Source: Chloroflexi bacterium HGW-Chloroflexi-9 (GTDB lineage: Bacteria > Chloroflexota > Dehalococcoidia > UBA2979). From it: a stretch of 57,958 bases of DNA. The notes under the pieces are model-generated. The model saw nothing but the letters and a program-made list of their open reading frames with translations. It did no database searches and was not told the origin of the DNA. Where the stretch lies: positions 1 through 57,958 of the forward strand of contig PHBR01000001.1 of the NCBI GenBank assembly GCA_002840675.1. The letters are read 5' to 3'. Both the position numbers and the translations under genes were made by a program. Shown here piece after piece: positions 1 to 57,958 of the stretch (positions are counted from its first letter, which is position 1; every line of letters begins with the position of its first letter).

Positions 1-382
1 CGCCGAAGCGCGTCTCCGCGAGCGCTGCGAGCGTGGCGTCGTGCCCGACGGCGACCGGCAGGCCCAGGGCGTCTGTCAGTGCGGGCACCATCGACCGGTC
101 GTGCCAGCCGGGCAGGTTCGGGGGATGGCGGTACGTCCCGTCCGAGGGGTCGACCGGCCCCGCCGTGGCGAGGCCGACCGCGCCCACCGGCACGTTCGCC
201 TCCCACTGCACGGCCGCCAGTAGCGTGGCGAGGCGTGACGCAGCGTCGTCCAGCCCGCGTCCGGCGTCAGTCGGGATCTGCCGTCGCGCGAGCAGCCGGC
301 CGGTCGTCGGGACGACCACGGCGGCGCGCATGAAGGTCGCCCCGATGTCGGCGGCCAGGACGGCGGGAGGGTCGATCAGCAT
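1..382 (-). CDS. ROK family sugar kinase/regulator (partial, 3' end beyond window edge)
   Basis: The complement of 380-382 is ATG. Translation gives MLIDPPAVLAADIGATFMRAAVVVP...GLATAGPVD...GHDATLAALAE, an N-terminal ROK/glucokinase-like pattern. The ORF runs off the left edge, so it is absent from the ORF track. Confidence 0.6.
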   Translation of the reverse strand, partial: MLIDPPAVLAADIGATFMRAAVVVPTTGRLLARRQIPTDAGRGLDDAASRLATLLAAVQWEANVPVGAVGLATAGPVDPSDGTYRHPPNLPGWHDRSMVPALTDALGLPVAVGHDATLAALAETRFG

Positions 383-451
383 GGGCGCCATTCTCGCGCA
401 TCCACCCGTAACCCGTAGCATGGAGGCCCCACCTACCGCGAAAGGCCCCTC

Positions 452-1612
452 GTGCCGCGCATCCGCCTGACACGGCTCCTTGTGCTGCTGGTCGCCGTGT
501 CGGTGGTCGCCTCGGCATGCCGGTCGGCCTCGCCGCCGGAGGCGCCCAGCACGGTGGTGGTGAGCACCAGCCGCTTCGGCGGCCTCGCGGAGGGCAGCGC
601 GGGCGTGGAGTTTGTCGGGCTTGACCACTGGCTGAACAGCGAGCCAGTCACCCTCGCGTCGCTGGCGGCGCAGAACCGTGTCGTGCTGGTCGACTTCTGG
701 ACGTACACCTGCGTGAACTGCCTGCGCACGCTGCCGTTCCTGGCGGACTGGCATGAGAAGTACGCCGGCCGAGGGCTGACGATCGTCGGTGTGCACGCGC
801 CGGAGTTCGAGTTCGAGAAGCGGCCCGAGAACGTCGCCAACGCCGTGCGGGAGCAGGGCATCCTCTACCCCGTCGCGCAGGACAACGGGATGCGGACCTG
901 GGACGCCTTCCACAACTCGGTATGGCCCGCGAAGTACCTGATCAGCCCGGAAGCCCTCGTCGTCTACCGCCACTTCGGCGAGGGCGACTACGCCGTCACG
1001 GAGGAGGCGATCCGCGCCGCCCTGACGGACGCCGGGTACGACGTCTCCGACATCGAGCCGGGCGGCGTGCCGGAGCCATCGCTCGACCGGGCCACCGTCG
1101 GCATCACGCGCGAGCTGTACGGCGGGTACGAGCGCAACTACTTCCCGGGCGGCGTCTACGCGGCGCAGGAGGAGTACTACCTCGGCCCGGACCGTGCTGT
1201 GCTCTACACCGACCCCGGCGCGCCGCGTGAGCATCACCAGTGGTACGCGCAGGGGGAGTGGCGCAACGAGGCGGAGGCGATCGTCCACGCGCGGGCGACC
1301 GACGATCTGCAGGACTACCTCGCCTTCCAGTTCGTCGCCCGCGCGGTGAACGTGGTCATGCACCCCTCCGAACAGACCGGAGCGTACGAGGTCGTCGTGG
1401 AACTGGACGGTCGCCCCCTCGACCCGGACGCCGCCGGCCCGGACGTGGCGTTCGACGACGAGGGCCGCAGTCTCGTCACCGTCGACCAGCCGAGGATGTA
1501 CCGGGTGGTCGAACTGCCGGCGCTGGGCGAGCATGAACTCGTCCTGCGCATGGACGCGGAGGGCGCGAACATGTACGCGGTCACCTTCGGCGCGTATACG
1601 GAAGGCCCGTAG
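452..1612 (+). CDS. thioredoxin-fold lipoprotein (DipZ C-terminal-like redoxin)
   Basis: Lipoprotein-type signal (LLVAVSVVASAC). Redoxin motif FWTYTCVNCLRTLP (CxxC). 386 aa. Confidence 0.7.
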   Translation: MPRIRLTRLLVLLVAVSVVASACRSASPPEAPSTVVVSTSRFGGLAEGSAGVEFVGLDHWLNSEPVTLASLAAQNRVVLVDFWTYTCVNCLRTLPFLADWHEKYAGRGLTIVGVHAPEFEFEKRPENVANAVREQGILYPVAQDNGMRTWDAFHNSVWPAKYLISPEALVVYRHFGEGDYAVTEEAIRAALTDAGYDVSDIEPGGVPEPSLDRATVGITRELYGGYERNYFPGGVYAAQEEYYLGPDRAVLYTDPGAPREHHQWYAQGEWRNEAEAIVHARATDDLQDYLAFQFVARAVNVVMHPSEQTGAYEVVVELDGRPLDPDAAGPDVAFDDEGRSLVTVDQPRMYRVVELPALGEHELVLRMDAEGANMYAVTFGAYTEGP

Positions 1613-1614
1613 CC

Positions 1615-2586
1615 ATGCACCGACCGAGGCGCCCGGGCGTGCTCGCGCTGATGCTTGCGACGATCCTCGGCGCGGCGCTGGTCGTCGGCTGCGGCGGGGA
1701 TGAGAGCGAGCCTTCGGCGCTGATGCCCGGTTCAGCGCGGCTCGTGGAAGATCCGTTCTCCGGTGGCTACCCGACCTACCACGACGAATCGGCCGGGCTC
1801 CGAGTGATCCTCGGCACACCCGACCTCGGCGCCGGGCCATCGCGGATCGCGTTCGCGCTCTTTGACGATGTCGGGCTGATCGAGTTCCCCGGACTGCTCG
1901 TGCGGACCTACTTCTACCCGGAGGGGCCGGAGGCCATGCGGCTGGGGCCGCTGGAGCAGGCGGTGCTGGACTACCACCAGTTCCCGCTGGGCTCGCGCGG
2001 CACCTTCACCGGGATGCTCGACCTCGCCTCGGCAGGTCTCTGGGGCATCGAGGTCGCCGTCCCCCGCCCGGACGGAAGCATCGAGTCGCTCCTGTTCCCG
2101 GTGCTGGTGAAGGAGCAGAGCACCGCGCCGGCCGTCGGTGCGCTGGCCCCACGCGGCGAGAACCGCATGGCACTCGATGTCGCGTCCCTCGCCGAGCTCA
2201 CCACCTCCAGCGAGCCGGACCCGGCGCTCTACGCGGAGCGCATCAACGCTGCGCTCGATCGAGGCCGCCCGTTCGTGATCACGTTCGCCTCGCCCGCGTT
2301 CTGCACCACCGCGCTCTGCGGGCCGCAGGTGGAACTCCTGAGCGAACTCGTCCCCACCTGGGGTGACCGCTACTCCTTCATCCACATCGACCTGTACGAG
2401 AACCCGCACGAGATCCGCGGCGACCTCGACCGGGCGCGGCGGACGCCCCTCCTGGAGACGTGGGGGATTGAGAGCGACGAGTGGACGTTCGTCGTGGGCG
2501 CGGACGGGCGCATCGCCGCGCGGTTCGAGTCCTTCGTAGCGCGCGAGGAACTGGAGGCGGCCCTGCAGGCCGCCCTCGTCCCCTAG
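1615..2586 (+). CDS. thioredoxin-like/SCO-like lipoprotein
   Basis: Signal plus lipobox (LVVGCGG). C-terminal FVITFASPAFCTTALCGPQ thiol motif. Starts 3 nt after the previous stop. Confidence 0.5.
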   Translation: MHRPRRPGVLALMLATILGAALVVGCGGDESEPSALMPGSARLVEDPFSGGYPTYHDESAGLRVILGTPDLGAGPSRIAFALFDDVGLIEFPGLLVRTYFYPEGPEAMRLGPLEQAVLDYHQFPLGSRGTFTGMLDLASAGLWGIEVAVPRPDGSIESLLFPVLVKEQSTAPAVGALAPRGENRMALDVASLAELTTSSEPDPALYAERINAALDRGRPFVITFASPAFCTTALCGPQVELLSELVPTWGDRYSFIHIDLYENPHEIRGDLDRARRTPLLETWGIESDEWTFVVGADGRIAARFESFVAREELEAALQAALVP

Positions 2587-2617
2587 TCCCCTCCGACGCG
2601 GCTACGCGACGGCAGGC

Positions 2618-3037
2618 TCATCCGACGGCCGGCACCGCGGCGGTACAGGCCGCGCACCTCACGGCGGCCTTCGGGATCTCGGTCAGGCACTCCGGGCAGG
2701 GCCGTGTGGTTGCCTCGGGCTCCGGGACGGCGCTCTGGCGGCGGGCCTGCAGGTGGTTCATCGGCCGAATGATCAGGTAGAAGATCACCAGCGCCGTGAT
2801 CAGAAACGACACCAGCACGCTGATGAAGTTGCCGTAGGTCACGACCGCCTCGTTCACGGTGAACGAGTACTCGGTGAAGTCCGTCTTTCCACCGGCCGCC
2901 GCGACCAGCGGGTTCAGGATGTCCGCCAGGAAGGAGTCGATCACTCCCTTGAAGGCGGCGCCGATCATGATGCCGATCGCCAGGTCCACCACGTTGCCGC
3001 GCAACAGGAACGCTCTGAACTCCGCCATCTTGAACAT
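2618..3037 (-). CDS. mscL: large-conductance mechanosensitive channel MscL with C-terminal 4-Cys tail
   Basis: N-terminus FRAFLLRGNVVDLAIGIMIGAAF is the MscL signature. Two TM segments. The tail contains CPEC...CAAC. Confidence 0.9.
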   Translation of the reverse strand: MFKMAEFRAFLLRGNVVDLAIGIMIGAAFKGVIDSFLADILNPLVAAAGGKTDFTEYSFTVNEAVVTYGNFISVLVSFLITALVIFYLIIRPMNHLQARRQSAVPEPEATTRPCPECLTEIPKAAVRCAACTAAVPAVG

Positions 3038-3156
3038 CCTGTGACCTCCTCCGCACGCCCAGCCGCGGTCCGTACGGCCGCACCATAGCCGCCCGGAGCG
3101 AGCCGTGGGCCCTCCCGGGCCGTGGCGAACGAGCCTCGCCCGCTATCCTCGATCGG

Positions 3157-4485
3157 ATGGAGGTGGAGATGGCCGCTTCGATATCCCCGTTCGCGCTCCA
3201 GGTGTCCGTGGAGCGCCACCGGCTCGCCAACGGCCTGCGCGTGGTGTTGAGCCCGGATCGGTCTGCGCCTGTGGTGTGCGTGGCGGTCTACTACCACGTC
3301 GGCATGCGCCTGGAACCGCAGGGCCGCACCGGCTTCGCGCACCTCTTCGAGCACCTGATGTTCCAGGGCTCCCCGAGCCTGGCGAAGATGGAGCTCGTGC
3401 GCCTGGTTCAGCAGAACGGCGGCACGCTCAACGGCTCCACCCGCTACGACTTCACCAACTACTTCGAGGTGATGCCCTCGACCGCCCTCGAACTCGCGCT
3501 CTGGATGGAGGCGGACCGCATGCGCGGCCCCGTCATCACGCAGGCCGAACTCGACAACCAGCGCGATGTCGTGAAGAACGAGATCCGGGTGAACGTCCTG
3601 AACCAGCCGTACGGCTCGTTCCCGTGGATCGACATGCAGGAGCGCGCTTACTCCAACTGGCACAACAGCCACAACGGCTACGGCGACATGGCGGACCTGG
3701 ACGCCGCGAGCCTGGCGGACGTGCAGGCGTTCTTCGACACCTACTATTCGCCGGCGAACGCCGTGCTCGTGGTCGTCGGCGATATCGAGCCGTCCGAGAC
3801 GCTCGTCCTCGCGCGCAAGTACTTCGAGGAGATCCCGGCGACGCCGGCGCCTGCCGCGCCGGATATCTCCGAGCCGCGCCAGACCGAGGCGCGCCGCTTC
3901 AGTCGCACCGACCCGCTGGCCAACCGGCCCGCCCTGGCCGTCTCCTACCACCTGCCGGAACGCGGCACGCCGCAGTTCTACGCGATGGGCCTGATCCACC
4001 AATTGCTTGCTGCGGGCGACGACTCGCTGCTGCACCACGAACTCGTGACGCGGCGCGGCTACACGGGCGAGGTGGACGCGAGCCTCAACTTCCTGGGCCA
4101 CATGCACAACGCGCAGACGCCGCTGCTCTGGACGGTGGTCGCCGTCCATGACGACGAGGTCGCCGCCGACGCGATCGTGGAAGCGATGGAGGGGGTGATC
4201 GCGCCGCTGCGGGAGACCCTGGTGGACGCCGAAACGCTCGAACGCGCACGCACGAAGGCGCGCGCCAGCCTGCTCCGCACAGCTGGCGACTCCGTCTACC
4301 CGCGCTTCGGCCTGGCCGACCTGCTCGCCGCGTTCGAACTGCTGGAGGGCGACGCGAGCCACGTCAACGAGATCGACGCGCGCTTCGCGGCCATCACCCC
4401 GGAGATCGTGCTGGAGACGGCGCGCGAGGTGCTGCGTCCGACCAACCGCAACGTGCTTGTGCTGGAAGCCGGAGCCGCCTCGTGA
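3157..4485 (+). CDS. M16 family zinc peptidase (active subunit)
   Basis: Inverted zinc-binding motif HLFEHLMFQGS (HxxEH). 442 aa. Confidence 0.85.
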   Translation: MEVEMAASISPFALQVSVERHRLANGLRVVLSPDRSAPVVCVAVYYHVGMRLEPQGRTGFAHLFEHLMFQGSPSLAKMELVRLVQQNGGTLNGSTRYDFTNYFEVMPSTALELALWMEADRMRGPVITQAELDNQRDVVKNEIRVNVLNQPYGSFPWIDMQERAYSNWHNSHNGYGDMADLDAASLADVQAFFDTYYSPANAVLVVVGDIEPSETLVLARKYFEEIPATPAPAAPDISEPRQTEARRFSRTDPLANRPALAVSYHLPERGTPQFYAMGLIHQLLAAGDDSLLHHELVTRRGYTGEVDASLNFLGHMHNAQTPLLWTVVAVHDDEVAADAIVEAMEGVIAPLRETLVDAETLERARTKARASLLRTAGDSVYPRFGLADLLAAFELLEGDASHVNEIDARFAAITPEIVLETAREVLRPTNRNVLVLEAGAAS

Positions 4486-5804
4486 GCCTGCCGCCCCGCC
4501 CCACCGTCCCGCCGCTCGCTACCTTCGTCCTGCCGCCTCGCCGCGTGGAGACGCTGCCCGGCGGCGCTCGCGCCACGCTGATCGATGTCGGCACGGTGCC
4601 GCTCGCCGGGATCCGCCTCGTGCTGGGCTCCGGCTCGGTGGACCTGTCTCCGGACGCCACCTGGCTGGACCGCTTCGTCTTCGACTACCTGCGCGAGGGC
4701 ACTGAGCAGCGTGACGCCGCCGCCTTCGCCGCCGCGCTCGCCGCGATGGGCGGGCGTCTGGAGGTCGACTCGGACGAGCAGACCACCACCCTGCAGACGG
4801 AGGTCCTCTCCGAGCACGCCCCGGCGGCGGTGGCTCTGCTGGTGGAACTCGCCCGCACGCCTCGATTCCCGCAGGATGCTGCCGAGCGGCTCCTGACCGA
4901 CCTGCACCGGTCGCTGGACATGGCGACCGCGCAGCCCTCGTGGCTCGCGCACACGGCGATGCGGAAGGCGCTGTTCGGCGACCAGCCTTACGGGCGAGTC
5001 ATGCCCACCTCGGAGATGCTGGACTCGTTCACCACGGCGCGGGCGGCGGAGTTCTGGGCCCGCACCACGGGTGCGGGGCGCGCCCACCTGCTGCTCGCCG
5101 GCCGCTTCGCTGCCGATGCGGTACTGGAAGCGGCGCAGCGGAGCATGGACGGCTGGGCACCCGGGCCGGAGGCCGCGCCGCTCGTCGTCACCACGCGCGC
5201 CGAACGGGCGATCCACCTGATCGACCGCCCCGGCTCGGAGCAGTCGACATTCCAGCTGGGGCTGCCGGTGATCGACCCTGGGCACAAAGATTATGTCGCG
5301 CTAGAGGTCACGAACGCCCTCCTCGGCGGCGCGTTCGCCTCCCGCATCACCATGAACATCCGGGAGGACAAGGGGTACACCTACTCGCCGCGGTCGGTGA
5401 TCTCCACACGGCCGCAGGGTACCTACTGGGCGGAGGTCGCGGACGTCACCACCGCCGTCACCGGCGCGTCCCTTCGCGAGATCTTCGGGGAAATCGACCG
5501 CCTGCGCGGCGAGGCGCCGCCCGAGGAAGAACTCACCGGCGTCAGGAATTATGTCGCCGGCTCGTTCGTGATCCGGCAGTCCTCACCGGCTGCCCTGCTC
5601 GACCACCTCGAGTTCCTCGACCGCCACGGGCTGGACGCGTCCTACTCCGCGACCTACCTCGAACGGGTGCAGGCGGTCACGCCCGCCGAGGTGCAGCGGC
5701 TGACCGTGGAGCACCTGCGGCCGGAGGCGATGGCGGTGGCGATGGTCGCGGATCGCGCCGTGGTGGAGCCCCAGCTGGCCGAGTTCGGCCCAATCCTGGC
5801 ATGA
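4482..5804 (+). CDS. M16 family peptidase-like protein (non-catalytic partner)
   Basis: 4-nt overlap with the upstream M16 gene. Similar size and architecture, but no HxxEH motif seen. Confidence 0.75.
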   Translation: MSLPPRPTVPPLATFVLPPRRVETLPGGARATLIDVGTVPLAGIRLVLGSGSVDLSPDATWLDRFVFDYLREGTEQRDAAAFAAALAAMGGRLEVDSDEQTTTLQTEVLSEHAPAAVALLVELARTPRFPQDAAERLLTDLHRSLDMATAQPSWLAHTAMRKALFGDQPYGRVMPTSEMLDSFTTARAAEFWARTTGAGRAHLLLAGRFAADAVLEAAQRSMDGWAPGPEAAPLVVTTRAERAIHLIDRPGSEQSTFQLGLPVIDPGHKDYVALEVTNALLGGAFASRITMNIREDKGYTYSPRSVISTRPQGTYWAEVADVTTAVTGASLREIFGEIDRLRGEAPPEEELTGVRNYVAGSFVIRQSSPAALLDHLEFLDRHGLDASYSATYLERVQAVTPAEVQRLTVEHLRPEAMAVAMVADRAVVEPQLAEFGPILA

Positions 5805-5843
5805 CCGAGGGCGAGCGACCGGGCCGCGCGGGAACGCCCGGCC

Positions 5844-6344
5844 GTGCGAGAGCGTTCTGTTGATATGACCATCTCGCTCGCCAGCCTCGTCGCCTTCCTT
5901 GCCCTCCTCCTCTCGCTCCTGGCCGGGGCGATGGGGGGTGAGGGCACACCCCTGCCGGGGCCGACCCCGACGGCTACCGCCACCGCCACGCCCTCCAGCA
6001 CCCCCTTCACGCCGGACGGCCGTCCCGGCCAGGAGGCGCTCCTTCATCCCGGCGAGCGTGCGGTGTTCGAGGCGGAGGGCGAACGCCTCGAGGTGCTGTT
6101 CGTCGGCGTGACCGCGGACTCGCGGTGCCCGGTGGACGTCACCTGCATCTGGGCGGGCGAGGCGCGGGTCGCGCTGGACTTCGTCGGGCTGATGTCGTGG
6201 GAGGGCACGCTGTCCGGCGACACCGGCGCGTCCGTGATCGTGGCCGGCTGGATCGTGACCGTGACAGACCTGACGCCCGCGCCTCGGAGCGACCGGCCGA
6301 TCGCGCCCGGCGACTACGAGGCCAGGATCGTGGTGACGCGCTAG
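5844..6344 (+). CDS. hypothetical membrane-anchored/secreted protein
   Basis: N-terminal hydrophobic segment followed by a Thr/Pro-rich linker (PTPTATATATPSSTP). The start may be the internal ATG at 5865. Confidence 0.4.
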   Translation: MRERSVDMTISLASLVAFLALLLSLLAGAMGGEGTPLPGPTPTATATATPSSTPFTPDGRPGQEALLHPGERAVFEAEGERLEVLFVGVTADSRCPVDVTCIWAGEARVALDFVGLMSWEGTLSGDTGASVIVAGWIVTVTDLTPAPRSDRPIAPGDYEARIVVTR

Positions 6345-7555
6345 GCCGGCTTCGGCCGGCGCTGCAGCGGCTCCGCGACGAGGAAGTACATGACCGCCGC
6401 GCCGGCCAGGCCCAGGCCGCCCGTCGCGACCGAGGCGGCCCCGAGGGACATCAGCGCCGTCAGCGCGCTGATCAGCGTCGGCCCACCCGCCGTGCCTACG
6501 TCGCCGATCAGACGCCAGACGCCCAGGAACTCGCCTCGACCGGTCGGCGGCGAGAAGTCCGCGCCCAGGGTCATGACGATGCCGCTGCCGAGACCGTTAC
6601 CGAAGCCGCTGATGAGCGCGACGATCAGCAACCCGGTGAAGCTGCTCGTCAGCGGGATGGCGATCGTCCCGACCGCCATGATGAGCAGGCACGGCACCGC
6701 CACCCACTTCCGGCCCAGGCGGTCCATGACGATCCCCACCGGATAGAAGAGCGTCATATCGATCGCGAACGACAGCCCGACGATCGCACCGATGGCGGCC
6801 GGGTCCAGACCGATCTGGTCGCCCCAGAGCGGGATGATCACCTGCCGTGCCGCACGCAGCGCCTGCACCGCCATCATGGCGACACCCGCGGTCGCGAACG
6901 CGCCTCGGTTCTCGCGGAGCACGCCGGCGAACCGCTGGTAGATGCCTTGCTCGTGGAACTCTTCCCGGCCCTCATCGCCCTTCATCAGCAGGAACATCGT
7001 GATCGCGCCCAGGCTGACGAACAGCGCCTGCATGTAGAACGCGGACTCCAGGCCCCAGACCGTCGCGCCGATACCGCCGGCGAACGGCCCCACAAAGTTC
7101 CCGATGCGATTCGTCCCACCGAGGAGGGACAGCGCCCGCCCGCGCTGCTCGATCGGCGCCGCCTCGCTCACGTAGGCGAGCCGGGCCAGTGTCCACACCG
7201 ACCAACCGCAGCCCATCACGAATACGAGGAGCGAGAGGACCACGATCGAGTTCGTAAGCCCTGCGCCGATCGAGACGATCGCGAGCGCGATGGTGCCGAT
7301 CGCCATCGCCCCGCGCTCGCCGAACCGGGAGACCAGGATGCCGGCCGGGATGTCGAAGAGCATCGTGCCGTAGTTGCGGAGCGCCACTACCAGGCTCGCG
7401 ATCGCCAGCGTCGCGCCCAGGTCGGTCGCGTACAGAGGCAGGATCGGGATGACGGCGCCCTGCCCGACCGCAAAGAGGAAGGTCGGAAGGTAGACGGAGA
7501 GCCCCAGCGAGCGGATGCGAAACGGGGGGGCGGCGTCTGAGGACATGCGCGCCAT
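6341..7555 (-). CDS. MFS transporter
   Basis: Many TM helices. The N-terminal 80 aa of the tracked ORF are Arg/Pro-rich and non-protein-like. The start is placed at the internal ATG (MARMSSDAAPPFRIRSLGLSVYLPTFLFAVGQG). Confidence 0.8.
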   Translation of the reverse strand: MARMSSDAAPPFRIRSLGLSVYLPTFLFAVGQGAVIPILPLYATDLGATLAIASLVVALRNYGTMLFDIPAGILVSRFGERGAMAIGTIALAIVSIGAGLTNSIVVLSLLVFVMGCGWSVWTLARLAYVSEAAPIEQRGRALSLLGGTNRIGNFVGPFAGGIGATVWGLESAFYMQALFVSLGAITMFLLMKGDEGREEFHEQGIYQRFAGVLRENRGAFATAGVAMMAVQALRAARQVIIPLWGDQIGLDPAAIGAIVGLSFAIDMTLFYPVGIVMDRLGRKWVAVPCLLIMAVGTIAIPLTSSFTGLLIVALISGFGNGLGSGIVMTLGADFSPPTGRGEFLGVWRLIGDVGTAGGPTLISALTALMSLGAASVATGGLGLAGAAVMYFLVAEPLQRRPKPA

Positions 7556-7647
7556 CCTACGGCGGCGGATCACTGGGCGCATCGGGCGGTCGCGCAGCCT
7601 CGACGGCCCGGGGGCTGTCCCGACTACGGGTCGCCCGGCGCCTGCCG

Positions 7648-9936
7648 ATGATTGGCACGGGAGGACTGTGCCTCCCGCACGGGAGGTGCGCGATCCACGG
7701 CGTGAAGGGCTGGCTGGAGCTGTGTTGCTGGGTGCTGGCCGTGATGGCCGCGATGAGCGTCTCGCTGCTCGCGCTGGTCGCCCGCGGCCCGGCATGGCAC
7801 GTGACCGAGGCGCTCTCCATGGTTGCCATGGCGGGATCGCTGACGGGGCTGCTCGCCGCCGTGCGTGAGCGTCGCGGGGGGCGCACCCAGCGCGGCTGGC
7901 TGCAGGCGATCACGGAGAGCCTACCCGACATCCTCTTCGACGCACGACCGGACGGGTCGCTCCGGGCGGTCAGCACGGCCAGCCAGTCGCTGCTCGGCTA
8001 CGCGCCGGAGGAACTGGCCGGCCGCCATGTCTGCTCGATCACCACCGACCCACTCCCGGACCTCGGCCCGCGCACACCTGGCAACGAGCCGATCGTCTGG
8101 AACACTCGCTGGATCCACGCCAACGGCGACCGCATCCCCCTGAGTGCGCAGCTCCGTCCCGTCCGGGATGCCTCCGGCCAGCTCGTCGCGATCCAGGGGC
8201 TGGTGCGGGACCACCGTGACCGGCTGGCGGCGGAGGAGGCGCTCCGCGACAGCGAGGAGCGGTTCCGGCGCGTGCTGGACACCGCGCAGAACGGCGTCCT
8301 GCTGGTCTCCCACGACGGCCGCCTGCTGCTCACCAACGACGCCCTCCGCTCCCTCCTCGGGTACCAGGTGCAGGACATGCGCCGGCTCACGCTCGCGGAC
8401 ATCGTCCACCCGGTCTACCTGGACCAGGTGACCGCGCTGATGGCGTCCCGCATGTGGTCGGACGCTGCACCCGGCCACTACGAGGTGGCGCTGGTCGGCC
8501 ACGACGGCAACCGCATTGAGGTCGAGGTGTCCCTCGCCGCATTCCGCGAGTCCGGGAAGCAGACCGGCGCCCTCATGGAGGTGCGCGACCTGACCGAGGC
8601 CCGGCGGGCGTCCGAGACGATCCGCCGGATGGCGGACTACGACCGCCTGACGGGACTCCCGAACCGGGAGTTGTTCGACCGCCACTTCCAGCGCGCGATC
8701 ATCGATGGACGCGCCAACGGGCAGCACGTCGCGGTGATCCTGTTCGACCTGGATCGGTTCAAGTTGATCAACGACACGCTGGGGCACCCGTCCGGCGACC
8801 GGCTCCTGAAGGCCGTCGCCGATCGGTTGTCGAAGCGGCTGCCGTCTCGCCACATCCTGGCGCGCTTCAGCGGCGACGAGTTCCTGGTGCTGGCACCCGA
8901 CCTCGGCGGTGTGCCCGCTGCGGAGGGCATCGCCGCCCGGCTGCTGGAGGCCTTCGCGGAGCCGTTCGAGCACGACGGCAACCATCTGCAGGTGTCGGCG
9001 ACCGCGGGCGTGGCTGTCTACCCGCTCCATGCGGAGGACCCAGACACCCTCATCCGCATCGCGGATGCCGCCATGCACGCCGGGAAGGCGGAGGGCGGCA
9101 ACCGCTTCCAGCTGGGCTCCGACAACGCCGATGACCCGGCCCGCCGCCGCCTGGCGCTGGAGGCAGACCTCCGCCGGGCCGTCGAGCACGAGGAGTTCGA
9201 GGTCTACTACCAGCCGCAGGTCGACCCGAAGTCGGGCGAGGTGCTGGGGCTGGAGGCGCTGCTGCGCTGGCATCACGCGGAACGCGGGCCGGTCAGCCCC
9301 GGCGAGTTCGTGCCGCTGCTGGAGGAGACCGGCCTGATCGTGGAAGTCGGCGAGTGGGTCCTGCGCCAGGCCTGCCGCGAAACCCAGGCCTGGCGGGCGC
9401 GCGGCTTCCCGCGCCTCCGGATCGCCGTGAACCTGGCCCCCCGCCAGTTCCTGGTCCCCGACCTGGAGCGGCGGGTGCGGCTGGCGCTGGAGGAGTCTGG
9501 GCTGCCGCCAGAGGCGCTGGAACTGGAACTGACGGAGTCCGCCGGCACACTGAACCTGGATGCGGTGGAGGACGTGCTGGAACGGCTGTCCGCGATCGGC
9601 GTGACGACGGCGATCGACGATTTTGGCATTGGCCACTCCTGGCTCGGGCGCCTCCGGCAGCTGCCGATTCGCACGCTGAAGGTGGACCGCTCGTTCATCG
9701 CGGGTATGGCCGCCTCCGTGAACGACATGGCGATCGTGGAGGCGGTCGTCGCGCTGGGGCACGCGCTGGGCCTGAGCGTGGTCGCGGAGGGTGTGGAGAA
9801 CGAAGGGCAACTGGAGGTGGTGCGTGCGATCGGCTGTGACCTGATCCAGGGCTTCTACTTTGCCCCGGCCGTCCCTGCCGGGCAGGTGGTGCACATGCTC
9901 GCCGGAGGGTTCGCGATCCGCCGCGCCGCCGCTTAG
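7648..9936 (+). CDS. membrane-associated PAS-PAS-GGDEF-EAL signalling protein (c-di-GMP turnover)
   Basis: PAS-like segments. GGDEF-type domain with RFSGDEFLVL. EAL domain with EALLRW and DDFGIGHSWL. Start uncertain. Confidence 0.85.
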   Translation: MIGTGGLCLPHGRCAIHGVKGWLELCCWVLAVMAAMSVSLLALVARGPAWHVTEALSMVAMAGSLTGLLAAVRERRGGRTQRGWLQAITESLPDILFDARPDGSLRAVSTASQSLLGYAPEELAGRHVCSITTDPLPDLGPRTPGNEPIVWNTRWIHANGDRIPLSAQLRPVRDASGQLVAIQGLVRDHRDRLAAEEALRDSEERFRRVLDTAQNGVLLVSHDGRLLLTNDALRSLLGYQVQDMRRLTLADIVHPVYLDQVTALMASRMWSDAAPGHYEVALVGHDGNRIEVEVSLAAFRESGKQTGALMEVRDLTEARRASETIRRMADYDRLTGLPNRELFDRHFQRAIIDGRANGQHVAVILFDLDRFKLINDTLGHPSGDRLLKAVADRLSKRLPSRHILARFSGDEFLVLAPDLGGVPAAEGIAARLLEAFAEPFEHDGNHLQVSATAGVAVYPLHAEDPDTLIRIADAAMHAGKAEGGNRFQLGSDNADDPARRRLALEADLRRAVEHEEFEVYYQPQVDPKSGEVLGLEALLRWHHAERGPVSPGEFVPLLEETGLIVEVGEWVLRQACRETQAWRARGFPRLRIAVNLAPRQFLVPDLERRVRLALEESGLPPEALELELTESAGTLNLDAVEDVLERLSAIGVTTAIDDFGIGHSWLGRLRQLPIRTLKVDRSFIAGMAASVNDMAIVEAVVALGHALGLSVVAEGVENEGQLEVVRAIGCDLIQGFYFAPAVPAGQVVHMLAGGFAIRRAAA

Positions 9937-9942
9937 CGGGGC

Positions 9943-11286
9943 GTGCTCCACTCAGCCCCTATCATCCCCGGGATGACCGCCAAGCCTTCCCTGACCCGGC
10001 CCGCCCCGCTCGTACGCCTTGCCGCTGTGCTCCGCAGTGGCCCTCCGGACGTGGCTGCGCACATTGAGGGCACGCTGGCGTGGATGACGCGCGTGGAGCC
10101 GCATGTCCGCACGCTGCTGCCGGAGGACGGGCGTCGAGAACGCCTCGCCGCGGCCATCGACACCCTGGTCGACCGCTTCCCGGCGCAGGACGACCGGCCT
10201 CTGCTGTACGGGGTGCCCGTGGGGGTGAAAGACATCTTCGCGGTGGACGGCCTGCCCACGCGCGCCGGCTCTGCGCTGCCGCCCGAAGCGTTCGAGATGC
10301 CGGAGGGCGCCGCTGTCCGCCGCCTGCAGGCAGCGGGTGCGCTCGTCCTCGGCAAGACCGTGACCACGGAGTTCGCCTACTTCGATCCGGGCGCCACCAC
10401 GAACCCGCTCGACACCGCGCGCACGCCGGGCGGCTCCAGCAGCGGCTCCGCCGCAGCCGTCGCGGCGGGCATCGTCCCGCTCGCGATTGGCTCGCAGACG
10501 GTCGGCTCGGTGATCCGGCCGGCCGCGTTCTGTGGCATCGTCGGCTTCAAGCCGTCGTATGGCCGTATCCCCACGGACGGCGTCCTCTACTACTCCCCCT
10601 CGGTCGACCACGTCGGCTGCTTCACGCAGGACGTGGAGGGCCTCCGCCTGGCCGCGAGCGTGCTGCTCGATGGCTGGACGCCGGCGCCCCCCCTCCGCCG
10701 GGCGCCGGTCGTCGGTGTCCCCGTGGGGCCGTATCTGAACCAGGTGGAGCCGGCAGCGTTTGCCGCCTTCGCGGAGACGCTGGTGGCGCTCACTCGCGCG
10801 GGCGTGGAGGTCCGCCGCCTCCCTGTGCTGGACGACATCGCCCCGATCAACGACCGCCACCGCTGGCTGGCGACGGCGGAGTTTGGCGAGCAGCACGCGG
10901 CCCGCTTCGAGCGGTACGGATCGCTCTATCGCGCCGCCAGCGCCGCGCTCTTCGACGCCGCGCGGGAGGTGACGCCGGAGCAGCGCGCCGAGGGCCTTGC
11001 CGGCCGCGAGGCGCTGCGCGCGCGCCTGGATGCCGCCGCGGCGACGGAGGGCATCGACGCGTGGGCGATGCCGGCGGCCACCGGTCCTGCGCCCGTGGGC
11101 CTGCGCTCGACGGGCGACCCGGCCATGAACCTGCCGTGGACGCACGCCGGGCTGCCTGCGATCACGATCCCGGCGGGCTCCGTGGAGGGCATGCCGCTCG
11201 GCCTGCAACTCGCGGGCCGCTTCGGTGGGGACGAGGCGCTGATGGAGGTCGCGGCCCGGCTGGAAGCGCTGCTCGCCGGGGACTGA
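9943..11286 (+). CDS. amidase signature family enzyme
   Basis: GGSSSGSAAAVAAG amidase-signature motif. 447 aa. Confidence 0.85.
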   Translation: MLHSAPIIPGMTAKPSLTRPAPLVRLAAVLRSGPPDVAAHIEGTLAWMTRVEPHVRTLLPEDGRRERLAAAIDTLVDRFPAQDDRPLLYGVPVGVKDIFAVDGLPTRAGSALPPEAFEMPEGAAVRRLQAAGALVLGKTVTTEFAYFDPGATTNPLDTARTPGGSSSGSAAAVAAGIVPLAIGSQTVGSVIRPAAFCGIVGFKPSYGRIPTDGVLYYSPSVDHVGCFTQDVEGLRLAASVLLDGWTPAPPLRRAPVVGVPVGPYLNQVEPAAFAAFAETLVALTRAGVEVRRLPVLDDIAPINDRHRWLATAEFGEQHAARFERYGSLYRAASAALFDAAREVTPEQRAEGLAGREALRARLDAAAATEGIDAWAMPAATGPAPVGLRSTGDPAMNLPWTHAGLPAITIPAGSVEGMPLGLQLAGRFGGDEALMEVAARLEALLAGD

Positions 11287-11342
11287 CACTCCGCCATTCG
11301 TGTTCGCGTGCGCCTCGCCCATCGTCGTTCGCGGAGGGCGCG

Positions 11343-12014
11343 ATGACGACGACGGACCTGACGAACCGCTACCACCTCGACGCGTATATGGAGGGCGGCC
11401 CGGCACGATGGGTGCTCGACCGCGGGCGGCAGCCGGTGCGCGCGGTGATCCTCCACCACACCGGCGGCTGGTACGGCCCTCCGCTCGACGCCTCCGCGAC
11501 GGTCGCGGAAGAAATTGCCCAGACCGACGCGCTGGCACGCGACCACCGGGCGCGCTTCGGCATCGGGCCGGGCTACCACTACCTCGGTTTCCCTTCGGGG
11601 CGGCTGTACGCCGTGGGGAAGTGGGGGACGCAGCGCGCACACACCACGGGACGTGACCCGGCTACCGGCGAGCGGTGGAACGTGCAGGCAGTCGGGGTGT
11701 GCGCATTCGGCAACTTCGAGGCCGAACGGCCGGTCGCGGGCACCGTGTCCGCCGTCCGGGCCGCCCTCGACGAGGTGAACCGGATCGCCGGCCGTGTCCT
11801 CCCGATGATCCCGCACGGCGAGACGCCGTCGGCGGACGCGAGCGGTCGAGGCTTCGCGCAGGCGACGGCGTGTCCGGGCACCCATCTGCGCACCGCTCTC
11901 GCCTGGCCCGACGGGGGCGCGTCAGACGTGGACCTCGATGCGGTGCGTCGGGAGGTGCGCGCCGCGCAGGACCGGCTGGCGGAGGCGGCGACGCTGCTGG
12001 AGGCGCTTCGGTAG
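11343..12014 (+). CDS. N-acetylmuramoyl-L-alanine amidase (PGRP/Amidase_2-like) domain protein
   Basis: Internal ATG of tracked ORF 10080..12014. AVILHHTGG...GYHYL...CPG pattern typical of Amidase_2. The upstream part of the tracked ORF is an out-of-frame read of the amidase gene. Confidence 0.65.
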   Translation: MTTTDLTNRYHLDAYMEGGPARWVLDRGRQPVRAVILHHTGGWYGPPLDASATVAEEIAQTDALARDHRARFGIGPGYHYLGFPSGRLYAVGKWGTQRAHTTGRDPATGERWNVQAVGVCAFGNFEAERPVAGTVSAVRAALDEVNRIAGRVLPMIPHGETPSADASGRGFAQATACPGTHLRTALAWPDGGASDVDLDAVRREVRAAQDRLAEAATLLEALR

Positions 12015-12036
12015 CCCTGCCGCCTATGATGCGGCC

Positions 12037-13119
12037 ATGTCAGACCATCCCCCGATCCCCGGCGGGCCGGACGAGATCACGGCCGCGTGGCTCACGACCG
12101 CGCTCCGCGAGTGGGGCGTGCTGACGGAGCGGTCGCGGGTCTTCGCCGTCTCGATCGAGGCGCTCACGGAGCGCGCCGGGGTGAACGGCCAGACGTTCCG
12201 CCTGAGGCTGAAGTACCAGGGCGAGCCGGGCCCGGCGACGATGGTCGCGAAACTCCCCGCCTCGCACCCGTCGGCGCGCGGCGTCGCTGCGTTCCAGCAC
12301 TGGTATGAGCGCGAGACGCGCTTCTACCTGGAACTCGCGCCCGACAGTCCGCTGCGTGTGCCGGAGCCGTACTTCGCCGCCTTCGAGGGCGAGCGGACAC
12401 TCCTGCTCCTGGAAGACCTCGGGCGGCTTCGCCAGGTCGACCAGGTCGCCGGCTGCATGGTCGCAGAAGCCGAAGCCGCGCTGGACGCGGCGGCCGGCAT
12501 GCACGCGCGCTGGTGGGGTGACGAGGTCATCGTCGACCACCCGTGGCTGCCGCTTACCACGGTGGGCCTCGACCGCGCCCGCCCCGTGCACGGCGCCTTC
12601 CGGCGCGCCTGGGAGGCCGTGCGCGAGCGCGTGGCCGAGGAGGCCCACCCGGTGCTCGACCGCGCCGTGGAGGCGTACCCGGCGCTGCTCGAACGGATCT
12701 CGGAGGGCCCGCTCACCCTGCTCCACGGCGACTACCGGCTGGACAACGTCTTCTTCGACGGGTCGGAGGGCCAGCCCGGCGTGGTCGCGTTCGACTGGCA
12801 GTTCGCCTGCCGGGGCCGCGGCACGTACGACATCGCCTACTTCCTCGGGCTGGACCTGGAGCCCTCGCTCCGTCGGCAGCACGAGGATGCTTTGCTCCTG
12901 CGCTACTACGAACGCCTGCGCGAGGAGGGCGTCACCGGCTACACGCTGGACGCCTGCCACCGCGACTACGCCACCTCGCTCCTGCTCTCCTTCGCGGTGT
13001 TCGCGATCGGTGCGGCCGGCCCGCCCGCGAGCGAGCGCATGGGCGTGGTGCACGAGGTGGGGCTGGAACGCCTGGCCGCGGCGATCGCGGAGCGCGACCC
13101 CGACATCTTCGGCCTTTAG
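12037..13119 (+). CDS. kinase-like phosphotransferase (APH/ecdysteroid-kinase-like family)
   Basis: Catalytic loop LLHGDYRLDNVFF and a downstream FDWQ motif. Start at the internal ATG (MSDHPPIPGGPDEITAAWL). Confidence 0.75.
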   Translation: MSDHPPIPGGPDEITAAWLTTALREWGVLTERSRVFAVSIEALTERAGVNGQTFRLRLKYQGEPGPATMVAKLPASHPSARGVAAFQHWYERETRFYLELAPDSPLRVPEPYFAAFEGERTLLLLEDLGRLRQVDQVAGCMVAEAEAALDAAAGMHARWWGDEVIVDHPWLPLTTVGLDRARPVHGAFRRAWEAVRERVAEEAHPVLDRAVEAYPALLERISEGPLTLLHGDYRLDNVFFDGSEGQPGVVAFDWQFACRGRGTYDIAYFLGLDLEPSLRRQHEDALLLRYYERLREEGVTGYTLDACHRDYATSLLLSFAVFAIGAAGPPASERMGVVHEVGLERLAAAIAERDPDIFGL

Positions 13120-13207
13120 CGCCCCGCCCCGAGGTGCGCGGTGCACCCCGGGGTGCTTCACGCCTGTGATAGCCTGTGGATATCTCCCCGGCGTGGAGCA
13201 CCGTGCC

Positions 13208-14413
13208 ATGGCTGCACTCACCGGCATGCGCGTCCTGGACATGACGCAGTACGAGGCGGGTACTTCCTGTACCCAGTACCTCGCGTGGCTGGGCGCCGAT
13301 GTCGTGAAGGTCGAAGGCCCTTCCGGTGACCCCGGCCGGAACACCGGCAGAGGCCTCGACGGCCACCCCGGCGATCCCCAGTACTTCATGAACTACAACG
13401 GCAACAAGCGCTCGGTCGTCCTCGACCTGAAGAGCGAGCATGGCCGCGAGGTATTCCTGCGGCTGATCCCGCACTTCGATGCGTTCGTGGAGAACTACGG
13501 CCCCGGCGTGATCGAGTCGCTGGGCCTCACCCCTGACGTCCTCTGCGCCCTCAATCCCCGGCTGATCTACGCGCGCATCAAGGGCTTCGGCCTGAGCGGG
13601 CCCTACCGCGACTACAAGGTCTACGACTGGGTCGCGCAGGCGGCCGCCGGTACTTTTTCCACAACCGGCGACGAGGACGGACCGCCGCAGGTCATCGGCC
13701 CGACGATGGGCGACTCCGGCACGGGCATCCAGGCCGCCCTGGGCATCACCGCCGCCTATGTGGAGCAGCAGCGCACCGGCCTCGGGCAGGTGATCGAGGT
13801 TTCCATGCAGGAGGCCGCGACGATGTTCCTGCGCACGCTGGACCTGCCGGCGTGGGGCAAGGAGCCGGCAGGCCGGCACGGCCCCACGCGCGGACGCACC
13901 GGCGGCGGGCTGTACCGCTCCCGCGGCGGCGGCCCCAACGACTACGTCTTCATCTTCCCCGCCACCACGAGGATGTTCGACGTGATGTGCGCGGCGATGG
14001 GGCGCGAGGACCTGCTCACCGACCCGCGCTTCGCCACGCCGACCGCGCGCGCGAACCACCTGGGCGAACTGCGCCGCGAGATCGAGGCGTGGACGCTCGC
14101 TCGCACCAAGCAGGAGGCGATGCACATCCTCGCCGGCGCGGGCGTGCCCTGCTCCTACGTCTTCGACACGCTGGACCTGTTCACGGATGAGCACCTGCGG
14201 GCGCGCGGCTTCATCCACGAGGTGGAGCACCCGGTGAACGGCACCGTGAGATTGATGGGCCAGCCGTTGCGGATGCGGGGTGCCGTGCCGCAGGGGCGCG
14301 CGCCGCTCCTCGGTGAGCACACGGACGAGGTGCTGGAGGAGGTCCTGGGGCTGACGGCCGGGGAGATCGACCGGCTGCATGCGGCGGGCATCTCCGGGAA
14401 AGTGCCCGCCTGA
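13208..14413 (+). CDS. family III CoA-transferase (CaiB/BaiF-like)
   Basis: N-terminus MAALTGMRVLDMTQYEAGTSCTQYLAWLGADVVKVE is typical of CaiB/BaiF. Start at the internal ATG of tracked ORF 12305..14413. Confidence 0.85.
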   Translation: MAALTGMRVLDMTQYEAGTSCTQYLAWLGADVVKVEGPSGDPGRNTGRGLDGHPGDPQYFMNYNGNKRSVVLDLKSEHGREVFLRLIPHFDAFVENYGPGVIESLGLTPDVLCALNPRLIYARIKGFGLSGPYRDYKVYDWVAQAAAGTFSTTGDEDGPPQVIGPTMGDSGTGIQAALGITAAYVEQQRTGLGQVIEVSMQEAATMFLRTLDLPAWGKEPAGRHGPTRGRTGGGLYRSRGGGPNDYVFIFPATTRMFDVMCAAMGREDLLTDPRFATPTARANHLGELRREIEAWTLARTKQEAMHILAGAGVPCSYVFDTLDLFTDEHLRARGFIHEVEHPVNGTVRLMGQPLRMRGAVPQGRAPLLGEHTDEVLEEVLGLTAGEIDRLHAAGISGKVPA

Positions 14414-14508
14414 CCTCGCGCATCCGGTTCGCGGTGGCCGCACGCGGCTGCCTCCGCTAGTCTGCGCGGCGAGTACCGCCGAACGCGGGCCACGGGAGGG
14501 ATCGCTGC

Positions 14509-15240
14509 ATGCCGCTGGTTCTTGGGGTCACCGGTTCCATCGCCACCGGGAAGAGTTACCTGTGCACCTACCTGGTGGAGAAGTACGGCGCCATCCACGC
14601 GGACGCCGACAAGGTCGTCCACCGCATGTACGACCCGGGCAAGCCGGGCTTCGACCGCATCGTCGCTGAGTTCGGCGAGGAGGTCATCGGCGCGGACGGG
14701 TACATCGACCGCAAGTTGATCGGCTCGAAGGTGTTCGGCAACCAGGAGCGCATGAGCGCCCTCACGAGGGCGATCGGCGACATCGCCGGCGAGATGCACC
14801 ATGTCATCAACACCTGGCGCGCCGAACTCGGCCCCGACCAGATCGCGATCCTCGAGGCCGTGAACCTGATGGAGGCCGGGTACTCCGAGTGGTGCGACGC
14901 CACCTGGCTCGTGGGCGCGGACTACGAGGAGGCGCTGCCCCGGCTCATGACGCGCAACAACTTCTCAGAGGCGGAGGCACGCCAGCGCCTGGACGCGGCC
15001 CGGACGTGGCAGCAGCGCGAGCCGGCCTCCGACCGGCTGTTCATGAACAACACCACGCTCCCCGACCTGGAGCAGTCCGTCGACCGCTCGATCGCGGAGA
15101 CGCTCGCCATGTTCAAGGCGGGCACCCTGCCCCGCAGCCGCTGGCACGCCTGGTGGGAGGCCACCCGCGAGGAGCGCGAGGCGGCCCGGCGCGCCCGGGA
15201 GGCGAAGGCCGCGCAGGACGCGCAGAAGCAGCAGGGATAA
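14509..15240 (+). CDS. coaE: dephospho-CoA kinase with C-terminal extension
   Basis: P-loop LGVTGSIATGKS at the N-terminus. CoaE-like core followed by a charged tail. Confidence 0.85.
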   Translation: MPLVLGVTGSIATGKSYLCTYLVEKYGAIHADADKVVHRMYDPGKPGFDRIVAEFGEEVIGADGYIDRKLIGSKVFGNQERMSALTRAIGDIAGEMHHVINTWRAELGPDQIAILEAVNLMEAGYSEWCDATWLVGADYEEALPRLMTRNNFSEAEARQRLDAARTWQQREPASDRLFMNNTTLPDLEQSVDRSIAETLAMFKAGTLPRSRWHAWWEATREEREAARRAREAKAAQDAQKQQG

Positions 15241-15259
15241 CGTGCCGGGCCGGTGCGGG

Positions 15260-15287
15260 TTGCCTCGAACCGGCTCCGCGCTATGAT
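15260..15287 (+). promoter_or_regulatory. candidate sigma-A-type promoter for tRNA-Gly
   Basis: TTGCCT (15260-15265), 16-nt spacer, TATGAT (15282-15287), 9 nt before the tRNA 5' end. Confidence 0.4.
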
Positions 15288-15296
15288 CGAGGTCGT

Positions 15297-15371
15297 GCGG
15301 AAGTAGCTCAGTGGCAGAGCGCCTCCTTGCCAAGGAGGAGGTCGCGAGTTCGACCCTCGTCTTCCGCTCCA
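15297..15371 (+). tRNA. tRNA-Gly (anticodon GCC), CCA encoded
   Basis: Cloverleaf read by eye: acceptor GCGGAAG/CTTCCGC, anticodon stem CCTCC/GGAGG with loop TTGCCAA, T-loop TTCGACC. Confidence 0.9.
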
Positions 15372-15384
15372 TCGCACGAACGAC

Positions 15385-15412
15385 GGCCCGCCGAGAGGCG
15401 GGCCGTTTCGTT
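15385..15412. terminator. intrinsic terminator hairpin (possibly bidirectional)
   Basis: GGCCCGCC-GAGA-GGCGGGCC followed by GTTTCGTT. It lies between tRNA-Gly and the convergent gene ending at 15424. Confidence 0.6.
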
Positions 15413-15423
15413 GCCTGCCGCGG

Positions 15424-16374
15424 TCAACTCAACCGGCGCACCAACCCCTTCAGGTACGCCTCGACGCGGGGGCGGAGCACGTCATCCGTGAGGTCGGTGC
15501 GACCGGCATCGCTCCACTGGCCGAGGGCCGGCGGGCCGGTGTCCAGGGCGTCCACCAGGTCCCAGTACGGATGCTGGCTGACGCCTGCGGCGCTCTCGTA
15601 CGCCACGCGGAACTCCTCGGCGGCGTCGATGCCGAAGAGCGCGCTGAGGTTCACCCGGCAGTGCGCGACGTCATTGCCGGGTGGGCCGTTGCATGCGTTC
15701 ACCCAGTCCGTCACGCCACTGAGCCGGCCGTAGCGCCAGAGCGCGTTCGCGGGGTGGTAGTCGCGGTGAATGAGCGTAGGTGTCACGTCAGGCGGCGGCG
15801 CCGAGGCCAGCTCGTTCGCCCGCAGCCAGAGGTCCGGGCGCCTCGACCACGCGGGCACCTCGAACGGTCGGGCGCGGAACCACGGCCGGTACGCCGGGAG
15901 GCCTTCGACGGCACCGAGGGCGTGCAGCGCCGGCAGGAACGCCGCGAGCTGACGGAGGTATTCGGACAGGTCGCGCGGCCGGAGCTCGATGCGTCCGGCC
16001 ACGCGCGTCATGAGGACAGCCGGGACGTCGCACTCGCTACCCGTCACATCGGCCGCGAGGCATTCTGGCACCGGGAGCGTGCTGCCGCGCAGCGCGTCCA
16101 GCACGCGCACCTCGCGCTCGGCGATGTCTGGTTCCTCAGCGGTCAATTCAGTCCGGACGAAGCGCCGGAGGACGACGGCATCCAGGCCGTGCGGTGCTCC
16201 ACTCACGCCAAGAAGGTGTACCGCTGCGGACGTGCCACCGCGGAGCCGCCGGACGGAGGTGACGTGGGTGCCTGTGCCCAGCGTGCGCTCCACCCACGCC
16301 AGCGCCTCGGGCGGTGGGCGGCGGCGCAGGTGGGGTGGGAGTGTGGCCATCGGGCGGAGTCTACCGGTGACCAC
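15424..16374 (-). CDS. aminoglycoside phosphotransferase (APH) family protein
   Basis: Catalytic loop LIHRDYHPANALW and VTDWVNA motif. 316 aa. Confidence 0.75.
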   Translation of the reverse strand: MVTGRLRPMATLPPHLRRRPPPEALAWVERTLGTGTHVTSVRRLRGGTSAAVHLLGVSGAPHGLDAVVLRRFVRTELTAEEPDIAEREVRVLDALRGSTLPVPECLAADVTGSECDVPAVLMTRVAGRIELRPRDLSEYLRQLAAFLPALHALGAVEGLPAYRPWFRARPFEVPAWSRRPDLWLRANELASAPPPDVTPTLIHRDYHPANALWRYGRLSGVTDWVNACNGPPGNDVAHCRVNLSALFGIDAAEEFRVAYESAAGVSQHPYWDLVDALDTGPPALGQWSDAGRTDLTDDVLRPRVEAYLKGLVRRLS

Positions 16375-16454
16375 GGCCTGATCGCGTATCCTCGGGACGC
16401 CGGTGGTGCCCGGCGGTCAGGAAACGATCAGGACGGCAACGGACGGCGCAGACG

Positions 16455-18134
16455 GTGGAACACGACCTGTTGATCGAGTTCACCGCGCTGCTAGTGCTGG
16501 CTGCGGCTGCGGGCGCCCTCGGCACGCTGCTCCGGCAGCCGTTGATCGTCTCGTTCCTCGCGGTCGGTATCGCCGCCGGCCCGGCGGGTTTCGACCTGCT
16601 CAGCGAGAACGACGCATGGGAACTGCTCTCAACCGTCGGCATCGCCCTCCTGCTATTCGTGGTTGGCCTGCGGCTCGACACGGACGAGATCCGGGCGACC
16701 GGTCTCGTCGCGCTGATCACGGGCCTCGGGCAGGTTCTGTTCACCTCGGTGGTGGGGTTCGGGCTCACGCTCCTGCTGGGCTTCGGCGTGACGCCGGCGA
16801 TCTACGTGGCGATCGCGCTCACGTTCTCCAGCACGATCATCATCGTGAAACTGCTGTCCGATAAGCGTGAGATCGACTCGTTGCACGGGCGTATCGCCGT
16901 CGGGTTCCTGATCGTGCAGGACATCGTGGTCGTCCTCGTGATGATCGGCATCTCCGCCTTCGGCACGGGGGGCAACGCCGACCCCGTGCGTGAGGCGCTG
17001 GAGATCACCGCGAAGGGGCTCGCCTTTGTGGGCGGCATCTTCTTCGCGATGCGGTTCCTGATCCCGGTCGTGTTCCGGACGCTCGGCCGCTCGCCCGAAC
17101 TGCTCGTCCTCGGCGCCATCGCGTGGGCGATGATGCTGGCGGTCGGCGGCGAGGAACTCGGGTTCAGCCGCGAGGTCGGCGCGTTCCTCGCCGGCGTGTC
17201 ACTGGCCTCCACGCCGTTCCGCGACGCGCTGGGCGGGCGGCTGATGAGCCTGCGCGACTTCCTGCTGGTGTTCTTCTTCGTGGTGCTGGGGGCCGGCCTC
17301 GATCTCTCGCTCCTCGGGGAGCAGGTCGTGCCGGCGCTGGTGCTGTCCGTGTTCGTGCTGATCGGCAACCCGCTGATCGTGATGATCATCATGGGGGTGA
17401 TGGGCTACCGGAAGCGCACCAGCTTCCTGTCCGGCCTGGCGGTCGCGCAGATCAGCGAGTTCTCGCTGATCCTCGGTGCGCTCGGCGTGTCGGTCGGGCA
17501 CATCGAGCAGGACACGCTGGGCCTGATCACGCTCGTCGGGATCATCACGATCACGCTCTCGACCTACCTGATCATCTACTCCCACCAGCTCTACGACCGC
17601 ATCCAGCACCTGCTCTCCATCTTCGAGCGTCGCATCCCGTTCGCTGAGGAATCCACGCAGGTCGCCGACGTACGCATCGACTTCGTCGTGATCGGCCTCG
17701 GCCGCTTCGGTGGCGCGATCACGCAGCAGTTGCTGGACCAGGGCTATCGCGTCGAGGGGATCGACTTCGACCCGGAGGTCGTCCGCACCTGGTCGAAACG
17801 CGGCCTGGCGGCGTATTACGGTGACGTCGATGACCCGGAGATGGGCTCGATGATCCCGACACACGCACACTGGGTTGTCTCCACGCTCCCGCAGCCGGAC
17901 CTGGGCATGCACCTGCTCCACACGCTCCACGGCCGAGGCTTCGGCGGTCGCGTCGCCCTGACCGCGCACAACATGACGGCGGCGCAGACCCTCTACCACG
18001 CGGGGGCGAACCTGGTGCTGCTGCCGTTCCTGGACGCGGCCACGCAGGTGGTCACGTACCTCACCCACCCGGAGACGCAGCACCCGGCGCTTCCCAACCT
18101 TCCAGACAGCGACGACGCCTCGCTGGAGGGCTAA
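16455..18134 (+). CDS. cation:proton antiporter (CPA2/Kef-type) with C-terminal RCK/TrkA-N domain
   Basis: About 12 TM helices followed by the Rossmann motif VVIGLGRFGGAITQQL. Confidence 0.85.
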   Translation: MEHDLLIEFTALLVLAAAAGALGTLLRQPLIVSFLAVGIAAGPAGFDLLSENDAWELLSTVGIALLLFVVGLRLDTDEIRATGLVALITGLGQVLFTSVVGFGLTLLLGFGVTPAIYVAIALTFSSTIIIVKLLSDKREIDSLHGRIAVGFLIVQDIVVVLVMIGISAFGTGGNADPVREALEITAKGLAFVGGIFFAMRFLIPVVFRTLGRSPELLVLGAIAWAMMLAVGGEELGFSREVGAFLAGVSLASTPFRDALGGRLMSLRDFLLVFFFVVLGAGLDLSLLGEQVVPALVLSVFVLIGNPLIVMIIMGVMGYRKRTSFLSGLAVAQISEFSLILGALGVSVGHIEQDTLGLITLVGIITITLSTYLIIYSHQLYDRIQHLLSIFERRIPFAEESTQVADVRIDFVVIGLGRFGGAITQQLLDQGYRVEGIDFDPEVVRTWSKRGLAAYYGDVDDPEMGSMIPTHAHWVVSTLPQPDLGMHLLHTLHGRGFGGRVALTAHNMTAAQTLYHAGANLVLLPFLDAATQVVTYLTHPETQHPALPNLPDSDDASLEG

Positions 18135-18167
18135 CCGCCTCGCGCGCTACGATCAGGGCGCATCGCT

Positions 18168-18252
18168 GCCGGGGTGGCGAAATGGCAGACGCAGCGCACT
18201 CAAAATGCGCCGGGTAACTCCCGTGCGGGTTCGAGTCCCGCCCCCGGTACCA
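18168..18252 (+). tRNA. tRNA-Leu (anticodon CAA), long variable arm, CCA encoded
   Basis: Acceptor GCCGGGG/CCCCGGT, anticodon loop CTCAAAA, long extra arm, T-loop TTCGAGT. Confidence 0.9.
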
Positions 18253-18296
18253 GCCGACCACCGCGCCCGCCGGCGCCGCCCCACCGAGGTGCCCGC

Positions 18297-18677
18297 ATGA
18301 CCACCGACGGCGACACGGAGTTCGGCGGCTGGCGCGCCTGTGACGCCTGCGGTGAGGCCATCGCCTCCCCTGATGAGGCCGCACTCACCGTCCCCCCCGA
18401 ATTGATCGAGGAGCGCCGCGCAGGCATCGCCGAGCGTGCGCGCGCCCTCGCGGCCGGCGAGGAGGCCGCGCACGTCTCCACCGGGCTGATCCCGTGGGAC
18501 TGGGGCCACCGCGCCTGCTTCCCGCCGCGGGACGAGGCGTACTTCGTGGAGGGCGCACGCATCGCGACGATGCCGGGCATGCTGGCGCAGACGCTGGCGC
18601 TGATGGACCGCGAGTGGTTCCTGGAGACGGCGTGGGAGGACGCGGTGCGGCGCTTCTACCGCATCCCCTTCGAGTAG
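18297..18677 (+). CDS. hypothetical protein
   Basis: Start at an internal ATG (MTTDGDTEFGGWRACDACGEAI), because the tracked ORF start overlaps tRNA-Leu. No recognised domain. Confidence 0.45.
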   Translation: MTTDGDTEFGGWRACDACGEAIASPDEAALTVPPELIEERRAGIAERARALAAGEEAAHVSTGLIPWDWGHRACFPPRDEAYFVEGARIATMPGMLAQTLALMDREWFLETAWEDAVRRFYRIPFE

Positions 18678-18692
18678 CGCACCCCTCGCGGG

Positions 18693-19310
18693 CTACGGCT
18701 TGCCGATGCCCGCGCCCCCGGCGATGTTTGTGTAGCCGGAGATGAAGTTCTCCACCCCGTGCACCTCCGGGTCGAACGACTGCCGCTCCACGGTGCCGAG
18801 GTCGTTGCACAGCACGTGCAGCGACACGGAAGGCGTATCAGACACCGTCACCACCTGGTGGATGTCCTCGTCCGGGTGCTTGAGCCAGGTCAACTCGCCG
18901 AGGCGGATCGGGTCGGCGGAGAGCAGCTCCAGTTCCGCGTAGCCCTCGCGGTCGCCGCGGTCACGTCGGACATACTTCCGCTCCACCTGTGCGCCCTGCA
19001 CCAGGCCGACCCAGCCGTCCGTGAGGTGGTTGTGGACGCGCGTCATGGAGCCGGCGGGAACCACCATCGAGAAGATGCAGAGGTCCGGGTCCTGCGAGCG
19101 GTAGACGGCCCAGGAGGCCGTGGTGTCCGGGACGGGCTGCCGGAACGCCTCCGTGATCCAGGAGGGGTCGTACAGGAGCGCCTCGGTCGGCGCCTTGAGC
19201 GCGTCGAGCAGGCCCGACTTGCCACGCTCGCGGGCAACGATGTTGCGGAAGTCCTCGACGAACCGGCGCAGTACCGGCTCCACGGGCTCGATGTAGTAGG
19301 CGTCCGACAC
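18693..19310 (-). CDS. cupin-fold protein, cysteine dioxygenase type I-like
   Basis: 205 aa with cupin-like His-containing strands (TRVHNHLTDGWVGLV...HQV). Confidence 0.5.
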   Translation of the reverse strand: MSDAYYIEPVEPVLRRFVEDFRNIVARERGKSGLLDALKAPTEALLYDPSWITEAFRQPVPDTTASWAVYRSQDPDLCIFSMVVPAGSMTRVHNHLTDGWVGLVQGAQVERKYVRRDRGDREGYAELELLSADPIRLGELTWLKHPDEDIHQVVTVSDTPSVSLHVLCNDLGTVERQSFDPEVHGVENFISGYTNIAGGAGIGKP

Positions 19311-19401
19311 GATGAACCTCCGGGGCTGCGCGGGCGCGCTCCAGGGCGCGACCGGGCAAGGGTAGCGCGCGCATGGCAGGGTTGAGATGCTGAGGGCCCG
19401 C

Positions 19402-19475
19402 TGGCGGATGGTGTAGCGGTAGCACAGGGGACTTTGGATCCCTTAGCCCAGGTTCGAATCCTGGTCCGCCAGCCA
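19402..19475 (+). tRNA. tRNA-Gln (anticodon TTG), CCA encoded
   Basis: Acceptor TGGCGGA/TCCGCCA, anticodon loop CTTTGGA, T-loop TTCGAAT. Confidence 0.88.
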
Positions 19476-19526
19476 GTGACACTCTTGCCCGAGGCGGGCG
19501 GAGGCGTCACACTTCTGAGGTTCCGT

Positions 19527-19601
19527 TCCCCGATAGCTCAACGGTAGAGCAAACGACTGTTAATCGTTAGGTTCGTGGTTCGAATCCACGTCGGGGAGCC
19601 A
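19527..19601 (+). tRNA. tRNA-Asn (anticodon GTT), CCA encoded
   Basis: Acceptor TCCCCGA/TCGGGGA, anticodon loop CTGTTAA, T-loop TTCGAAT. Its 3' 42 nt are overlapped by the recombinase ORF on the opposite strand. Confidence 0.9.
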
Positions 19602-21185
19602 ACCCAATCGCCCAATCCGTCGCTCACCACCTGGGCCATCTGGCGAAGGCACTCCGGCATAGATCTCCAGCGTGATCTGCCGCTCTCCTACCTCGACACT
19701 CCGCAGCAGCAGCTTGAACAGCTCCTTGCGTTCGTGCGGGCGGAGATGCTCGTAGACCTCATCCACTCGCCGCAGAGCCTCACAGACCGTCGCTGACGTC
19801 GCCGTCGCGGCCTCGATCTCGGTGATCTGCCGGTCCAGGTCGGCGATGCCGCTGTTGAGGTCGTCACGACGTGTGGCAAGCGCCTCGATGCGGTCCTCTA
19901 CGAACTCCCGACCCACGGGCACCGCTGACCACTCGGTCAGCATCCGGTCCGCGTCGGCGGCGACCTTCGGGAGCTGCTTCACGAGCGCCTCGCGCTGCTT
20001 CCGCAGCTTCGGCAGTTCGCGGGACAACCGCCGGTTCGTCTCGGCGGTCAGCGCCTCCACCGTTGCCGGGTCGGCGGCAAGCGTGCGGAGGCGGTCGAGC
20101 ACCACCCCTTCGAGCCGATCCGCCGGCAGGCGCATCCCGCAGCGGTTGCGGCAGACGTAGTAGAAGTAGTCCTTGCCCTGCCGTCCCGTGCCGGAGCGCC
20201 CCTGCATCGTCCCGCCACATCGGCCGCAGCGTGTGAGTCCCCCACTTAGCACATAGACGTGGCTGACCTTCGTAGCCGCATTATGTCCAGTCCTCGCATT
20301 CGCAGACATGAGTGTCTGGACGCGTTCGAAGAGTTCGGTATCGATGATCCCCGGCCAGACGGCGTCCACCAACATGGGGCCATCGGGCCCCTGCGCCTCA
20401 CGCTTCCCGATGTACGCGACGTTCTTGAGCATCTGCTGGACGGTGGAGAACGTGAACTCGCCACCCGGGTGCTCCCTCCCCCGCCGTGACGTGAACGACT
20501 TTCCCCGGTACCCGGCCCGGTTCAAGTGCTCCATTGCCTCCTTTATCGAGCCGGCCTCCAGGTACGCCTCGTAGAGGAATGCGACGCCCTGCGCCTCGGC
20601 CTCGTTCGGGATCAGATAGCCCTTGCGATCCGGGTCGAGGTCGAAGCCGAAGAGCCGTCCGCCGTTCCAGAGGCCGCGCTCGGTGCGAGCGATTACGGCG
20701 TCGCGGGTGCGCTCTGATGTCTGCTCGCGCTCGAACTGCGCCAGCGCCATCAGGATGGTCATAATCAGCCGTCCATGCGGCGTCGTGGTGTCGAACTGCT
20801 CCTTGAGCGAGCAGAACTCGACCCCGTGCTCATCGAGCACTTCCAGCAGGTCGAGGAAGTCGCGCAGGCTCCGGCAGAGGCGGCTGAGTGCGGTGCAGAC
20901 GATCGTGTTGACCCGCCCCGACTCGATGTCTTCGAACAGCCGTTGGAACTCCGGGCTGCGTACGGAGTCCTTCCCCGAAACGCCCCGCAGCTCGTAGACC
21001 GCGGCTTCCTCCCACGGCTCGCCGATGGTGTCGCGCTTGTACGCGACCTGCTGGCGGAGCCGTTGGAGCTGGGTGACGAGGCTGCCCTCGGGGTTGGACG
21101 CCTGGATGTCCGTCGAGACGCGGACGACGAGGCCCACGCGCCGCACGTCTTCGCGCTGCTGACGCGCCACCTTCGCGGCTACCAC
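19560..21185 (-). CDS. large serine recombinase (integrase)
   Basis: N-terminal resolvase catalytic domain (VGLVVRVSTDIQ). Recombinase domain. Zinc-ribbon CGRCGG...YYVCRNRCG. Coiled-coil C-terminus. The stop codon lies in the tRNA-Asn anticodon loop. Confidence 0.9.
   Translation of the reverse strand: MVAAKVARQQREDVRRVGLVVRVSTDIQASNPEGSLVTQLQRLRQQVAYKRDTIGEPWEEAAVYELRGVSGKDSVRSPEFQRLFEDIESGRVNTIVCTALSRLCRSLRDFLDLLEVLDEHGVEFCSLKEQFDTTTPHGRLIMTILMALAQFEREQTSERTRDAVIARTERGLWNGGRLFGFDLDPDRKGYLIPNEAEAQGVAFLYEAYLEAGSIKEAMEHLNRAGYRGKSFTSRRGREHPGGEFTFSTVQQMLKNVAYIGKREAQGPDGPMLVDAVWPGIIDTELFERVQTLMSANARTGHNAATKVSHVYVLSGGLTRCGRCGGTMQGRSGTGRQGKDYFYYVCRNRCGMRLPADRLEGVVLDRLRTLAADPATVEALTAETNRRLSRELPKLRKQREALVKQLPKVAADADRMLTEWSAVPVGREFVEDRIEALATRRDDLNSGIADLDRQITEIEAATATSATVCEALRRVDEVYEHLRPHERKELFKLLLRSVEVGERQITLEIYAGVPSPDGPGGERRIGRLGWLPDVDSNHEPND
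19584..19601 (+). other. putative attL chromosomal half-site plus CCA core
   Basis: ATCCACGTCGGGGA-G-CCA at the tRNA-Asn 3' end. An inverted near-copy occurs at 23553-23566. Confidence 0.45.
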
Positions 21186-21370
21186 CGGGGCTGATCCGAA
21201 TCCATGTCGTGATGCACCGACATGTCGCGCCCGAAGTCAACGGTGGTGCGCGCCCTGAGCCAGCGCTCGATCCCGGTCGCAAGCAGCGCCTGTAGCTGCT
21301 GAGCGCGCTCGTCGCCCGAGGGATCGTCGACGAGTCGGACGGTGATCTTGGGCTGAGTGGGTTCGGCCAT
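21179..21370 (-). CDS. hypothetical small protein (63 aa), co-oriented with and overlapping the recombinase start
   Basis: 7-nt overlap with the recombinase start. The ATG lies 4 nt from the left inverted repeat. No recognised domain; possibly a directionality or regulatory factor. Confidence 0.45.
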   Translation of the reverse strand: MAEPTQPKITVRLVDDPSGDERAQQLQALLATGIERWLRARTTVDFGRDMSVHHDMDSDQPRW

Positions 21371-21374
21371 GCCT

Positions 21375-21409
21375 ACCCATACGCAGGTCCGCTGCGATCT
21401 GTCGGATCA
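21375..21409. repeat. left 35-bp inverted repeat (IR-L) flanking the sigma-like gene
   Basis: ACCCATACGCAGG-tccgctgc-GATCTGTCGGATCA. Both arms are identical to the reverse complement of 22068-22102; only the central 8 nt differ. Confidence 0.85.
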
Positions 21410-21488
21410 CCGACGCGTCGCGACCTCCGGCGACCTCCGGGGGATCTCCGCCATCTGACCGGAGGTCGAAGACCGATAACTGGAGTGG

Positions 21489-22070
21489 GTGCAATTTTAC
21501 GCGCCCACCCCATCCGATGGCTTTGCGCCCTGGGAACTGGACACCGCGACAGCGGCCGTCCGGAGCTACCTCCGCGCTTCCCGGCGTCGTCCCGACCCAG
21601 ACGTCGAGAAAGGCCTAATCCAGGAGTGCCTGCTCCAGTGGTGGATCAAACGTGACCGGTACGACTCCGCCCGAGGGGCGAACCGCCGGACCTTCATGAA
21701 CCGGGTCTGTGAGCGCCACCTCCGCAGCCTCGCCCGTGCGGAGCGCGCGCTGAAGAGAGGCGGCGGCAAGCAGACGCTTTCGCTCGACAGGCCGTTGGGC
21801 GAGGACGGTGACTCACTGGCTGAGCTGCTCTCGGACGGCGATCCACGTCCGGATGAACTCGCCGAGCATGACGACCTCCTGGCGCGGCTCGCGCGTGTCC
21901 GCGAACGACTACTGGGGCGCGAACGACGTGTCTTCGAGGCGCTCGCCGACGATCGCCCGCGGGCGAGGCTTGCCCGTGATCTGGGCATCCACCGCAGCAC
22001 GCTCTACGCCGACATCGAGCGCATCCGGGAGGTCGCTCGCGACGAGGGGCTCGAAGACTTCCTCCGCTGA
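21489..22070 (+). CDS. sigma-70 family (ECF-like) / HTH regulatory protein
   Basis: 193 aa. The central region resembles sigma region 2. The C-terminal RLARDLGIHRSTLYADIERIRE resembles a region-4 HTH. GTG start. The stop TGA is the first 3 nt of IR-R. Confidence 0.6.
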   Translation: MQFYAPTPSDGFAPWELDTATAAVRSYLRASRRRPDPDVEKGLIQECLLQWWIKRDRYDSARGANRRTFMNRVCERHLRSLARAERALKRGGGKQTLSLDRPLGEDGDSLAELLSDGDPRPDELAEHDDLLARLARVRERLLGRERRVFEALADDRPRARLARDLGIHRSTLYADIERIREVARDEGLEDFLR

Positions 22071-22102
22071 TCCGACAGATCCGATCCGTCCTGCGTATGG
22101 GT
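22068..22102. repeat. right 35-bp inverted repeat (IR-R) flanking the sigma-like gene
   Basis: TGATCCGACAGATC-cgatccgt-CCTGCGTATGGGT. Inverted copy of IR-L (13-nt and 14-nt arms identical). Confidence 0.85.
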
Positions 22103-22106
22103 GCTC

Positions 22107-22388
22107 ATGGACACTCAAACGCTTCGCTTCATCTTTCCACCCGGAGCTGACCCGGAGGTGGTCGAGGACGACTTCGGCCTCGCCCTCTTCGCGGTCAGCT
22201 GTATCTACGGACGCCCGGGCGTCCGCCTTGCCGCCCGTTACCTCGTCAGCCCGGATGGGCGCCGCTGCGTCGCCTCGGTTGCGGGTACGGCGGGCGAGGC
22301 GGTGCTGCGCATCTTCACCGGGCTCTGCGCCTCCCGGCTCGGTGAGGACGGGTTCCGCATTGAGCGCCTCGGCGGTGCAGCATGCTGA
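22107..22388 (+). CDS. hypothetical protein (93 aa)
   Basis: The ATG lies 4 nt after IR-R, mirroring the ORF at 21179..21370. Its end overlaps the Prim-Pol start (ATGCTGA). Confidence 0.45.
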   Translation: MDTQTLRFIFPPGADPEVVEDDFGLALFAVSCIYGRPGVRLAARYLVSPDGRRCVASVAGTAGEAVLRIFTGLCASRLGEDGFRIERLGGAAC

Positions 22389-23161
22389 GCCCCGACGCCC
22401 ACAGCCTCGGGGACGCGGCGGTCGAACTCGCGCTCGCGGGCTGGTCGGTCTTCCCGTGCCACCCCACCGGGCCGCGCGCCAAGTCGCCGATCTCCGCGCT
22501 CGTGCCGCACGGCCACCTGAACGCCACCCGCGACCCGGAGGTCATCCAGCGGTGGTGGCGTGAATGCCCCAACGCCATGATCGGCGGCGCTGTCCCGGCG
22601 TCGTTCATCGTGATCGACATCGACCCGCGGAACGGGGGCAGCCTCGATGTGCTCGAGGCCCTCGTCGGTGCGCTGACCGAGACGCTCACCGTCTGGAGCG
22701 GTCGTGAGGACCGCGGCCGCCACTTCTACTACCTGCGCCCGGGTGGAGCGTTCACGTCGACCCGTCTGCCCGATGGCATCGACCTCAAAGTGCACGGCTA
22801 CTGCATCCTGCCGCCGAGCATCCATCCGGCGACGGGCCGCCCATACCGCTGGGAACTGCGCGAGCCCGCCCCGCTTCCCGGCAGCCTCCTCAGCCTCCTG
22901 CGCCCGCTCCCATCGCCTCCGCGTGTGACCTCAGGCCTCGGGAGCGTCAGCGCTGATGCCCTCGTGCGCTTCGTCGCGGGACTGCAGCCCGGCGAGCGGA
23001 ACCGAGGCACCTACTGGGCCGCGTGCCGCGCCGCGGACGACGGCGTGCTCGATGGCCTCGCAGCCGACCTCGTCGCTGCCGCCATGCAGACCGGCCTGCC
23101 GGAGCGCGAGGCCATTCGCATCGTCCAGTCCGCGCGGCGCAGTGCGGGGATCCGCTCATGA
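22382..23161 (+). CDS. bifunctional DNA primase/polymerase (Prim-Pol) N-terminal domain protein
   Basis: AGWSVFPCHP...IIDIDPRNGG (read as FIVIDIDPRNGG)...GRHFYY...DLKVHGYCILPPSIHPATGRPYRW matches the Prim-Pol domain pattern of plasmids and integrative elements. Confidence 0.85.
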   Translation: MLSPDAHSLGDAAVELALAGWSVFPCHPTGPRAKSPISALVPHGHLNATRDPEVIQRWWRECPNAMIGGAVPASFIVIDIDPRNGGSLDVLEALVGALTETLTVWSGREDRGRHFYYLRPGGAFTSTRLPDGIDLKVHGYCILPPSIHPATGRPYRWELREPAPLPGSLLSLLRPLPSPPRVTSGLGSVSADALVRFVAGLQPGERNRGTYWAACRAADDGVLDGLAADLVAAAMQTGLPEREAIRIVQSARRSAGIRS

Positions 23162-23304
23162 CCACCGTGCCCACCGTCCCGCCCGTCTCTGACCAGCCGC
23201 ACGACCGCTGCTCGGAGGATGTCACCCCCTGGTCTGCAGCATCGTCTCGCTTCATACCGCCTCCACTTCCTTCGTTCACTCGGAACCTACTGCGGTACCT
23301 GTGA
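23158..23304 (+). CDS. possible small ORF (48 aa) coupled to the Prim-Pol stop
   Basis: The ATG overlaps the Prim-Pol TGA (ATGA). No recognisable domain. Confidence 0.25.
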   Translation: MTTVPTVPPVSDQPHDRCSEDVTPWSAASSRFIPPPLPSFTRNLLRYL

Positions 23305-23549
23305 CGCTAGGCGCGGGCGCAGACCCACCCGAGTGGCGTTTGACCGGACGATTAAAGGACTAAGGTCCTGAGACCGGTCCGTCGCGATCTCGGACGGGAG
23401 ATCGTCCCTTGAGTGCGGCTGATAGGCGCGCGGCAGCGCGTGACGGCGGTCTCGTTCGCCACCGTGATCATGCCGCCGGCCCGCTCAGACCCGCCGTGTG
23501 CGGAGGAGGCGTAGCGTGGCTACCCGCACACCCGAGATAGCCCGATGGA

Positions 23550-23566
23550 CCATCCCCGAAGTGGAT
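23550..23566 (+). other. putative attR CCA core plus chromosomal half-site
   Basis: CCA-TCCCCGAAGTGGAT. The reverse complement ATCCACTTCGGGGA matches 19584-19597 at 13 of 14 positions. Confidence 0.45.
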
Positions 23567-23589
23567 GCAGCTGGACTCGTAACGGGGTG

Positions 23590-23782
23590 TGGCGGTCGCG
23601 GCCAGGCGTTCGTTCATGAGGAACGCCGCGAGCAGTTGCTCAGCAGCGCGCCGACCGCCGGGAAGGGATCGTTGGCCTGGATCGCCGGATCAGGGAGATC
23701 GAGATGACCGGAGCCCGGTCTACGAGCACCTGAAGCCGCACGAGCGCAAGGAGTTGTTCAGACTGCTCCTGCGGAGCGTCTG
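23590..23782 (+). pseudogene. frameshifted C-terminal remnant of a paralogous large serine recombinase
   Basis: In two frames it reads GQAFVHEERREQLL / GIVGLDRRIREIEMT / VYEHLKPHERKELFRLLLRSV. This parallels GREFVEDRIEAL / SGIADLDRQITEIEAAT / VYEHLRPHERKELFKLLLRSV of the intact gene. 23718-23780 matches the complement of 19695-19757 at about 52 of 63 nt. Confidence 0.65.
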
Positions 23783-23847
23783 GGACGGGTTCCTGCCGGT
23801 GCGCCAGCGTGACGTCGGCCTCTGCAGGTTTCGACAGCGCTGCTCGG

Positions 23848-24405
23848 TCAGCCGCTGTACGGCCAGGGGATGTCCACGGAGGTTAGCGGACGGTCGCTCG
23901 TCGCCACCCGGCCATCCAGGACGTGGCCGACCACAAGGGTGTGGTCACCGACATCGACGAACTGCTCCGCCTCGCAGTCGAGCCACATCAGTGCCCCGTC
24001 GAGGACCGGGCACCCGCGCGTGGTGAGCGTGTGGTCGACAGCGTCGAGCTTCTCGTACGTGCTCGATACCAGCGGCTGACCCCGCCCCTTGATCTTGGCG
24101 GCACGGTGCGGCTGCACGAAGTGTTGCGCCAGCGCCATCCCTGCGCCGCTCGCGTGGGCAAGGAGGTTCACGGTGAACGCGTTGTTCTGACGGATGCTCG
24201 CCAGGCTGTACGAGTCGTTCTCGAACGACACCGCGACCCGGTGCGGCTGGAAGGCCACCTGCATCACCCAGTCCGCGATCATCCCGTTGGGTTCGCCCCC
24301 GCGGGTGGTGCCCACGATGTAGACCCCGTACGGCATCTCCTCCACCGCGTCGGCGATCGAGCCATGCTCGGCACGCAATGCGCTGTCGGTGTTCTGGCTG
24401 ACCAT
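23848..24405 (-). CDS. flavin reductase-like FMN-binding protein
   Basis: GVYIVGTTRGGEPNGMIADWVMQVAFQPHRVAVSF is typical of the HpaC/flavin reductase domain family. Confidence 0.8.
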   Translation of the reverse strand: MVSQNTDSALRAEHGSIADAVEEMPYGVYIVGTTRGGEPNGMIADWVMQVAFQPHRVAVSFENDSYSLASIRQNNAFTVNLLAHASGAGMALAQHFVQPHRAAKIKGRGQPLVSSTYEKLDAVDHTLTTRGCPVLDGALMWLDCEAEQFVDVGDHTLVVGHVLDGRVATSDRPLTSVDIPWPYSG

Positions 24406-24860
24406 TCCTTGCTCCCTTCCATGTGGATTTCCATGCGGCGTCCAACCTCGCCGGTCCGTGTCCGCCTGTGGCCGTCACGCCCAAGAGGACATTCGCGACT
24501 TCAGTATCCGGGGCGCAGTGCGGTCGAGGCAGGGCACAAGGACCCCCAGCGCGGGACCAAACGTCCCTTCTGCGAAACACCCGCGACCCCGCCGGATGTA
24601 GTCTGAGCGGTGATAGGACGACCATCGCAGCCGCCGCGCGCTGCTCCGACAGCCGCGGGCGGCGGCACATCTGTCGGCAGATCACCGATATCTAAGCCGT
24701 GACGGCAACGTCAGCGCTCCGACGCTACCCCTCAGGGGCCGGGGCAGACTCGATATACTCCTCACCTGGTCTCGATCATTGTCTCTACGAATAAGGACGG
24801 GCGGCTCGACTGTGTCAGCCGCGAGAAGAGGCCGACACGTCCGCGGAGACGAGGAGCGTC

Positions 24861-25430
24861 GTGACCATTTCTGACAGCGTGCATGCCTTGTGTAGTCGGC
24901 CCTCCGGCCGTGTCTTGCTTGCGTTCATGCTCGCCGCACTGGTGCTGGCTCCGGCGTGCGCTGACAACGGATCGGAAGACGCCCGGTTCACGGATCCATT
25001 CGCCTACTGCACGGAGATCCAGGACATCGATGCACCCGACGAGCGATACGTCGGAGAAGCGGTCCCTGATGCTGTCGTTGAAGGCATCCGCATCGCCACC
25101 GGCGCTTCCGCGGACGCCCCGGTGGAGTTCTTCAGGGACGGCACGTCCTGGCGTTGCATGGACGGCGAGGTGTACGCGTGCACCGTCGGCGCCAATCTGC
25201 CATGCCAGGCCAAGGCGGACGTGAGCGAGGATCCCTCGCCGTCCATGAGCGAGTTCTGCGTCGCGAATCCGGATGCCGAAGCAGTCCCCGCCGCCGTCAC
25301 GGGTCGCGAGACGGTGTTCGCATGGGCCTGCGACGGTAGTAAGGCAGTCGTCGAGCGGCAGGTGTTCCAGGTAGACGGCCGAGGCTTCATCGCAGAGATC
25401 TGGTACCGGCTCGAAACCCCTGGCGGCTAG
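24861..25430 (+). CDS. hypothetical lipoprotein
   Basis: Signal peptide with lipobox (LVLAPACADNGS). Several Cys residues. No recognised domain. Confidence 0.5.
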   Translation: MTISDSVHALCSRPSGRVLLAFMLAALVLAPACADNGSEDARFTDPFAYCTEIQDIDAPDERYVGEAVPDAVVEGIRIATGASADAPVEFFRDGTSWRCMDGEVYACTVGANLPCQAKADVSEDPSPSMSEFCVANPDAEAVPAAVTGRETVFAWACDGSKAVVERQVFQVDGRGFIAEIWYRLETPGG

Positions 25431-25472
25431 CCGGTCGAGCCGGGGCAAGGTTCTGATGAGTCGGAGGGCTGG

Positions 25473-25910
25473 ATGCGACGGAAGTTGTTCGGTGTCTCTC
25501 TCGCGATCCTGACTCTCGTTGGTGCCGGTTGCACCGAGAGTGCGGGAGAGGACAAGGTGCGCGCCTCCGCGATCGTGTGCAGCGCGGCCTACCGAGTGTC
25601 ACAGGCGGAGCCGTTGACAGAGGTTGATTCGCTGCGGCTAGAGGACACCGACGCCGTGCAGTCGCTGCCGTACATCTACCTGGAACTGCACGCCGAATAC
25701 GCCGATGGCCGGTCTGATGGTGAGCGTGCGCTGCGCGTGTGGGTGACCCGCACCGCGGAAGCAGAGCCACTGGTCACGCACCTCTATCAGATGCCCGAGG
25801 GCGAAGGGCCACAGAACCAGTTCCTGGGTGACCACGGGTTCACCGGGCTGATGTACGCCTACGACCCGGTCAGCGGTGCGGAACTGCAGTACTGGTGCAC
25901 CGCGGAATAG
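25473..25910 (+). CDS. hypothetical lipoprotein
   Basis: Signal peptide with lipobox (LVGAGCTES). No recognised domain. Confidence 0.5.
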   Translation: MRRKLFGVSLAILTLVGAGCTESAGEDKVRASAIVCSAAYRVSQAEPLTEVDSLRLEDTDAVQSLPYIYLELHAEYADGRSDGERALRVWVTRTAEAEPLVTHLYQMPEGEGPQNQFLGDHGFTGLMYAYDPVSGAELQYWCTAE

Positions 25911-25955
25911 CTCGCAGAGCGTGTTGATGAAGCACGCCCCGTGCAACACGGTCAC

Positions 25956-26078
25956 CTGCAGAGGCGGTGTCGTCGCGGCGTGCGGGTGGCTGTCGATGAC
26001 CTCGGCACGGGCTACTTGAGCCTCAGCTACCTCCAACGACTCCCAGTTGCCGTGCCTAAGATCGGTCGGCCTCGGGTG
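25956..26078 (+). pseudogene. orphan EAL-domain fragment
   Basis: LQRRCRRGVRVAVDDLGTGYLSLSYLQRLPVAVPKIGRPRV matches the conserved DDFGTGYSSLSYL..LP...KID block of EAL domains. There is no upstream or downstream continuation. Confidence 0.6.
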
Positions 26079-26081
26079 CCA

Positions 26082-26483
26082 TCAAGCAGTTCGGGCCCGA
26101 ACCGACGTGAGCTCTCCATATCCAGCGGCGAGGCTCACCAGTGCTACCGCGGCGTGCATGACATGCACCGGTGTATTTGCAGGAGCGTCCGGCATCGTCC
26201 CGAAGAAGTCGGGACTGGCGACGTTCAAGACGAAGCCCAGTACGAACAGAGCTCCGTAGCCGAAGATGGCGTAGGCACGCGCGCTGCCGCGGAGCGCCAG
26301 CACGATGAGGATCGCGAGCACCCCGCCGAGAGCGTGCACTACACCGTGCATCGCGTTCATCGACATGAACGCGTGCTCTGGTAGTCCGACCAGCGATGTG
26401 TCGCGGACCGCGAGCAGCCCCATGATGATCATGGCGACACCACCACCGACCACCCACACACCGAGGGTTGCGTGTTTCGACAT
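26082..26483 (-). CDS. small integral membrane protein (DUF4383-like)
   Basis: Internal ATG preceded by AAGGAA. Four hydrophobic segments, with His-rich loops (MHGVVHALGG, VHVMHAAV). Confidence 0.6.
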   Translation of the reverse strand: MSKHATLGVWVVGGGVAMIIMGLLAVRDTSLVGLPEHAFMSMNAMHGVVHALGGVLAILIVLALRGSARAYAIFGYGALFVLGFVLNVASPDFFGTMPDAPANTPVHVMHAAVALVSLAAGYGELTSVRARTA

Positions 26484-26891
26484 GATTATGTTCCTTGCTT
26501 CAGGGCCGTTGCTCCCGGTGGACCGGTGACCTGTGCCCGCCACTCCGAGGATGCGCGGAGATCGGCAGGCAATGCGGATGCCTGACGCGGCGCATACCCA
26601 GCGTATAGCAGTTGTTATTTGAAACGCTGAGATGGCCACCGGCCCGCCGCCTCGTTCGCAGCTTGCCTGCCCCACCGCGCGCCCTCCGGTCGCCACATGG
26701 GCGCGGGATGAGGCAGGCGGGCATCTGCTGCCGCTACGGGGCCGCCGCGTCACTGCGAGCGATGCCATTCATCCAGCGGGGAGACGCTGCGTCGTACCGT
26801 CCCACCCACAGCGGTTCGAGTACGGTAGTGCTGGGCAATCTGTCCGCTGAATACACAATGGACCGGCCCTCAGACCGGGGGGACAACTCAT

Positions 26892-27266
26892 ATGACTGAA
26901 CACACCTACCTCCGCACACACGATCTCGCGGCGGAACATCTCCTGATCGACCTCGGTGAAGCCGTCACTGAGTTACACGGCCTGGTGCCAGATAGCCAGG
27001 ACCGGAGTGCCGTGACGCTGGTGAAGCAGGGTGGGCTCAGCGTCGTGCTCACGCACCTGCACGCCGGCGGAACCCTCGCCGAGCACTCGGCGCCGGGTGC
27101 GACCACTGTGCAGGTCCTGGATGGACACGTCCGCATCCGTGTGGGCGACGACACGATCGAGGTGCCAGCCGGGCGACTCGTTGCCTTCGACGCCAGGGTG
27201 CGGCACAGCGTCGAGGCGCTTGAGGACTCCGTCCTGCTGCTGACACTGGCGCAAGCCCCGGCCTGA
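26892..27266 (+). CDS. cupin domain protein
   Basis: 124 aa. LTHLHAGGTLAEHSAPGATTVQVLDGHVRI...RHSVEA is a cupin two-motif pattern. Confidence 0.7.
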   Translation: MTEHTYLRTHDLAAEHLLIDLGEAVTELHGLVPDSQDRSAVTLVKQGGLSVVLTHLHAGGTLAEHSAPGATTVQVLDGHVRIRVGDDTIEVPAGRLVAFDARVRHSVEALEDSVLLLTLAQAPA

Positions 27267-27290
27267 GGGCGAGCCCGAGGAGGCCACGCG

Positions 27291-27677
27291 ATGAACGCCT
27301 CGTTGAACCGGCTCGCGGCGGTGCTTGCGTTCCTGCTCGGTGCGTTCTCGATCGTCGCGGGCCGGCAGGCCGCGGCTGGCTGAGATCCCGGGTATTCCGT
27401 CCTTGGCTGGCTGCCGGTCTACAACCTCGCATTGGGTGTGTGGACTGTCCTTGTCCCCGCGATCATCATCTGGCGAAGCAGCCGGTTCGCGGTGCCGGTG
27501 TCGGTCGGGACGCTCGCTACGCACGCCGCCGTGCTCGTGCTGCTGCTATCGGGCGCGATTGGCGACCCGGCGAAGCAGAGTCTGCTTGCCATGACCTTCC
27601 GGGTCGGGGTCTGGCTGGCCGTCCTCGGGCTGCTCGCGATCCAGTCGCGAAGGCGAGCGACTTCGGCTGGACGCTGA
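27291..27677 (+). pseudogene. small membrane protein interrupted by an in-frame TGA (27381-27383)
   Basis: A single frame reads MNASLNRLAAVLAFLLGAFSIVAGRQAAAG-stop-DPGYSVLGWLPVYNLALGVWTVLVPAIIIW..., with hydrophobic helices on both sides of the stop. Confidence 0.55.
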
Positions 27678-27752
27678 GCCCCCAAACGGTTGCTGACGAT
27701 CCCGGTCTGCCGGCTCATCCGGCGCGTAACCGGCCGAGGTCGGGCGCAGAGG

Positions 27753-28127
27753 TCAGCGCGGCTCGAACAGTTCCACCGCGTTCCCGGACGGGTCATCGGC
27801 CAGGATCTGCTTCCCGCCGTTCCCGACGACAATGTCGTTCCGGAACGGCACGCCGGCGCTGCGGAGGTGGTCCACCACCTGCTCGAGGTCACCCACCTCT
27901 ACCTGGATGCGGTTCCATCCTCCGGGTGCCGGGACGCTGCCATCCGGCATCGATTGGCCGGCGCCTCCGCCCCCGCCGGGCCGGTTGAGCAGGAGCCGCA
28001 GGTCGCCGTGCGAGAGCATGGCGAAACCCGGCCCCGGGTGCTGTTCGACCTTGAATCCCAGGTGATCCCGGTAGAAGGAAATCGCTGCATCCACATCGTT
28101 GACGATGTACCGAACACTCGCGGGCAT
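27753..28127 (-). CDS. VOC/glyoxalase-bleomycin resistance family protein
   Basis: Internal ATG (MPASVRYIVNDVDAAISFYRDHLGF). Typical VOC beta-alpha-beta-beta-beta module. Confidence 0.8.
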   Translation of the reverse strand: MPASVRYIVNDVDAAISFYRDHLGFKVEQHPGPGFAMLSHGDLRLLLNRPGGGGGAGQSMPDGSVPAPGGWNRIQVEVGDLEQVVDHLRSAGVPFRNDIVVGNGGKQILADDPSGNAVELFEPR

Positions 28128-28252
28128 TGCCAGCCTCCCCCAGCGCCGCCCATGCCGGTCGGCCGCTCCGCGGAACGTACCTGTTTCGGCACGGAACGCC
28201 ACACGGGTGGCGGCCAGCGAGCGCCGGATTCGCACTCCGTGTCAGGTGCGGC

Positions 28253-29986
28253 TCAGTCCTCCGATGAAGCGCGCCGCATCTGCAGGATGACCCCCTTCGG
28301 CGCTACCTCTCCACTCTGGATGACGTCCAGGAAGGCGGCGACGGCCGCCGCGTCCCACTGCGTCCCCGCGCCGTCGCTCAGGATCGTGATCGCCTCGTCG
28401 TGTGAGCGGGGGGAGGCACGATACGGGCGTTCCTCCGTCATGGCGTCGTAGGCGTCTGCGACCGCGATGATGCGTGACCACAGGGGGATCGCGGTCCCTG
28501 ACAGGCCGTCCGGGTAGCCGCCACCGTCCCACCGTTCGTGGTGGTGACGGATTGCCTCCGCGAGTTGCTCCGGGATGTCTCGCATTCTCCCGGCGATCTC
28601 TGCACCGCGGCTTGCGTGCAACTGCATGTGCGTGAGCTCGATCGGCTGCAGGGCGGACGGCTTCAGGTAGATGGCATCCGGGATCACGATCTTGCCCAGG
28701 TCGTGGATCTGGCCGGCGAACGCCAGCAGGTCCAGGTCTTCCCCCGTGATCCCCATGCGCACGCCGATCTGGCGGGCGTACCGGCCCACACGGTCGCCAT
28801 GGTGACGCAGGAACGGGTATCGGGACTCGACTGCCTCGGAGATGCTGGTCAGCAATTCGCGGCCGGCCATCCCACGCCGGTGCTCGTACGCGGCAACATC
28901 CGCACGAAGTGTTTCCAGTTCGGCCCCGGCCCGGGAGGCCCACTCGTGCAGGGCGTCCACCTCGTCCCGCGCGAAGAGGTTTCCGGCGTGCAGCAGCTCC
29001 CCGCCGATGCGCCCGTAGGCGCTGCGGATCCGGCGCAGCAGCAGGACGTCCAGCGACAGCACCGCACCCACAGCAACCATGATGACCGCGGCGATCTGCC
29101 ACTGGTAGCGACGGAGTTCGGCGTTCGCCACCGCGAAGACGTCAGCCGCGGGAAGGCCGACGGCGACGATGTAGCCGGTGCCCCCGACCGGATGGCAATC
29201 CCAGACGACCCCGTCCTCAATCAGGACATCGCAGTCGCCGGTGGTGGCAGCAGCCGTCTTGAGTGGTTCCAGGATGCTGCCGGGCAGCGACGGAGATGCG
29301 TCCGAGGCGACTCCAACCTCATGCGTGGCGCCGGTGGGGCTCACCAGGATGGCACGGGCAGCACGCGGCAACGGTTGCTGGCTCCGCAGCATCTCGCCCG
29401 TGTCCATCGAGAGCGTGGCGACGCCAACGATCGCACCTCCGACCCGCAATGGATGCGCGACGGCGATGGACGACCGTCCGGTCAGGGTGCTGACGACGGG
29501 GCCATCGACCTGGTCCAGGCCGGTACCCATGGCGGCCTGGAAGTAGGTCCGCCCGCGGATCACCTCCGGCTGATCACGCGCCTCGGGAATCGTGCTGCAT
29601 AGCAGGTTCCCGGTGGTGCTGAAGACGCTGAAGCGCCGGTACAGGGAGCGGACCGCTTCCTGCGCGATCGCCGGGCACAGGTCGCTCGCCGCTGTCCCGG
29701 AGGCCAGCAGGATGTCGGTCGCGGATAAGGCGGTCTGTAAGGTCACGAGCTGGGCGTTAGCGCTGGCCGCGATGTCGGCCGCGGCGGCTTCAACCTGGAT
29801 GGCAGCCAGCGACCGACTCCGCTCCTCGGCGCCCAGGTTCATCAGCCACAGGGCCAGGACGACGCCGCCGGCTCCCGCGATCAGCAGGAAGTGCACGCGC
29901 GCCCGAAGCGGCGAGTTAAGCGCCGCCGTGAACCTGCGCAGCAGGCTCGGTTGGGGTGTGACGTCTGCGGGGGATACTAAGTTCAT
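28253..29986 (-). CDS. membrane sensor with periplasmic Cache-like domain and cytoplasmic HD-GYP phosphodiesterase domain
   Basis: Two TM segments flank a sensor region of about 250 aa. C-terminal HHGDRV...HDLGKI...HHERWDGGGYPDGL (HD-GYP). Confidence 0.85.
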   Translation of the reverse strand: MNLVSPADVTPQPSLLRRFTAALNSPLRARVHFLLIAGAGGVVLALWLMNLGAEERSRSLAAIQVEAAAADIAASANAQLVTLQTALSATDILLASGTAASDLCPAIAQEAVRSLYRRFSVFSTTGNLLCSTIPEARDQPEVIRGRTYFQAAMGTGLDQVDGPVVSTLTGRSSIAVAHPLRVGGAIVGVATLSMDTGEMLRSQQPLPRAARAILVSPTGATHEVGVASDASPSLPGSILEPLKTAAATTGDCDVLIEDGVVWDCHPVGGTGYIVAVGLPAADVFAVANAELRRYQWQIAAVIMVAVGAVLSLDVLLLRRIRSAYGRIGGELLHAGNLFARDEVDALHEWASRAGAELETLRADVAAYEHRRGMAGRELLTSISEAVESRYPFLRHHGDRVGRYARQIGVRMGITGEDLDLLAFAGQIHDLGKIVIPDAIYLKPSALQPIELTHMQLHASRGAEIAGRMRDIPEQLAEAIRHHHERWDGGGYPDGLSGTAIPLWSRIIAVADAYDAMTEERPYRASPRSHDEAITILSDGAGTQWDAAAVAAFLDVIQSGEVAPKGVILQMRRASSED

Positions 29987-30222
29987 CGCACCACCGCCGT
30001 TTCGATGGTGTTATAGCACATCTTGCACCGCGTCAACTCATAGTCTGGTGCGTTCGCCAAGTTGTTCACGAGAGTGGAATTGATCAGAACACGGCAGCGC
30101 CCGGTGTTGCGCGCGTTCGTGGTCACCGACAATGTTCCGTATGGCCGCATTTGTGGTGACGGAAACCGGACGCCTCGATCCGCGCTGTCACTCACGATCC
30201 CGGCACCGCGCGCGCCCACGAA

Positions 30223-30252
30223 GAAGGGGGTGGGCAATTGCCCACCCCCTTC
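30223..30252. terminator. 30-nt perfect palindrome, likely terminator of the surface-protein gene
   Basis: GAAGGGGGTGGGCAATTGCCCACCCCCTTC, located 29 nt downstream of the stop of the minus-strand gene ending at 30281. Confidence 0.6.
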
Positions 30253-30280
30253 GTTCATCGAGAGCCGTGCGCCTCGGTCG

Positions 30281-33034
30281 TTACCGGAGTGCGACCACAA
30301 TCGAATGAGTCGTGCCGTCGTCCAGCAGGACCGAGATGGTCAGCGGGCCGACCGACAGGTCACGCGTCCGCAGGTTCCAGTGGTAGTGGCTGTTCCCGCC
30401 AAGGTACGGCGCGATGCCCTGGAAGACGCCGTTCGCGTACACGGCGGCGACCGCCGTCGTCACCTTCGCCCCGGAGGCGTCGGCCAGACAGAACTTCACC
30501 GGGACGGTGGAGCCCTTCTTAAAGGTCTGGACGGGCGCCAGCAGCGGCTGCTGGAAACCACAGAACGCGTAGGTCACGGAGTACGTGGCCGTGGCGCTGC
30601 CCGTGTTCCCGGCCAGGTCCTCTGCGCCGTCGCAGGTGACGGCCACCATGCCCACGCTGCCGCCTGAGACGGACAGGGTGGACTCGGCGGCGACGCCGGA
30701 CAGGGCGTCCGAGGTGGCGCAGCCGGCCTCCGGCACGTCGCCCACGGTGTACGTGGCGCTGTTCGCCACGCCTGTCACCGTCACGACCGGCGCCGTCTTG
30801 TCCACGTTGATGTCAGACACGGATGCCGGGTCGCTGACGTTCCCGGCCAGGTCGGTGCAGGTGCCGCTGGCCGACTGGCCAGCGCCCTCGCCGAGGATGA
30901 CCGCTGCGTCGCACGAATCGACGCCCGAGAGGCTGTCCGTGCCGGTGAACGTCACCGTCACATCCGTATTGTTCCAGCCGTTCGCGTTCGCGTCCGGCGT
31001 GCGCGTGGCCGTCACGACCGGCGCCGTCTTGTCCACGTTGATGTCGGACACGGAGGCCGCGTCGCTGACGTTGCCGGCGTTGTCCGTGCAGGTACCGCTG
31101 GTGGACTGGCCAGCGCCCTCGCCGAGGACGACTGCGGTGTCGCACGAGGCGATGCCCGAGAGATTGTCCGTGCCGGTGAACGTCACCGTCACGTCCGTGT
31201 TGTTCCAGCCGTTCGCGTTCGCGTCCGGCGTGCGCGTGGCCGTCGCCTCCGGAGCCGTCTTGTCCACGTTGATGTCGGACACGGACGCCGGGTCGCTGAC
31301 GTTGCCGGCGTTGTCGGTGCAGGTGCCGCTGGCCGACTGGCCAGCGCCCTCGCCGAGGACGACCGCGGTGTCGCACGAGGCGATGCCCGCGAGGTTGTCC
31401 GTGCCGGTGAAGGTCACCGTCACGTCAGTGTTGTTCCAGCCGTTCGCGTTCGCGTCCGGCGTGCGCGTGGCCGTCGCCTCCGGAGCGGTGGCGTCGCGCT
31501 TCAGCGTCACGCTCTCGCTCGCGGTGCCGCCACCGGAGGTGGCGGTGCAGGTGAACGTCACCGAGGCGGTGTCCGCGGTCACCGTGGTCGTGTCACAGCC
31601 GTCCGTGATCGTGACGTCGGACTCAGCGTCAGTCACCGTCCAAGACACCTGGACGTCGCTCACGAACCAGTCGTTGTTGCCGAGGGTACCGGTCACCTCG
31701 GGGGTGATCGTCGGCGGGGTCGTGTCCACCGGCGTTGGCGGGACGATGACGGGCGGCTCGGTGCCCTGGACCGTCAGGTCCGCGCGGAAGTTGAAGCCGG
31801 CGAGTCCGCCCCAGTCTTCCACCACGACGAGCATCTCGTTCGCGCCGGCCTGTAGGGCAGACTGCAGCGGAGCGGTGCGGACGCCGGGAACACCCGGGGC
31901 AGACGGCGGCAACGGGGTCGCACCCTCGCCGGGGCCGCCCACGAGGCGATCCGTCACCTGCGTGCCGTTGATGTAGTAGGTCCCGCCGTTATCAGAGTTG
32001 ATCCAGAACGTGATGTTCGGATTCACGGAACCCGACGGGATCGTGAACCGGACGCGGAACGTGACCACAGTGCCAGCGGCATTGCCGCATTCGGCGGAGG
32101 CGTTCGTCGGGCCGCAGTTGACCCAGCTGTTGGTGCCGGGAACGAGGCCCCACGGGTGACCACCGACCAGGTAGGCCGGTTCCCAGACCGGGTTCGCGTC
32201 ACCGGTGAAGTGCCACGCCCCGGTCTCCGAGATGCCCCCATCCCACGCCACGACATCGTCCGACCAGTCGGTCGAGGCGTCCACGCTACCCGGCGTGCCG
32301 TTGCCGCCGAGGATCGACAGCGTCTGCGTCGGCAGCGGAGGCGCCGGCGGCACGACGGTGCCGTTCAGGGAGATCTGGGCGAACTGGAGGTTGTTGCCGG
32401 TTGCGCAGTCGTCCATCTGGGTGATGACCACGCGGTTCACCTCGCCCGCGACCATGGCGGTCGAGAGATCGGTCGTGGACTGCGACCCGCCGAGGTAGAT
32501 GTAACTGCCGGCGAAGACGAACCCGGCCGGGTTTGCCGAGTTGTAGATCGCCACTCGGGCGCCGTCATCGGCGCCGCTCATGTTCACGCTGAACTGCGAG
32601 ATCGTCGTCCCCTCGGGGATGCTGACGAGGCTCTGGAAAAACGTGAAGTCCGCCGATGCGAGGCAGGCGTAGATGCCGCCCAGGCGGGAGGGCTGACTCA
32701 TGCCAATGGTGTCGGCGTTCGGGCAGAGTGTGTTGCCCGGCCCACAGTCAGACCAGCTCGCATCGTTCTCCGCCGGGACCGCCCCTGGGATGTAGCTATA
32801 GAACCCGATGTTTCCGTGGGTCGGGAACGCTGCCGTCTGCACCGGCGAGTACGGGCGAGCCACTTCCCACCCGGTGCGTCCCAGCGTCGAGGGCCCCGCC
32901 GCGTCCGCCGCGGACGGAGTTGACGCCAGCAGGAGCACCGCCAGGGCGAGGATCGCCGCAGCGCTGCCGAGCCGCAGCCATGTGCTGCGAGCATTCGAAA
33001 GCAGTCCCAGTCTCAAGTTCAGCCGCCCTTTCAC
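30281..33034 (-). CDS. large secreted cell-surface protein with three tandem Ig-like ~77-aa repeats and a PxKF-like C-terminal domain
   Basis: GTG start preceded by GAGGGG. Signal peptide (AAILALAVLLLASTPSAADA). Repeats TRTPDANANGWNNTDVTVTFTGTD...INVDKTAP x3. C-terminal KKGSTVPVKF motif. Confidence 0.8.
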   Translation of the reverse strand: MKGRLNLRLGLLSNARSTWLRLGSAAAILALAVLLLASTPSAADAAGPSTLGRTGWEVARPYSPVQTAAFPTHGNIGFYSYIPGAVPAENDASWSDCGPGNTLCPNADTIGMSQPSRLGGIYACLASADFTFFQSLVSIPEGTTISQFSVNMSGADDGARVAIYNSANPAGFVFAGSYIYLGGSQSTTDLSTAMVAGEVNRVVITQMDDCATGNNLQFAQISLNGTVVPPAPPLPTQTLSILGGNGTPGSVDASTDWSDDVVAWDGGISETGAWHFTGDANPVWEPAYLVGGHPWGLVPGTNSWVNCGPTNASAECGNAAGTVVTFRVRFTIPSGSVNPNITFWINSDNGGTYYINGTQVTDRLVGGPGEGATPLPPSAPGVPGVRTAPLQSALQAGANEMLVVVEDWGGLAGFNFRADLTVQGTEPPVIVPPTPVDTTPPTITPEVTGTLGNNDWFVSDVQVSWTVTDAESDVTITDGCDTTTVTADTASVTFTCTATSGGGTASESVTLKRDATAPEATATRTPDANANGWNNTDVTVTFTGTDNLAGIASCDTAVVLGEGAGQSASGTCTDNAGNVSDPASVSDINVDKTAPEATATRTPDANANGWNNTDVTVTFTGTDNLSGIASCDTAVVLGEGAGQSTSGTCTDNAGNVSDAASVSDINVDKTAPVVTATRTPDANANGWNNTDVTVTFTGTDSLSGVDSCDAAVILGEGAGQSASGTCTDLAGNVSDPASVSDINVDKTAPVVTVTGVANSATYTVGDVPEAGCATSDALSGVAAESTLSVSGGSVGMVAVTCDGAEDLAGNTGSATATYSVTYAFCGFQQPLLAPVQTFKKGSTVPVKFCLADASGAKVTTAVAAVYANGVFQGIAPYLGGNSHYHWNLRTRDLSVGPLTISVLLDDGTTHSIVVALR
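30780..31472. repeat. three tandem near-identical 231-bp coding repeats
   Basis: Units start at 30780, 31011 and 31242, with the next partial unit at 31473. The units are roughly 90 percent identical by eye. Confidence 0.9.
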
Positions 33035-33128
33035 GAGAAAGCCCCTCGCCTTCCCGTGCGGGAGTATAGGCGGCACTGCCGGAGTGCGCTCCGTCGTGAC
33101 GTACCGCCGGCGCGGATGGCTGTCGCCC

Positions 33129-33968
33129 TCAGCGTGCGGCCACGTCACGCCAGCCACGCACGAGGGCGCGCGGCTGCCACACCCCGGCTTCGATCTCCCG
33201 CCCGCGGAACGCCAGCCAGGCCAGCCCGAAGGCGAGCAGCGCGAGCGCGATGAGCAGCCCCTGCTGCCACCACACCACGCCTTCGGTGAGCAGGCCGTGG
33301 CTGTTCGAGTAGTAGTACGGGCTGAGCCAGCGCATCCACGCGATCGCCTCCACCGTCTGCGCGAACGAGGCGATGAGGTACGAGATCACGACGAGCCCGG
33401 AGACGATGCCGCCCGCCACACCTCGGGCGGGGCTGATCGCGGCGACGAGGATGGCGAGGCCGGTGAAGGCAGCGGTGACCGGGAGCGAGGCGGCGGTGAC
33501 GGCGAGCAGGTCCAGCGTGCCTACCTCCCCCAGGTCGATGAAGGGCGCGGTCGTGAGCCACCCCGCGAGGTTCAGGAGGTAGATTCCGGCGAGGCCCGCG
33601 AAGAGCCCGGCGACGCGCGAGACGAAGATCGTGCTCCGCGAGATCGGCTGGGCCATCAGCGGCTCCAGCGTGCGACGGCCCTCGTCGCCCGCCATCAGAC
33701 CGGTGCCGGCCAGCACGCCGTACATCATCAGGATGATCGGCGCGAACGACAGGTACTCCACCTGGATGAACACGCGCGGGTCGCTCAGGGAGCCCGCGGC
33801 GCCGAAGAACTTGAGGATCTCCTCCGGGTACTGGGCATCCGCCATGAACTGCTCCACGCTTGGGAAGAGCAGCACGATCATCGCCGCGTAGGCACCGAGC
33901 CCCACGCCGAACCAGAAGACGTGCCAGCGCAGTCCCCTCAGCGTGTTCAGGAAGACCGGCCGGCTCAC
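33129..33968 (-). CDS. ABC-2 type transporter permease
   Basis: Six hydrophobic segments. 4-nt overlap with the upstream ATPase gene. Confidence 0.7.
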   Translation of the reverse strand: MSRPVFLNTLRGLRWHVFWFGVGLGAYAAMIVLLFPSVEQFMADAQYPEEILKFFGAAGSLSDPRVFIQVEYLSFAPIILMMYGVLAGTGLMAGDEGRRTLEPLMAQPISRSTIFVSRVAGLFAGLAGIYLLNLAGWLTTAPFIDLGEVGTLDLLAVTAASLPVTAAFTGLAILVAAISPARGVAGGIVSGLVVISYLIASFAQTVEAIAWMRWLSPYYYSNSHGLLTEGVVWWQQGLLIALALLAFGLAWLAFRGREIEAGVWQPRALVRGWRDVAAR

Positions 33969-34864
33969 GCCTGCTCCTCCCCCCGGTAGTAGCCGATGAA
34001 GAGCTCCTCAAGGGAGGGCTGCCGCACGCTGAGGTCGGCGACCTCGAAGCGTGCGATCTCCTTGACCAGCCCGTCGATCCCGTCGCCCGTCTCGAAGGCA
34101 ACCCGGACGCCTTCGCGCCGGGTCAGGCGGACACCCGAGGGCAGCGACGCGAACGCCTCGGCTGGTGGCGGCGCGGCGAACTCAACCTCCACGATCCGCG
34201 GCGCCAGCCGGCGCTGCTCCGCGAGGTCGAATACGTCCACAATCATCCCGTCGCGCACGATGGCGGCGCGAGAACAGACCGACTCCACCTCCGCGAGGAT
34301 GTGCGAGGAGAAGAACACCGTCCGGCCCTCAGCGGCGACCTCGCGGAGGATGACCTCCACCTCCTCCTGGATCAGCGGATCGAGGCCGGTGGTGGGCTCG
34401 TCCAGGATGATCAGCGGCGCGCGGTGCATCAGCGCCAGGACCAGGCCCACCTTCTGGCGGTTGCCGCGAGAGAGCGCCCCCACCTTGCGGGAGGTGTCCA
34501 GTCGCAGCCGCTCGACCAGCCCGCGCAGGTAGGCGGCGTCCGGCGTCTCACCTCGGATGGCGGAGAAGTAATCGAAGACCTCGTGCGCGGTCATGCCGGC
34601 GGGGAACGCGGGGTCGCTGGGCAGGTAGCCCATGCGCCGCCGCGCCTCCACGGAACACCGCTGCGCATCGACCCCGAACACCTCCACGCGACCGGAGGTG
34701 GCGCGGATCACGTCCACGATGATGCGGATCGCGGTGCTCTTGCCGGCGCCGTTGGGGCCGAGGAAGCCGAAGATCTCGCCGGGCCGGACGTGCAGGTCGA
34801 TTCCGCGCAGGGCTCGCACGGGACCGTAGTCCTTCACCAGGGCCTCGATGCGCAGCGCGTCCAT
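33965..34864 (-). CDS. ABC transporter ATP-binding protein
   Basis: Walker A GPNGAGKST, signature LSRGNRQK, Walker B LIILDEP. Confidence 0.9.
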   Translation of the reverse strand: MDALRIEALVKDYGPVRALRGIDLHVRPGEIFGFLGPNGAGKSTAIRIIVDVIRATSGRVEVFGVDAQRCSVEARRRMGYLPSDPAFPAGMTAHEVFDYFSAIRGETPDAAYLRGLVERLRLDTSRKVGALSRGNRQKVGLVLALMHRAPLIILDEPTTGLDPLIQEEVEVILREVAAEGRTVFFSSHILAEVESVCSRAAIVRDGMIVDVFDLAEQRRLAPRIVEVEFAAPPPAEAFASLPSGVRLTRREGVRVAFETGDGIDGLVKEIARFEVADLSVRQPSLEELFIGYYRGEEQA

Positions 34865-34912
34865 CCGGCCTCCGTCCCGCCTGCGCAGTGTCGCGGGCCT
34901 CGCGCGGCGAGT

Positions 34913-35644
34913 CTAGGCGAGCAGGCGTTCCAGGGCGGCACGATCCTTGAGGCGGATCTCGCGACGGCTCACCTCCACGAGGCCGTCCGCGGCCAGCCGT
35001 CCCAGGGCACGCTGGGCAACGTCCGGGACGGTGCCGAGGCGCGCGGCGAGTTCCGGCTGGGTGTACCAGCGCGGACGCTCCACGCGATCCTCGACGGCCT
35101 CGTCCAGGAGCAGCCGTGCGAGGCGCTCGATCACCGAACGGAGCGAGAGGTCGGCGACGATCTCGGTCAGGCGCACCATGTGGTTGGCCATGTTCTCGAT
35201 CACCCGCTCCGCGAAGCCCGGGTGCTTTCGCAGCAGGCGGGTCACCGCAGAACGCGGTAGCAGCCAGGCTTGCACGGGTTCCAGGGCGATCGCGGTGGCG
35301 GGGTTCGGGCGGGCGGTGAAGACGGCGACCGCGTTGGCCGGCTCCCACGGCGCGAGGATCTGCAGGATGTGCTCCCGCCCCTGCGCGGAGCTCTTCACGA
35401 CCTTCATCCGTCCCGACTCGATGAGCAGCAGGCCGGGGGACGGCTCGCCTTCCAGGAAGACCACCTCGCCCGTGGCGAAGGTGCGGTATGCCGCCGCTTC
35501 TGCAAGCTCCTGGATCAGCGCTGTATCCAGTAGCGAGAAGAACGGAATCAGCGCCAGTTGTTCGGCAAGATGGGCTGCAGAGTGGGATGCGGTCACGTGT
35601 GGATGATACCGCGCCCATCCCGCGGGTATCGGGAAACCCGACAA
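34913..35644 (-). CDS. Crp/Fnr family transcriptional regulator
   Basis: cNMP-binding-like beta-roll (FATGEVVFLEGEP...LLLIESGRMKV) and a C-terminal HTH (TQPELAARLGTVPDVAQRALGRL). Start uncertain. Confidence 0.8.
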   Translation of the reverse strand: MSGFPIPAGWARYHPHVTASHSAAHLAEQLALIPFFSLLDTALIQELAEAAAYRTFATGEVVFLEGEPSPGLLLIESGRMKVVKSSAQGREHILQILAPWEPANAVAVFTARPNPATAIALEPVQAWLLPRSAVTRLLRKHPGFAERVIENMANHMVRLTEIVADLSLRSVIERLARLLLDEAVEDRVERPRWYTQPELAARLGTVPDVAQRALGRLAADGLVEVSRREIRLKDRAALERLLA

Positions 35645-35702
35645 AAGTCGCGGTCATGGATCGCGCCCGCCCTCATCATGAGGAAGGTAACTGGAGGCAG
35701 CG

Positions 35703-37886
35703 ATGCGCGAACGACCGGACATGCTGGACCAATGGGGCCGATACGCGGTGCGGCGGCGCTGGCCCGTGATCGCGACCTGGGTCGTTATCGCCGCCCTGCT
35801 TGCCGTGACCGCTCGGTCGATCTCGCAGGGGACCGTGAGCAGCCTCACGATCCCGGGTGCCGAGTCGCAGGACGCCGTGGAGGTGCTGCAGCGGTCATTT
35901 CCGCAGCGCGCCGGCGACTACATGGATGTGGTGTTCGCCGCACCTGGTGGAATCGACCAGCCTGACACCCAGGCGCGGATCGACGGACTGATCCAGCGGG
36001 CATCCGAGGTGCCGGGCGTCATCGGGGTGGCCTCGCCGTATGAGCTCGGCGGGATCGTCTCGGCGGACCGGACCGTGGCGATTGCGCGGGTCCTGTTCGC
36101 GCTGCCTGCCGATGATGTACCCGCTGAAACCGCCGAGGCGATCAGCACGCTCGCCGCTTCCGCAAACAGTGCCGCGCTCACGGTGGAACTCGGCGGCCCG
36201 GTGGCGCTGGCCCAGGAGCGCGAAGGGCCGAACGAGTCGACGGTGCTCGGCCTGATCGCCGCCGTCGTCGTGCTGCTGGTGCTGTTCCGCGCCCTGGTGC
36301 CCTCCGTGCTCCCGATCGTGAGTTCGATGGCCGGGCTCGCGACGGGGTTCGCGGTGATCTTTGCGATGACCGCCGTCATCGACCTGAGCAAGTTCGCCCC
36401 GAACATCGCGGCCATGCTCGGGCTCGGCGTCGGGATCGACTACGCCCTGTTCATCGTCGCCCGCTACCGGGAGAACGTCCTCGCGGGGCACACGACCGAG
36501 GAGGCCGTCGGCATCGCCATGGCGACCGCGGGTAAGTCGGTGGCGTTCGCGGGGAGTGTCGTCATCACCTCGCTGCTCGGACTGGGTCTGATGGGCATCC
36601 CCTTCGTCGCCTGGCTCGGCGTGTCGGCCTCCGCGATGGTCGCAGTGACGATGCTCACCGCGCTCACGCTGCTCCCGGCACTCCTGGGCGTCGTGGGGGT
36701 CCGGATCGTGACGAGGCGTCAGCGCCCGACACCGGCCTCCGCGCAGGCGACTCACGTACAGCACGAGACGAGCCTGTGGTTCCACCTGGGCCACGCGATC
36801 ATGCGCCGCCCGTATGTGTTCTTTGTCGTGAGCGCCGTCATTCTGCTGGGGCTCAGCGTGCCAGTGCTCGACATGCGGCTGGGGTCCGCGGACGCGGGCA
36901 ACAACCCGACCTCCACCACCACGAGACGCGCGTACGACCTGGTGGCCGGCGCCTTCGGCCCCGGCATGAACGGCCCGCTCCAGGTGGTGATCGAGGGCGC
37001 CACGCCCGAGGAACTGGAGCAGGCGCGTCTGGCGATGCTCGGTACCGCCGGCGTGCAATCGGTTAGCCAACCCCTCGTGAACCCGGCCGGCACCACGGTC
37101 GTGCTCTCGGTCGTCCCGACCACGTCGCCTCAGGCAGCGGCGACCGCCGACCTGGTGCATGTGATGCGCGACGAGGTGCTCCCGGGCGCACTGGGCGACG
37201 GCGGCGCGACGGCCTACGTCGGTGGGGCGACCGCGCGGGCGATCGACATCGCCGACCGCATCGGAAACCGGCTGCCGCTGTTCTTCAGCCTGGTCATCGG
37301 CATCAGCTTCGTGCTGCTGGTGCTGGTCTTCCGGTCGCTGGCGATCCCGCTGAAGGCAGCGCTGATGAACCTGCTCTCGATCGGCGCTGCCTACGGGGTC
37401 GTCGTCGCGGTCTTCCAGTGGGGCTGGGGCATGGAACTCGTCGGCGTCACGCAGGCGGGCCCGATCGAGTCGTTCCTGCCGATGATGCTCTTCGCCGTGC
37501 TCTTTGGGCTCTCCATGGACTACGAGGTGTTCCTGGTGAGCCGCATCCGCGAGGAGTACCTGGCTTCACATGACAACGCCGCGTCCGTCGCGCGTGGCCT
37601 GGCCGCCACCGCCAGCGTGATCACCGCCGCCGCTGCGATCATGATCGTCGTCTTCCTGAGCTTCGTCCTGAACGACCAGCGCGTGGTGAAGGAGTTCGGT
37701 CTCGGCCTCGCCGTCGCCGTGTTCGTCGACGCGACCATCGTCCGGTTGCTCCTGGTCCCGGCGACGCTGGCGTTGATGGGCGACTGGAACTGGTGGCTGC
37801 CCGCATGGCTCGACCGCCTGCTCCCACGGATTTCCATCGAAGACACCACCCGGCACCCGCTGCCGGCGGCACCATCCGAATCATGA
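35703..37886 (+). CDS. MMPL family (RND superfamily) membrane transporter
   Basis: 727 aa with two blocks of TM helices and MMPL-type motifs (GIDYALFIVARYRE, GLSMDYEVFLVSRIREEY). Confidence 0.9.
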   Translation: MRERPDMLDQWGRYAVRRRWPVIATWVVIAALLAVTARSISQGTVSSLTIPGAESQDAVEVLQRSFPQRAGDYMDVVFAAPGGIDQPDTQARIDGLIQRASEVPGVIGVASPYELGGIVSADRTVAIARVLFALPADDVPAETAEAISTLAASANSAALTVELGGPVALAQEREGPNESTVLGLIAAVVVLLVLFRALVPSVLPIVSSMAGLATGFAVIFAMTAVIDLSKFAPNIAAMLGLGVGIDYALFIVARYRENVLAGHTTEEAVGIAMATAGKSVAFAGSVVITSLLGLGLMGIPFVAWLGVSASAMVAVTMLTALTLLPALLGVVGVRIVTRRQRPTPASAQATHVQHETSLWFHLGHAIMRRPYVFFVVSAVILLGLSVPVLDMRLGSADAGNNPTSTTTRRAYDLVAGAFGPGMNGPLQVVIEGATPEELEQARLAMLGTAGVQSVSQPLVNPAGTTVVLSVVPTTSPQAAATADLVHVMRDEVLPGALGDGGATAYVGGATARAIDIADRIGNRLPLFFSLVIGISFVLLVLVFRSLAIPLKAALMNLLSIGAAYGVVVAVFQWGWGMELVGVTQAGPIESFLPMMLFAVLFGLSMDYEVFLVSRIREEYLASHDNAASVARGLAATASVITAAAAIMIVVFLSFVLNDQRVVKEFGLGLAVAVFVDATIVRLLLVPATLALMGDWNWWLPAWLDRLLPRISIEDTTRHPLPAAPSES

Positions 37887-37941
37887 GCATGGACAGGTAT
37901 TACGACCCTGCGAGGGGCGAATCAGGAATTCGAGGAACAGA

Positions 37942-38310
37942 ATGATCACCACCGCCCTACCTGGCACCAGAGGCGTGCTGCTCCTGGGCTCCGCCATGGC
38001 CGTTGTTGCCGGGCTTGTCTACCTGGCGATCGCGGGCGGCATGGTCGCGGACGACTTCCAGTCGCCACCGCGCCCGCTCATGGCCATCGCCGGGGCGATC
38101 TACCTCGGCGGGGCCGGCGCCATGCACTTCGTGAACCGCCGCTTGCTCCTCGTGGGCGCGGTGCTCAACGGCGTGGTGCTGGTGCTCTTCCTGCTCTCCG
38201 CGGCGCGAGACAACGCGACGGTCGATGCCCTCAGCCTCGCCGGGAAGGCCGCGCAGGTCGCCCTCGGTGTGGCGCTGGTACTGGCGTGGCGCAGGAGCGG
38301 ACCGCGCTGA
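37942..38310 (+). CDS. hypothetical membrane protein
   Basis: Four predicted hydrophobic helices. No recognised domain. Confidence 0.45.
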   Translation: MITTALPGTRGVLLLGSAMAVVAGLVYLAIAGGMVADDFQSPPRPLMAIAGAIYLGGAGAMHFVNRRLLLVGAVLNGVVLVLFLLSAARDNATVDALSLAGKAAQVALGVALVLAWRRSGPR

Positions 38311-38323
38311 CGGCCGGCGTCGG

Positions 38324-39076
38324 CTAGGCGGGCGGTGCGACCGAGAGGCGGCCCTGCACACCGTGCTTCGCGATCAGGCCGGCGACGAAGCCGGAGGCCT
38401 TTGCCTCTTCGACGAATGCGCGGAGGAAGTCCGCACCCGCCACGTTCGCCTTCACGGTGCCGACGGCCTGCTGCACCGCCGCGAACTGGCCATCAAGGAC
38501 GCGCGCACCGGGGAGGTTCTGGACATCCTCGGCCAGGCCGGGGCGCAGGCCGGCGTACGCCTCCAGGCCGTTGGCCGCGAAGTGCTCGAACACGTTCTGG
38601 CCGGCCTCCAGCCGGACGAGCGTGGCGTGCCTGATGTTGCGTTCGAGCCACAGGCCGTAGGCACTGCGCGCCGAGACCGCGATCCGCACCCCGGGCCGGT
38701 CCACCTCCGCGATGGTCGTGATCGAGGATTCCGGCGGCACCAGGTAGGTCGCCTCGATCTCGACGTAGGCGGGGCTGAACTCGATCTGCTCCGCGCGCTG
38801 CGGCTCCGCGCCGATGAGAGCGATGTCCCAGGTGTTGGTGCCGGCGGCATCGGCGACCTCGCCGGGCGACTTGAAGGGGAGCAGTTGCAGCGGCACGCCG
38901 AGGCGGGTGGCGATGGCCCGCGCCATGTCCGGCGAGACCCCATCCGGGTCACCCTCCGCGGTGCGGCCGGTGATGAGGAGGAAGTTGCCCATGTTCACGC
39001 CGGCGCGCAGCACGCCGGTGGGCGCCAGTTCCGCCTTCGCCGCGTCGGAGAGTGGGACGCCCGAGAAGTTGACCAT
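38324..39076 (-). CDS. family 3 solute-binding-protein-like protein (no obvious signal peptide)
   Basis: Pattern GVLRAGVN...GVSPDMARAIATRLGVPLQLLPF...WDIALIG...FSPAYVEIE is typical of SBP_bac_3. Confidence 0.65.
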   Translation of the reverse strand: MVNFSGVPLSDAAKAELAPTGVLRAGVNMGNFLLITGRTAEGDPDGVSPDMARAIATRLGVPLQLLPFKSPGEVADAAGTNTWDIALIGAEPQRAEQIEFSPAYVEIEATYLVPPESSITTIAEVDRPGVRIAVSARSAYGLWLERNIRHATLVRLEAGQNVFEHFAANGLEAYAGLRPGLAEDVQNLPGARVLDGQFAAVQQAVGTVKANVAGADFLRAFVEEAKASGFVAGLIAKHGVQGRLSVAPPA

Positions 39077-39191
39077 GGGCGGGAGTGTAGCGAGGCGTCG
39101 CGGCGGGTGATGCTAGCGTGACGCCGGACGGCGTGTAATGACCTGTCACGACTCAGCGCCCCCACCTTGGGCGCAAGGGCGAAGGAGTGCC

Positions 39192-39569
39192 ATGAACATC
39201 TTCAGGTTGAGCCTCGGGCTACTGGTCGCCACCATCCTCGTGGTCGTCGGTGCTCAGAACACCCAGTCGGTGGCGTTCCACTTCCTGTTCTGGGAGACGC
39301 GTTCAATGCCGGTGGTGCTCGCGCTGGCGCTCGCCGTCTTCCTCGGCGCGCTCCTCGCCTGGATCGTCTCGATCCCCGGGCGCTACCGGGGGATGCGAAG
39401 CCACCGCGACCTGCAGCACCGCGCCGAGCACGCCGAGGAGGCGGAGCGGGCCGGGCACGCCCAGCAGCTTGAGCGTGCGGCGCAGGACGAGCGAACCGCG
39501 AAGGAAGAGCAGGCAGCACAGGCGGAACGCGCTGCCGCTGAGCAGGCAAAGGAGAAGGCGGAGGGCTAG
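39192..39569 (+). CDS. LapA/DUF1049-like small membrane protein with charged tail
   Basis: ATG preceded by GAAGGAG. Two TM helices, then a Glu/Ala/Arg-rich tail. Confidence 0.55.
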   Translation: MNIFRLSLGLLVATILVVVGAQNTQSVAFHFLFWETRSMPVVLALALAVFLGALLAWIVSIPGRYRGMRSHRDLQHRAEHAEEAERAGHAQQLERAAQDERTAKEEQAAQAERAAAEQAKEKAEG

Positions 39570-39653
39570 GGCGCCCTCCCTCCCTGCCCCCCGTGCGGCT
39601 CAGCCTGCGCCCTCCATACACTGGACGCAGCGCCGAGGTGGAGCAGGAGCCCG

Positions 39654-40184
39654 ATGTCCGAAAGCACCCTCTCCCTGATCCTGGCCTCGGGGTCGCTTCT
39701 CGTCCTGTTCACCTCGCTCGTGGCGGTGCTGGGGGTCGGCGCGCCGGGCGCGGTGAGCCTGCGGCGGCTGGTCCTCACCCGGGGGACGTGGCTCTCGTTC
39801 GCCATCGCCGCGATCGCCGTGAGCGGCTCGCTCTACTACTCGGAGGTCGCGCACTTCGTCCCGTGCACGCTCTGCTGGTATCAGCGAATCGCGATGTACC
39901 CGCTCGCTATCGTGCTGCTGGTCGCGGCGGTCACGCGCGACCAGCGCCCCGCGCGATACATCGTGCCCATCGCGGCGGCCGGGCTGCTCGTCTCCCTCTA
40001 CCACTACCAACTGGAGTTGTTCCCGGAGCAGGCGACCATGTGCACCAGTGGCGTGCCGTGCTCCTTCCGCTATGTGGAGGAGTTCGGGTTCATCTCCATC
40101 CCGTTCATGGCGGGTGTCGGGTTCATCTCCATCCTCGCGCTGCAGGCGGCCACCTGGCGCGCTCGCCGCGTCCGCGGCGTCTGA
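39654..40184 (+). CDS. disulfide bond formation protein (DsbB/BdbC family)
   Basis: SLYYSEVAHFVPCTLCWYQRIAMYP (CxxC in the first loop) and a second Cys pair (CTSGVPC). Confidence 0.8.
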   Translation: MSESTLSLILASGSLLVLFTSLVAVLGVGAPGAVSLRRLVLTRGTWLSFAIAAIAVSGSLYYSEVAHFVPCTLCWYQRIAMYPLAIVLLVAAVTRDQRPARYIVPIAAAGLLVSLYHYQLELFPEQATMCTSGVPCSFRYVEEFGFISIPFMAGVGFISILALQAATWRARRVRGV

Positions 40185-40203
40185 CGCGCCACCGACCAAT
40201 CGG

Positions 40204-41304
40204 CTAGCGGATCCCGGAGTCCAGTCGTACCTCAAACCAGGTGCGCTGGTTCGGCGGGACGACGATGGTCTGCGCCGCCATGCTCGGCATGACGGGCGAA
40301 CCGGGCGCGAGGTTCACCTCGTACGTCCCGACCGGCAGGTCGATCGTGAAGCGGCCGCCGATCGTCTGGACCCTCCCCCGCTCGCTGCCACCCTGGCCGA
40401 AGGTGAGCGTCACGTCCGCGAGCCGATCTGGGCAGTTCTGGCCCTCCTGCACGACCGGACAGGCCGGCCCGCTCCACACGACGCCCGCCGCGCCGCTCCC
40501 AGCGGCAGGCGGCGAGGCGGTCGGGATGTCGATCACGATGCGCGCAGGGGCCTGGAGGATGAACATCCGGAACGGCGTCTCCTCGTCCAGCCCGAGCAGC
40601 CAGGTCACATGGCCCTCGAAGCCGCAGATCTCGCGTGCCTCCTTGATCGCCGGCAGCCCCGGCGTCAGGGTGCGCGTGGGGATCGTCATCTCGCCGGCCT
40701 CGTTGTGGATGCGGGCGTTGGTCAGGTGGAGGCGCAGCGTCGCGTTCCCCGCCACCGTGACCGGCGCGCCCTGGCCGCACGTGAACTGTGTGTCGGTCAC
40801 GTACTCGACCGCGTAGGTCGGGATGACGTCCTCTTCGAACTCCACCACGAACCGGTCGTAGCCGGCGTGCGAGGCGGCACGCACGTCGCTCTGCTCGGCG
40901 AAGCCCCCGCTTCCGTCGCCGACCGCATCGAGGAGCACGAAGTCGCCCTCCAGGATGACCTCGCAGCGCACGAGGAAGAGCTGTCCAGCCGGGAGGGTGA
41001 CCGGGAAGCCCGCGTTCACGAAGGCAGGCGCGCCCGCCGTGTACAGCCGCGCGCTGCCGTCTACATAGATGACGAGCGCGCGCACGCCGCATCCCTGGAC
41101 GCGCAGGGCGGCTGCCAGGTCGGCGCTCGATGTCGCCGCAGTCACCGCCAGCAGCGCGACGCCCTCAGCGGGAAGATCGCCGGAGAACGGCGGCACCTGT
41201 GCGCTCGCCGTCTGCTTACCCGGGACGGACCCACTCATCACGCCGATGACGAGGATCGCAGCGAGTGTGAAGGGACGGAGCGCGCGTACAAGCACATGTG
41301 ACAT
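40204..41304 (-). CDS. hypothetical secreted protein
   Basis: Internal ATG gives a signal peptide (FTLAAILVIGVMSGSVPGKQTASAQ). No recognised catalytic motif. Confidence 0.5.
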   Translation of the reverse strand: MSHVLVRALRPFTLAAILVIGVMSGSVPGKQTASAQVPPFSGDLPAEGVALLAVTAATSSADLAAALRVQGCGVRALVIYVDGSARLYTAGAPAFVNAGFPVTLPAGQLFLVRCEVILEGDFVLLDAVGDGSGGFAEQSDVRAASHAGYDRFVVEFEEDVIPTYAVEYVTDTQFTCGQGAPVTVAGNATLRLHLTNARIHNEAGEMTIPTRTLTPGLPAIKEAREICGFEGHVTWLLGLDEETPFRMFILQAPARIVIDIPTASPPAAGSGAAGVVWSGPACPVVQEGQNCPDRLADVTLTFGQGGSERGRVQTIGGRFTIDLPVGTYEVNLAPGSPVMPSMAAQTIVVPPNQRTWFEVRLDSGIR

Positions 41305-41512
41305 GACAGCCCTCGATCGTCTGCAACGACGCCGCGCCAGGCGGGCCGTCACGAACCGGGAATCGCCCTCGGCGAGGAGGTCGTAGCAAAGAGGCTACTC
41401 CGCCACGCCGGAGGCGCGCCGACGGCGCTCGGGGAATCTGCTTGCCGCAACGCGGCGTACAGGTCGTATCCTTCCCGCATCGGCAACGGAGGAACGGAAG
41501 GCGCCAGCCCTC

Positions 41513-42451
41513 GTGAGTGACCTGCGCATCAGCCAGCAGCCCGCGCTCCGCCGTCCCCTGCTCATCGCCGGGTTCGCCGGGTGGAATGACGCCGGTGAGG
41601 CGGCCAGCAGCGCCGTGCGGTTCATCCACCGTCGCTGGCGCTGTGAGGCGATCGCGGAGATCGACCCGGAGAACTTCTACGACTTCACGCAGATGCGGCC
41701 GCAGGTGCGCCTCCGCAACGGCGAGCGCTTCATCGAGTGGCCGCCGAACACCTTCTCCGCGAAGCGCGTGGACCACCTGGAGCGGGACGTGATCCTGTTC
41801 CAGGGCGTGGAGCCGCACCTCGCCTGGAAGACCTACGTCGAGACAATCCTGGAGGTCTGCCGGACGTTCGAGGTCTCGGGCGTCCTGATCCTCGGTGCGC
41901 TGCTGTCGGAGGCGAGCCACGCCCGACCGGTGCGCGTCAGCGGCTCCGCGACCGACCCGGAGCTGGCGAGGATGCTTGGCCTGGACGAGCGCAGCCGCTC
42001 CACCTACCAGGGCCCCACGGGCATCGTCGGGATCCTCTCGCAGGCGGTGAAGGACGCGGGCATCCCCATGGCCTCCATGTGGGCGAACATCCCGTTCTAC
42101 ATCCAGCGCTCTCCGAACCCGAAGGGCTCGCTCGCCCTCCTCGACCGGATCAACTCCGGCCTGGACTTCGGCCTCACGCTCCACGACCTGGAGGTGTTCG
42201 CCGCGCGCTTCGAGGCGCAGGTGGCCGCCGACATCGAGACCAACCCGGAGGTCGCGGAGTACGCGCGCCGGGTCATGGACGACGCCGATGACGAGGACGA
42301 CGAGGAAGAGGGCATCATCGACGACGACCTCCGGGACGAGATCGATGAGGCTGCCGACGCCGGCGCCGAGCTCCCCGATGCCGCCTCGATGGTGGACGAA
42401 CTCGAGCGCTTCCTGCGCGAGCAGCGCGGCGACCGCGGCAGCGACGCCTAG
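41513..42451 (+). CDS. PAC2 (proteasome assembly chaperone 2-like) family protein
   Basis: RRPLLIAGFAGWNDAGEAASSAV N-terminal pattern and an acidic C-terminus. GTG start. Confidence 0.75.
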   Translation: MSDLRISQQPALRRPLLIAGFAGWNDAGEAASSAVRFIHRRWRCEAIAEIDPENFYDFTQMRPQVRLRNGERFIEWPPNTFSAKRVDHLERDVILFQGVEPHLAWKTYVETILEVCRTFEVSGVLILGALLSEASHARPVRVSGSATDPELARMLGLDERSRSTYQGPTGIVGILSQAVKDAGIPMASMWANIPFYIQRSPNPKGSLALLDRINSGLDFGLTLHDLEVFAARFEAQVAADIETNPEVAEYARRVMDDADDEDDEEEGIIDDDLRDEIDEAADAGAELPDAASMVDELERFLREQRGDRGSDA

Positions 42452-42490
42452 AGCCTCGCTTCGTCACCACATCCGGTATCGCTCAGGTAC

Positions 42491-42520
42491 TTGAGCGAAT
42501 CCCGCCCCAGGGCGTATCCT
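42491..42520 (+). promoter_or_regulatory. candidate promoter of the pyr operon
   Basis: TTGAGC (42491-42496), 18-nt spacer, TATCCT (42515-42520). Confidence 0.3.
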
Positions 42521-42544
42521 CAGTGGAACGCCACCCGCGTTGTC

Positions 42545-42668
42545 TTTAACTCGGTCCAGTGAGGCCGGGAAGGAACGCTCCAGATGCTGCACGCGCTCGG
42601 TCGCGCACGCCTCCACACCCCCCACCCTGGCACCGCCGTTGCCTCCCCGTTCCCGGGGAGGTTTTGTT
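42545..42668 (+). promoter_or_regulatory. PyrR-binding leader with terminator/RBS-sequestering hairpin
   Basis: CTTTAACTCGGTCCAGTGAGGCCGGGAAGGAAC resembles the conserved PyrR-binding loop (UCCAGAGAGGC..GAAGG). The hairpin CCTCCCCG-TTCC-CGGGGAGG (42642-42661) plus TTTTGTT ends at the pyrR ATG and contains the SD. Confidence 0.65.
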
Positions 42669-43253
42669 ATGTCCAGCGAGTCGCGCCCGCTTCTCAGGCG
42701 GTGCACTGTGGGTGACGTCGCCCCCATCCTGGACGCCGATGGTGTGCGCCGCGCGCTGCGCCGGCTCGCCCACGAGATCGTGGAGGCGAACCAGGGCACG
42801 CGCGACCTGGTGCTCGTCGGCATCCAGAGCGGCGGCGCCGTGCTGGCGCGCCGGCTGGTCGAGCAGATCGAGGAGTTCGAGGGCACCCGCCCGCCCCTCG
42901 GTGCAATCGACATCACCCTCCACCGCGACGACCTGGCGCAGCGCGGGCTGAACGCCGCGCCTCTGCCCTCCGACCTGCCGGACGTGGACGGGCGCGTGGT
43001 GGTGCTGGTGGACGACGTGCTGATGACCGGGCGCTCCGTCCGCGCCGCGATGGACGCGCTGAACGACTACGGGCGCCCGCGCGCCATCCGCCTGGCCGTC
43101 CTGGTGGACCGCGGGCACCGAGAACTCCCGATCCGCGCCGACATGGTCGGCAAGAACATCCCCACCGCGCGCGTGGACAACGTGCGCGTCCTGCTGGAGG
43201 AGGTGGACGGTCGCGACGCGGTCGTGATCGTCCCGGGAAGGGCTGACGTATGA
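42669..43253 (+). CDS. pyrR: bifunctional pyr operon regulator / uracil phosphoribosyltransferase PyrR
   Basis: [16 protein letters not shown] and PRPP motif [17 protein letters not shown]. Internal ATG preceded by GGGGAGG. Confidence 0.9.
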
Positions 43254-44296
43254 CTGCCCCTGCCGCAAGCACGAGCAACACCCCGCCCGCCGAGGCGACC
43301 CCGAACCGGGGGGCACCGGAGTGGAACCACCACCACGTCCTTGACCTGGACGATTTCTCCGTGCAGGAGATCGAGACCGTCCTGAACCTGGCCGACCGGA
43401 TGCGCGAGGTCCTGGACCGGCGCATCGCGCGCGTCCCGGCACTGCGCGGCTACACCATCGTCAACCTCTTCTACGAGCCCTCCACTCGTACCCGCGCCTC
43501 CTTCGAGCTGGCCGGGAAGGTGCTGGGCGCGGACGTGATCAGCGTCACCGCCAGCACCTCCTCCGTGGTCAAGGGCGAGTCGCTCATCGACACGGTGCGG
43601 ACGCTGCGCGCGATGCGTGTCGACGCGATGGTGATGCGCCACTCGATGGCCGGCACGCCCTATCTGGCGTCGGAGCACACTGACGCCTCGATCATCAACG
43701 CCGGCGACGGGGCGCACGCGCACCCGACGCAGGCACTGCTGGACCTGTACACGATCCGCAGCCACCTGGGCGACCTGCGCGGCAAGCGTGTCGTGATGGT
43801 GGGCGACATCGCCCACTCCCGCGTGGCGCGATCCGACATGTGGGGGCTCACCGCCCTCGGCGCGCAGGTCGTGGTCTGCGGCCCGCCGACACTCCTGCCA
43901 CGCGGCCTGCGTGCCAGCGACCGGCCGGCGCACGCGGAGTCGGCGCTGCCGCCCGTGACCGTGGAGACCGATATCGACCGGGCGATCGAGGGCGCAGACG
44001 TGGTGATGGCGCTGCGCCTCCAGAGCGAACGGCAGCAGGGCGGCCTGCTGCCCTCCCTCCACGAGTACGCGCGCCTGTACCAGGTGACGGCGGAGCGCCT
44101 GGCGCGGGCGAAGCCGAACCACCTGCTGATGCACCCCGGCCCCAAGAACGAGGGCACGGAGATCGCTGCCTCGGTCGCCGCGGGTGGCCACTCGATCATC
44201 GAAGAGCAGGTCACGAACGGCGTCGCCGTGCGGATGGCGCTGCTCTACCTGCTGTCAGGGCGCGAACTGCCATCGGATACCGGAGAGGCGCGCTGA
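43250..44296 (+). CDS. pyrB: aspartate carbamoyltransferase catalytic subunit
   Basis: [21 protein letters not shown] and HPGP motifs. The ATG overlaps the pyrR stop. Confidence 0.92.
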
Positions 44297-45639
44297 TGCC
44301 CACGCTGGCGATTCACAACGGCCGGGTCATCGACCCTGCCCTCGGGCGCGACGGCATCGCCGATGTCGTGATCGTGGACGGGCGGATATCCCGAGTCGGC
44401 CCGAACGAGGGCGACATGGTCGTGGAGGCGGAACGCATCGATGCGACGGGGCTGATCGTCTCGCCCGGCTTCGTCGACCTGCACACGCACCTGCGCGAGC
44501 CCGGCTTCGAATACAAGGAGACCATCGCCACCGGCACGCTGGCGGCGGCGCGTGGCGGCTACACCACCGTCTGCGCCATGCCCAACACCTCGCCCGCCCT
44601 CGACAGCCGCTCGGCCATCGAGTCCGTGCTGCGGGAGGCGGAGTCCACCGGCCGGGTGCGGGTGCTGCCGATCGGCTGCATCACGGTGGGTCGCAAGGGC
44701 CAGGAACTGGCCCCGCAGGGCGAACTGGTGGAGGCGGGCGCGGTCGCGATCTCGGACGACGGCGATGCCGTCGCCGACCCGAGCCTGATGCGCCACGCCC
44801 TCGCCTACTCGACCCGGTTCGGCCTCCCCGTCGCGCAGCACTGCGAGGACCCGAGCCTGGTCCGCGACGGGCAGATGCACGAGGGCTGGGTCGCGACCCG
44901 CCTCGGCCTGCGCGGCCGCCCCGCGAGCGCGGAGGAGACGATGGTGGCGCGTGACATCGCGCTGGCCGAGCTCTCCGGCGCGCACCTGCACATCTGCCAC
45001 ATCTCGACCGCCGGCTCGGTCGCCCTCGTCGCGGCTGCCCGCGCCAGGGGCGCCCGCGTGACGGCGGAGGTCACGCCTCACCACCTGACGCTGACCCACG
45101 AGGAGGTCGCGTTCGCGGAGGACTATCGGAGCATCCGCTACAACACCAGCGCGAAGGTGAACCCCCCGCTCCGCGAGGAGGCCGACCTGGTCGCGCTGGG
45201 CGAGGCGCTCCGCGACGGCATCATCGACGCGATCGCGACCGACCACGCGCCGCACGCCACCAGTGACAAAGAGATCGAGTTCAACCTGGCGTCGCCGGGC
45301 CTCACCATGCTCGAGACCGCATTCGGCCTGAGCATGCGGCTCGTGCACGACGGCGTGCTGACGCTGCCGGTGCTGATCGAGCGCATGACGGCGGGCCCCG
45401 TGCGGGCCTGGCGGCTGGACGAACGCCCGGGTCTCGCCGGCCTCGGGTCGCTGGCCCCCGGTGCGCCGGCGGACGTGGTCATCCTGGACCCGAACGCGGA
45501 GTGGCCCGTGGAGCCGGAGCGGTTCGCCTCCAAGGGGAAGAACACACCCCTCGGCGGGCGGACGCTGCGAGGGCGCGTGCTGGCCACGGTGTACGGCGGC
45601 CAGTTGGTGTACGAGACCGAGCGCGTCGGCGCCTACTAG
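44296..45639 (+). CDS. pyrC: dihydroorotase
   Basis: GFVDLHTHLREPG, DHAPH motifs. The ATG overlaps the pyrB stop (TGATG). Confidence 0.9.
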   Translation: MPTLAIHNGRVIDPALGRDGIADVVIVDGRISRVGPNEGDMVVEAERIDATGLIVSPGFVDLHTHLREPGFEYKETIATGTLAAARGGYTTVCAMPNTSPALDSRSAIESVLREAESTGRVRVLPIGCITVGRKGQELAPQGELVEAGAVAISDDGDAVADPSLMRHALAYSTRFGLPVAQHCEDPSLVRDGQMHEGWVATRLGLRGRPASAEETMVARDIALAELSGAHLHICHISTAGSVALVAAARARGARVTAEVTPHHLTLTHEEVAFAEDYRSIRYNTSAKVNPPLREEADLVALGEALRDGIIDAIATDHAPHATSDKEIEFNLASPGLTMLETAFGLSMRLVHDGVLTLPVLIERMTAGPVRAWRLDERPGLAGLGSLAPGAPADVVILDPNAEWPVEPERFASKGKNTPLGGRTLRGRVLATVYGGQLVYETERVGAY

Positions 45640-45682
45640 CGCTGGCGCTTCCGAGGGAACGAGACGGACTGAAAGGGACCGC

Positions 45683-46837
45683 GTGAGCCTGCTGCACACC
45701 ACCGAGCGACCGCCTGCGCTGCTCGTCCTTGCTGATGGACGGGTGTTTCCGGGCGTGGGCGTGGGCGCCGATGTCCGCACGAACGGCGAGGTGGTCTTCA
45801 CCACCTCCATGACCGGCTACCAGGAGGCCCTCACCGACCCGTCCTTCCGCGGCCAGATCCTCACGATGACGTTCCCCCTGCAGGGGAACTACGGCACGAA
45901 TGCCTCCATGGAGGAGAGCGGCGAGATCCAGGTCCGCGGCTTCGTGGTGCGCGAGATGACCGACCTGCCCTCCCACTGGCATTCCACCGAGACCCTCCAC
46001 GCTTACCTCGCGGCGCGCGGCATCGCCGGCATCGCGGAGGTCGACACGCGCGCCCTCACCCGCCACCTGCGCTCACGCGGCGTGGTGATGGGTACGATCA
46101 CCCAGGACGAGACCGCCGAGGAGGCGCTGGCGAGGCTGCACGCTGCGCCGGACTACGCAACACTGGATTATGTCGCGGAGGTCTCCACGGCCACGGCCTA
46201 TGACTTCACCGACCCCCTGCACGCCCTCGGCCCGCAGCCGGACGGCGGGACGCCGCCCCACGTGGTGGTGCTGGACCTGGGCGTGAAGCGGAACATCATG
46301 CGCATCCTGCGCGCCCGGGGCTGCACCGTGACCGCGGTGCCCCACCTGACGGACGCGGAGACGATCCTCTCGCTGAAGCCGGACGGCGTGCTGCTCTCCC
46401 CCGGCCCCGGCGACCCGATGCTCCTGGACCACGTCACGACCACCGCTCGAGGCCTGATCGGCCGCACGCCCATCCTCGGGATTTGCCTCGGGCACCAGGT
46501 GATCGGACGGGTGCTGGGCGCTGACACGTATAAGTTGAAGTTCGGCCACCGTGGGGCGAACCACCCGGTGCGTGACGAGATCACCGGGAAGGTCTACATC
46601 ACTTCTCAGAACCACGGCTTCGCCGTGGACGGAGATCGGCTGAGCGACGACGCGCGGGTGACCCAGCGCCACCTGAACGACGGCACGGTCGAGGGCCTGG
46701 AGCACCGGAACGAACCGGTCTTCACCATCCAGTACCACTCGGAGGCATCACCCGGACCGAACGACACAGAATTCCTGTTCGACCGGTTCATGACCAGCGT
46801 GCGATCCTTGCGCGAGTCCGCTCGCGGTGGACGCTAG
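45683..46837 (+). CDS. carA: carbamoyl-phosphate synthase small (glutaminase) subunit
   Basis: FTTSMTGYQEALTDPSF and GICLGHQ (catalytic Cys) motifs. GTG start. Confidence 0.92.
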   Translation: MSLLHTTERPPALLVLADGRVFPGVGVGADVRTNGEVVFTTSMTGYQEALTDPSFRGQILTMTFPLQGNYGTNASMEESGEIQVRGFVVREMTDLPSHWHSTETLHAYLAARGIAGIAEVDTRALTRHLRSRGVVMGTITQDETAEEALARLHAAPDYATLDYVAEVSTATAYDFTDPLHALGPQPDGGTPPHVVVLDLGVKRNIMRILRARGCTVTAVPHLTDAETILSLKPDGVLLSPGPGDPMLLDHVTTTARGLIGRTPILGICLGHQVIGRVLGADTYKLKFGHRGANHPVRDEITGKVYITSQNHGFAVDGDRLSDDARVTQRHLNDGTVEGLEHRNEPVFTIQYHSEASPGPNDTEFLFDRFMTSVRSLRESARGGR

Positions 46838-46853
46838 GGAGACGGAGTCAGCC

Positions 46854-47327
46854 ATGCCAGGGATCGTCCGCAAGGCCACCAAGGCCGATGCGCCCCAGAT
46901 CGCGGAGATCATTGCGGAGTTGGTCCGCGAACCTCACCAGGGCGGCTTCCAGCGGGAGTGGACCGTTGCCGAGGTTGAGCAGTGGATGGACCGTCAGGGC
47001 GAAGACGGCGCCTTCTTCGTCGTGGAGGACCGCCACATCCTCGCCTTCGCCACGGTCGACTTCTCGTCCGACGAGCCGGACGCCGCCTCGTTCGGGGCAT
47101 ACGTGCGCGCGCAGAACCGGCGGCAGGGCCACGGTGCGGCGCTGGCCGATGAATGCATGGCGTTCGCCCGGCAGCGCGGCTACAAGCGCATCAAGGGGCG
47201 TCTCCCGGCGAACAACGAGCCGGCGCTCTCCTACCTCTCATCGGTGGGTGCGCTCGTGCCGCTGACCAACCCGGGGTCCAGCTTCGAGTTGCCGATCTAC
47301 CAGGACAGTGAGCGAGGGAACGCCTGA
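46854..47327 (+). CDS. GNAT family N-acetyltransferase
   Basis: 157 aa. AcCoA-binding pattern RRQGHGAALADECMAFARQRG. Confidence 0.7.
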   Translation: MPGIVRKATKADAPQIAEIIAELVREPHQGGFQREWTVAEVEQWMDRQGEDGAFFVVEDRHILAFATVDFSSDEPDAASFGAYVRAQNRRQGHGAALADECMAFARQRGYKRIKGRLPANNEPALSYLSSVGALVPLTNPGSSFELPIYQDSERGNA

Positions 47328-48088
47328 TGCCCACCGTGGACACCACCGCCGTCACCGAGGCCTACCGTGAGCAGCGCGAGCGCGAGTGGAACGCATTCGC
47401 GACCTCCCGTGAGCCGCTGCCGGACTACTGGGCCCGCTGGGACGAGCGCTCCTTCGGTTGGCGTGTGCCGGTCGAGTTCATCCAGCCGGTCGGGCTGGAG
47501 GCGCCGGATGTCCTCGCCAAGCTCGAGCCACTGATGGAGCAGCTCCGCGCGATGCCCGAGGTGGAAGTCGCCCCGATCCCGTGGCTGCACATCTCCTGGG
47601 TGCGCGTCGGCTTCCTGATGTCCACGGACATCATGTGGTCGCAGGTGGAGACGTTCTACGTGAACGCCGCCCCGCGGCTCCGCCGCGTGGAGCCGTTCAC
47701 GCTGAAGCTCGGCGGCATCTCCGTGGTCGATGGCGAACGCATCTACCTCGGCGCGGACGACGGCGGTATCTACCGCGACGCGCGCAAGCACGCCAAGCTG
47801 GGCGTCCCGAAGGTGGGCGAGGTGCTGAAGCACGACCCGCTCATCACGCCGGAGGGCGACCGCTACATGCCGCGCGTGGAGTTCGGCTTCTTCACCGGCC
47901 GCGGCAGCCGCGAGCGCGTGATCGAGGCGCTGGAGCCATACCGCGACCTGGTCGTGGGTGAGATCGCGCTGACGCACCTGAAGATGGCGCGCCTGCCGAT
48001 TCAGCCACACAGCCACTTTGAAGACCTGGACGTCGTCGCGGAGATCCCGATGCTGGGCGCGGCACACCGCGGGGGGTACCACAACTGA
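47327..48088 (+). CDS. hypothetical protein (weak 2H phosphoesterase/LigT-like features)
   Basis: The ATG overlaps the GNAT stop. One H-x-S motif ([10 protein letters not shown]). The expected second His motif appears degenerate (PRVEFGF). Confidence 0.45.
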
Positions 48089-51000
48089 GCACTGACACCG
48101 GCTCCACCGCCGCCGAGTCGGCGGCGGATTCTGCGCGCCCGCCGAAGCCCAAGTCCGTCCTGATCATCGGGAGCGGGCCGATCATCATCGGCCAGGCGGC
48201 GGAGTTCGACTACGCCGGCACGCAGGCCTGTAAGGCGATGCGCGAGGAGGGGATCCGCTCCATCCTCGTGAACTCCAACCCGGCCACGATCATGACGGAT
48301 GAGGAGGTGGCGGACGTCACCTACATCGAGCCGCTGACCGTGGAGGTACTGGAGCGCATCATCGCGCGCGAGCGGCCGGAGGCGCTGCTGCCCACGCTGG
48401 GCGGCCAGACCGGCCTCAACCTCGCCGTCGAACTGCACGAGGCCGGCATCCTGGACAGGTACAACGTCCGCCTGCTCGGCAGCAGCGTGCGCACGATCAA
48501 GCTGGCGGAGGACCGCCAGCTGTTCCGCGACCTGCTCACCGAGATCGGCGAGCCGACCCCCGCCTCCATGATCGTGGAGTCGTGGGAGCAGGCGCAGGCG
48601 GCGCTCGACCTCGTCGGCCTGCCCGCGGTCGTCCGCCCGGCGTACACCCTCGGCGGCACCGGCGGTGGCATCGCCCACAACCTGGAGGAGTACGAGCGCA
48701 TCACGAAGAGCGGTCTGGCCGCCTCGCCCATTAGCCAGGTGCTGGTGGAGCAGTCGTTGCTCGGGTGGAAAGAGCTCGAGTACGAGGTGATGCGGGACGG
48801 TAACGATACCTGCATCACCATCTGCAACATGGAGAACCTGGACCCTATGGGCGTCCACACCGGTGACTCCATCGTCGTCGCCCCGTCGCAGACGCTCTCC
48901 GACCGCGAGTACCACATGCTCCGAAACAGCGCGTTGAAGATCATCCGCGCGCTGGGCATCGAGGGCGGCTGTAACGTGCAGTTCGCGCTCGCCCCGCGGC
49001 CGGACGTGGTCGGCTGGGCCGGCTCGGACGAGGCGGAGTGCCTCCCGTACCACGTGATCGAGGTCAACCCCCGCGTCTCTCGCTCCTCGGCGCTGGCGTC
49101 GAAGGCGACCGGCTACCCGATCGCGCGCGTCGCCGCGAAGATCGCGGTCGGCAAGCGGCTGCACGAGGTGGAGAACGCCGTCACGCGCCGCACGACCGCG
49201 GCCTTCGAGCCCGCCCTGGACTACGTGGTGGTCAAGATCCCGCGCTGGCCGTTCGACAAGTTCGGCACCGGCGACCGCACGCTCGGCACGCAGATGAAGG
49301 CGACCGGCGAGGTGATGGCGATCGACCGCACCTTCGAGGGCGCGCTCCAGAAGGCGATCCGCTCGCTGGAGTTCGGCAATCGCTCGATCCTCTGGGAGAA
49401 GCCCACCTGGACCGGCGACCCGCCGATGGAGGCGACCGACGAGCGCATCTGGGCGGTGCTGTCCTCGATCCGCCGGCGCATCCCCCTCCAGGTTATCTCT
49501 GACCGGTCTGGCATCGACCCGTGGTTCGTGGAGCGGCTGGCGCGCATCGTGGAGATGGAACGCACCCTCCTCTCGGAGGACCTGACGCCCGTCCTCCTGC
49601 GGGAAGCAAAGCGGCTGGGCTTCGCCGACCGGGACATCGCCACCCTCGCCGACCGGTTGCCGGAGCAGGTGCGCGCGCTCCGCGAGGAGTGGGACATCCG
49701 CCCCGTCTACAAGATGGTGGACACCTGCGCCGCCGAGTTCGACGCGGTGACGCCGTACTTCTACTCGACTTACGAGTACGAGAACGAGGCGCCGCCCACC
49801 GCCCGCGAGTCGGTGCTGGTGCTGGGCTCGGGGCCGATCCGCATCGGCCAGGGGATCGAGTTCGACTATTGCTCCGTCCGTGCCGCGCGCGCCCTGCAGG
49901 CCGCAGGCATCGAGGCGATCATGGCGAACTCCAACCCGGAGACCGTCTCCACCGACTTCGACACCTCCGACCGTCTCTACTTCGAGCCGTTGGACGAAGA
50001 GTCGATCCGTGACCTGCTGGAGAACGAGGCCGGCGACTCCGGGGAGGCGCCCCGCACGATCGTCCAGTTCGGTGGCCAGACCGCCATCAACATGGCGAAG
50101 CCGCTGACGAACGCAGCGATGCCGATCGCGGGGTCTTCCGCAGACAGCATCGACATCGCGGAAGACCGGGGGCGCTTCGGCGAGATCCTGGCGGAGCTCG
50201 ACATCCCGCAGCCGCCGGGCGCGGCCGTCACCAACCTGGAGGACGCCCTCAGCACGGCGAATGCGATCGGCTACCCGGTGCTCGTGCGCCCCTCCTACGT
50301 CCTTGGTGGGCGCGCGATGGAGGTGGTGCAGGACGCGAACGAACTCGTGCGCTTCTTCGGCGCCGCGCTCGCGGAGAACACCGGTGCGGTGCTGATCGAC
50401 AAGTACCTCGTCGGCCCCGAGGTCGAGGTGGACGCGATCTGCGACGGCGTCACGGTGCTGATCCCCGGGATCATGGAGCACATTGAGCGGGCCGGGGTGC
50501 ACTCGGGCGACTCGATGGCGGTCTACCCGCCGCAGCACCTCACCGATGAGCAGCGCGACGCGATCGTGGACTACACGACGCGGATGGCGCTCGCTCTCGA
50601 GGTGCGCGGGCTGATGAACGTGCAGTTCGTGATCGCCCCGGCGGCCGACCCGAACGGCCCGGGCGTATTCGTGATCGAGGTCAACCCGCGCTCCTCGCGC
50701 ACCGTCCCGTTCCTCTCGAAGGTGACCGGCGTGCCGATGGTGCAACTGGCTGTGAATATCATGCTGGGCCAGTCGCTCATCGATCAGGGGTACACGAACG
50801 GCCTCTGGCCGGAGCGGGCGCTGGTCGCCGTGAAGGCGCCGGTCTTCTCGATGTCGAAACTGGTGGACGTGGACACGTTCCTGGGGCCGGAGATGAAGTC
50901 GACCGGCGAGGTCATGGGCGTGGACTTCACCTTCGGGCCGGCGGTCCGAAAGGCGCTCATCGCCTCCGGGCTGGACGTCGCCCCCGGCACGCCGTTCCTG

Positions 51001-51396
51001 CTCTCCGTCTCCAACCAGTCGAAGGCGGAGGCGGTCCCGCTGATCCGCATGCTCCACGAGGCGGGATGCCGCCTCTACGCCACGGAGGGCACGGCAGCGC
51101 TGATCCAGGGACTCGGCATCCCCGTGGAGATGGTGACAAAGCGCCTCAACGAGGGGCACCCGAACGTGGTGGACGTGATTCGCGACGGCACGGTGAAGGC
51201 CGTCATCAACACCGTGGAGGGTGGCCGTGCCGCGGCTCAGCGGGACGGGTTCCACATCCGTCGCAGCGCCACGGAGATGCGCATCCCCTGCTTCACCTCG
51301 ATCGATACGGTGCGCGCCGCCATCCAGGCGCTCGCGCACCCCGACTCCTACGAGGTGCGCCCGCTGATCGAGTACCGGGACGGGATCCGCCCGTGA
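48085..51396 (+). CDS. carB: carbamoyl-phosphate synthase large subunit (start codon uncertain, non-canonical)
   Basis: Conserved N-terminus [29 protein letters not shown] begins at 48151, upstream of the first ATG (48238). No ATG, GTG or TTG lies in frame between the stop at 48019-48021 and 48238. CTG at 48085 overlaps the upstream TGA. Confidence 0.85.
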
Positions 51397-52064
51397 GCCC
51401 GGGCGGGCGTCCGATCCGGGCCGCCCTCTTCGACCTCGACGGCACGCTCGTCGACTCGCTCGAGACGATCGCGGACGCGATGTCGCAGGCGCTACGGGTG
51501 CACGGGCACGCGGTGTCGCCCGCCGACATCATCCCGCGTATCGGCCCACCGATGAACGTGATGGCGCAGGAAGTGGCGCGTGTCGGTGAGGCGGAGGCGG
51601 AGGCGATCAACGCCGACTACCTCCGCATCTACCACGACGAGTTCATCCACCTGACCCCGGCGCGCGCCGGCGCTGAGCCGCTGCTCCGGTTCCTGCACGC
51701 GGAGGGCGTCCTGCTGGGCATCGTCACGAACAAAGTGGAGGCGGGCGCGCACCGCATGCTGGAGGTCCAGGGCTGGACGGACCTGTTCGCGTCCGTGGCT
51801 GGCCGGGACACCTCGAAGGCGAAGCCGGACCCGGAGGCAGCGCTGTACGTGTTACGCATCCTGGGCGTCCGCCCGGCCGAGGCGGTGCTGGTGGGCGACA
51901 CGGAGTTCGACGTGCGGTGCGGGAGCGCGGCGGGGCTGGCGATGACCATCGGGATCACCGGTTCGCGCACGGCGCAGGACCTGCGGGCGCGGGGCGCCTC
52001 GCATATCGTGAAGCACCTGGACGAGGTGGCACCGTTGCTGCTGGGAGCGGGGGCGCGCGCGTGA
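51393..52064 (+). CDS. HAD superfamily hydrolase (phosphoglycolate phosphatase-like)
   Basis: Motif [15 protein letters not shown] start overlaps the carB stop (GTGA). Confidence 0.8.
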
Positions 52065-52852
52065 AGTCGTTCGACGCCGAGATCACCGAGAGCGCACGGC
52101 TCTACGGCAACACCCACATCGCCTGGTTCCGGAGCCCGGAGCACTTCCAGTCGGTGACCCCCGGCCAGTTCGTCATGGCCTACGCCGGCGACGGCTGGGG
52201 CGAGACGTGGGACCCGTTGCTGGGCCGCGCCCTCTCCGTCCACCGCGTCCGCACCGGCGCCGATGGCGGCCCCGAGTTCGCGCTCCTCTACGACGTCGTC
52301 GGCCGCGGCACCGAGTGGCTCTCCCGCCGTCACGAGGGCGACCGGGTGCGCCTGGTCGGGCCGTTGGGACGGGGCTTCGAGCCGCGCGAGCGCGTCCAGC
52401 ACATGCTGCTGGTCGGCGGCGGCATCGGCTCAGCGCCGCTGGTGTGGCTCGCGGACACGCTCGTCGCGCAGGGGCGCGAGGTCACGCTGATCCTCGGTGG
52501 GCGCTCCGCCGCGCAGATCTTCCCGCGCGAGTTGCTGCCGCCGGAGGTGGAACTGGTCGTGACCACGGAGGACGGATCGCAGGGCGAGACCGGCCGCGTG
52601 ACGGCCCCCTTCGAGCGGCTGTTGCCCTGGTGCGACCAGGCGTTCACCTGCGGCCCCGACCCGATGTTCGAGGCGCTCTACCGCGTGCTGGCCGGCACCG
52701 GCCTCAACAAGCCCGTCCAGGCGCTCCTGGAGGCGCGCATGGCCTGCGGCCTGGGCATCTGCTACTCCTGCGCCGTCTTCCCTCGTAAGGGCGGCACGCG
52801 CCTCGTGTGCCACGACGGCCCGATGTTCGACCTGCGCGAACTCTACGGATGA
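52061..52852 (+). CDS. pyrK: dihydroorotate dehydrogenase electron-transfer subunit
   Basis: FAD/NAD-binding LLVGGGIGSAPL and C-terminal 2Fe-2S cysteines (CGLGICYSCAV...LVC). GTG start overlaps the HAD stop (GTGA). Confidence 0.85.
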   Translation: MKSFDAEITESARLYGNTHIAWFRSPEHFQSVTPGQFVMAYAGDGWGETWDPLLGRALSVHRVRTGADGGPEFALLYDVVGRGTEWLSRRHEGDRVRLVGPLGRGFEPRERVQHMLLVGGGIGSAPLVWLADTLVAQGREVTLILGGRSAAQIFPRELLPPEVELVVTTEDGSQGETGRVTAPFERLLPWCDQAFTCGPDPMFEALYRVLAGTGLNKPVQALLEARMACGLGICYSCAVFPRKGGTRLVCHDGPMFDLRELYG

Positions 52853-52862
52853 GGCCCTCTCG

Positions 52863-53090
52863 ATGAGGCTCGGCCGCCATCACGTCATCATCCTGGCCGG
52901 GATCGCGCTCGGGCTAGCAGTCGGGCTGTTCGTCTTCGACACCGAGCCGCCCGTCCTCGGATGGCTGTTCGGTCTCGGGATGGGGTTGTCTGGTGGCGCG
53001 TTCATCGCCGCGGTCACCTCGGGCGAGGCGATCGCGGGTGGCGGTGAACGCGGTCCTGTTCGCCTCCGGCGTCCACGAGGTGGCGGCTGA
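52863..53090 (+). CDS. possible small membrane protein
   Basis: Two hydrophobic segments. The C-terminal part overlaps the enolase-like fragment in another frame, so the end is doubtful. Confidence 0.25.
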   Translation: MRLGRHHVIILAGIALGLAVGLFVFDTEPPVLGWLFGLGMGLSGGAFIAAVTSGEAIAGGGERGPVRLRRPRGGG

Positions 53091-53142
53091 GGCCGCGCGG
53101 GCGATCGAAGCGGGCTTCCGGACGGTGAAGCTCAAGGTCGGG
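53035..53142 (+). pseudogene. orphan fragment of an enolase-superfamily (MR/MLE, OSBS-like) gene
   Basis: VAVNAVLFASGVHEVAAEAARAIEAGFRTVKLKVG matches the conserved block ending in the KxK motif. The N-terminal capping domain and the remaining barrel are missing. Confidence 0.45.
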
Positions 53143-54077
53143 GCGACGACGCCGTCGGAGACGTCTCCGCTATCGATTCGCCCGGCCAGCCAGGCTTCGA
53201 CGGCGGCCGGCTCGGCGTCGGAAAACTCGGCCAGGACGTACCACGGCGACGCTTCGCACGGCCGCGTTGTATCGGGAATGTGCTTGAGGACCAGCCCGAG
53301 CGCCGTTTCCGAAACCAGCTCGAAGGCCGTCAGTTGCGCGTCAAAATCGGTTTTTGCCGAATTCAGCAGGTCGACCGCAGCAGCCGGCGAAACGACGTTC
53401 AGCCAGCAGGTAAGCAGCCTTTTGGGCAGCGGAAAAAGCTTGAGCACGGCGCCAGTGATGATGCCCAGCGTGCCTTCGGCGCCGATAAATAGCTGTTTGA
53501 GATCGTAGCCGGTGTTGTCCTTGCGCAGACCGCGCAGGCCGTTCCAGATGTCGCCGTTAGGCAGGACCACCTCAAGGCCGAGCGTCAGTTCGCGGGTGTT
53601 GCCATAACGCAGAACCTGGACCCCCCCCGCATTGGTCGACAGGTTGCCACCGATCTGGCACGTCCCTTCCGACGCCAGGGCCAGCGGAAAGAGCCGGTCG
53701 GCGGCGCGCGCAGCCTCCTGGACAGCGGCCAGCGTACAGCCGGCCTCGACTGAAATCGTGCTGTTTTCCCGGTCGACCGTAAGAATGCGATTGAGACGGC
53801 TCAAACTGACGACCACCGCGCCGCCTGAGTCGTCCGGCGTTGCCGCGCCGCACAGGCTGGTGTTGCCGCCCTGCGGGACGATGGCCACACCGGCTTCGGC
53901 ACAGGCTTTGACGACCGCCGCCACCTCGGTGCTATTGCCGGGACGAACGACGCATTGCGCGGCGCCGCGATAACGGCCGCGCCAGTCGGTGACGAAGGGC
54001 GCCATGTCGGCCGGCTCGGTCAGCACCTGGGCCGGTCCGACCAGCGCAACGAGGCGAGCGATCAGGGAATCAGGCAT
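53142..54077 (-). pseudogene. FAD-linked oxidase (GlcD/D-2-hydroxyacid dehydrogenase-like), 3'-truncated at the breakpoint
   Basis: MPDSLIARLVALVG...VVRPGNSTEVAAVVKAC...IVPQGGNTSLCGAATP is an FAD-binding PCMH domain. Homology stops at ...DVSDGVVA (about 312 of an expected ~470 aa). Confidence 0.75.
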
Positions 54078-54084
54078 GGCGTCG

Positions 54085-54951
54085 TCAATCGAGCAGGGAG
54101 TGGAGGAGCGGCAGCATGTGTTCAGCAGCCTTGCGCCCGGCGGCAATGGCTTCGCCGGCACGATGGTAGTCGAGCAGGTTGAGTTGCCCGAGACGCGGCG
54201 TGATGAGCACGTCGGCCGGCTCACCAGCCAGGCGCGAACGCGAGATACGGCCCTGCATGATGGCGATGCTGTTGCTCACCACATCGGCCAGCGAAGGCAG
54301 GACCGGCGTCGCCTCGCCGCCGCCAAACCAGCGACCGACGGCATTGCGCCAGCCGCCACCGTCTGCCGCCGGCTTGCCGTTGCGGCGCTGCAGCGTGGTC
54401 AGCATGTCCATGCCGAGATCGACGGCGATCACCACTTCGGCCTCAAGCACCCGACACAGCGAAACCGGCACTGGATTGACCAGGCCGCCATCGACCAGGA
54501 AACGCTCGTCGAGCAATTGCGGTGAAAACAGACCGGGCAGCGCGATCGAGGCACGTACCGCGTCGGCGACCGATCCCTCGCGCAACCAGATTTCGCGCCC
54601 CGTAGCCAGGTCAGTGGCAACGCAGGCAAAGGGCCGGTCGAGATCGGCAAAGGTGTTGTCAAGGAAGGAGGTCGAGGCAAAGTCGAGCAACTTTGCGCCC
54701 TTGATCAACCCGCCCGTCAGGCTGACATCGAAGAAGCCGAGCACATCGCTCCGGCTCAGTCCGCCCACCCAGGACTCGAGCTTGTCGAGATCGCCCGAGG
54801 CGTAGGCGGCACCGACAAAGGCACCGATCGAGGTGCCGCACACGACGTCCGGCTCGATGCCGGCCTCCTGCAGGGCGCGCAACACGCCGATGTGAGCCCA
54901 GCCACGCGCCGAGCCGGAACCGAGCGCGATACCGAGACGCGGCCGGGCCAC
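54085..54951 (-). CDS. patatin-like phospholipase (RssA-like)
   Basis: GSGSARG oxyanion motif and GTSIG nucleophile elbow. DGG motif (VDGGLVNPVP). Confidence 0.85.
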   Translation of the reverse strand: MARPRLGIALGSGSARGWAHIGVLRALQEAGIEPDVVCGTSIGAFVGAAYASGDLDKLESWVGGLSRSDVLGFFDVSLTGGLIKGAKLLDFASTSFLDNTFADLDRPFACVATDLATGREIWLREGSVADAVRASIALPGLFSPQLLDERFLVDGGLVNPVPVSLCRVLEAEVVIAVDLGMDMLTTLQRRNGKPAADGGGWRNAVGRWFGGGEATPVLPSLADVVSNSIAIMQGRISRSRLAGEPADVLITPRLGQLNLLDYHRAGEAIAAGRKAAEHMLPLLHSLLD

Positions 54952-54957
54952 GGCAGT

Positions 54958-56289
54958 TTAGCCCTGCCCGACCGGCTGGGCGTACAAGTCGTGGTGGTCG
55001 GCGTCGATGACCTTGACCTGCATGAAATCGCCGGGCTGGGCGTCGAAGTGACCATCGATGTACACCACGCCATCGATTTCCGGCGCGTCGGCCTTGGAAC
55101 GGGCAATCGTGCCTTCCTCATCAACAGCGTCGACCAGCACCTGAATGACCGTGTCGATCTTGGCTTCGAGCTTGGCGGCGGAAATATCTTCCTGGACCTG
55201 CATCAGCCAGCGCCGGCGATCTTCGCGCACGTCCTCGGGCAGCAGTTCGCCCAGTTCGTTGGCCTTGGCCCCTTCGACCGGCGAATAGGCAAAAGCGCCG
55301 ACGCGATCGAGTTTTGCATCCTCGAGGAACTGGATCAGTTGATCGAAATCCTCGTCGGTCTCGCCGGGGAAGCCGGTGATGAAGGTCGAGCGGATGACGA
55401 TTTCCGGGCAGATCTCCCGCCACTTGGCAATGCGTTCCAGCGTGTTTTCGGCCGAGGCCGGGCGCTTCATCGCTTTCAAAATGGTCGGGCTGGCGTGCTG
55501 GAAAGGCACGTCGAGGTAAGGCAGGATCTTGCCTTCGGCCATCAGCGGGATAACGTCATCGACCGAGGGGTACGGGTAAACGTAATGCAGGCGGACCCAG
55601 ATGCCGAAGCTGGCCAGCGCCTCGCACAACTCCTTGAGGCGGGACTTGACCGGCTTTCCGCCCCAGAAGGCCGTGCGGTACTTGAGATCGACGCCGTAGG
55701 CGCTGGTGTCCTGCGAAATAACCAGAATCTCCTTGACGCCGGCCCGGGCCAGGTTTTCAGCTTCGGCCAGCACATCGCCGACCGGGCGGGAAACGAGCGG
55801 GCCGCGCAGCGACGGGATGATGCAGAAGGTGCAGCTGTGGTTGCAGCCTTCGGAAATCTTCAGGTAGGCAAAGTGGTCCGGCGTCAGGCGCACGCCCTGC
55901 GGCGGCACCAGGTCGGAATACGGGTCGTGCGGCTTGGGCAGGTGCGTGTGCACGTAGCCCATGACCTCATCGGCCGCATGCGGGCCGGTGACGGCGAGCA
56001 CGGCCGGGTGCGTCGATTGCACGATATCGCCCTTGGCGCCGAGGCAGCCGGTGACGATGACCTTGCCGTTCTCGTTCAAGGCTTCGCCGATGGCATCGAG
56101 CGACTCCTCGACGGCGGCGTCGATGAAGCCGCAGGTATTGACGATCACCAGGTCGGAATTGTCGTAGCTCGGCGAAATCTCGTAGCCTTCGGCGCGCAGC
56201 TTGGTCAGGATGCGCTCGGCATCGGAAGAAGCCTTCGGGCAGCCGAGGGAAACGAAGCCGACGGTCGGCACTTTTTGCTGAATAGTCAT
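54958..56289 (-). CDS. rimO: ribosomal protein S12 methylthiotransferase
   Basis: [30 protein letters not shown]-terminus, radical-SAM CNHSCTFC, C-terminal TRAM. Confidence 0.9.
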
Positions 56290-56346
56290 GCGATGGAAAC
56301 CTTATCCGGACGGGCCGGCAAACAAAGGGCGTATTTTACGGGGGAT

Positions 56347-57741
56347 TCAGGCCGGCAGGCGGGCAAGTGCCTGTTTCAGCGCGTCAAAACATTTCGCGTC
56401 GATGGCCGTGCCAACATTCTCGGCCATGATTTCCAGCGTCTTGGGAATCGGCACAGCGCCGCGATACGGGCGTTCGGCGGTGATCGCGTCGAAAATATCG
56501 GCCGTCGTGATGATCCGCGTTTCGAGGCAGATATCTTTCGCGGTCACGCCGCGCGGATAGCCCTTGCCGTCGAAGCGCTCGTGGTGGGCGGCCGACACCT
56601 GCGCCAGCTCGGTAAAAGCGTCGATGCGCGAGAGGATTGTCTCGGTGTACATGGCGTGCGCCTTGACCGCCTCCCACTCCTCATCGTCGAGCTTGCCGGG
56701 CTTGTCGAGCACGCTGTTGCTGACACCGAGCTTGCCGACGTCGTGGAGCAGCGCGCCCCGCTTCAGCCAGCGCCGACGGTCCGCCGCCAAGCCCAGCGCT
56801 TCGGCGATCAAGTCGGCGTAAAGCGCAACCCGTGTGCTGTGCCCGCTGGTATAGGGGCTCTTCGAGTCAACGACCTGCCCGAAGGCGGCGGCGATGTCGT
56901 CGAGATAATCATCATCGAGCGCCACGACATGACCGGCCGGCTCAAGTGCCAGCACCGCCATCATGACATCGGGTGAAGCCAGGATTTTCCAGAAGGCGTC
57001 ATCGCCCTCCAATTGCTCAAATGCCGCCACCAGATCGGGATCGAACCAGCCACCGGCGCGCTGCCGAACCTCGTCGAAAGCCGCCAGCGGGCCGCCGGAG
57101 GTATGAAAGACATCGATCACCTGAGCCAGCAGCGCTATCCGCGAATAGAGCGGTATCGCCTCGCCGGCCAGGCCCTGCGGCTTGCCCTGACCGTTGAAAT
57201 GCTCGTCCAGACTGTAGATGCCAGCCGAGACGCTTTCGGGAAAACGCAGCAGGCGGGCAATTTCGGCACCGCGCTGGCAGCGCGTGGCGATCAGCTCGGT
57301 GGCGATCTGTTCGCCATCGCGCATGATCGTCATGACGCTGCGGAAACGTTCGGCCAGCGGCGCCCTGAGCCCGGTATGGCTGAGCACGAACTGAAGCACC
57401 CTGGGCAGGCTGTCGCCGACCTTCTTGAAATCGCGCTTGAAGCTCAGGTCGTCGGTCAGGTACAGCTCGCAGATGCGCGCCGCGTTGCTGCTGCAGCCCA
57501 GATCCTTGAGCAGCAAGGTGTAGTAGAGACTCCACAGATCGTCGTCACCGAGACCGAGGCGACGGCCTATGTGCATGCCGATCCAGCAACAACGCACGCA
57601 GTGGCCTTCCGGCTGCCCTTCGGTAATGTCGAGCGCGTGACTGAGCGCCGAGATCAATTCGGAGAGTTTCAAGCCAGCCAGGGCGGGCAAGGTAAATTGA
57701 ACTGGAGAATTGGCGGGCATCGACTCGTAGATTACCAACAA
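56347..57741 (-). CDS. HD-GYP domain protein with an N-terminal degenerate HD-like domain
   Basis: C-terminal HSTRV...LLHDVGKLGV...HHERFDGKGYPRG. The N-terminal half resembles an HD-GYP fold without the catalytic residues. The start may be the ATG at 57720. Confidence 0.8.
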   Translation of the reverse strand: MLVIYESMPANSPVQFTLPALAGLKLSELISALSHALDITEGQPEGHCVRCCWIGMHIGRRLGLGDDDLWSLYYTLLLKDLGCSSNAARICELYLTDDLSFKRDFKKVGDSLPRVLQFVLSHTGLRAPLAERFRSVMTIMRDGEQIATELIATRCQRGAEIARLLRFPESVSAGIYSLDEHFNGQGKPQGLAGEAIPLYSRIALLAQVIDVFHTSGGPLAAFDEVRQRAGGWFDPDLVAAFEQLEGDDAFWKILASPDVMMAVLALEPAGHVVALDDDYLDDIAAAFGQVVDSKSPYTSGHSTRVALYADLIAEALGLAADRRRWLKRGALLHDVGKLGVSNSVLDKPGKLDDEEWEAVKAHAMYTETILSRIDAFTELAQVSAAHHERFDGKGYPRGVTAKDICLETRIITTADIFDAITAERPYRGAVPIPKTLEIMAENVGTAIDAKCFDALKQALARLPA

Positions 57742-57842
57742 ATAACGAAGTTCTCTCGCCGCACAACGATTTCCACACGCCCGGGCGAAGCGCCAAACAG
57801 CTCAACCTCATCCGGAACACTGGCGCAACGCGCTTAATTCGT

Positions 57843-57848
57843 TATAAT
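57843..57848 (+). promoter_or_regulatory. candidate -10 box for tRNA-Val
   Basis: Perfect TATAAT 10 nt upstream of the tRNA 5' end. Only a weak -35 (CTGGCG) is present. Confidence 0.3.
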
Positions 57849-57858
57849 GCGCGCCCAA

Positions 57859-57934
57859 GCGTTCTTAGCTCAGTTGGTAGAGCGTCTGCCTTACACGCAG
57901 AATGTCGGCGGTTCGAGCCCGTCAGGACGCACCA
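57859..57934 (+). tRNA. tRNA-Val (anticodon TAC), CCA encoded
   Basis: Acceptor GCGTTCT/AGGACGC, D-arm GCTCAGTTGGTAGAGC, anticodon loop CTTACAC, T-loop TTCGAGC. Confidence 0.9.
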
Positions 57935-57958
57935 GATTCTCAACTATCGTGATCCACG

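Follow-up and report, generated by a model that had tools for sequence, protein, structure and literature searches.

It is uncommon for a serine integrase both to target a genuine tRNA gene and to repair it. The large serine integrases of phages usually insert into protein-coding genes, which they do not restore, and PICIs typically use tyrosine integrases. The ssrA genomic islands of Dehalococcoides (ssrA-GIs), with their serine recombinase DsiB, integrate at the 3' end of ssrA with a 20-bp direct repeat (McMurdie et al. 2011, PMC3146451). These islands were proposed to be integrative and mobilizable rather than conjugative, were described without replication genes, and were likened to SCCmec, the homologous model cited for them, where the 3' end of one essential gene receives a non-replicating island through the action of a serine recombinase (PMC3146451). 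Judged by its architecture against these published descriptions, an element at a tRNA-Asn gene of Chloroflexi bacterium HGW-Chloroflexi-9 appears to be a further member of this kind, with the ssrA-GIs as its closest known system. The stretch of DNA that we analysed (57,958 nt, hereafter the window) probably contains a degraded element, represented by its left part, from a Dehalococcoidia family of 7-10 kb elements, integrative, self-replicating and non-conjugative, situated at the 3' end of tRNA-Asn.

Several features are shared with the ssrA-GIs. Both belong to the same bacterial class, both place a reverse-strand serine recombinase of ~540 aa directly beside attL, and in both the recombinase ORF enters the 3' end of a tRNA-like gene, which places its stop codon within the target. 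ParB-domain/DNA-methylase and primase-like genes occur in full-size relatives of the tRNA-Asn element as well, and the downstream region is in each case a hot spot of tandem or decayed islands. However, the target here is tRNA-Asn and not ssrA, the common core measures 4-9 bp instead of a 20-bp direct repeat, a 63-aa ORF stands in the position of the second, small serine recombinase (DsiA; no second Resolvase-domain ORF occurs within 19602-23600), a Prim-Pol/sigma-like module is present, and reductive dehalogenase cargo is absent. SCCmec differs in its two recombinases (CcrAB), its rlmH/orfX target and its hosts, and has no Prim-Pol. With the large serine integrases of phages (A118/LI, TP901-1, SPbeta SprA, Bxb1, phiC31) the recombinase shares three domains and a catalytic serine in RVSTDIQ, and the att sites of a close relative share a dyad-symmetric attP and very short attP/attB identity; unlike theirs, its target would be a tRNA end that is restored, and its attP would lie inside the integrase ORF. 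The small size of the island and its content of integrase, regulator and primase-type module, with no structural or conjugation genes, also recall phage satellites, PICI-like islands and integrative mobilizable elements, but in contrast to phage satellites the window copy has no terminase, capsid-redirecting or helper-sensing genes (a small-terminase gene is present in one relative only, L005).

The target is a tRNA-Asn(GTT) gene at 19527-19601 on the + strand, called by ARAGORN and by Rfam (71.6 bits). It is overlapped over 42 nt by the intact ORF of a large serine recombinase (21185-19560, - strand; 541 aa), the last 13 codons of which (WLPDVDSNHEPND, followed by the stop) read the 3' end of the tRNA in reverse complement. 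The protein contains the Pfam domains Resolvase, Recombinase and Zn_ribbon_recom: the catalytic domain (PF00239, E=2e-30) spans residues 21-171, with the active-site serine in RVSTDIQ as read off the translation, and PF07508 (E=1e-11) and PF13408 (E=8.5e-10) lie C-terminal to it. It matches the PHROG integrase family phrog_95 (E=2e-107) and, in PDB, the catalytic domains of the TP901-1 integrase and others and the C-terminal domains of the A118 and SPbeta integrases, while matches to the coiled-coil-type Pfam families KIF21A and Prefoldin at residues 385-467 are weak and below cut-offs. Its homologues number 479, the closest being 71-89% identical. The same arrangement recurs in every related locus, at least 10 of them besides the window (L004, L005, L007, L009, L010, L025, L033-L036, L038): a large serine recombinase of ~540 aa adjoins tRNA-Asn, and its ORF extends 42 nt into the tRNA. 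This bears out the proposal of the first-pass annotation that a serine-recombinase element occupies the extreme 3' end of tRNA-Asn.

The crossover can be located from the two junctions of an integrated element. In L035, a relative that retains both of its ends and whose recombinase is 80% identical to that of the window, comparison of attL (...GTCGGGG-AGCC-AACCCAATCGCCC) with attR (...GGCCGATTGGTTT-AGCC-TCCTGACC..., 24 nt from a host stop codon, with a flank homologous to window positions 34915-37456) places it inside AGCC of GGGG-AGCC-A, corresponding to 19597-19600 in the window and 1-4 nt inside the CCA end. This is the one attR cleanly verified in the close clade; the attR of L027, together with the empty site of L022, gives a core of GAGCC. 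The reconstructed attP of L035, CGATTGG-TTT-AGCC-AAC-CCAATCG, is dyad-symmetric, with arms that match at 13/16 positions, and has only the core AGCC in common with attB. The window itself yields attL alone (19577-19625, + strand): the B arm, in the T-arm/acceptor part of the tRNA, extends to 19596, and is followed by the core AGCC at 19597-19600 and by the P' arm AACCCAATCGCCCAATCC, the same as in L035, with the motif CCAATCG 3 nt from the core. This motif is kept in all integrated relatives and in the scars. The earlier placement of the insertion at the CCA end of tRNA-Asn was right to within 1-4 nt for the left junction, although the core lies at 19597-19600 and not after CCA.

We suggest that a large serine recombinase would insert the elements of this family into the 3' end of tRNA-Asn by binding a dyad-symmetric attP of the form CGATTGG-NNN-AGCC-NNN-CCAATCG. 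Since the 3' codons of the recombinase are the reverse complement of the tRNA, attP would lie within its reading frame, where W-L-P is encoded (TGGCTCCCC, which is GGGGAGCCA of the tRNA in reverse complement); no repeat of GGGGAGCCA was found in the window or in the relatives. Strand exchange, and with it the exact crossover dinucleotide, would fall within AGCC (19597-19600), so that the last bases of the tRNA would be restored by the element and the integrated recombinase ORF would run into the tRNA. The final 2-5 nt of tRNA-Asn (within GAGCCA) are now supplied by the element.

A 63-aa ORF (21179-21370, - strand) overlaps the start of the recombinase and is kept upstream of it across the family, with counterparts of 60-71 aa in L003, L005, L009, L010, L031 and L032; it has no Pfam or PHROG match, and may be an accessory or directionality factor. 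A promoter-like element, GATCCGACAGATC-N8-CCTGCGTATGGGT (inverted repeat I3; 21375-21408, - strand), ends 4 nt before the ATG of this 63-aa/recombinase operon and is kept in place in L003, L004, L032, L035 and L036, and a second copy (22069-22102, + strand), kept in L003, L004, L005, L010, L035 and L036, directly precedes the ATG (22108) of the 95-aa/Prim-Pol operon. Between the two copies lies a sigma-factor-like (ECF-like) regulator (21489-22070, + strand), with Pfam matches to Sigma70_ECF (22.0 bits; cut-off 21.1) and Sigma70_r2 (E=1.4e-4) and a PHROG match to sigma factor (E=1.3e-9). The replication operon (22101-23161, + strand) comprises a conserved 93-95-aa ORF (22101-22388) and a Prim-Pol gene (22382-23161; Pfam E=1.4e-31, and PHROG primase/polymerase families), homologues of which occur in the same order in L003, L004, L010 and L034-L036. 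This gene content agrees with what had been described, namely a serine recombinase, small ORFs, a sigma-like protein and a Prim-Pol, forming integration and replication modules without capsid or conjugation genes.

That these genes constitute a complete minimal unit of 3.95 kb, as had also been proposed, is not supported by the relatives. Three full-size relatives (L004, L010, L035) measure 7-10 kb, and homology to them stops sharply at 23204/23205 in three independent comparisons. Beyond this point the relatives continue with a 448-aa gene and with either 141-aa and HTH genes or MTase and RAMA genes; in the window the 448-aa gene, which follows Prim-Pol in full-size relatives, is reduced to a stub of ~15 codons (23158-23205, + strand), and everything distal is missing. 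We envisage that this copy has kept attL and the genes as far as the Prim-Pol operon (recombinase, 63-aa ORF and sigma-like regulator included), and that everything from about codon 15 of the next gene onward, the true attR included, would have been lost or replaced at 23205, which would leave the element stranded.

Orphan DNA follows (23206-23590), for which blastn and tblastx gave nothing significant against the fetched loci, the family HMM and local alignment showed no likeness to the recombinase, and Rfam had no family; as the far ends differ within the family, missing homology in 23206-23552 is no proof of non-element DNA. Next come an inverted recombinase remnant (A; 23591-23780, + strand; 3' region, aa ~420-497, with a 42-nt internal deletion), which matches L032/L035 at 92-95% as against 83% for the window's own recombinase, and a flavin reductase gene (24405-23848, - strand), which is not a native neighbour of tRNA-Asn, lying 100 kb away in the L022/L040 genome. 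Beyond that gene is a second inverted remnant (B; 24588-24716, + strand; 3' region, aa ~423-465), matched over 42 nt at 88% (E=2e-8) and by tblastn at E=0.03, an assignment that is weak because the family HMM misses it. In the closest genome (L011), which aligns with 11061-19754 (92.9%) and resumes at 28253 (85.6%), the segment 19755-28252 is absent, and tRNA-Asn is followed by a ~150-nt attL/recombinase scar, ~185 nt, and then an HD-domain gene. The DNA to the right, as far as 28252, would be a mosaic in which accessory genes accompany the orphan DNA and the two inverted recombinase pieces.

The right end had instead been placed at 23552, on the basis of TCCCCGAAGTGGAT (23553-23566), an inverted 13/14 copy of ATCCACGTCGGGGA (19584-19597) in the 3' part of tRNA-Asn, with CCA at 23550-23552; repeat, CCA and tRNA-Asn sequences are exactly where they were reported. 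A complete and still excisable 3.95-kb element would then occupy 19602-23552, with attL at the tRNA, attR at 23537-23566, and a nearly palindromic attB (tRNA 3' end, GCCA, mirror image); the empty site predicted is tRNA-Asn followed by TCCCCGAAGTGGATGCAGC. The intact recombinase ORF, the 100% identity of the locus in a second sample, and CCCGATGG just upstream, loosely like the family half-site CGATTGG, are consistent with such an element, as is an inverted match right after CCA. The significance of this match depends on the test: one pre-chosen 14-mer, inverted and within 12 kb, is matched in 14/2000 dinucleotide shuffles (p=0.007; whole-window expectation 0.10), whereas 96 probes in either orientation (any 14-mer of the tRNA 3' half and adjoining element arm) give at least one match in 99/400 shuffles, a family-wise chance of 0.25. 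Moreover, the match does not extend, as neighbouring 14-mers fail, and a search of 23400-23700 for tRNA-like relics was negative even at E<=10. In the P-arm motif a T is missing (CGAT-GG), and the motif stands 1 nt, not 3 nt, from a centre that reads ACCA and not AGCC, whereas the L035 recombinase, with its identical P' arm, uses a well-spaced, symmetric P arm; the weak dyad symmetry noted for the joined ends is present, but is very weak and has this wrong spacing. The homology of relatives stops at 23205, no element end matches the 347 nt that precede the site, and the supposed host flank starts 25 nt later with an inverted recombinase fragment. A near-perfect palindromic attB is likewise at odds with the family, in which B' mirrors B at just 6/13 positions in L035 and at 2-8 of 12-14 positions over empty and verified sites. 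The predicted empty junction had 0 exact matches in genome_contigs and metagenome_contigs and the circular junction 0 matches in viral_contigs, the predicted sequence downstream of tRNA-Asn was absent in 13/13 relatives, and where tRNA-Asn is unoccupied in relatives, it is followed by different DNA. Neither 23537-23566 nor any other part of the window shows an attR that combines the right P-arm spacing with adjacent host B' DNA. We therefore consider a complete, excisable element very improbable, and 23552 is probably not a true boundary.

As the relatives with unoccupied loci are other species, among which B' is not conserved, these comparisons leave room for a decayed historical attR; no same-species strain with a truly empty site was found, and L011 is no empty-site reference because it carries a scar itself. 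In that case 23537-23566 would be the right junction of this or an earlier insertion, disabled by small P-arm deletions and by loss of most of the element's right half. Its B' begins with TCC, as at the verified or empty sites of L035, L010 and L020; the low single-probe probability, the preceding CCA and the loosely P-arm-like CCCGATGG also fit, and similar damage is seen in L010, whose attR region keeps GAGGCT...GGCCGGG without the 9-nt motif of L035. However, this reading requires three separate gaps within 15 nt, with a loss of ~5 nt in all, next to a B' that still matches the mirror of B at 13/14; it also requires a natural B' whose symmetry far exceeds that of any other observed, and the DNA on either side is unexplained or element-derived, such that we regard a decayed attR as conceivable but unlikely. 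Alternatively, 23533-23566 might be a scrap of a reversed recombinase-end/tRNA-end junction, left by the rearrangements behind remnants A and B: by eye, the + strand GAGATAGCCCGAT..GGACCA-TCCCCGAAGTGGAT resembles the reverse complement of attL, CGGATTGGGCGATTGGGTTGGC-TCCCCGACGTGGAT, and there are two further inverted pieces of recombinase within 1.2 kb. Yet a single inverted duplicate would place the junction to the right of remnant A, whereas it lies to the left, the similarity does not extend into more tRNA or recombinase coding sequence, and the alignments are no better than shuffles; this is the least probable of the readings considered, and a very doubtful one. Most likely, the inverted 13/14 similarity at 23553-23566 arose by chance or is a fragment within the mosaic, and is not a working attR.

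Under our preferred reading, of a degraded family member that retains its left part, the position of attP inside the recombinase ORF, at the W-L-P codons, implies that the C-terminus of the protein would depend on the state of the element. Integrated at tRNA-Asn, the recombinase would end in a 10-aa tail encoded by the tRNA. In many homologues whose ORF is uninterrupted at tRNA-Asn (P0006, P0052, P0093, P0100 and others) there is a conserved ~75-aa tail ending in a helix-turn-helix, the first codons of which (VSQSV, GTGTCCCAGAGCGTG) double as the other attP half-site. The idea of a state-dependent C-terminus was raised for DsiB by McMurdie et al. (PMC3146451). Such a built-in switch could set the direction of recombination, or the expression of the recombinase, without a separate directionality factor, a speculation that we think rather unlikely to hold.

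The annotation of this locus is consequently corrected, from a neat 3.95-kb mobile unit to what is probably a stranded remnant within a variable segment that extends to ~28.2 kb. With a core that is defined (AGCC within GGGGAGCCA), a symmetric attP that has been reconstructed, and attL sites and scars that occur naturally in many loci, the family may be useful for understanding how serine integrases choose a tRNA end. It would also extend the design of the ssrA islands, in which the integrase ORF runs across attP/attL, beyond ssrA to another RNA gene and beyond Dehalococcoides to further Dehalococcoidia, and so would make a state-dependent C-terminus testable with paired sequences.

The tRNA-Asn(GTT) gene lies at 19527-19601 (ARAGORN and Rfam), beside tRNA-Gln at 19402-19475, and is overlapped over 42 nt by the minus-strand gene of a 541-aa large serine recombinase (21185..19560; Resolvase, Recombinase and Zn_ribbon_recom; PHROG integrase, E=2e-107). 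The recombinase possesses the catalytic motif RVSTDIQ and the standard domains of large serine integrases, its ORF crosses the element edge, and the tRNA-Asn 3' end, read as its reverse complement, encodes the terminal residues (WLPDVDSNHEPND). Between the copies of the 14-nt repeat considered below, the recombinase gene is accompanied by a 63-aa ORF overlapping its start, a sigma-like protein (21489-22070), a 95-aa ORF and Prim-Pol (22382-23161); a second sample (L002) contains the locus with 100% identity. At E<=1e-20 the recombinase has 479 homologues, 71-89% identical in the closest cases, from Dehalococcoidia/Chloroflexota assemblies, and a search of viral_contigs for this family returned no relatives. 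Integration at the tRNA-Asn 3' end via the serine recombinase, as the first-pass annotation proposed, is well supported by comparison across the family, since in the relative loci L004, L005/6, L007/8, L009, L010, L025, L033-L036 and L038 the recombinase gene adjoins and reads into tRNA-Asn, and the arm on the element side is conserved (GCCA-[AC][CT]C-CAAT[CG]GCCC).

Two further relatives show other arrangements. In L003, the GGGGAGCCA core and P' arm recur at 3044-3066 with an 89%-identical recombinase, but there is no tRNA beside them and the sequence across the site (CCGGAGTGGTT) resembles no element end, a pattern suggestive of insertion into a secondary site with the same 9-nt core. This 609-aa recombinase was rejected as an attP form, its downstream DNA matching no element end and its arm being without the motif. 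In L020, whose locus otherwise looks empty, 40 nt of the tRNA-Asn 3' end are directly repeated ~290 nt downstream of the tRNA (9315-9353 versus 9641-9715), the footprint to be expected of a different (tyrosine-integrase-type) element at the same tRNA.

The position of the crossover could be approached through L035, a 144-kb contig with both element ends present, whose recombinase is 80% identical to that of the window and has the same P' arm. Host DNA with homology to window 34915-37456 makes up its far flank (1-2528), and its attR, the far junction, sits 24 nt past the stop of a host gene in that flank. In tRNA orientation, this attR reads ...GGCCGATTGGTTT-AGCC-TCCTGACCAGACGG... and the tRNA-side attL reads ...CCACGTCGGGG-AGCC-AACCCAATCGCCCGCG..., AGCC being the sole sequence common to the two; the reconstructed attP is CCGATTGG-TTT / AGCC / AAC-CCAATCGC, with a 13/16 arm match. 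The attR of a more distant remnant, L027 (...CTCCGAAGAGCCG/CTCTCACGC, then a hairpin), and the unoccupied site in L022 (GGGGAGCCA/TCTCACGCC, then a hairpin) together restrict the core to GAGCC. These junctions place strand exchange inside AGCC (window 19597-19600), with the terminal bases of tRNA-Asn resupplied by the element. The left junction and the type of element were correct as originally proposed, but the exchange point chosen lies 1-4 nt too far out. At the L010 attR region (~1655-1690), the L035 flanking bases GAGGCT...GGCCGGG are kept and the 9-nt AAACCAATC motif is missing, as though it had been lost in a small deletion, one that would leave the element stranded.

The right end is a different matter, as six lines of evidence speak against placing the boundary at 23552. 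The window element loses homology to each of the full-size relatives L004, L010 and L035 at the same base (23204/23205), ~15 codons into a 448-aa gene 3' of Prim-Pol. Beyond the 448-aa gene, some full-size relatives carry 141-aa and HTH_23 genes and a conserved non-coding block, and others carry ParB-methylase, RAMA and small genes, for a total size of ~7.3-10 kb; with homology lost where it is, the description of the window copy as a complete minimal unit is not supported. Window 23206-23590 matches nothing among 41 fetched loci and resembles no RNA family, and within 23205-23590 there was no significant signal of a decayed recombinase or inverted tRNA (alignment versus shuffles, family HMM and Rfam) and no unusual RNA fold. 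Further copies of GGGGAGCCA or of the CCAATCG motif, looked for as a guide to an attR, turned up at attL sites only.

An inverted recombinase fragment at 23591-23780 (aa 420-497, less 42 nt deleted internally) starts 25 nt right of the proposed B' arm and is 92-95% identical to another recombinase variant, versus 83% to the window's own gene. A second, weaker inverted fragment occurs at 24588-24716, on the far side of a flavin reductase gene. The supposed host flank is thus itself element debris. These two recombinase 3'-region fragments, in the same orientation, bracket the flavin reductase (24405..23848), whose closest homologues occur in unrelated contexts; in the L022/L040 genome, tRNA-Asn is 100 kb away. 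Those homologues therefore offered no route to an empty site. The 204-aa neighbour in L007 proved not to be the same flank protein, at 24% identity.

The closest genome (L011; 93% nucleotide identity, 99% identical flank protein) aligns with the window through tRNA-Asn and a ~150-nt attL/recombinase scar and resumes at 28253, where an HD-domain gene has its stop, so that the variable segment spans 19755-28252 instead of 19602-23552. Downstream of tRNA-Asn in 13 relatives, we found P'-arm scars or unrelated DNA, none of it resembling the predicted TCCCCGA[AC]GTGGAT; scars occur in L011, L013 and L015, and further P'/recombinase remnants in L012, L023 and L027. The proposed model gives an empty site of ...GTCGGGGAGCCA/TCCCCGAAGTGG... 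and a circle of ...CCCGATGGACC/AACCCAATCG.... Exact searches for its empty junction (CACGTCGGGGAGCCATCCCCGA) had no match in genome_contigs (596 Gb of genomes) or metagenome_contigs, its circular junction (CCCGATGGACCAACCCAATCG) had none in viral_contigs, and neither did a degenerate attP pattern based on L035.

What, then, of the candidate attR at 23537-23566? The repeat copies are located as first described (ATCCACGTCGGGGA at 19584-19597 and its 13/14 reverse complement TCCCCGAAGTGGAT at 23553-23566), with CCA directly 5' of the inverted copy. For the pre-chosen 14-mer the chance probability is low, an inverted match within 12 kb arising in 14/2000 dinucleotide shuffles, with 0.10 matches expected across the entire window. 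A scan for att sites could have settled on a 14-mer from anywhere in the tRNA 3' half or the adjoining arm, in either orientation, and all 96 such probes together gave at least one match in 99/400 shuffles. Comparison of neighbouring 14-mers around 23553-23566 revealed no extension of the repeat, and no tRNA-like relic was detected at 23400-23700, even at E<=10. The repeat is genuine, and by itself it is weak, statistically marginal evidence.

That this site is a working attR, as originally modelled, seems very improbable, and that it is a decayed historical attR is unlikely, if somewhat less so. In their favour, besides the low single-probe probability and the preceding CCA, TCC often starts verified or empty B' arms (L035, L010 and L020), genuine attR sites can suffer small deletions, as in L010, and no truly empty same-species site was found. 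A historical attR would have TCCCCGAAGTGGATGCAGC directly after GCCA in an unoccupied same-species locus. The centre of the candidate, however, is ACCA, not AGCC, and its P arm (GCCCGAT-GG-A-CCA) has one motif base missing and the motif 1 nt, not 3 nt, from the centre; this motif carries little weight, because loosened searches give chance partial matches about every 10-20 kb. Nor was the near-palindromic attB supported, as the arms of the attB reconstructed from L035 match at only 6/13 positions.

Many homologues of ~600 aa read through the W-L-P codons into a conserved tail (...VSQSV...LPSL...RAELARRMGVSRARVTQVLG), the VSQSV codons (GTGTCCCAGAGCGTG) coinciding with the half-site motif that forms the P' arm in L012 and L027. 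The tail, ~75 aa ending in a helix-turn-helix, was observed in proteins P0006 (L032 2640-2868) and P0100 (L031 11612-11842), the latter an unsplit long form from an 84-kb contig, where methylase and RAMA genes come after it. Remnants occur at L027 9718-9840 (at the L027 attR) and L023 7446-7562; a conserved-tail HMM run against all loci found remnants in these two only, and none in the window, L004, L007 or L010. We rejected L032 as an attP form of the window clade, its P arm being of L027/L031 type and its P' arm of window type, a hybrid that may reflect insertion beside a resident island, or tandem accretion. Because tail codons overlap the half-site, a tail remnant lies at the L027 attR and L032 has hybrid arms, a recombinase C-terminus dependent on integration state is plausible but unproven.

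Other features of the family deserve mention. A promoter-like motif (GATCCGACAGATC-N8-CCTGCGTATGGGT) occurs in two inverted copies, at 21375-21408 (-) and 22069-22102 (+), each ending 4 nt before an ATG; they bracket the sigma-like gene, are directed at the recombinase and Prim-Pol operons, and are kept at both positions in L003, L004, L035 and L036 and at one in L005, L010 and L032. The arrangement suggests leaderless transcription driven by a shared promoter, which the element-encoded sigma-like protein may recognise. An apparently non-coding block of ~450 nt (GCGGATACGATCCGCCGAAACCCGTACAC...GGGGGCCTCCCCC; L035 2664-3117, L004 2040-2496, L005 2979-3426), near the far end of some members and absent from the window, could be an origin or an RNA. 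Past the methylase and RAMA genes, L005 has a small-terminase gene (152-643; PHROG terminase small subunit, E=3e-32), which hints that some members are phage satellites or prophage parts.

Large serine integrases bind attP and attB as dimers, and after synapsis the strands are exchanged at a central dinucleotide. In the present case the tRNA T-arm/acceptor is the B arm, the centre is within AGCC, and attP lies at the W-L-P codons (TGGCTCCCC) of the recombinase ORF; L031, a 50%-identical homologue whose ORF is uninterrupted at tRNA-Asn, has these nine bases too. Since it has no identifiable attR and half of its genes are gone, we infer that the window copy is immobile, despite its intact recombinase ORF.

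The closest described system is that of the Dehalococcoides ssrA genomic islands (ssrA-GIs), whose 540-aa serine recombinase DsiB adjoins attL, is encoded on the reverse strand and in every case overlaps ~70 bp at the 3' end of ssrA; these islands carry ParB-domain, Mom-like methylase and primase-like genes, tandem or decayed islands lie downstream, and the authors raised the possibility that only the circular form has a complete integrase (PMC3146451). The window family has in common with them a recombinase of the 540-aa type beside attL, on the reverse strand and overlapping the 3' end of the target RNA gene, as well as these accessory gene types and the tandem or decayed islands that follow. 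It differs in its target (tRNA-Asn versus ssrA), its core (4-9 bp versus a 20-bp repeat), the lack of a second small recombinase and its Prim-Pol/sigma-like module. We class the window family with the ssrA-GI kind, of which the window copy is a degraded example.

Follow-up and report, generated by a model that had tools for sequence, protein, structure and literature searches.

A sigma-like gene on a Chloroflexi integrative element is flanked by a conserved pair of outward-facing sites resembling ECF-type promoters

In the Chloroflexi MAG HGW-Chloroflexi-9, two 35-bp sequences in inverted orientation (IR-L and IR-R) bracket a gene for a sigma-like protein, and a serine recombinase gene adjoins the bracketed segment. 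What do these repeats do? An earlier interpretation made from the DNA letters alone (here, the sequence-only reading) had proposed an invertible cassette or a bidirectional control cassette, with the repeats possibly serving as a common leader of both outward-facing mRNAs. We analyzed the window, which is the whole 57,958-bp stretch of DNA that contains the locus, together with 33 loci gathered via the sigma protein and, independently, via p93, the product of the gene that follows it (individual loci are given L numbers).

We examined the geometry of the repeats by direct sequence reading. In the same sense, both repeats read TGATCCGACAGATC-N8-CCTGCGTATGGGT, with identical arms of 14 nt and 13 nt around 8-nt spacers that differ (GCAGCGGA in IR-L read in that sense, CGATCCGT in IR-R) and have no dinucleotide in common at matching positions. 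When we searched all 57,958 bp for this pattern with 3 mismatches allowed, IR-L and IR-R were the sole matches, both with 0 mismatches, and 100 dinucleotide-preserving shuffles of the window yielded 0 matches. A repeat finder independently listed IR-L/IR-R as an inverted pair in the window. The repeats enclose 658 bp (21410-22067), the first triplet of IR-R is the TGA stop of the 193-aa ORF, and the distance from the end of each repeat to the ATG of the outward-facing gene is 4 nt on both sides (minus strand, CAT at 21368-21370; plus strand, ATG at 22107). The sequence-only reading had described this arrangement correctly in every one of these respects, including the lack of a shared in-register dinucleotide in the spacers. 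The gene identities it had assigned (recombinase, Prim-Pol, and sigma-like) were upheld by Pfam, with weak matches in the case of the sigma-like protein.

The repeats lie inside a truncated integrative element of approximately 4 kb at a tRNA-Asn gene, with the gene order serine integrase, p63, sigma-like gene, p93, Prim-Pol (Table 1). The 3' part of tRNA-Asn overlaps the integrase stop by 42 nt. In Pfam, the 541-aa integrase matches Resolvase (2e-30), Recombinase (1e-11), and Zn_ribbon_recom (8.5e-10); among NCBIfam models, it resembles XisF/CcrB, with scores below their cutoffs. The p63 gene overlaps the integrase start by 7 nt, and its product has no match in Pfam, NCBIfam, PHROGs, or a PDB sequence search; we infer that p63 is a candidate directionality factor or regulator. 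Intact relatives of the element continue beyond Prim-Pol with a 448-aa primase/helicase-like gene, which directly follows Prim-Pol in L027 to L031 and whose product has a PHROG primase match, a 141-aa gene, and a 102-aa HTH gene. Because homology to the intact relatives stops near 23205, with 48 codons of the 448-aa gene left, the window copy is truncated on the right. We found no repeat of the tRNA-Asn 3' part (attR) to the right of the element, so its right boundary is not definable in the window copy. The same insertion context, with the integrase gene abutting or overlapping a tRNA, occurs in L002, L009, and L029. The window thus carries an integrative element that targets a tRNA gene, encodes a large serine integrase, and lacks its second boundary. 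No relatives of the sigma-like protein were found among viral contigs, and hence there is no evidence for the element as a phage.

Table 1. Features of the repeat-flanked locus, with positions in the window
Feature	Position	Strand	Sequence or basis
tRNA-Asn (GTT), integration target	19527..19601	+	ARAGORN; Rfam tRNA 71.6 bits
Large serine recombinase (integrase), 541 aa, second gene of leftward operon	19560..21185	-	Pfam, NCBIfam
p63, 63 aa, first gene of leftward operon	21179..21370	-	Kept beside integrase in relatives
IR-L = P_L	21375-21409	minus	ACCCATACGCAGG-TCCGCTGC-GATCTGTCGGATCA
Conserved control region before sigma gene	21420..21468	+	Upstream DNA alignment; distant loci
ECF-like sigma-70-family factor, 193 aa, GTG start after GGAG	21489..22070	+	Pfam, PHROG, PDB profile, AF2/Foldseek
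IR-R = P_R	22068-22102	plus	TGATCCGACAGATC-CGATCCGT-CCTGCGTATGGGT
p93, 93 aa	22107..22388	+	Adjoins sigma gene in relatives; AF2 model
Prim-Pol replication protein, 259 aa	22382..23161	+	Pfam Prim-Pol 1.4e-31; PHROG primase families
48-codon stump of 448-aa primase/helicase-like gene	23158..23304	+	Homology to L002, L009 ends near 23205

We used several kinds of comparison to characterize the sigma-like protein. Its score against Pfam Sigma70_ECF (22.0 bits, residues 69-185) narrowly passes the cutoff of 21.1, and its scores against Pfam Sigma70_r2 (22 bits, residues 43-83; cutoff 24) and TIGR02937 (32.2 bits; cutoff 42.9) fall short. The protein also matches the PHROG family "RNA polymerase sigma factor" (1.3e-9), and a profile built from 12 homologues aligned to regions 3.2-4 of SigA, HrdB, and RpoS in the PDB (best E = 2.7e-6). 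The AlphaFold model (pLDDT 76.6) contains two helical domains with a disordered linker between them. When we searched with this model in Foldseek, only sigma factors appeared among the top matches listed, led by the ECF sigma factors L and H of Mycobacterium tuberculosis in initiation complexes; the TM-scores were approximately 0.3, plausibly low because the two sigma-like domains are flexibly linked. ECF sigma factors consist of sigma2 and sigma4 domains, without sigma1.1 or a full sigma3, and are about 170-220 aa long. The 193-aa protein falls within this size range, and the HMM evidence, which is weak but consistent, suggests the same domain set together with the profile and structure matches. 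Alignment of homologous proteins and upstream DNA shows that the GTG start at 21489 and the N-terminus are kept, which supports the 193-aa reading over the 124 aa of the deposited annotation. The family is rare, with 12 clusters among approximately 5.8 billion non-redundant sequences (clustered at 90% identity).

Comparison with related loci separates the conserved parts of the repeats from the parts that vary. At approximately 25 related loci, a core of the form CCGACA(G/C)-N15-CGTAT(G/A)GG occurs on both sides of the sigma gene, always facing outward, and the spacing CGACA-N16-CGTA is constant across loci. The loci with this core reach down to approximately 30-37% sigma identity, on contigs that range from about 68% GC to visibly AT-rich. 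When searched over 217 kb (window plus loci), the strict pattern [CG]GACA-N16-[CT]GTA[TC][AG] had 30 unique matches compared to 1.2 expected, and 29 of the 30 flank the sigma gene in outward-facing orientation; this count is partly circular, given that the pattern was derived from the loci in which it was counted. Non-circular support comes from three sources. First, the raw sequence that follows the sigma stop, viewed without a model, displays CCGACA(G/C), approximately 15 variable nt, and CGTAT(G/A)GG, and relatives have the mirror image of this site on the opposite strand, upstream of the sigma gene. Second, MAFFT alignments of 12 right flanks and of 12 left flanks have CCGACA and CGTA as invariant blocks, with the rest diverged. 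Third, repeat finding on L001 to L003 recovers the paired sites without a motif model. The idea of paired, bidirectional control sites was therefore right in spirit, since relatives conserve a pair of outward-facing sites.

The position of the sites relative to the downstream genes is also regular. In the window, the -35 core CCGACA and the -10 hexamer CGTATG lie at 21405-21400 and 21383-21378 in IR-L, and at 22072-22077 and 22094-22099 in IR-R; the ATG of p63 and that of p93 both come 7 nt after the respective hexamer, a distance that holds throughout the window's clade. Distant clades have AGGAGG or GGGAG as a Shine-Dalgarno sequence, beginning 7-9 nt downstream of the hexamer, as in CGTATA-GGAGCCC-AGGAGG...ATG, and in most of these distant loci the start codon follows 12-23 nt after the hexamer. 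Transcription from sigma-dependent promoters starts about 6-8 nt downstream of the -10 element. The distances to the ATG and to the Shine-Dalgarno sequence are those that a transcription start about 7 nt downstream of the -10 would give, and such a start predicts leaderless mRNAs in the window's clade (start at, or 1 nt before, the ATG) and short leaders beginning at the Shine-Dalgarno sequence in some other lineages. Chloroflexi genomes are predicted to contain leaderless genes (PMC3160421).

Taken together, these data suggest that the repeats are probably two divergent ECF-type promoters, P_L and P_R, served by the element's own sigma factor. Two short elements at a fixed spacing, with a freely varying spacer and a fixed orientation before a gene, fit what would be expected of a sigma-dependent promoter. 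The conserved arms would correspond to the -35 and -10 recognition elements, each with a few neighboring bases, and the variable 8 nt to the middle of the promoter spacer. ECF promoters such as those of Bacillus subtilis sigma-W have a -35 of TGAAAC and a -10 of CGTA, and ECF spacers span 14-17 bp (PMC5758882). The sites described here match this pattern in the CGTA of the -10 and in the N16 spacing, with a -35 of CCGACA instead of GAAC; by analogy, CGACA-N16-CGTA would represent the architecture of ECF-sigma promoters.

Under the promoter reading, the element's sigma factor, once made, would guide host core RNA polymerase to P_L and P_R together. P_L would drive p63 and the serine integrase, which form the integration/excision module, and P_R would drive p93, Prim-Pol, and the downstream genes, which form the replication module; the predicted outcome is coordinated excision and replication of the element. 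We detected no sigma-70-type promoters and no intrinsic terminators across 19400-24000, so a transcript of the sigma gene would read through P_R into the replication genes.

Expression of the sigma gene itself is probably controlled in another way than through the same promoter type, via a repeat region upstream of it. Throughout the family, the stretch from P_L to the sigma start codon (80-160 bp) contains direct repeats of the form (A)ACCTCCG(G/C), with starts 10-12 nt apart. In the window, these are direct repeats of ACCTCCGG at 21423-21430 and 21433-21440 and a degenerate third copy, ATCTCCGCC, at about 21444-21452; the window's clade also has an inverted copy, CCGGAGGTC, at 21459-21467. 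Distant loci carry the repeats as AACCTCCGC, spaced 11-12 nt from start to start. The predicted RNA fold of this region (21420-21468) is not significant. The ACCTCCGG repeat region is likely a candidate binding site for a regulator of sigma expression.

Some observations count against the promoter model. The HMM scores of the sigma-like protein are weak, and its fold similarity comes with low TM-scores, although these could reflect a flexible two-domain architecture; the -35 CCGACA is without the canonical ECF "AAC"; and two usual ECF hallmarks are missing, namely, an autoregulatory copy of the motif and a recognizable anti-sigma factor. A plus-strand promoter motif upstream of the sigma gene was absent in every locus examined, indicating that the gene is not autoregulated in the classical ECF manner. 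No anti-sigma partner is recognizable because the co-transcribed p93 has a ferredoxin-like fold (beta-alpha-beta-beta-alpha-beta, predicted in an AF2 model with pLDDT 86.6). Searches of p93 against Pfam and NCBIfam gave no protein-family match. We rejected p93 as a known anti-sigma, given that Foldseek returned generic ferredoxin-like folds only, with no anti-sigma factor among the matches listed and none that pointed to a specific function. The p93 gene follows the sigma gene in every locus with readable downstream sequence, even at 27% sigma identity, and we consider this strict linkage the most interesting loose end of the analysis.

If the repeats are not promoters of the element's sigma factor, they might be operators or activator sites of a non-sigma protein (p63, p93, or the 102-aa HTH protein), with the operons transcribed from some other promoter. 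This had been the fallback of the sequence-only reading, and two observations are in its favor: the 13- to 14-nt arms in the window's clade exceed minimal promoter elements, and intact relatives encode an extra HTH protein. Against it, the sites are asymmetric and bipartite, without dyad symmetry (self-complementary positions number 4/35 in one 35-mer and 2/35 in the other). They are also strictly fixed in orientation and in spacing to the downstream gene, they have an ECF-like CGTA as the -10, and no alternative promoter was detectable in the interval searched (19400-24000). The long identical arms appear to be specific to the window's lineage: in L027 and L028, the two copies have only CCGACA..TC and CGTAT.GGT in common, which for L027 leaves the short -35 and -10 cores alone as the shared sequence. 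We therefore regard a non-sigma operator as an unlikely explanation. Control through Dam/GATC was dropped from consideration, given that the L003 lineage does not keep the GATC sites of the -35 arm.

A somewhat less probable alternative, and in our judgment an improbable one, is that the repeats are promoters read by a host ECF sigma factor and that the element's sigma-like protein does something else. In its favor, a CGTA-type -10 is common among ECF sigma factors, and the element's sigma scores weakly against curated models. However, the motif travels with the sigma gene across hosts of very different GC, spanning loci assigned to Chloroflexi as well as unassigned metagenome contigs, and the 58-kb window has two well-spaced copies only, both at the sigma gene. 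In addition, the motif is not uniform, and its variants co-vary with the element. Both promoters of L006 carry the variant CGTACAGGG, and the three promoters of L022 all carry CTGTAGGTATAGG. A -35 of CGGGC(A/T) is found on both sides in L020 and L021, as is CGACAGTTC in the L003 lineage. This co-variation within elements suggests that the sites track an element-specific reader, and we infer that the element's sigma, rather than a host one, would recognize them.

The invertible cassette, the more striking half of the original proposal, is very improbable. It holds that the neighboring serine recombinase recombines IR-L with IR-R, flips the sigma gene, and thereby redirects read-through transcription, and it draws on the fact that inverted repeats bracket a gene beside which a serine recombinase is encoded. 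The sequence-only reading had suggested looking for the flipped state in related genomes; among approximately 25 distinct loci or independent assemblies, we found 0 flipped. Orientation was uniform in all loci with an informative neighbor, that is, integrase (-), p63 (-), sigma (+), p93 (+), and these include L026, which is a second assembly of the window's element, as well as L003 and L029 to L033, which are six contigs of a single variant and come from at least five datasets. The Hin/hix and Gin/gix sites are dyad symmetric and identical in their central dinucleotide, and both orientations occur in populations. The locus described here resembles the Hin/Gin switches in that inverted repeats surround a segment next to a serine recombinase gene, but site dyad, identity of the central dinucleotide, and dual orientation are all missing. 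The repeats resemble the tRNA-Asn attachment region of the integrase no more than expected by chance, and the recombinase combines the domains of a large serine integrase with a gene whose 3' end overlaps its tRNA target. Furthermore, relatives keep two short cores only, whereas the long arm identity is lineage specific. In L015, approximately 650 bp with an opposite-strand ORF separate the sigma stop from P_R, and P_R still stands directly before p93 instead of staying with the sigma 3' end, which indicates that the site goes with the downstream gene's 5' end and is not a boundary of a sigma cassette. Given the constant orientation across the loci and assemblies compared, the asymmetric sites, and the lineage-specific arm identity, we rejected the invertible switch.

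A shared RNA leader or translational control element on both outward mRNAs, which the identical sequence directly upstream of the two start codons had suggested, is just as hard to sustain: transcription is predicted to begin beyond the repeats, at the ATG or immediately beside it, the would-be leaders fold no better than shuffles (z = -1.1 and -0.5), there is no Rfam match, conservation is confined to two short blocks around a freely varying spacer, and in distant loci the distance from motif to start codon varies, with a Shine-Dalgarno sequence inserted after the motif. We rejected a riboswitch-like element on the same fold and Rfam results.

To place the promoter pair in context, we compared the locus to known systems. 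Group 4 ECF sigma factors such as B. subtilis sigma-W (TGAAAC-N16-CGTA) are, like the protein predicted here, small and composed of sigma2 and sigma4 only, and sigma-W promoters likewise have a rigid 16-nt gap between a pentamer and CGTA and a -10 of CGTA(T/A) (PMC5758882). The ECF systems differ in their -35, which is xGAAC there and CCGACA here. They also differ in that the sigma gene studied here comes with no autoregulatory copy and no recognizable anti-sigma, and in that it sits on a small integrative element, where it is flanked by both of its predicted targets.

Other mobile elements also encode sigma factors or sigma-like proteins. One is the B. subtilis plasmid pBS32, which is 84 kb in size. 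Its sigma factor SigN (ZpdN) has a regulon on its own element, and induction of SigN triggers replication of that element (PMC6751061). SigN resembles the sigma factor described here in being encoded by a mobile element with targets, which here are predicted ones, on the element itself. However, SigN is LexA repressed and positively autoregulated and has many targets, whereas the element described here is approximately 4-7 kb, with two divergent predicted targets only and no sign of autoregulation. In Clostridioides difficile, Tn6105, Tn6103, and other conjugative or mobilizable transposons carry a predicted sigma factor beside large serine recombinase genes (PMC3158075), and thus combine a sigma-like gene with a large serine recombinase on an integrated element, as observed here. 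The authors of that study ask whether those sigma-like proteins bind promoters of the element or of the recipient, and report none (PMC3158075). The C. difficile proteins differ in having an unrelated sequence context, different hosts, and different element types.

Within the Chloroflexi, the ssrA islands of Dehalococcoides encode DsiB, a CcrB-like serine integrase of approximately 540 aa whose gene overlaps the target RNA gene at its 3' end (PMC3146451). These islands resemble the element described here as Chloroflexi integrative elements with a serine integrase gene overlapping its RNA target. They differ in that the target is ssrA and not tRNA-Asn, and the module contains DsiA and RecF-like, ParB, and Mom homologues. 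Neither "sigma" nor "primase" appears as a word in the main text of that study, which reports no paired promoters (PMC3146451). By analogy with SigN and the sigma-like genes of the C. difficile transposons, the element would functionally be an example of a mobile-element alternative sigma factor with targets on the element itself, which is not a new principle.

We know of no prior description of a sigma gene that is bracketed by its two probable target promoters and predicted to have leaderless outputs. It is possible, and at present speculative, that the sigma factor and p93 make up, with the two outward promoters, a self-contained minimal switch belonging to a new ECF-like group, with an orphan sigma and p93 as a new anti-sigma or co-sigma, that licenses excision and replication of Prim-Pol elements of approximately 7 kb in Dehalococcoidia and related uncultured bacteria.

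These results remove a false lead, in that the repeats are very probably not a new invertible switch, and they provide a concrete, testable sigma/promoter pair for an uncharacterized, rare sigma family in uncultured Chloroflexi, where mobile-element regulation is almost entirely unexplored. Compact and probably orthogonal sigma/promoter pairs with leaderless outputs may also be of practical interest as genetic parts. For the biology of these elements, the paired promoters would explain how one regulator could switch on both the recombination module and the replication module of a very small integrative element.

The sigma-like gene of the element is preceded by short direct repeats, (A)ACCTCCG(G/C), which lie between the left-hand outward promoter P_L and the start codon at start-to-start distances of 10 to 12 nt. 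Of the three copies in the window, two are perfect and one is degenerate; in the window's clade the repeats are accompanied by an inverted copy, CCGGAGGTC. We also found them 5' of the sigma genes in related loci L006, L011-L014, L016, and L020-L025, and they are kept family-wide, including loci with a sigma identity of only about 28%. The repeats may be iterons or, for the sigma gene, an operator or activator site. The public annotation of this gene (protein record P0001, 124 aa) appears to be truncated at the N terminus; homologues and the conserved GGAG-N3-GTG favor a 193-aa protein that begins at the GTG at 21489.

The right-hand promoter, P_R, is duplicated in tandem before the downstream gene p93 in L022, and several -35-like CGACA/CAACAC repeats precede the one complete promoter of L019. 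In L015, an insert of about 650 bp, with an ORF on the opposite strand that could encode up to 234 aa, separates the sigma stop codon from P_R and p93. In one distant clade (L011, L024, and L025), the predicted P_L transcript starts, directly after the -10 element, with the perfect hairpin GGAACCC-N5-GGGTTCC, which may be a 5' stabilizing stem-loop or an operator. GATC is abundant in the -35 arm of the promoter repeats, with three sites in the right repeat (IR-R) and two in the left (IR-L); however, control by methylation seems unlikely, because these sites are only partly kept among relatives.

Coordinates of features in the window and in related loci
Feature	Locus	Position	Strand
tRNA-Asn	window	19527-19601	
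Serine integrase gene	window	19560-21185	minus
GATC sites, IR-L	window	21396-21408	
(A)ACCTCCG(G/C) repeats	window	21420-21468	
Sigma-like gene	window	21489-22070	plus
GATC sites, IR-R	window	22069-22088	
Primase/helicase-like stump	window	23158-23304	
Integrase relics	window	23591-23780; 24675-24716	
Hairpin	L011	265-290	minus
Hairpin	L024	690-712	minus
Hairpin	L025	1160-1185	minus
Insert	L015	452-1126	
-35-like repeats and promoter	L019	685-760	
Tandem promoter	L022	5447-5570	

The window's copy of the element is truncated (23205 onward). In intact relatives (L002 and L027-L031), Prim-Pol is followed by a 448-aa primase/helicase-like gene, of which a stump of 48 codons is left here, and a 141-aa gene and a 102-aa HTH gene are missing from the window's element. 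Beside the truncated end, a second, related serine-integrase gene has left inverted relics of its 3' end. Because positions 23717-23780 share 95% identity with the L002 integrase and only 83% with the window's own, these relics suggest either remnants of a further copy of the element or an earlier rearrangement.

The 42 nt at the 3' end of tRNA-Asn lie within the integrase coding sequence, an overlap resembling that of dsiB and ssrA in Dehalococcoides genomic islands. A search on the element's other side found no tRNA-derived direct repeat. In several related genomes, the element family shares one chromosomal locus, with a Na+/H+ exchanger, a 204-aa gene, and tRNAs, as shown by comparing positions 16500-19300 of the window against L002, L009, and L029. 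Against these three loci, identity is 77-82% for element DNA versus 71-74% for the host flanks, except for a 108-bp stretch at the tRNA-Leu gene (90%). Element DNA is thus at least as conserved as its flanks, which, together with the common locus, hints that the element has long been passed on vertically rather than having inserted independently in recent times.

Follow-up and report, generated by a model that had tools for sequence, protein, structure and literature searches.

The window, a 57,958-nt stretch of DNA covering positions 1 to 57,958 of contig PHBR01000001.1 (forward strand) in the Chloroflexi bacterium HGW-Chloroflexi-9 assembly GCA_002840675.1, contains an abrupt breakpoint that is real in the sequence, yet almost certainly an assembly artefact. 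From comparisons with other assemblies, we consider it very likely that the window is not one contiguous piece of a genome but a metagenomic chimera (contig or scaffold), built in silico from three sources. It contains two joints about 90 nt apart, one at 53047|53048 between segments that we call A and B, and the other at 53140|53141 between segments B and C. Segment A (1-53047) would then come, with high probability, from a high-GC Chloroflexota (Dehalococcoidia-like) genome, and segment C (53141-57958) in all likelihood comes from a low-coverage minor strain of HGW-Betaproteobacteria-6. Segment B (53048-53140) would be a roughly read-length menC-like scrap, derived either from a rare high-GC organism or from an unassembled piece of A's genome. 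The truncated genes that abut at the joint appear to be a by-product of the join, and the ORFs that fuse them do not appear to be real genes. The original prediction, made from this sequence alone, had proposed a possible chimeric assembly of two unrelated contexts as well as a second rearrangement near 53035. Both ideas are supported by our analysis: the two flanks were found separately in independent assemblies, with C's native sequence crossing the joint, and the enolase-like piece between them is a separate third fragment, whose homology starts at 53028 and which departs from the left-flank sequence at 53048.

Segment C, which lies on the minus strand and reaches the window end, is identified as betaproteobacterial (Azonexaceae, Dechloromonas-like) by its identity to reference contigs. 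In BLASTN comparisons it is 99.8% identical to ten of these (L001-L006 and L091-L094), and the 4,673 nt from 53286 to 57958 are 100% identical to three of them (L001, L002 and L004). Since the match includes HGW-Betaproteobacteria-6 contigs at 99.8%, the betaproteobacterial look that had been noted for the right side is borne out. The genes of this segment, all on the minus strand, are a truncated FAD-linked oxidase (GlcD / D-2-hydroxyacid dehydrogenase-like; 53141..54077, assigned by Pfam and homologue alignment), a patatin (54085-54951), rimO (54958-56289) and an HD-GYP protein (56347-57741, taken as the longest ORF; its start is uncertain, and other assemblies give 444-457 aa); a tRNA scan placed a tRNA-Val(TAC) on the plus strand at 57859-57934. 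The rimO and patatin proteins recur residue for residue in GCA_002842145.1 (PHCF01000001.1), in GCA_017973855.1, in JGI Ga0246100/98/92 and in ENA ERZ27239241/43/44/45.

Nine other loci, from several samples or assemblies, extend as far as the joint (NCBI GCA_002842145.1 and GCA_017973855.1; JGI Ga0246100/98/92; ENA ERZ27239243/44/45), and all nine tell the same story: the rimO-patatin-FAD oxidase block contains an intact oxidase of 463 aa, beyond which come HisKA/HATPase, Hsp33, ArsC, ferric reductase, Tex and FliW. A more distant relative keeps this gene order past the oxidase as well. At the joint itself, the native sequence reads ...GGTTTCCGACT|GGGCGACG... and the window ...CTCAAGGTCG|GGGCGACG..., with unrelated sequences to the left of 53141.

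The best named match of the oxidase is PKO41750.1 from 'Betaproteobacteria bacterium HGW-Betaproteobacteria-6', at 99% identity, and the other listed homologues are 81-92% identical, the named ones belonging to Dechloromonas, Azonexus, Ferribacterium and Rhodocyclales. Among the best 120 homologues, lengths are mostly 461-476 aa, with a few of 327-444 aa. The window's copy starts at 54077, 8 nt after patatin, and retains a complete FAD_binding_4 domain, while its FAD-oxidase_C match covers only profile positions 9-79 of 248; it therefore does not have the two complete domains and the length of about 460-470 aa of an FAD-linked oxidase. Only 312 of the 463 codons are kept: the alignment to the native protein stops at ...DVSDGVVA|QSETQAKKLW, which means that 151 codons are gone. 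The original prediction had this minus-strand oxidase losing homology after ...DVSDGVVA, and nucleotide identity to the native gene does indeed stop at 53141. From there the reading frame runs on through B and A as nonsense, to a stop at 52914. As far as their sequences go, neither this oxidase copy nor B is a functional gene of its family.

All differences between C and its references fall into one small patch of 8 SNPs within 69 nt (53217..53285), at a distance of 76-145 nt from the B/C joint. As a result, three residues of the oxidase are altered (E>K, M>T, P>A), in a region where the protein is variable. The other allele is present in 9 of 9 compared loci and the window's variants are unique to the window; a 46-mer carrying them had no match in JGI contigs, and P0122, the second member of the oxidase's 90% cluster, has the common allele rather than the window's. 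At 5 of the 8 positions, the window base is the allele of a 92% relative (P0002/L096), so the SNPs look like real minor-strain alleles and not like sequencing errors. The patch thus points to a minor strain variant, i.e., an assembly-graph bubble beside the joint. A and C also occur together in one sample, ERZ27239241, where A is on a 41.8-kb contig and C's organism on a contig of 1,476 nt, the shortness of which points to low coverage of C in that sample. Assembly graphs fragment under such conditions of low coverage combined with strain variation.

Donor and recipient sharing one habitat would also suit a genuine junction, in which illegitimate recombination mediated by microhomology would very recently have brought betaproteobacterial DNA, together with a menC scrap, into a groundwater Chloroflexota, prior to any amelioration. 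However, with C perfectly identical to its donor over 4,673 nt, the transfer would have to be extremely recent, and the window stops 4.8 kb past the joint and is never back in Chloroflexi DNA. Taken with the points given below, these observations make a genuine junction the least probable of the readings that we considered, with only a very slight chance of being correct.

On the other side, the corroborated part of segment A (25703..53047, plus strand) was defined by its identity and colinearity with contigs from other assemblies, which were located with carB, pyrK and an MMPL protein. It is colinear with, and 99.995-100% identical to, the 41.8-kb ENA contig ERZ27239241 k141_78523 (L007, L097), and it likewise matches Logan SRR3546454 contigs (L009, L098), although the ENA and Logan contigs may share one read set and would then not be fully independent. 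The window to the left of 25703 bears the same tetranucleotide signature, with correlations of at least 0.945 across 1-53 kb. The product of the ORF at 11938-13119, queried in order to trace where the independent contig of A ends on its distal side, was not on record in an exact-product look-up.

The genes nearest the joint in segment A are, on the plus strand, carB (48238-51396), HAD (51393-52064) and pyrK (52061-52852), with a small Gly-rich membrane ORF downstream of pyrK, from 52863 onward. Against GTDB species representatives, carB has its best matches, at 63-70% identity, in MAGs of Dehalococcoidia/Chloroflexota, in keeping with the Chloroflexi-like character that had been ascribed to the left side; by carB, there is no close relative among these representatives. 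A carB match at 69% lies on a 4.1-kb contig with a coverage of 0.29 (L010; JAIVWR010000132.1) that was binned as 'Acidobacteriota', and another (L015) reaches 70%. All other close carB matches being from Dehalococcoidia, the 'Acidobacteriota' label may reflect misbinning within that MAG. Relatives show the carB-pyrK pair only on these two short contigs, each of which ends right after pyrK.

The window first differs from the native A contigs at 53048, where it reads ...GGTGA|ACGCGGTCC... and both of the others read ...GGTGA|CGCAGGCGGGGG and then end. The ERZ27239241 (MEGAHIT) and Logan contigs of A thus end at the identical base, 12 nt beyond the A/B divergence, which makes A a dead end in the other assemblies. 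Short-read assembly seems to break down just 3′ of the small Gly-rich ORF, whether through a loss of coverage, a G-run or a repeat. We observed that the ends of the native contigs (L007, L008 and L009) lie on a G-rich tail, ...GACGCAGGCGGGGG, with the G-run GGCGGGGG. Both flanks of the window therefore continue differently in independent assemblies, C at nine loci and A in two contigs, in the latter case with a continuation of 12 nt only. The departure of the other A assemblies from the window at 53048 also speaks against a genuine transfer.

Segment B (53048..53140, plus strand) is a 93-nt orphan fragment of the enolase superfamily (menC / o-succinylbenzoate-synthase-like), recognized by its homology to one gene. 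Frame 2 of the plus strand reads ...RSRVAVNAVLFASGVHEVAAEAARAIEAGFRTVKLKVG, ending at 53142, and B proper encodes ...AVLFASGVHEVAAEAARAIEAGFRTVKLKVG, lacking both the 5′ and the 3′ parts of the gene. The match to the MR_MLE_C profile is sub-threshold (E 0.019, profile positions 1-24 of 219), and when the 35-aa peptide was run through HMMER against 1.84 billion representatives, it gave one match, P0121 (79% over 33 aa, E 3e-6). At the nucleotide level, 53028-53138 aligns to the P0121 gene at 86.5% identity, including an exact run of 25 nt at 53028-53052. This gene (L090; ENA ERZ25039554 contig_62008) has Chorismate_bind, ECH_1 and AMP-binding_C genes as neighbors, and since it sits in a menaquinone (men) cluster, we regard it as menC-like. 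Taken together, the weak profile match, the one protein homologue and the nucleotide alignment agree with the original description of a plus-strand enolase-superfamily block ending in ...GFRTVKLKVG at 53142, and the abrupt start of the homology at 53028 agrees with its being devoid of its own 5′ part. Like MenC, a member of the MR/MLE superfamily, the encoded stretch ends in a KxK motif (TVKLKVG); unlike MenC, it is a fragment of about 31-37 codons that has neither a capping domain nor a barrel with metal ligands, and it does not combine the capping domain, TIM barrel, KxK motif and metal-binding residues of the enolase superfamily. Past 53140, frame 2 reads 'GATTPSE...', which could still be menC-like.

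The P0121 gene call is itself damaged (5001-5810 of its contig): after ...TVKLKV it continues into an Arg-rich, out-of-frame-looking tail. The men genes that adjoin it are short fragments, and the contig has a long-read-style name, which suggests frameshift errors in the ERZ25039554 assembly as the reason for the damaged call.

As for the source of B, BLASTN comparisons gave no match for it in the reference contigs of either A or C, its peptide has no match in a word-indexed set of 5.8 billion proteins, and neither JGI metagenome contigs nor GTDB genome contigs contain an exact copy of a 60-mer taken from it. Because its gene was never called in any assembly, B probably stems from a rare community member with very few reads. 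An alternative is that only the B/C joint is false and that A-B is native, with B being a 5′-truncated menC pseudogene that follows the small ORF, and the 12 end bases of the other contigs being low-quality read ends. The GC3 of B is about 0.93 (a hand count over 29 codons), similar to that of A, and the G-run GGCGGGGG in which the other contigs finish is a possible sequencing artefact. However, the menC homology opens abruptly inside A's small ORF, at 53028, with no menC sequence upstream of it, two assemblies agree on the 12 alternative bases (CGCAGGCGGGGG), and none of the proteins called from assemblies of this community matches the B peptide. We therefore consider a native A-B junction quite improbable, and prefer to treat B as a third, separate source.

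A and B share a stretch of 20 nt, GCGATCGCGGGTGGCGGTGA (53028..53047), that is found both in the native A contigs (L007 and L009) and in the menC-like homologue, and that occurs once in the window. It qualifies as an overlap at the A/B joint because menC-type homology runs from 53028 and native-A identity runs up to 53047; its membership in B's gene being judged from the sole known homologue, it would be the short overlap that joins A and B. By our own estimate, two high-GC genomes of a few Mb, with a per-base match probability of about 0.29, should have hundreds of 20-mers in common by chance, so an overlap of this size is unremarkable. As microhomology, it would be compatible with illegitimate recombination in a genuine transfer, but that reading would also need three sources to converge within 93 nt.

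Composition sets the two flanks apart in the same way as their relatives do. GC drops from about 0.70 left of the joint to 0.636 right of it, and GC3 from 0.92-0.95 (carB, HAD and pyrK) to 0.78-0.83 (oxidase, patatin, rimO and HD-GYP), as the original prediction had it. In tetranucleotide usage, 53143-57958 has a correlation of 0.858 with the left part, whereas every 4.8-kb window within the left part reaches at least 0.945. The best matches of carB, on the left, are to Dehalococcoidia/Chloroflexota, and those of the oxidase, on the right, to Betaproteobacteria. Thus the relatives of carB versus those of the FAD oxidase, GC3 and tetranucleotides all assign the flanks to different organisms.

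A block of foreign composition and taxonomy adjoining native DNA is also what a genomic island or a recent horizontal transfer would look like, and we therefore searched the joint for the hallmarks of such elements. The Pfam domains of all ORFs within about 4 kb of it include no IS, integrase or transposase domain; there is no tRNA within 4.7 kb, the nearest being the tRNA-Val at 57859; Rfam scans gave no match at the joint; repeats there are at chance level only; and no promoter or terminator patterns rise above chance. This agrees with the earlier statement that no IS, repeat or tRNA lies at the joint, and the window accordingly has none of the features by which a genomic island or integrative element is recognized (an integrase or transposase, a tRNA or attachment site, flanking direct repeats). 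Unlike the genes at the edges of an island, those at the joint are truncated rather than complete; C is perfectly identical to a co-occurring donor, there is no return to host DNA, and the junction is in no other assembly. A genomic island or IS-mediated rearrangement was rejected on the grounds that no supporting element is present at the joint. For a genuine transfer by illegitimate recombination, the truncated genes at each joint and the lack of any integrase, IS, tRNA or repeats are likewise unfavorable.

The joints give rise to three fusion ORFs: one on the minus strand (52914-54224) and one on the plus strand (52993-53508) that span the joints, and another on the plus strand (52863-53090) that spans A/B. 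Exact-product look-ups of two of the fusion products (387 aa and 75 aa) found neither on record. The junction is thus not reproduced in other data, as gauged by these fusion ORFs and by the 60-mer from B in JGI metagenome contigs and GTDB genomes. A junction carried by a living organism is hard to reconcile with the absence of the B 60-mer and both fusion ORFs from the collections searched.

How might the three pieces have been joined? The tip of A at 53047 would be a dead end where coverage or sequence quality failed, and the loose end of C near 53141 would be the end of a minor-strain path, with its strain bubble and fragmented coverage. The assembler, a scaffolder or a gap-filler may then have linked both loose ends through B via short shared k-mers. 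The bridge would be of sub-read length, with menC-like homology over about 110 nt if the overlap with A is counted, and the B/C joint presumably holds a similar short overlap, predicted to start at GGGCGACGACGCC.... The 'HGW' prefix denotes genomes from Horonobe groundwater (Hernsdorf et al., 2017; PMC5520028), which were assembled with IDBA-UD at mink 40, followed by scaffolding and curation (PMC5520028). We considered a 'k=20 IDBA-UD join' and rejected it as unproven, the HGW study having used mink 40. Given that setting, we do not take a plain graph join over a 20-mer as the established mechanism, and scaffolding or gap-filling may be responsible.

The chimera could instead have been made in vitro, as a library-preparation hybrid that arose by ligation or by PCR/MDA template switching at short homologies and that was then faithfully assembled. 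The 20-nt stretch shared by A and B would suit polymerase template switching, and the unique part of B is shorter than a read; however, two switches among three templates would be required within about 110 nt of one molecule, the hybrid molecule would have to outcompete the true continuations in the graph, and the dead end of A and the strain bubble of C are more simply explained by a graph or scaffolding error. We thus give an in vitro origin little credence, and the junction is an artefact under that reading as well.

Inter-genome misassembly (inter-species translocation) is reportedly the class of error that metaMIC, DeepMAsED and GUNC target. The window resembles such cases in that it has flanks from different phyla, an abrupt change in both composition and codon bias, and genes cut at the breakpoint; in addition, other assemblies show a different continuation or a dead end, an overlap is short, and one of the partners is of low coverage and strain-variable. 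It differs from the usual case in that the join is indirect, through a 93-nt fragment of a third gene with two breakpoints about 90 nt apart. The joint, we conclude, is almost certainly an ordinary inter-genome misassembly, the bridging fragment being its only peculiarity.

The significance of this finding is a matter of data hygiene, not of biology. In a Chloroflexota bin, this contig would cause 4.8 kb of betaproteobacterial rimO, patatin, HD-GYP, tRNA-Val and truncated oxidase to be misattributed to that lineage, three nonsense fusion ORFs would enter protein databases, and the joint could pass for an inter-phylum gene transfer. In practice, we recommend cutting the contig at 53047 and 53141, dropping B and C from the bin, and discarding the fusion ORFs. 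The window also provides a worked example of a two-step chimera that can be detected without reads by comparing independent assemblies.

Several further observations concern features away from the joint. On the C side, the original prediction had paired the tRNA-Val with a TATAAT promoter: the TATAAT hexamer is present at 57844-57849, 9 nt upstream of the tRNA-Val(TAC), but a sigma-70 consensus scan gave no acceptable -35/-10 pair there, and hence no full promoter. The window ends 24 nt after this tRNA, and the other contigs carry on.

On the A side, the pyr operon occupies about 42670-52852 (4432-14615 of L007) and reads pyrR-pyrB-pyrC-carA-GNAT-unknown 253-aa ORF-carB-HAD-pyrK, with the small Gly-rich membrane ORF next. 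It is interleaved with non-pyr genes (the GNAT acetyltransferase, the 253-aa ORF and the HAD phosphatase), and its stops and starts overlap or nearly abut. The prediction that the operon had been cut short after pyrK is not secure, for the native contigs also show pyrK followed by the same small ORF. Farther to the left, a minus-strand ORF (30281-33157) contains, at 30778-31475, three tandem copies of a 231-nt (77-codon) unit that are 92% identical and free of indels; the protein of about 917 aa that carries them has no Pfam match. The independent ENA contig carries this array too, so it was not created by faulty assembly.
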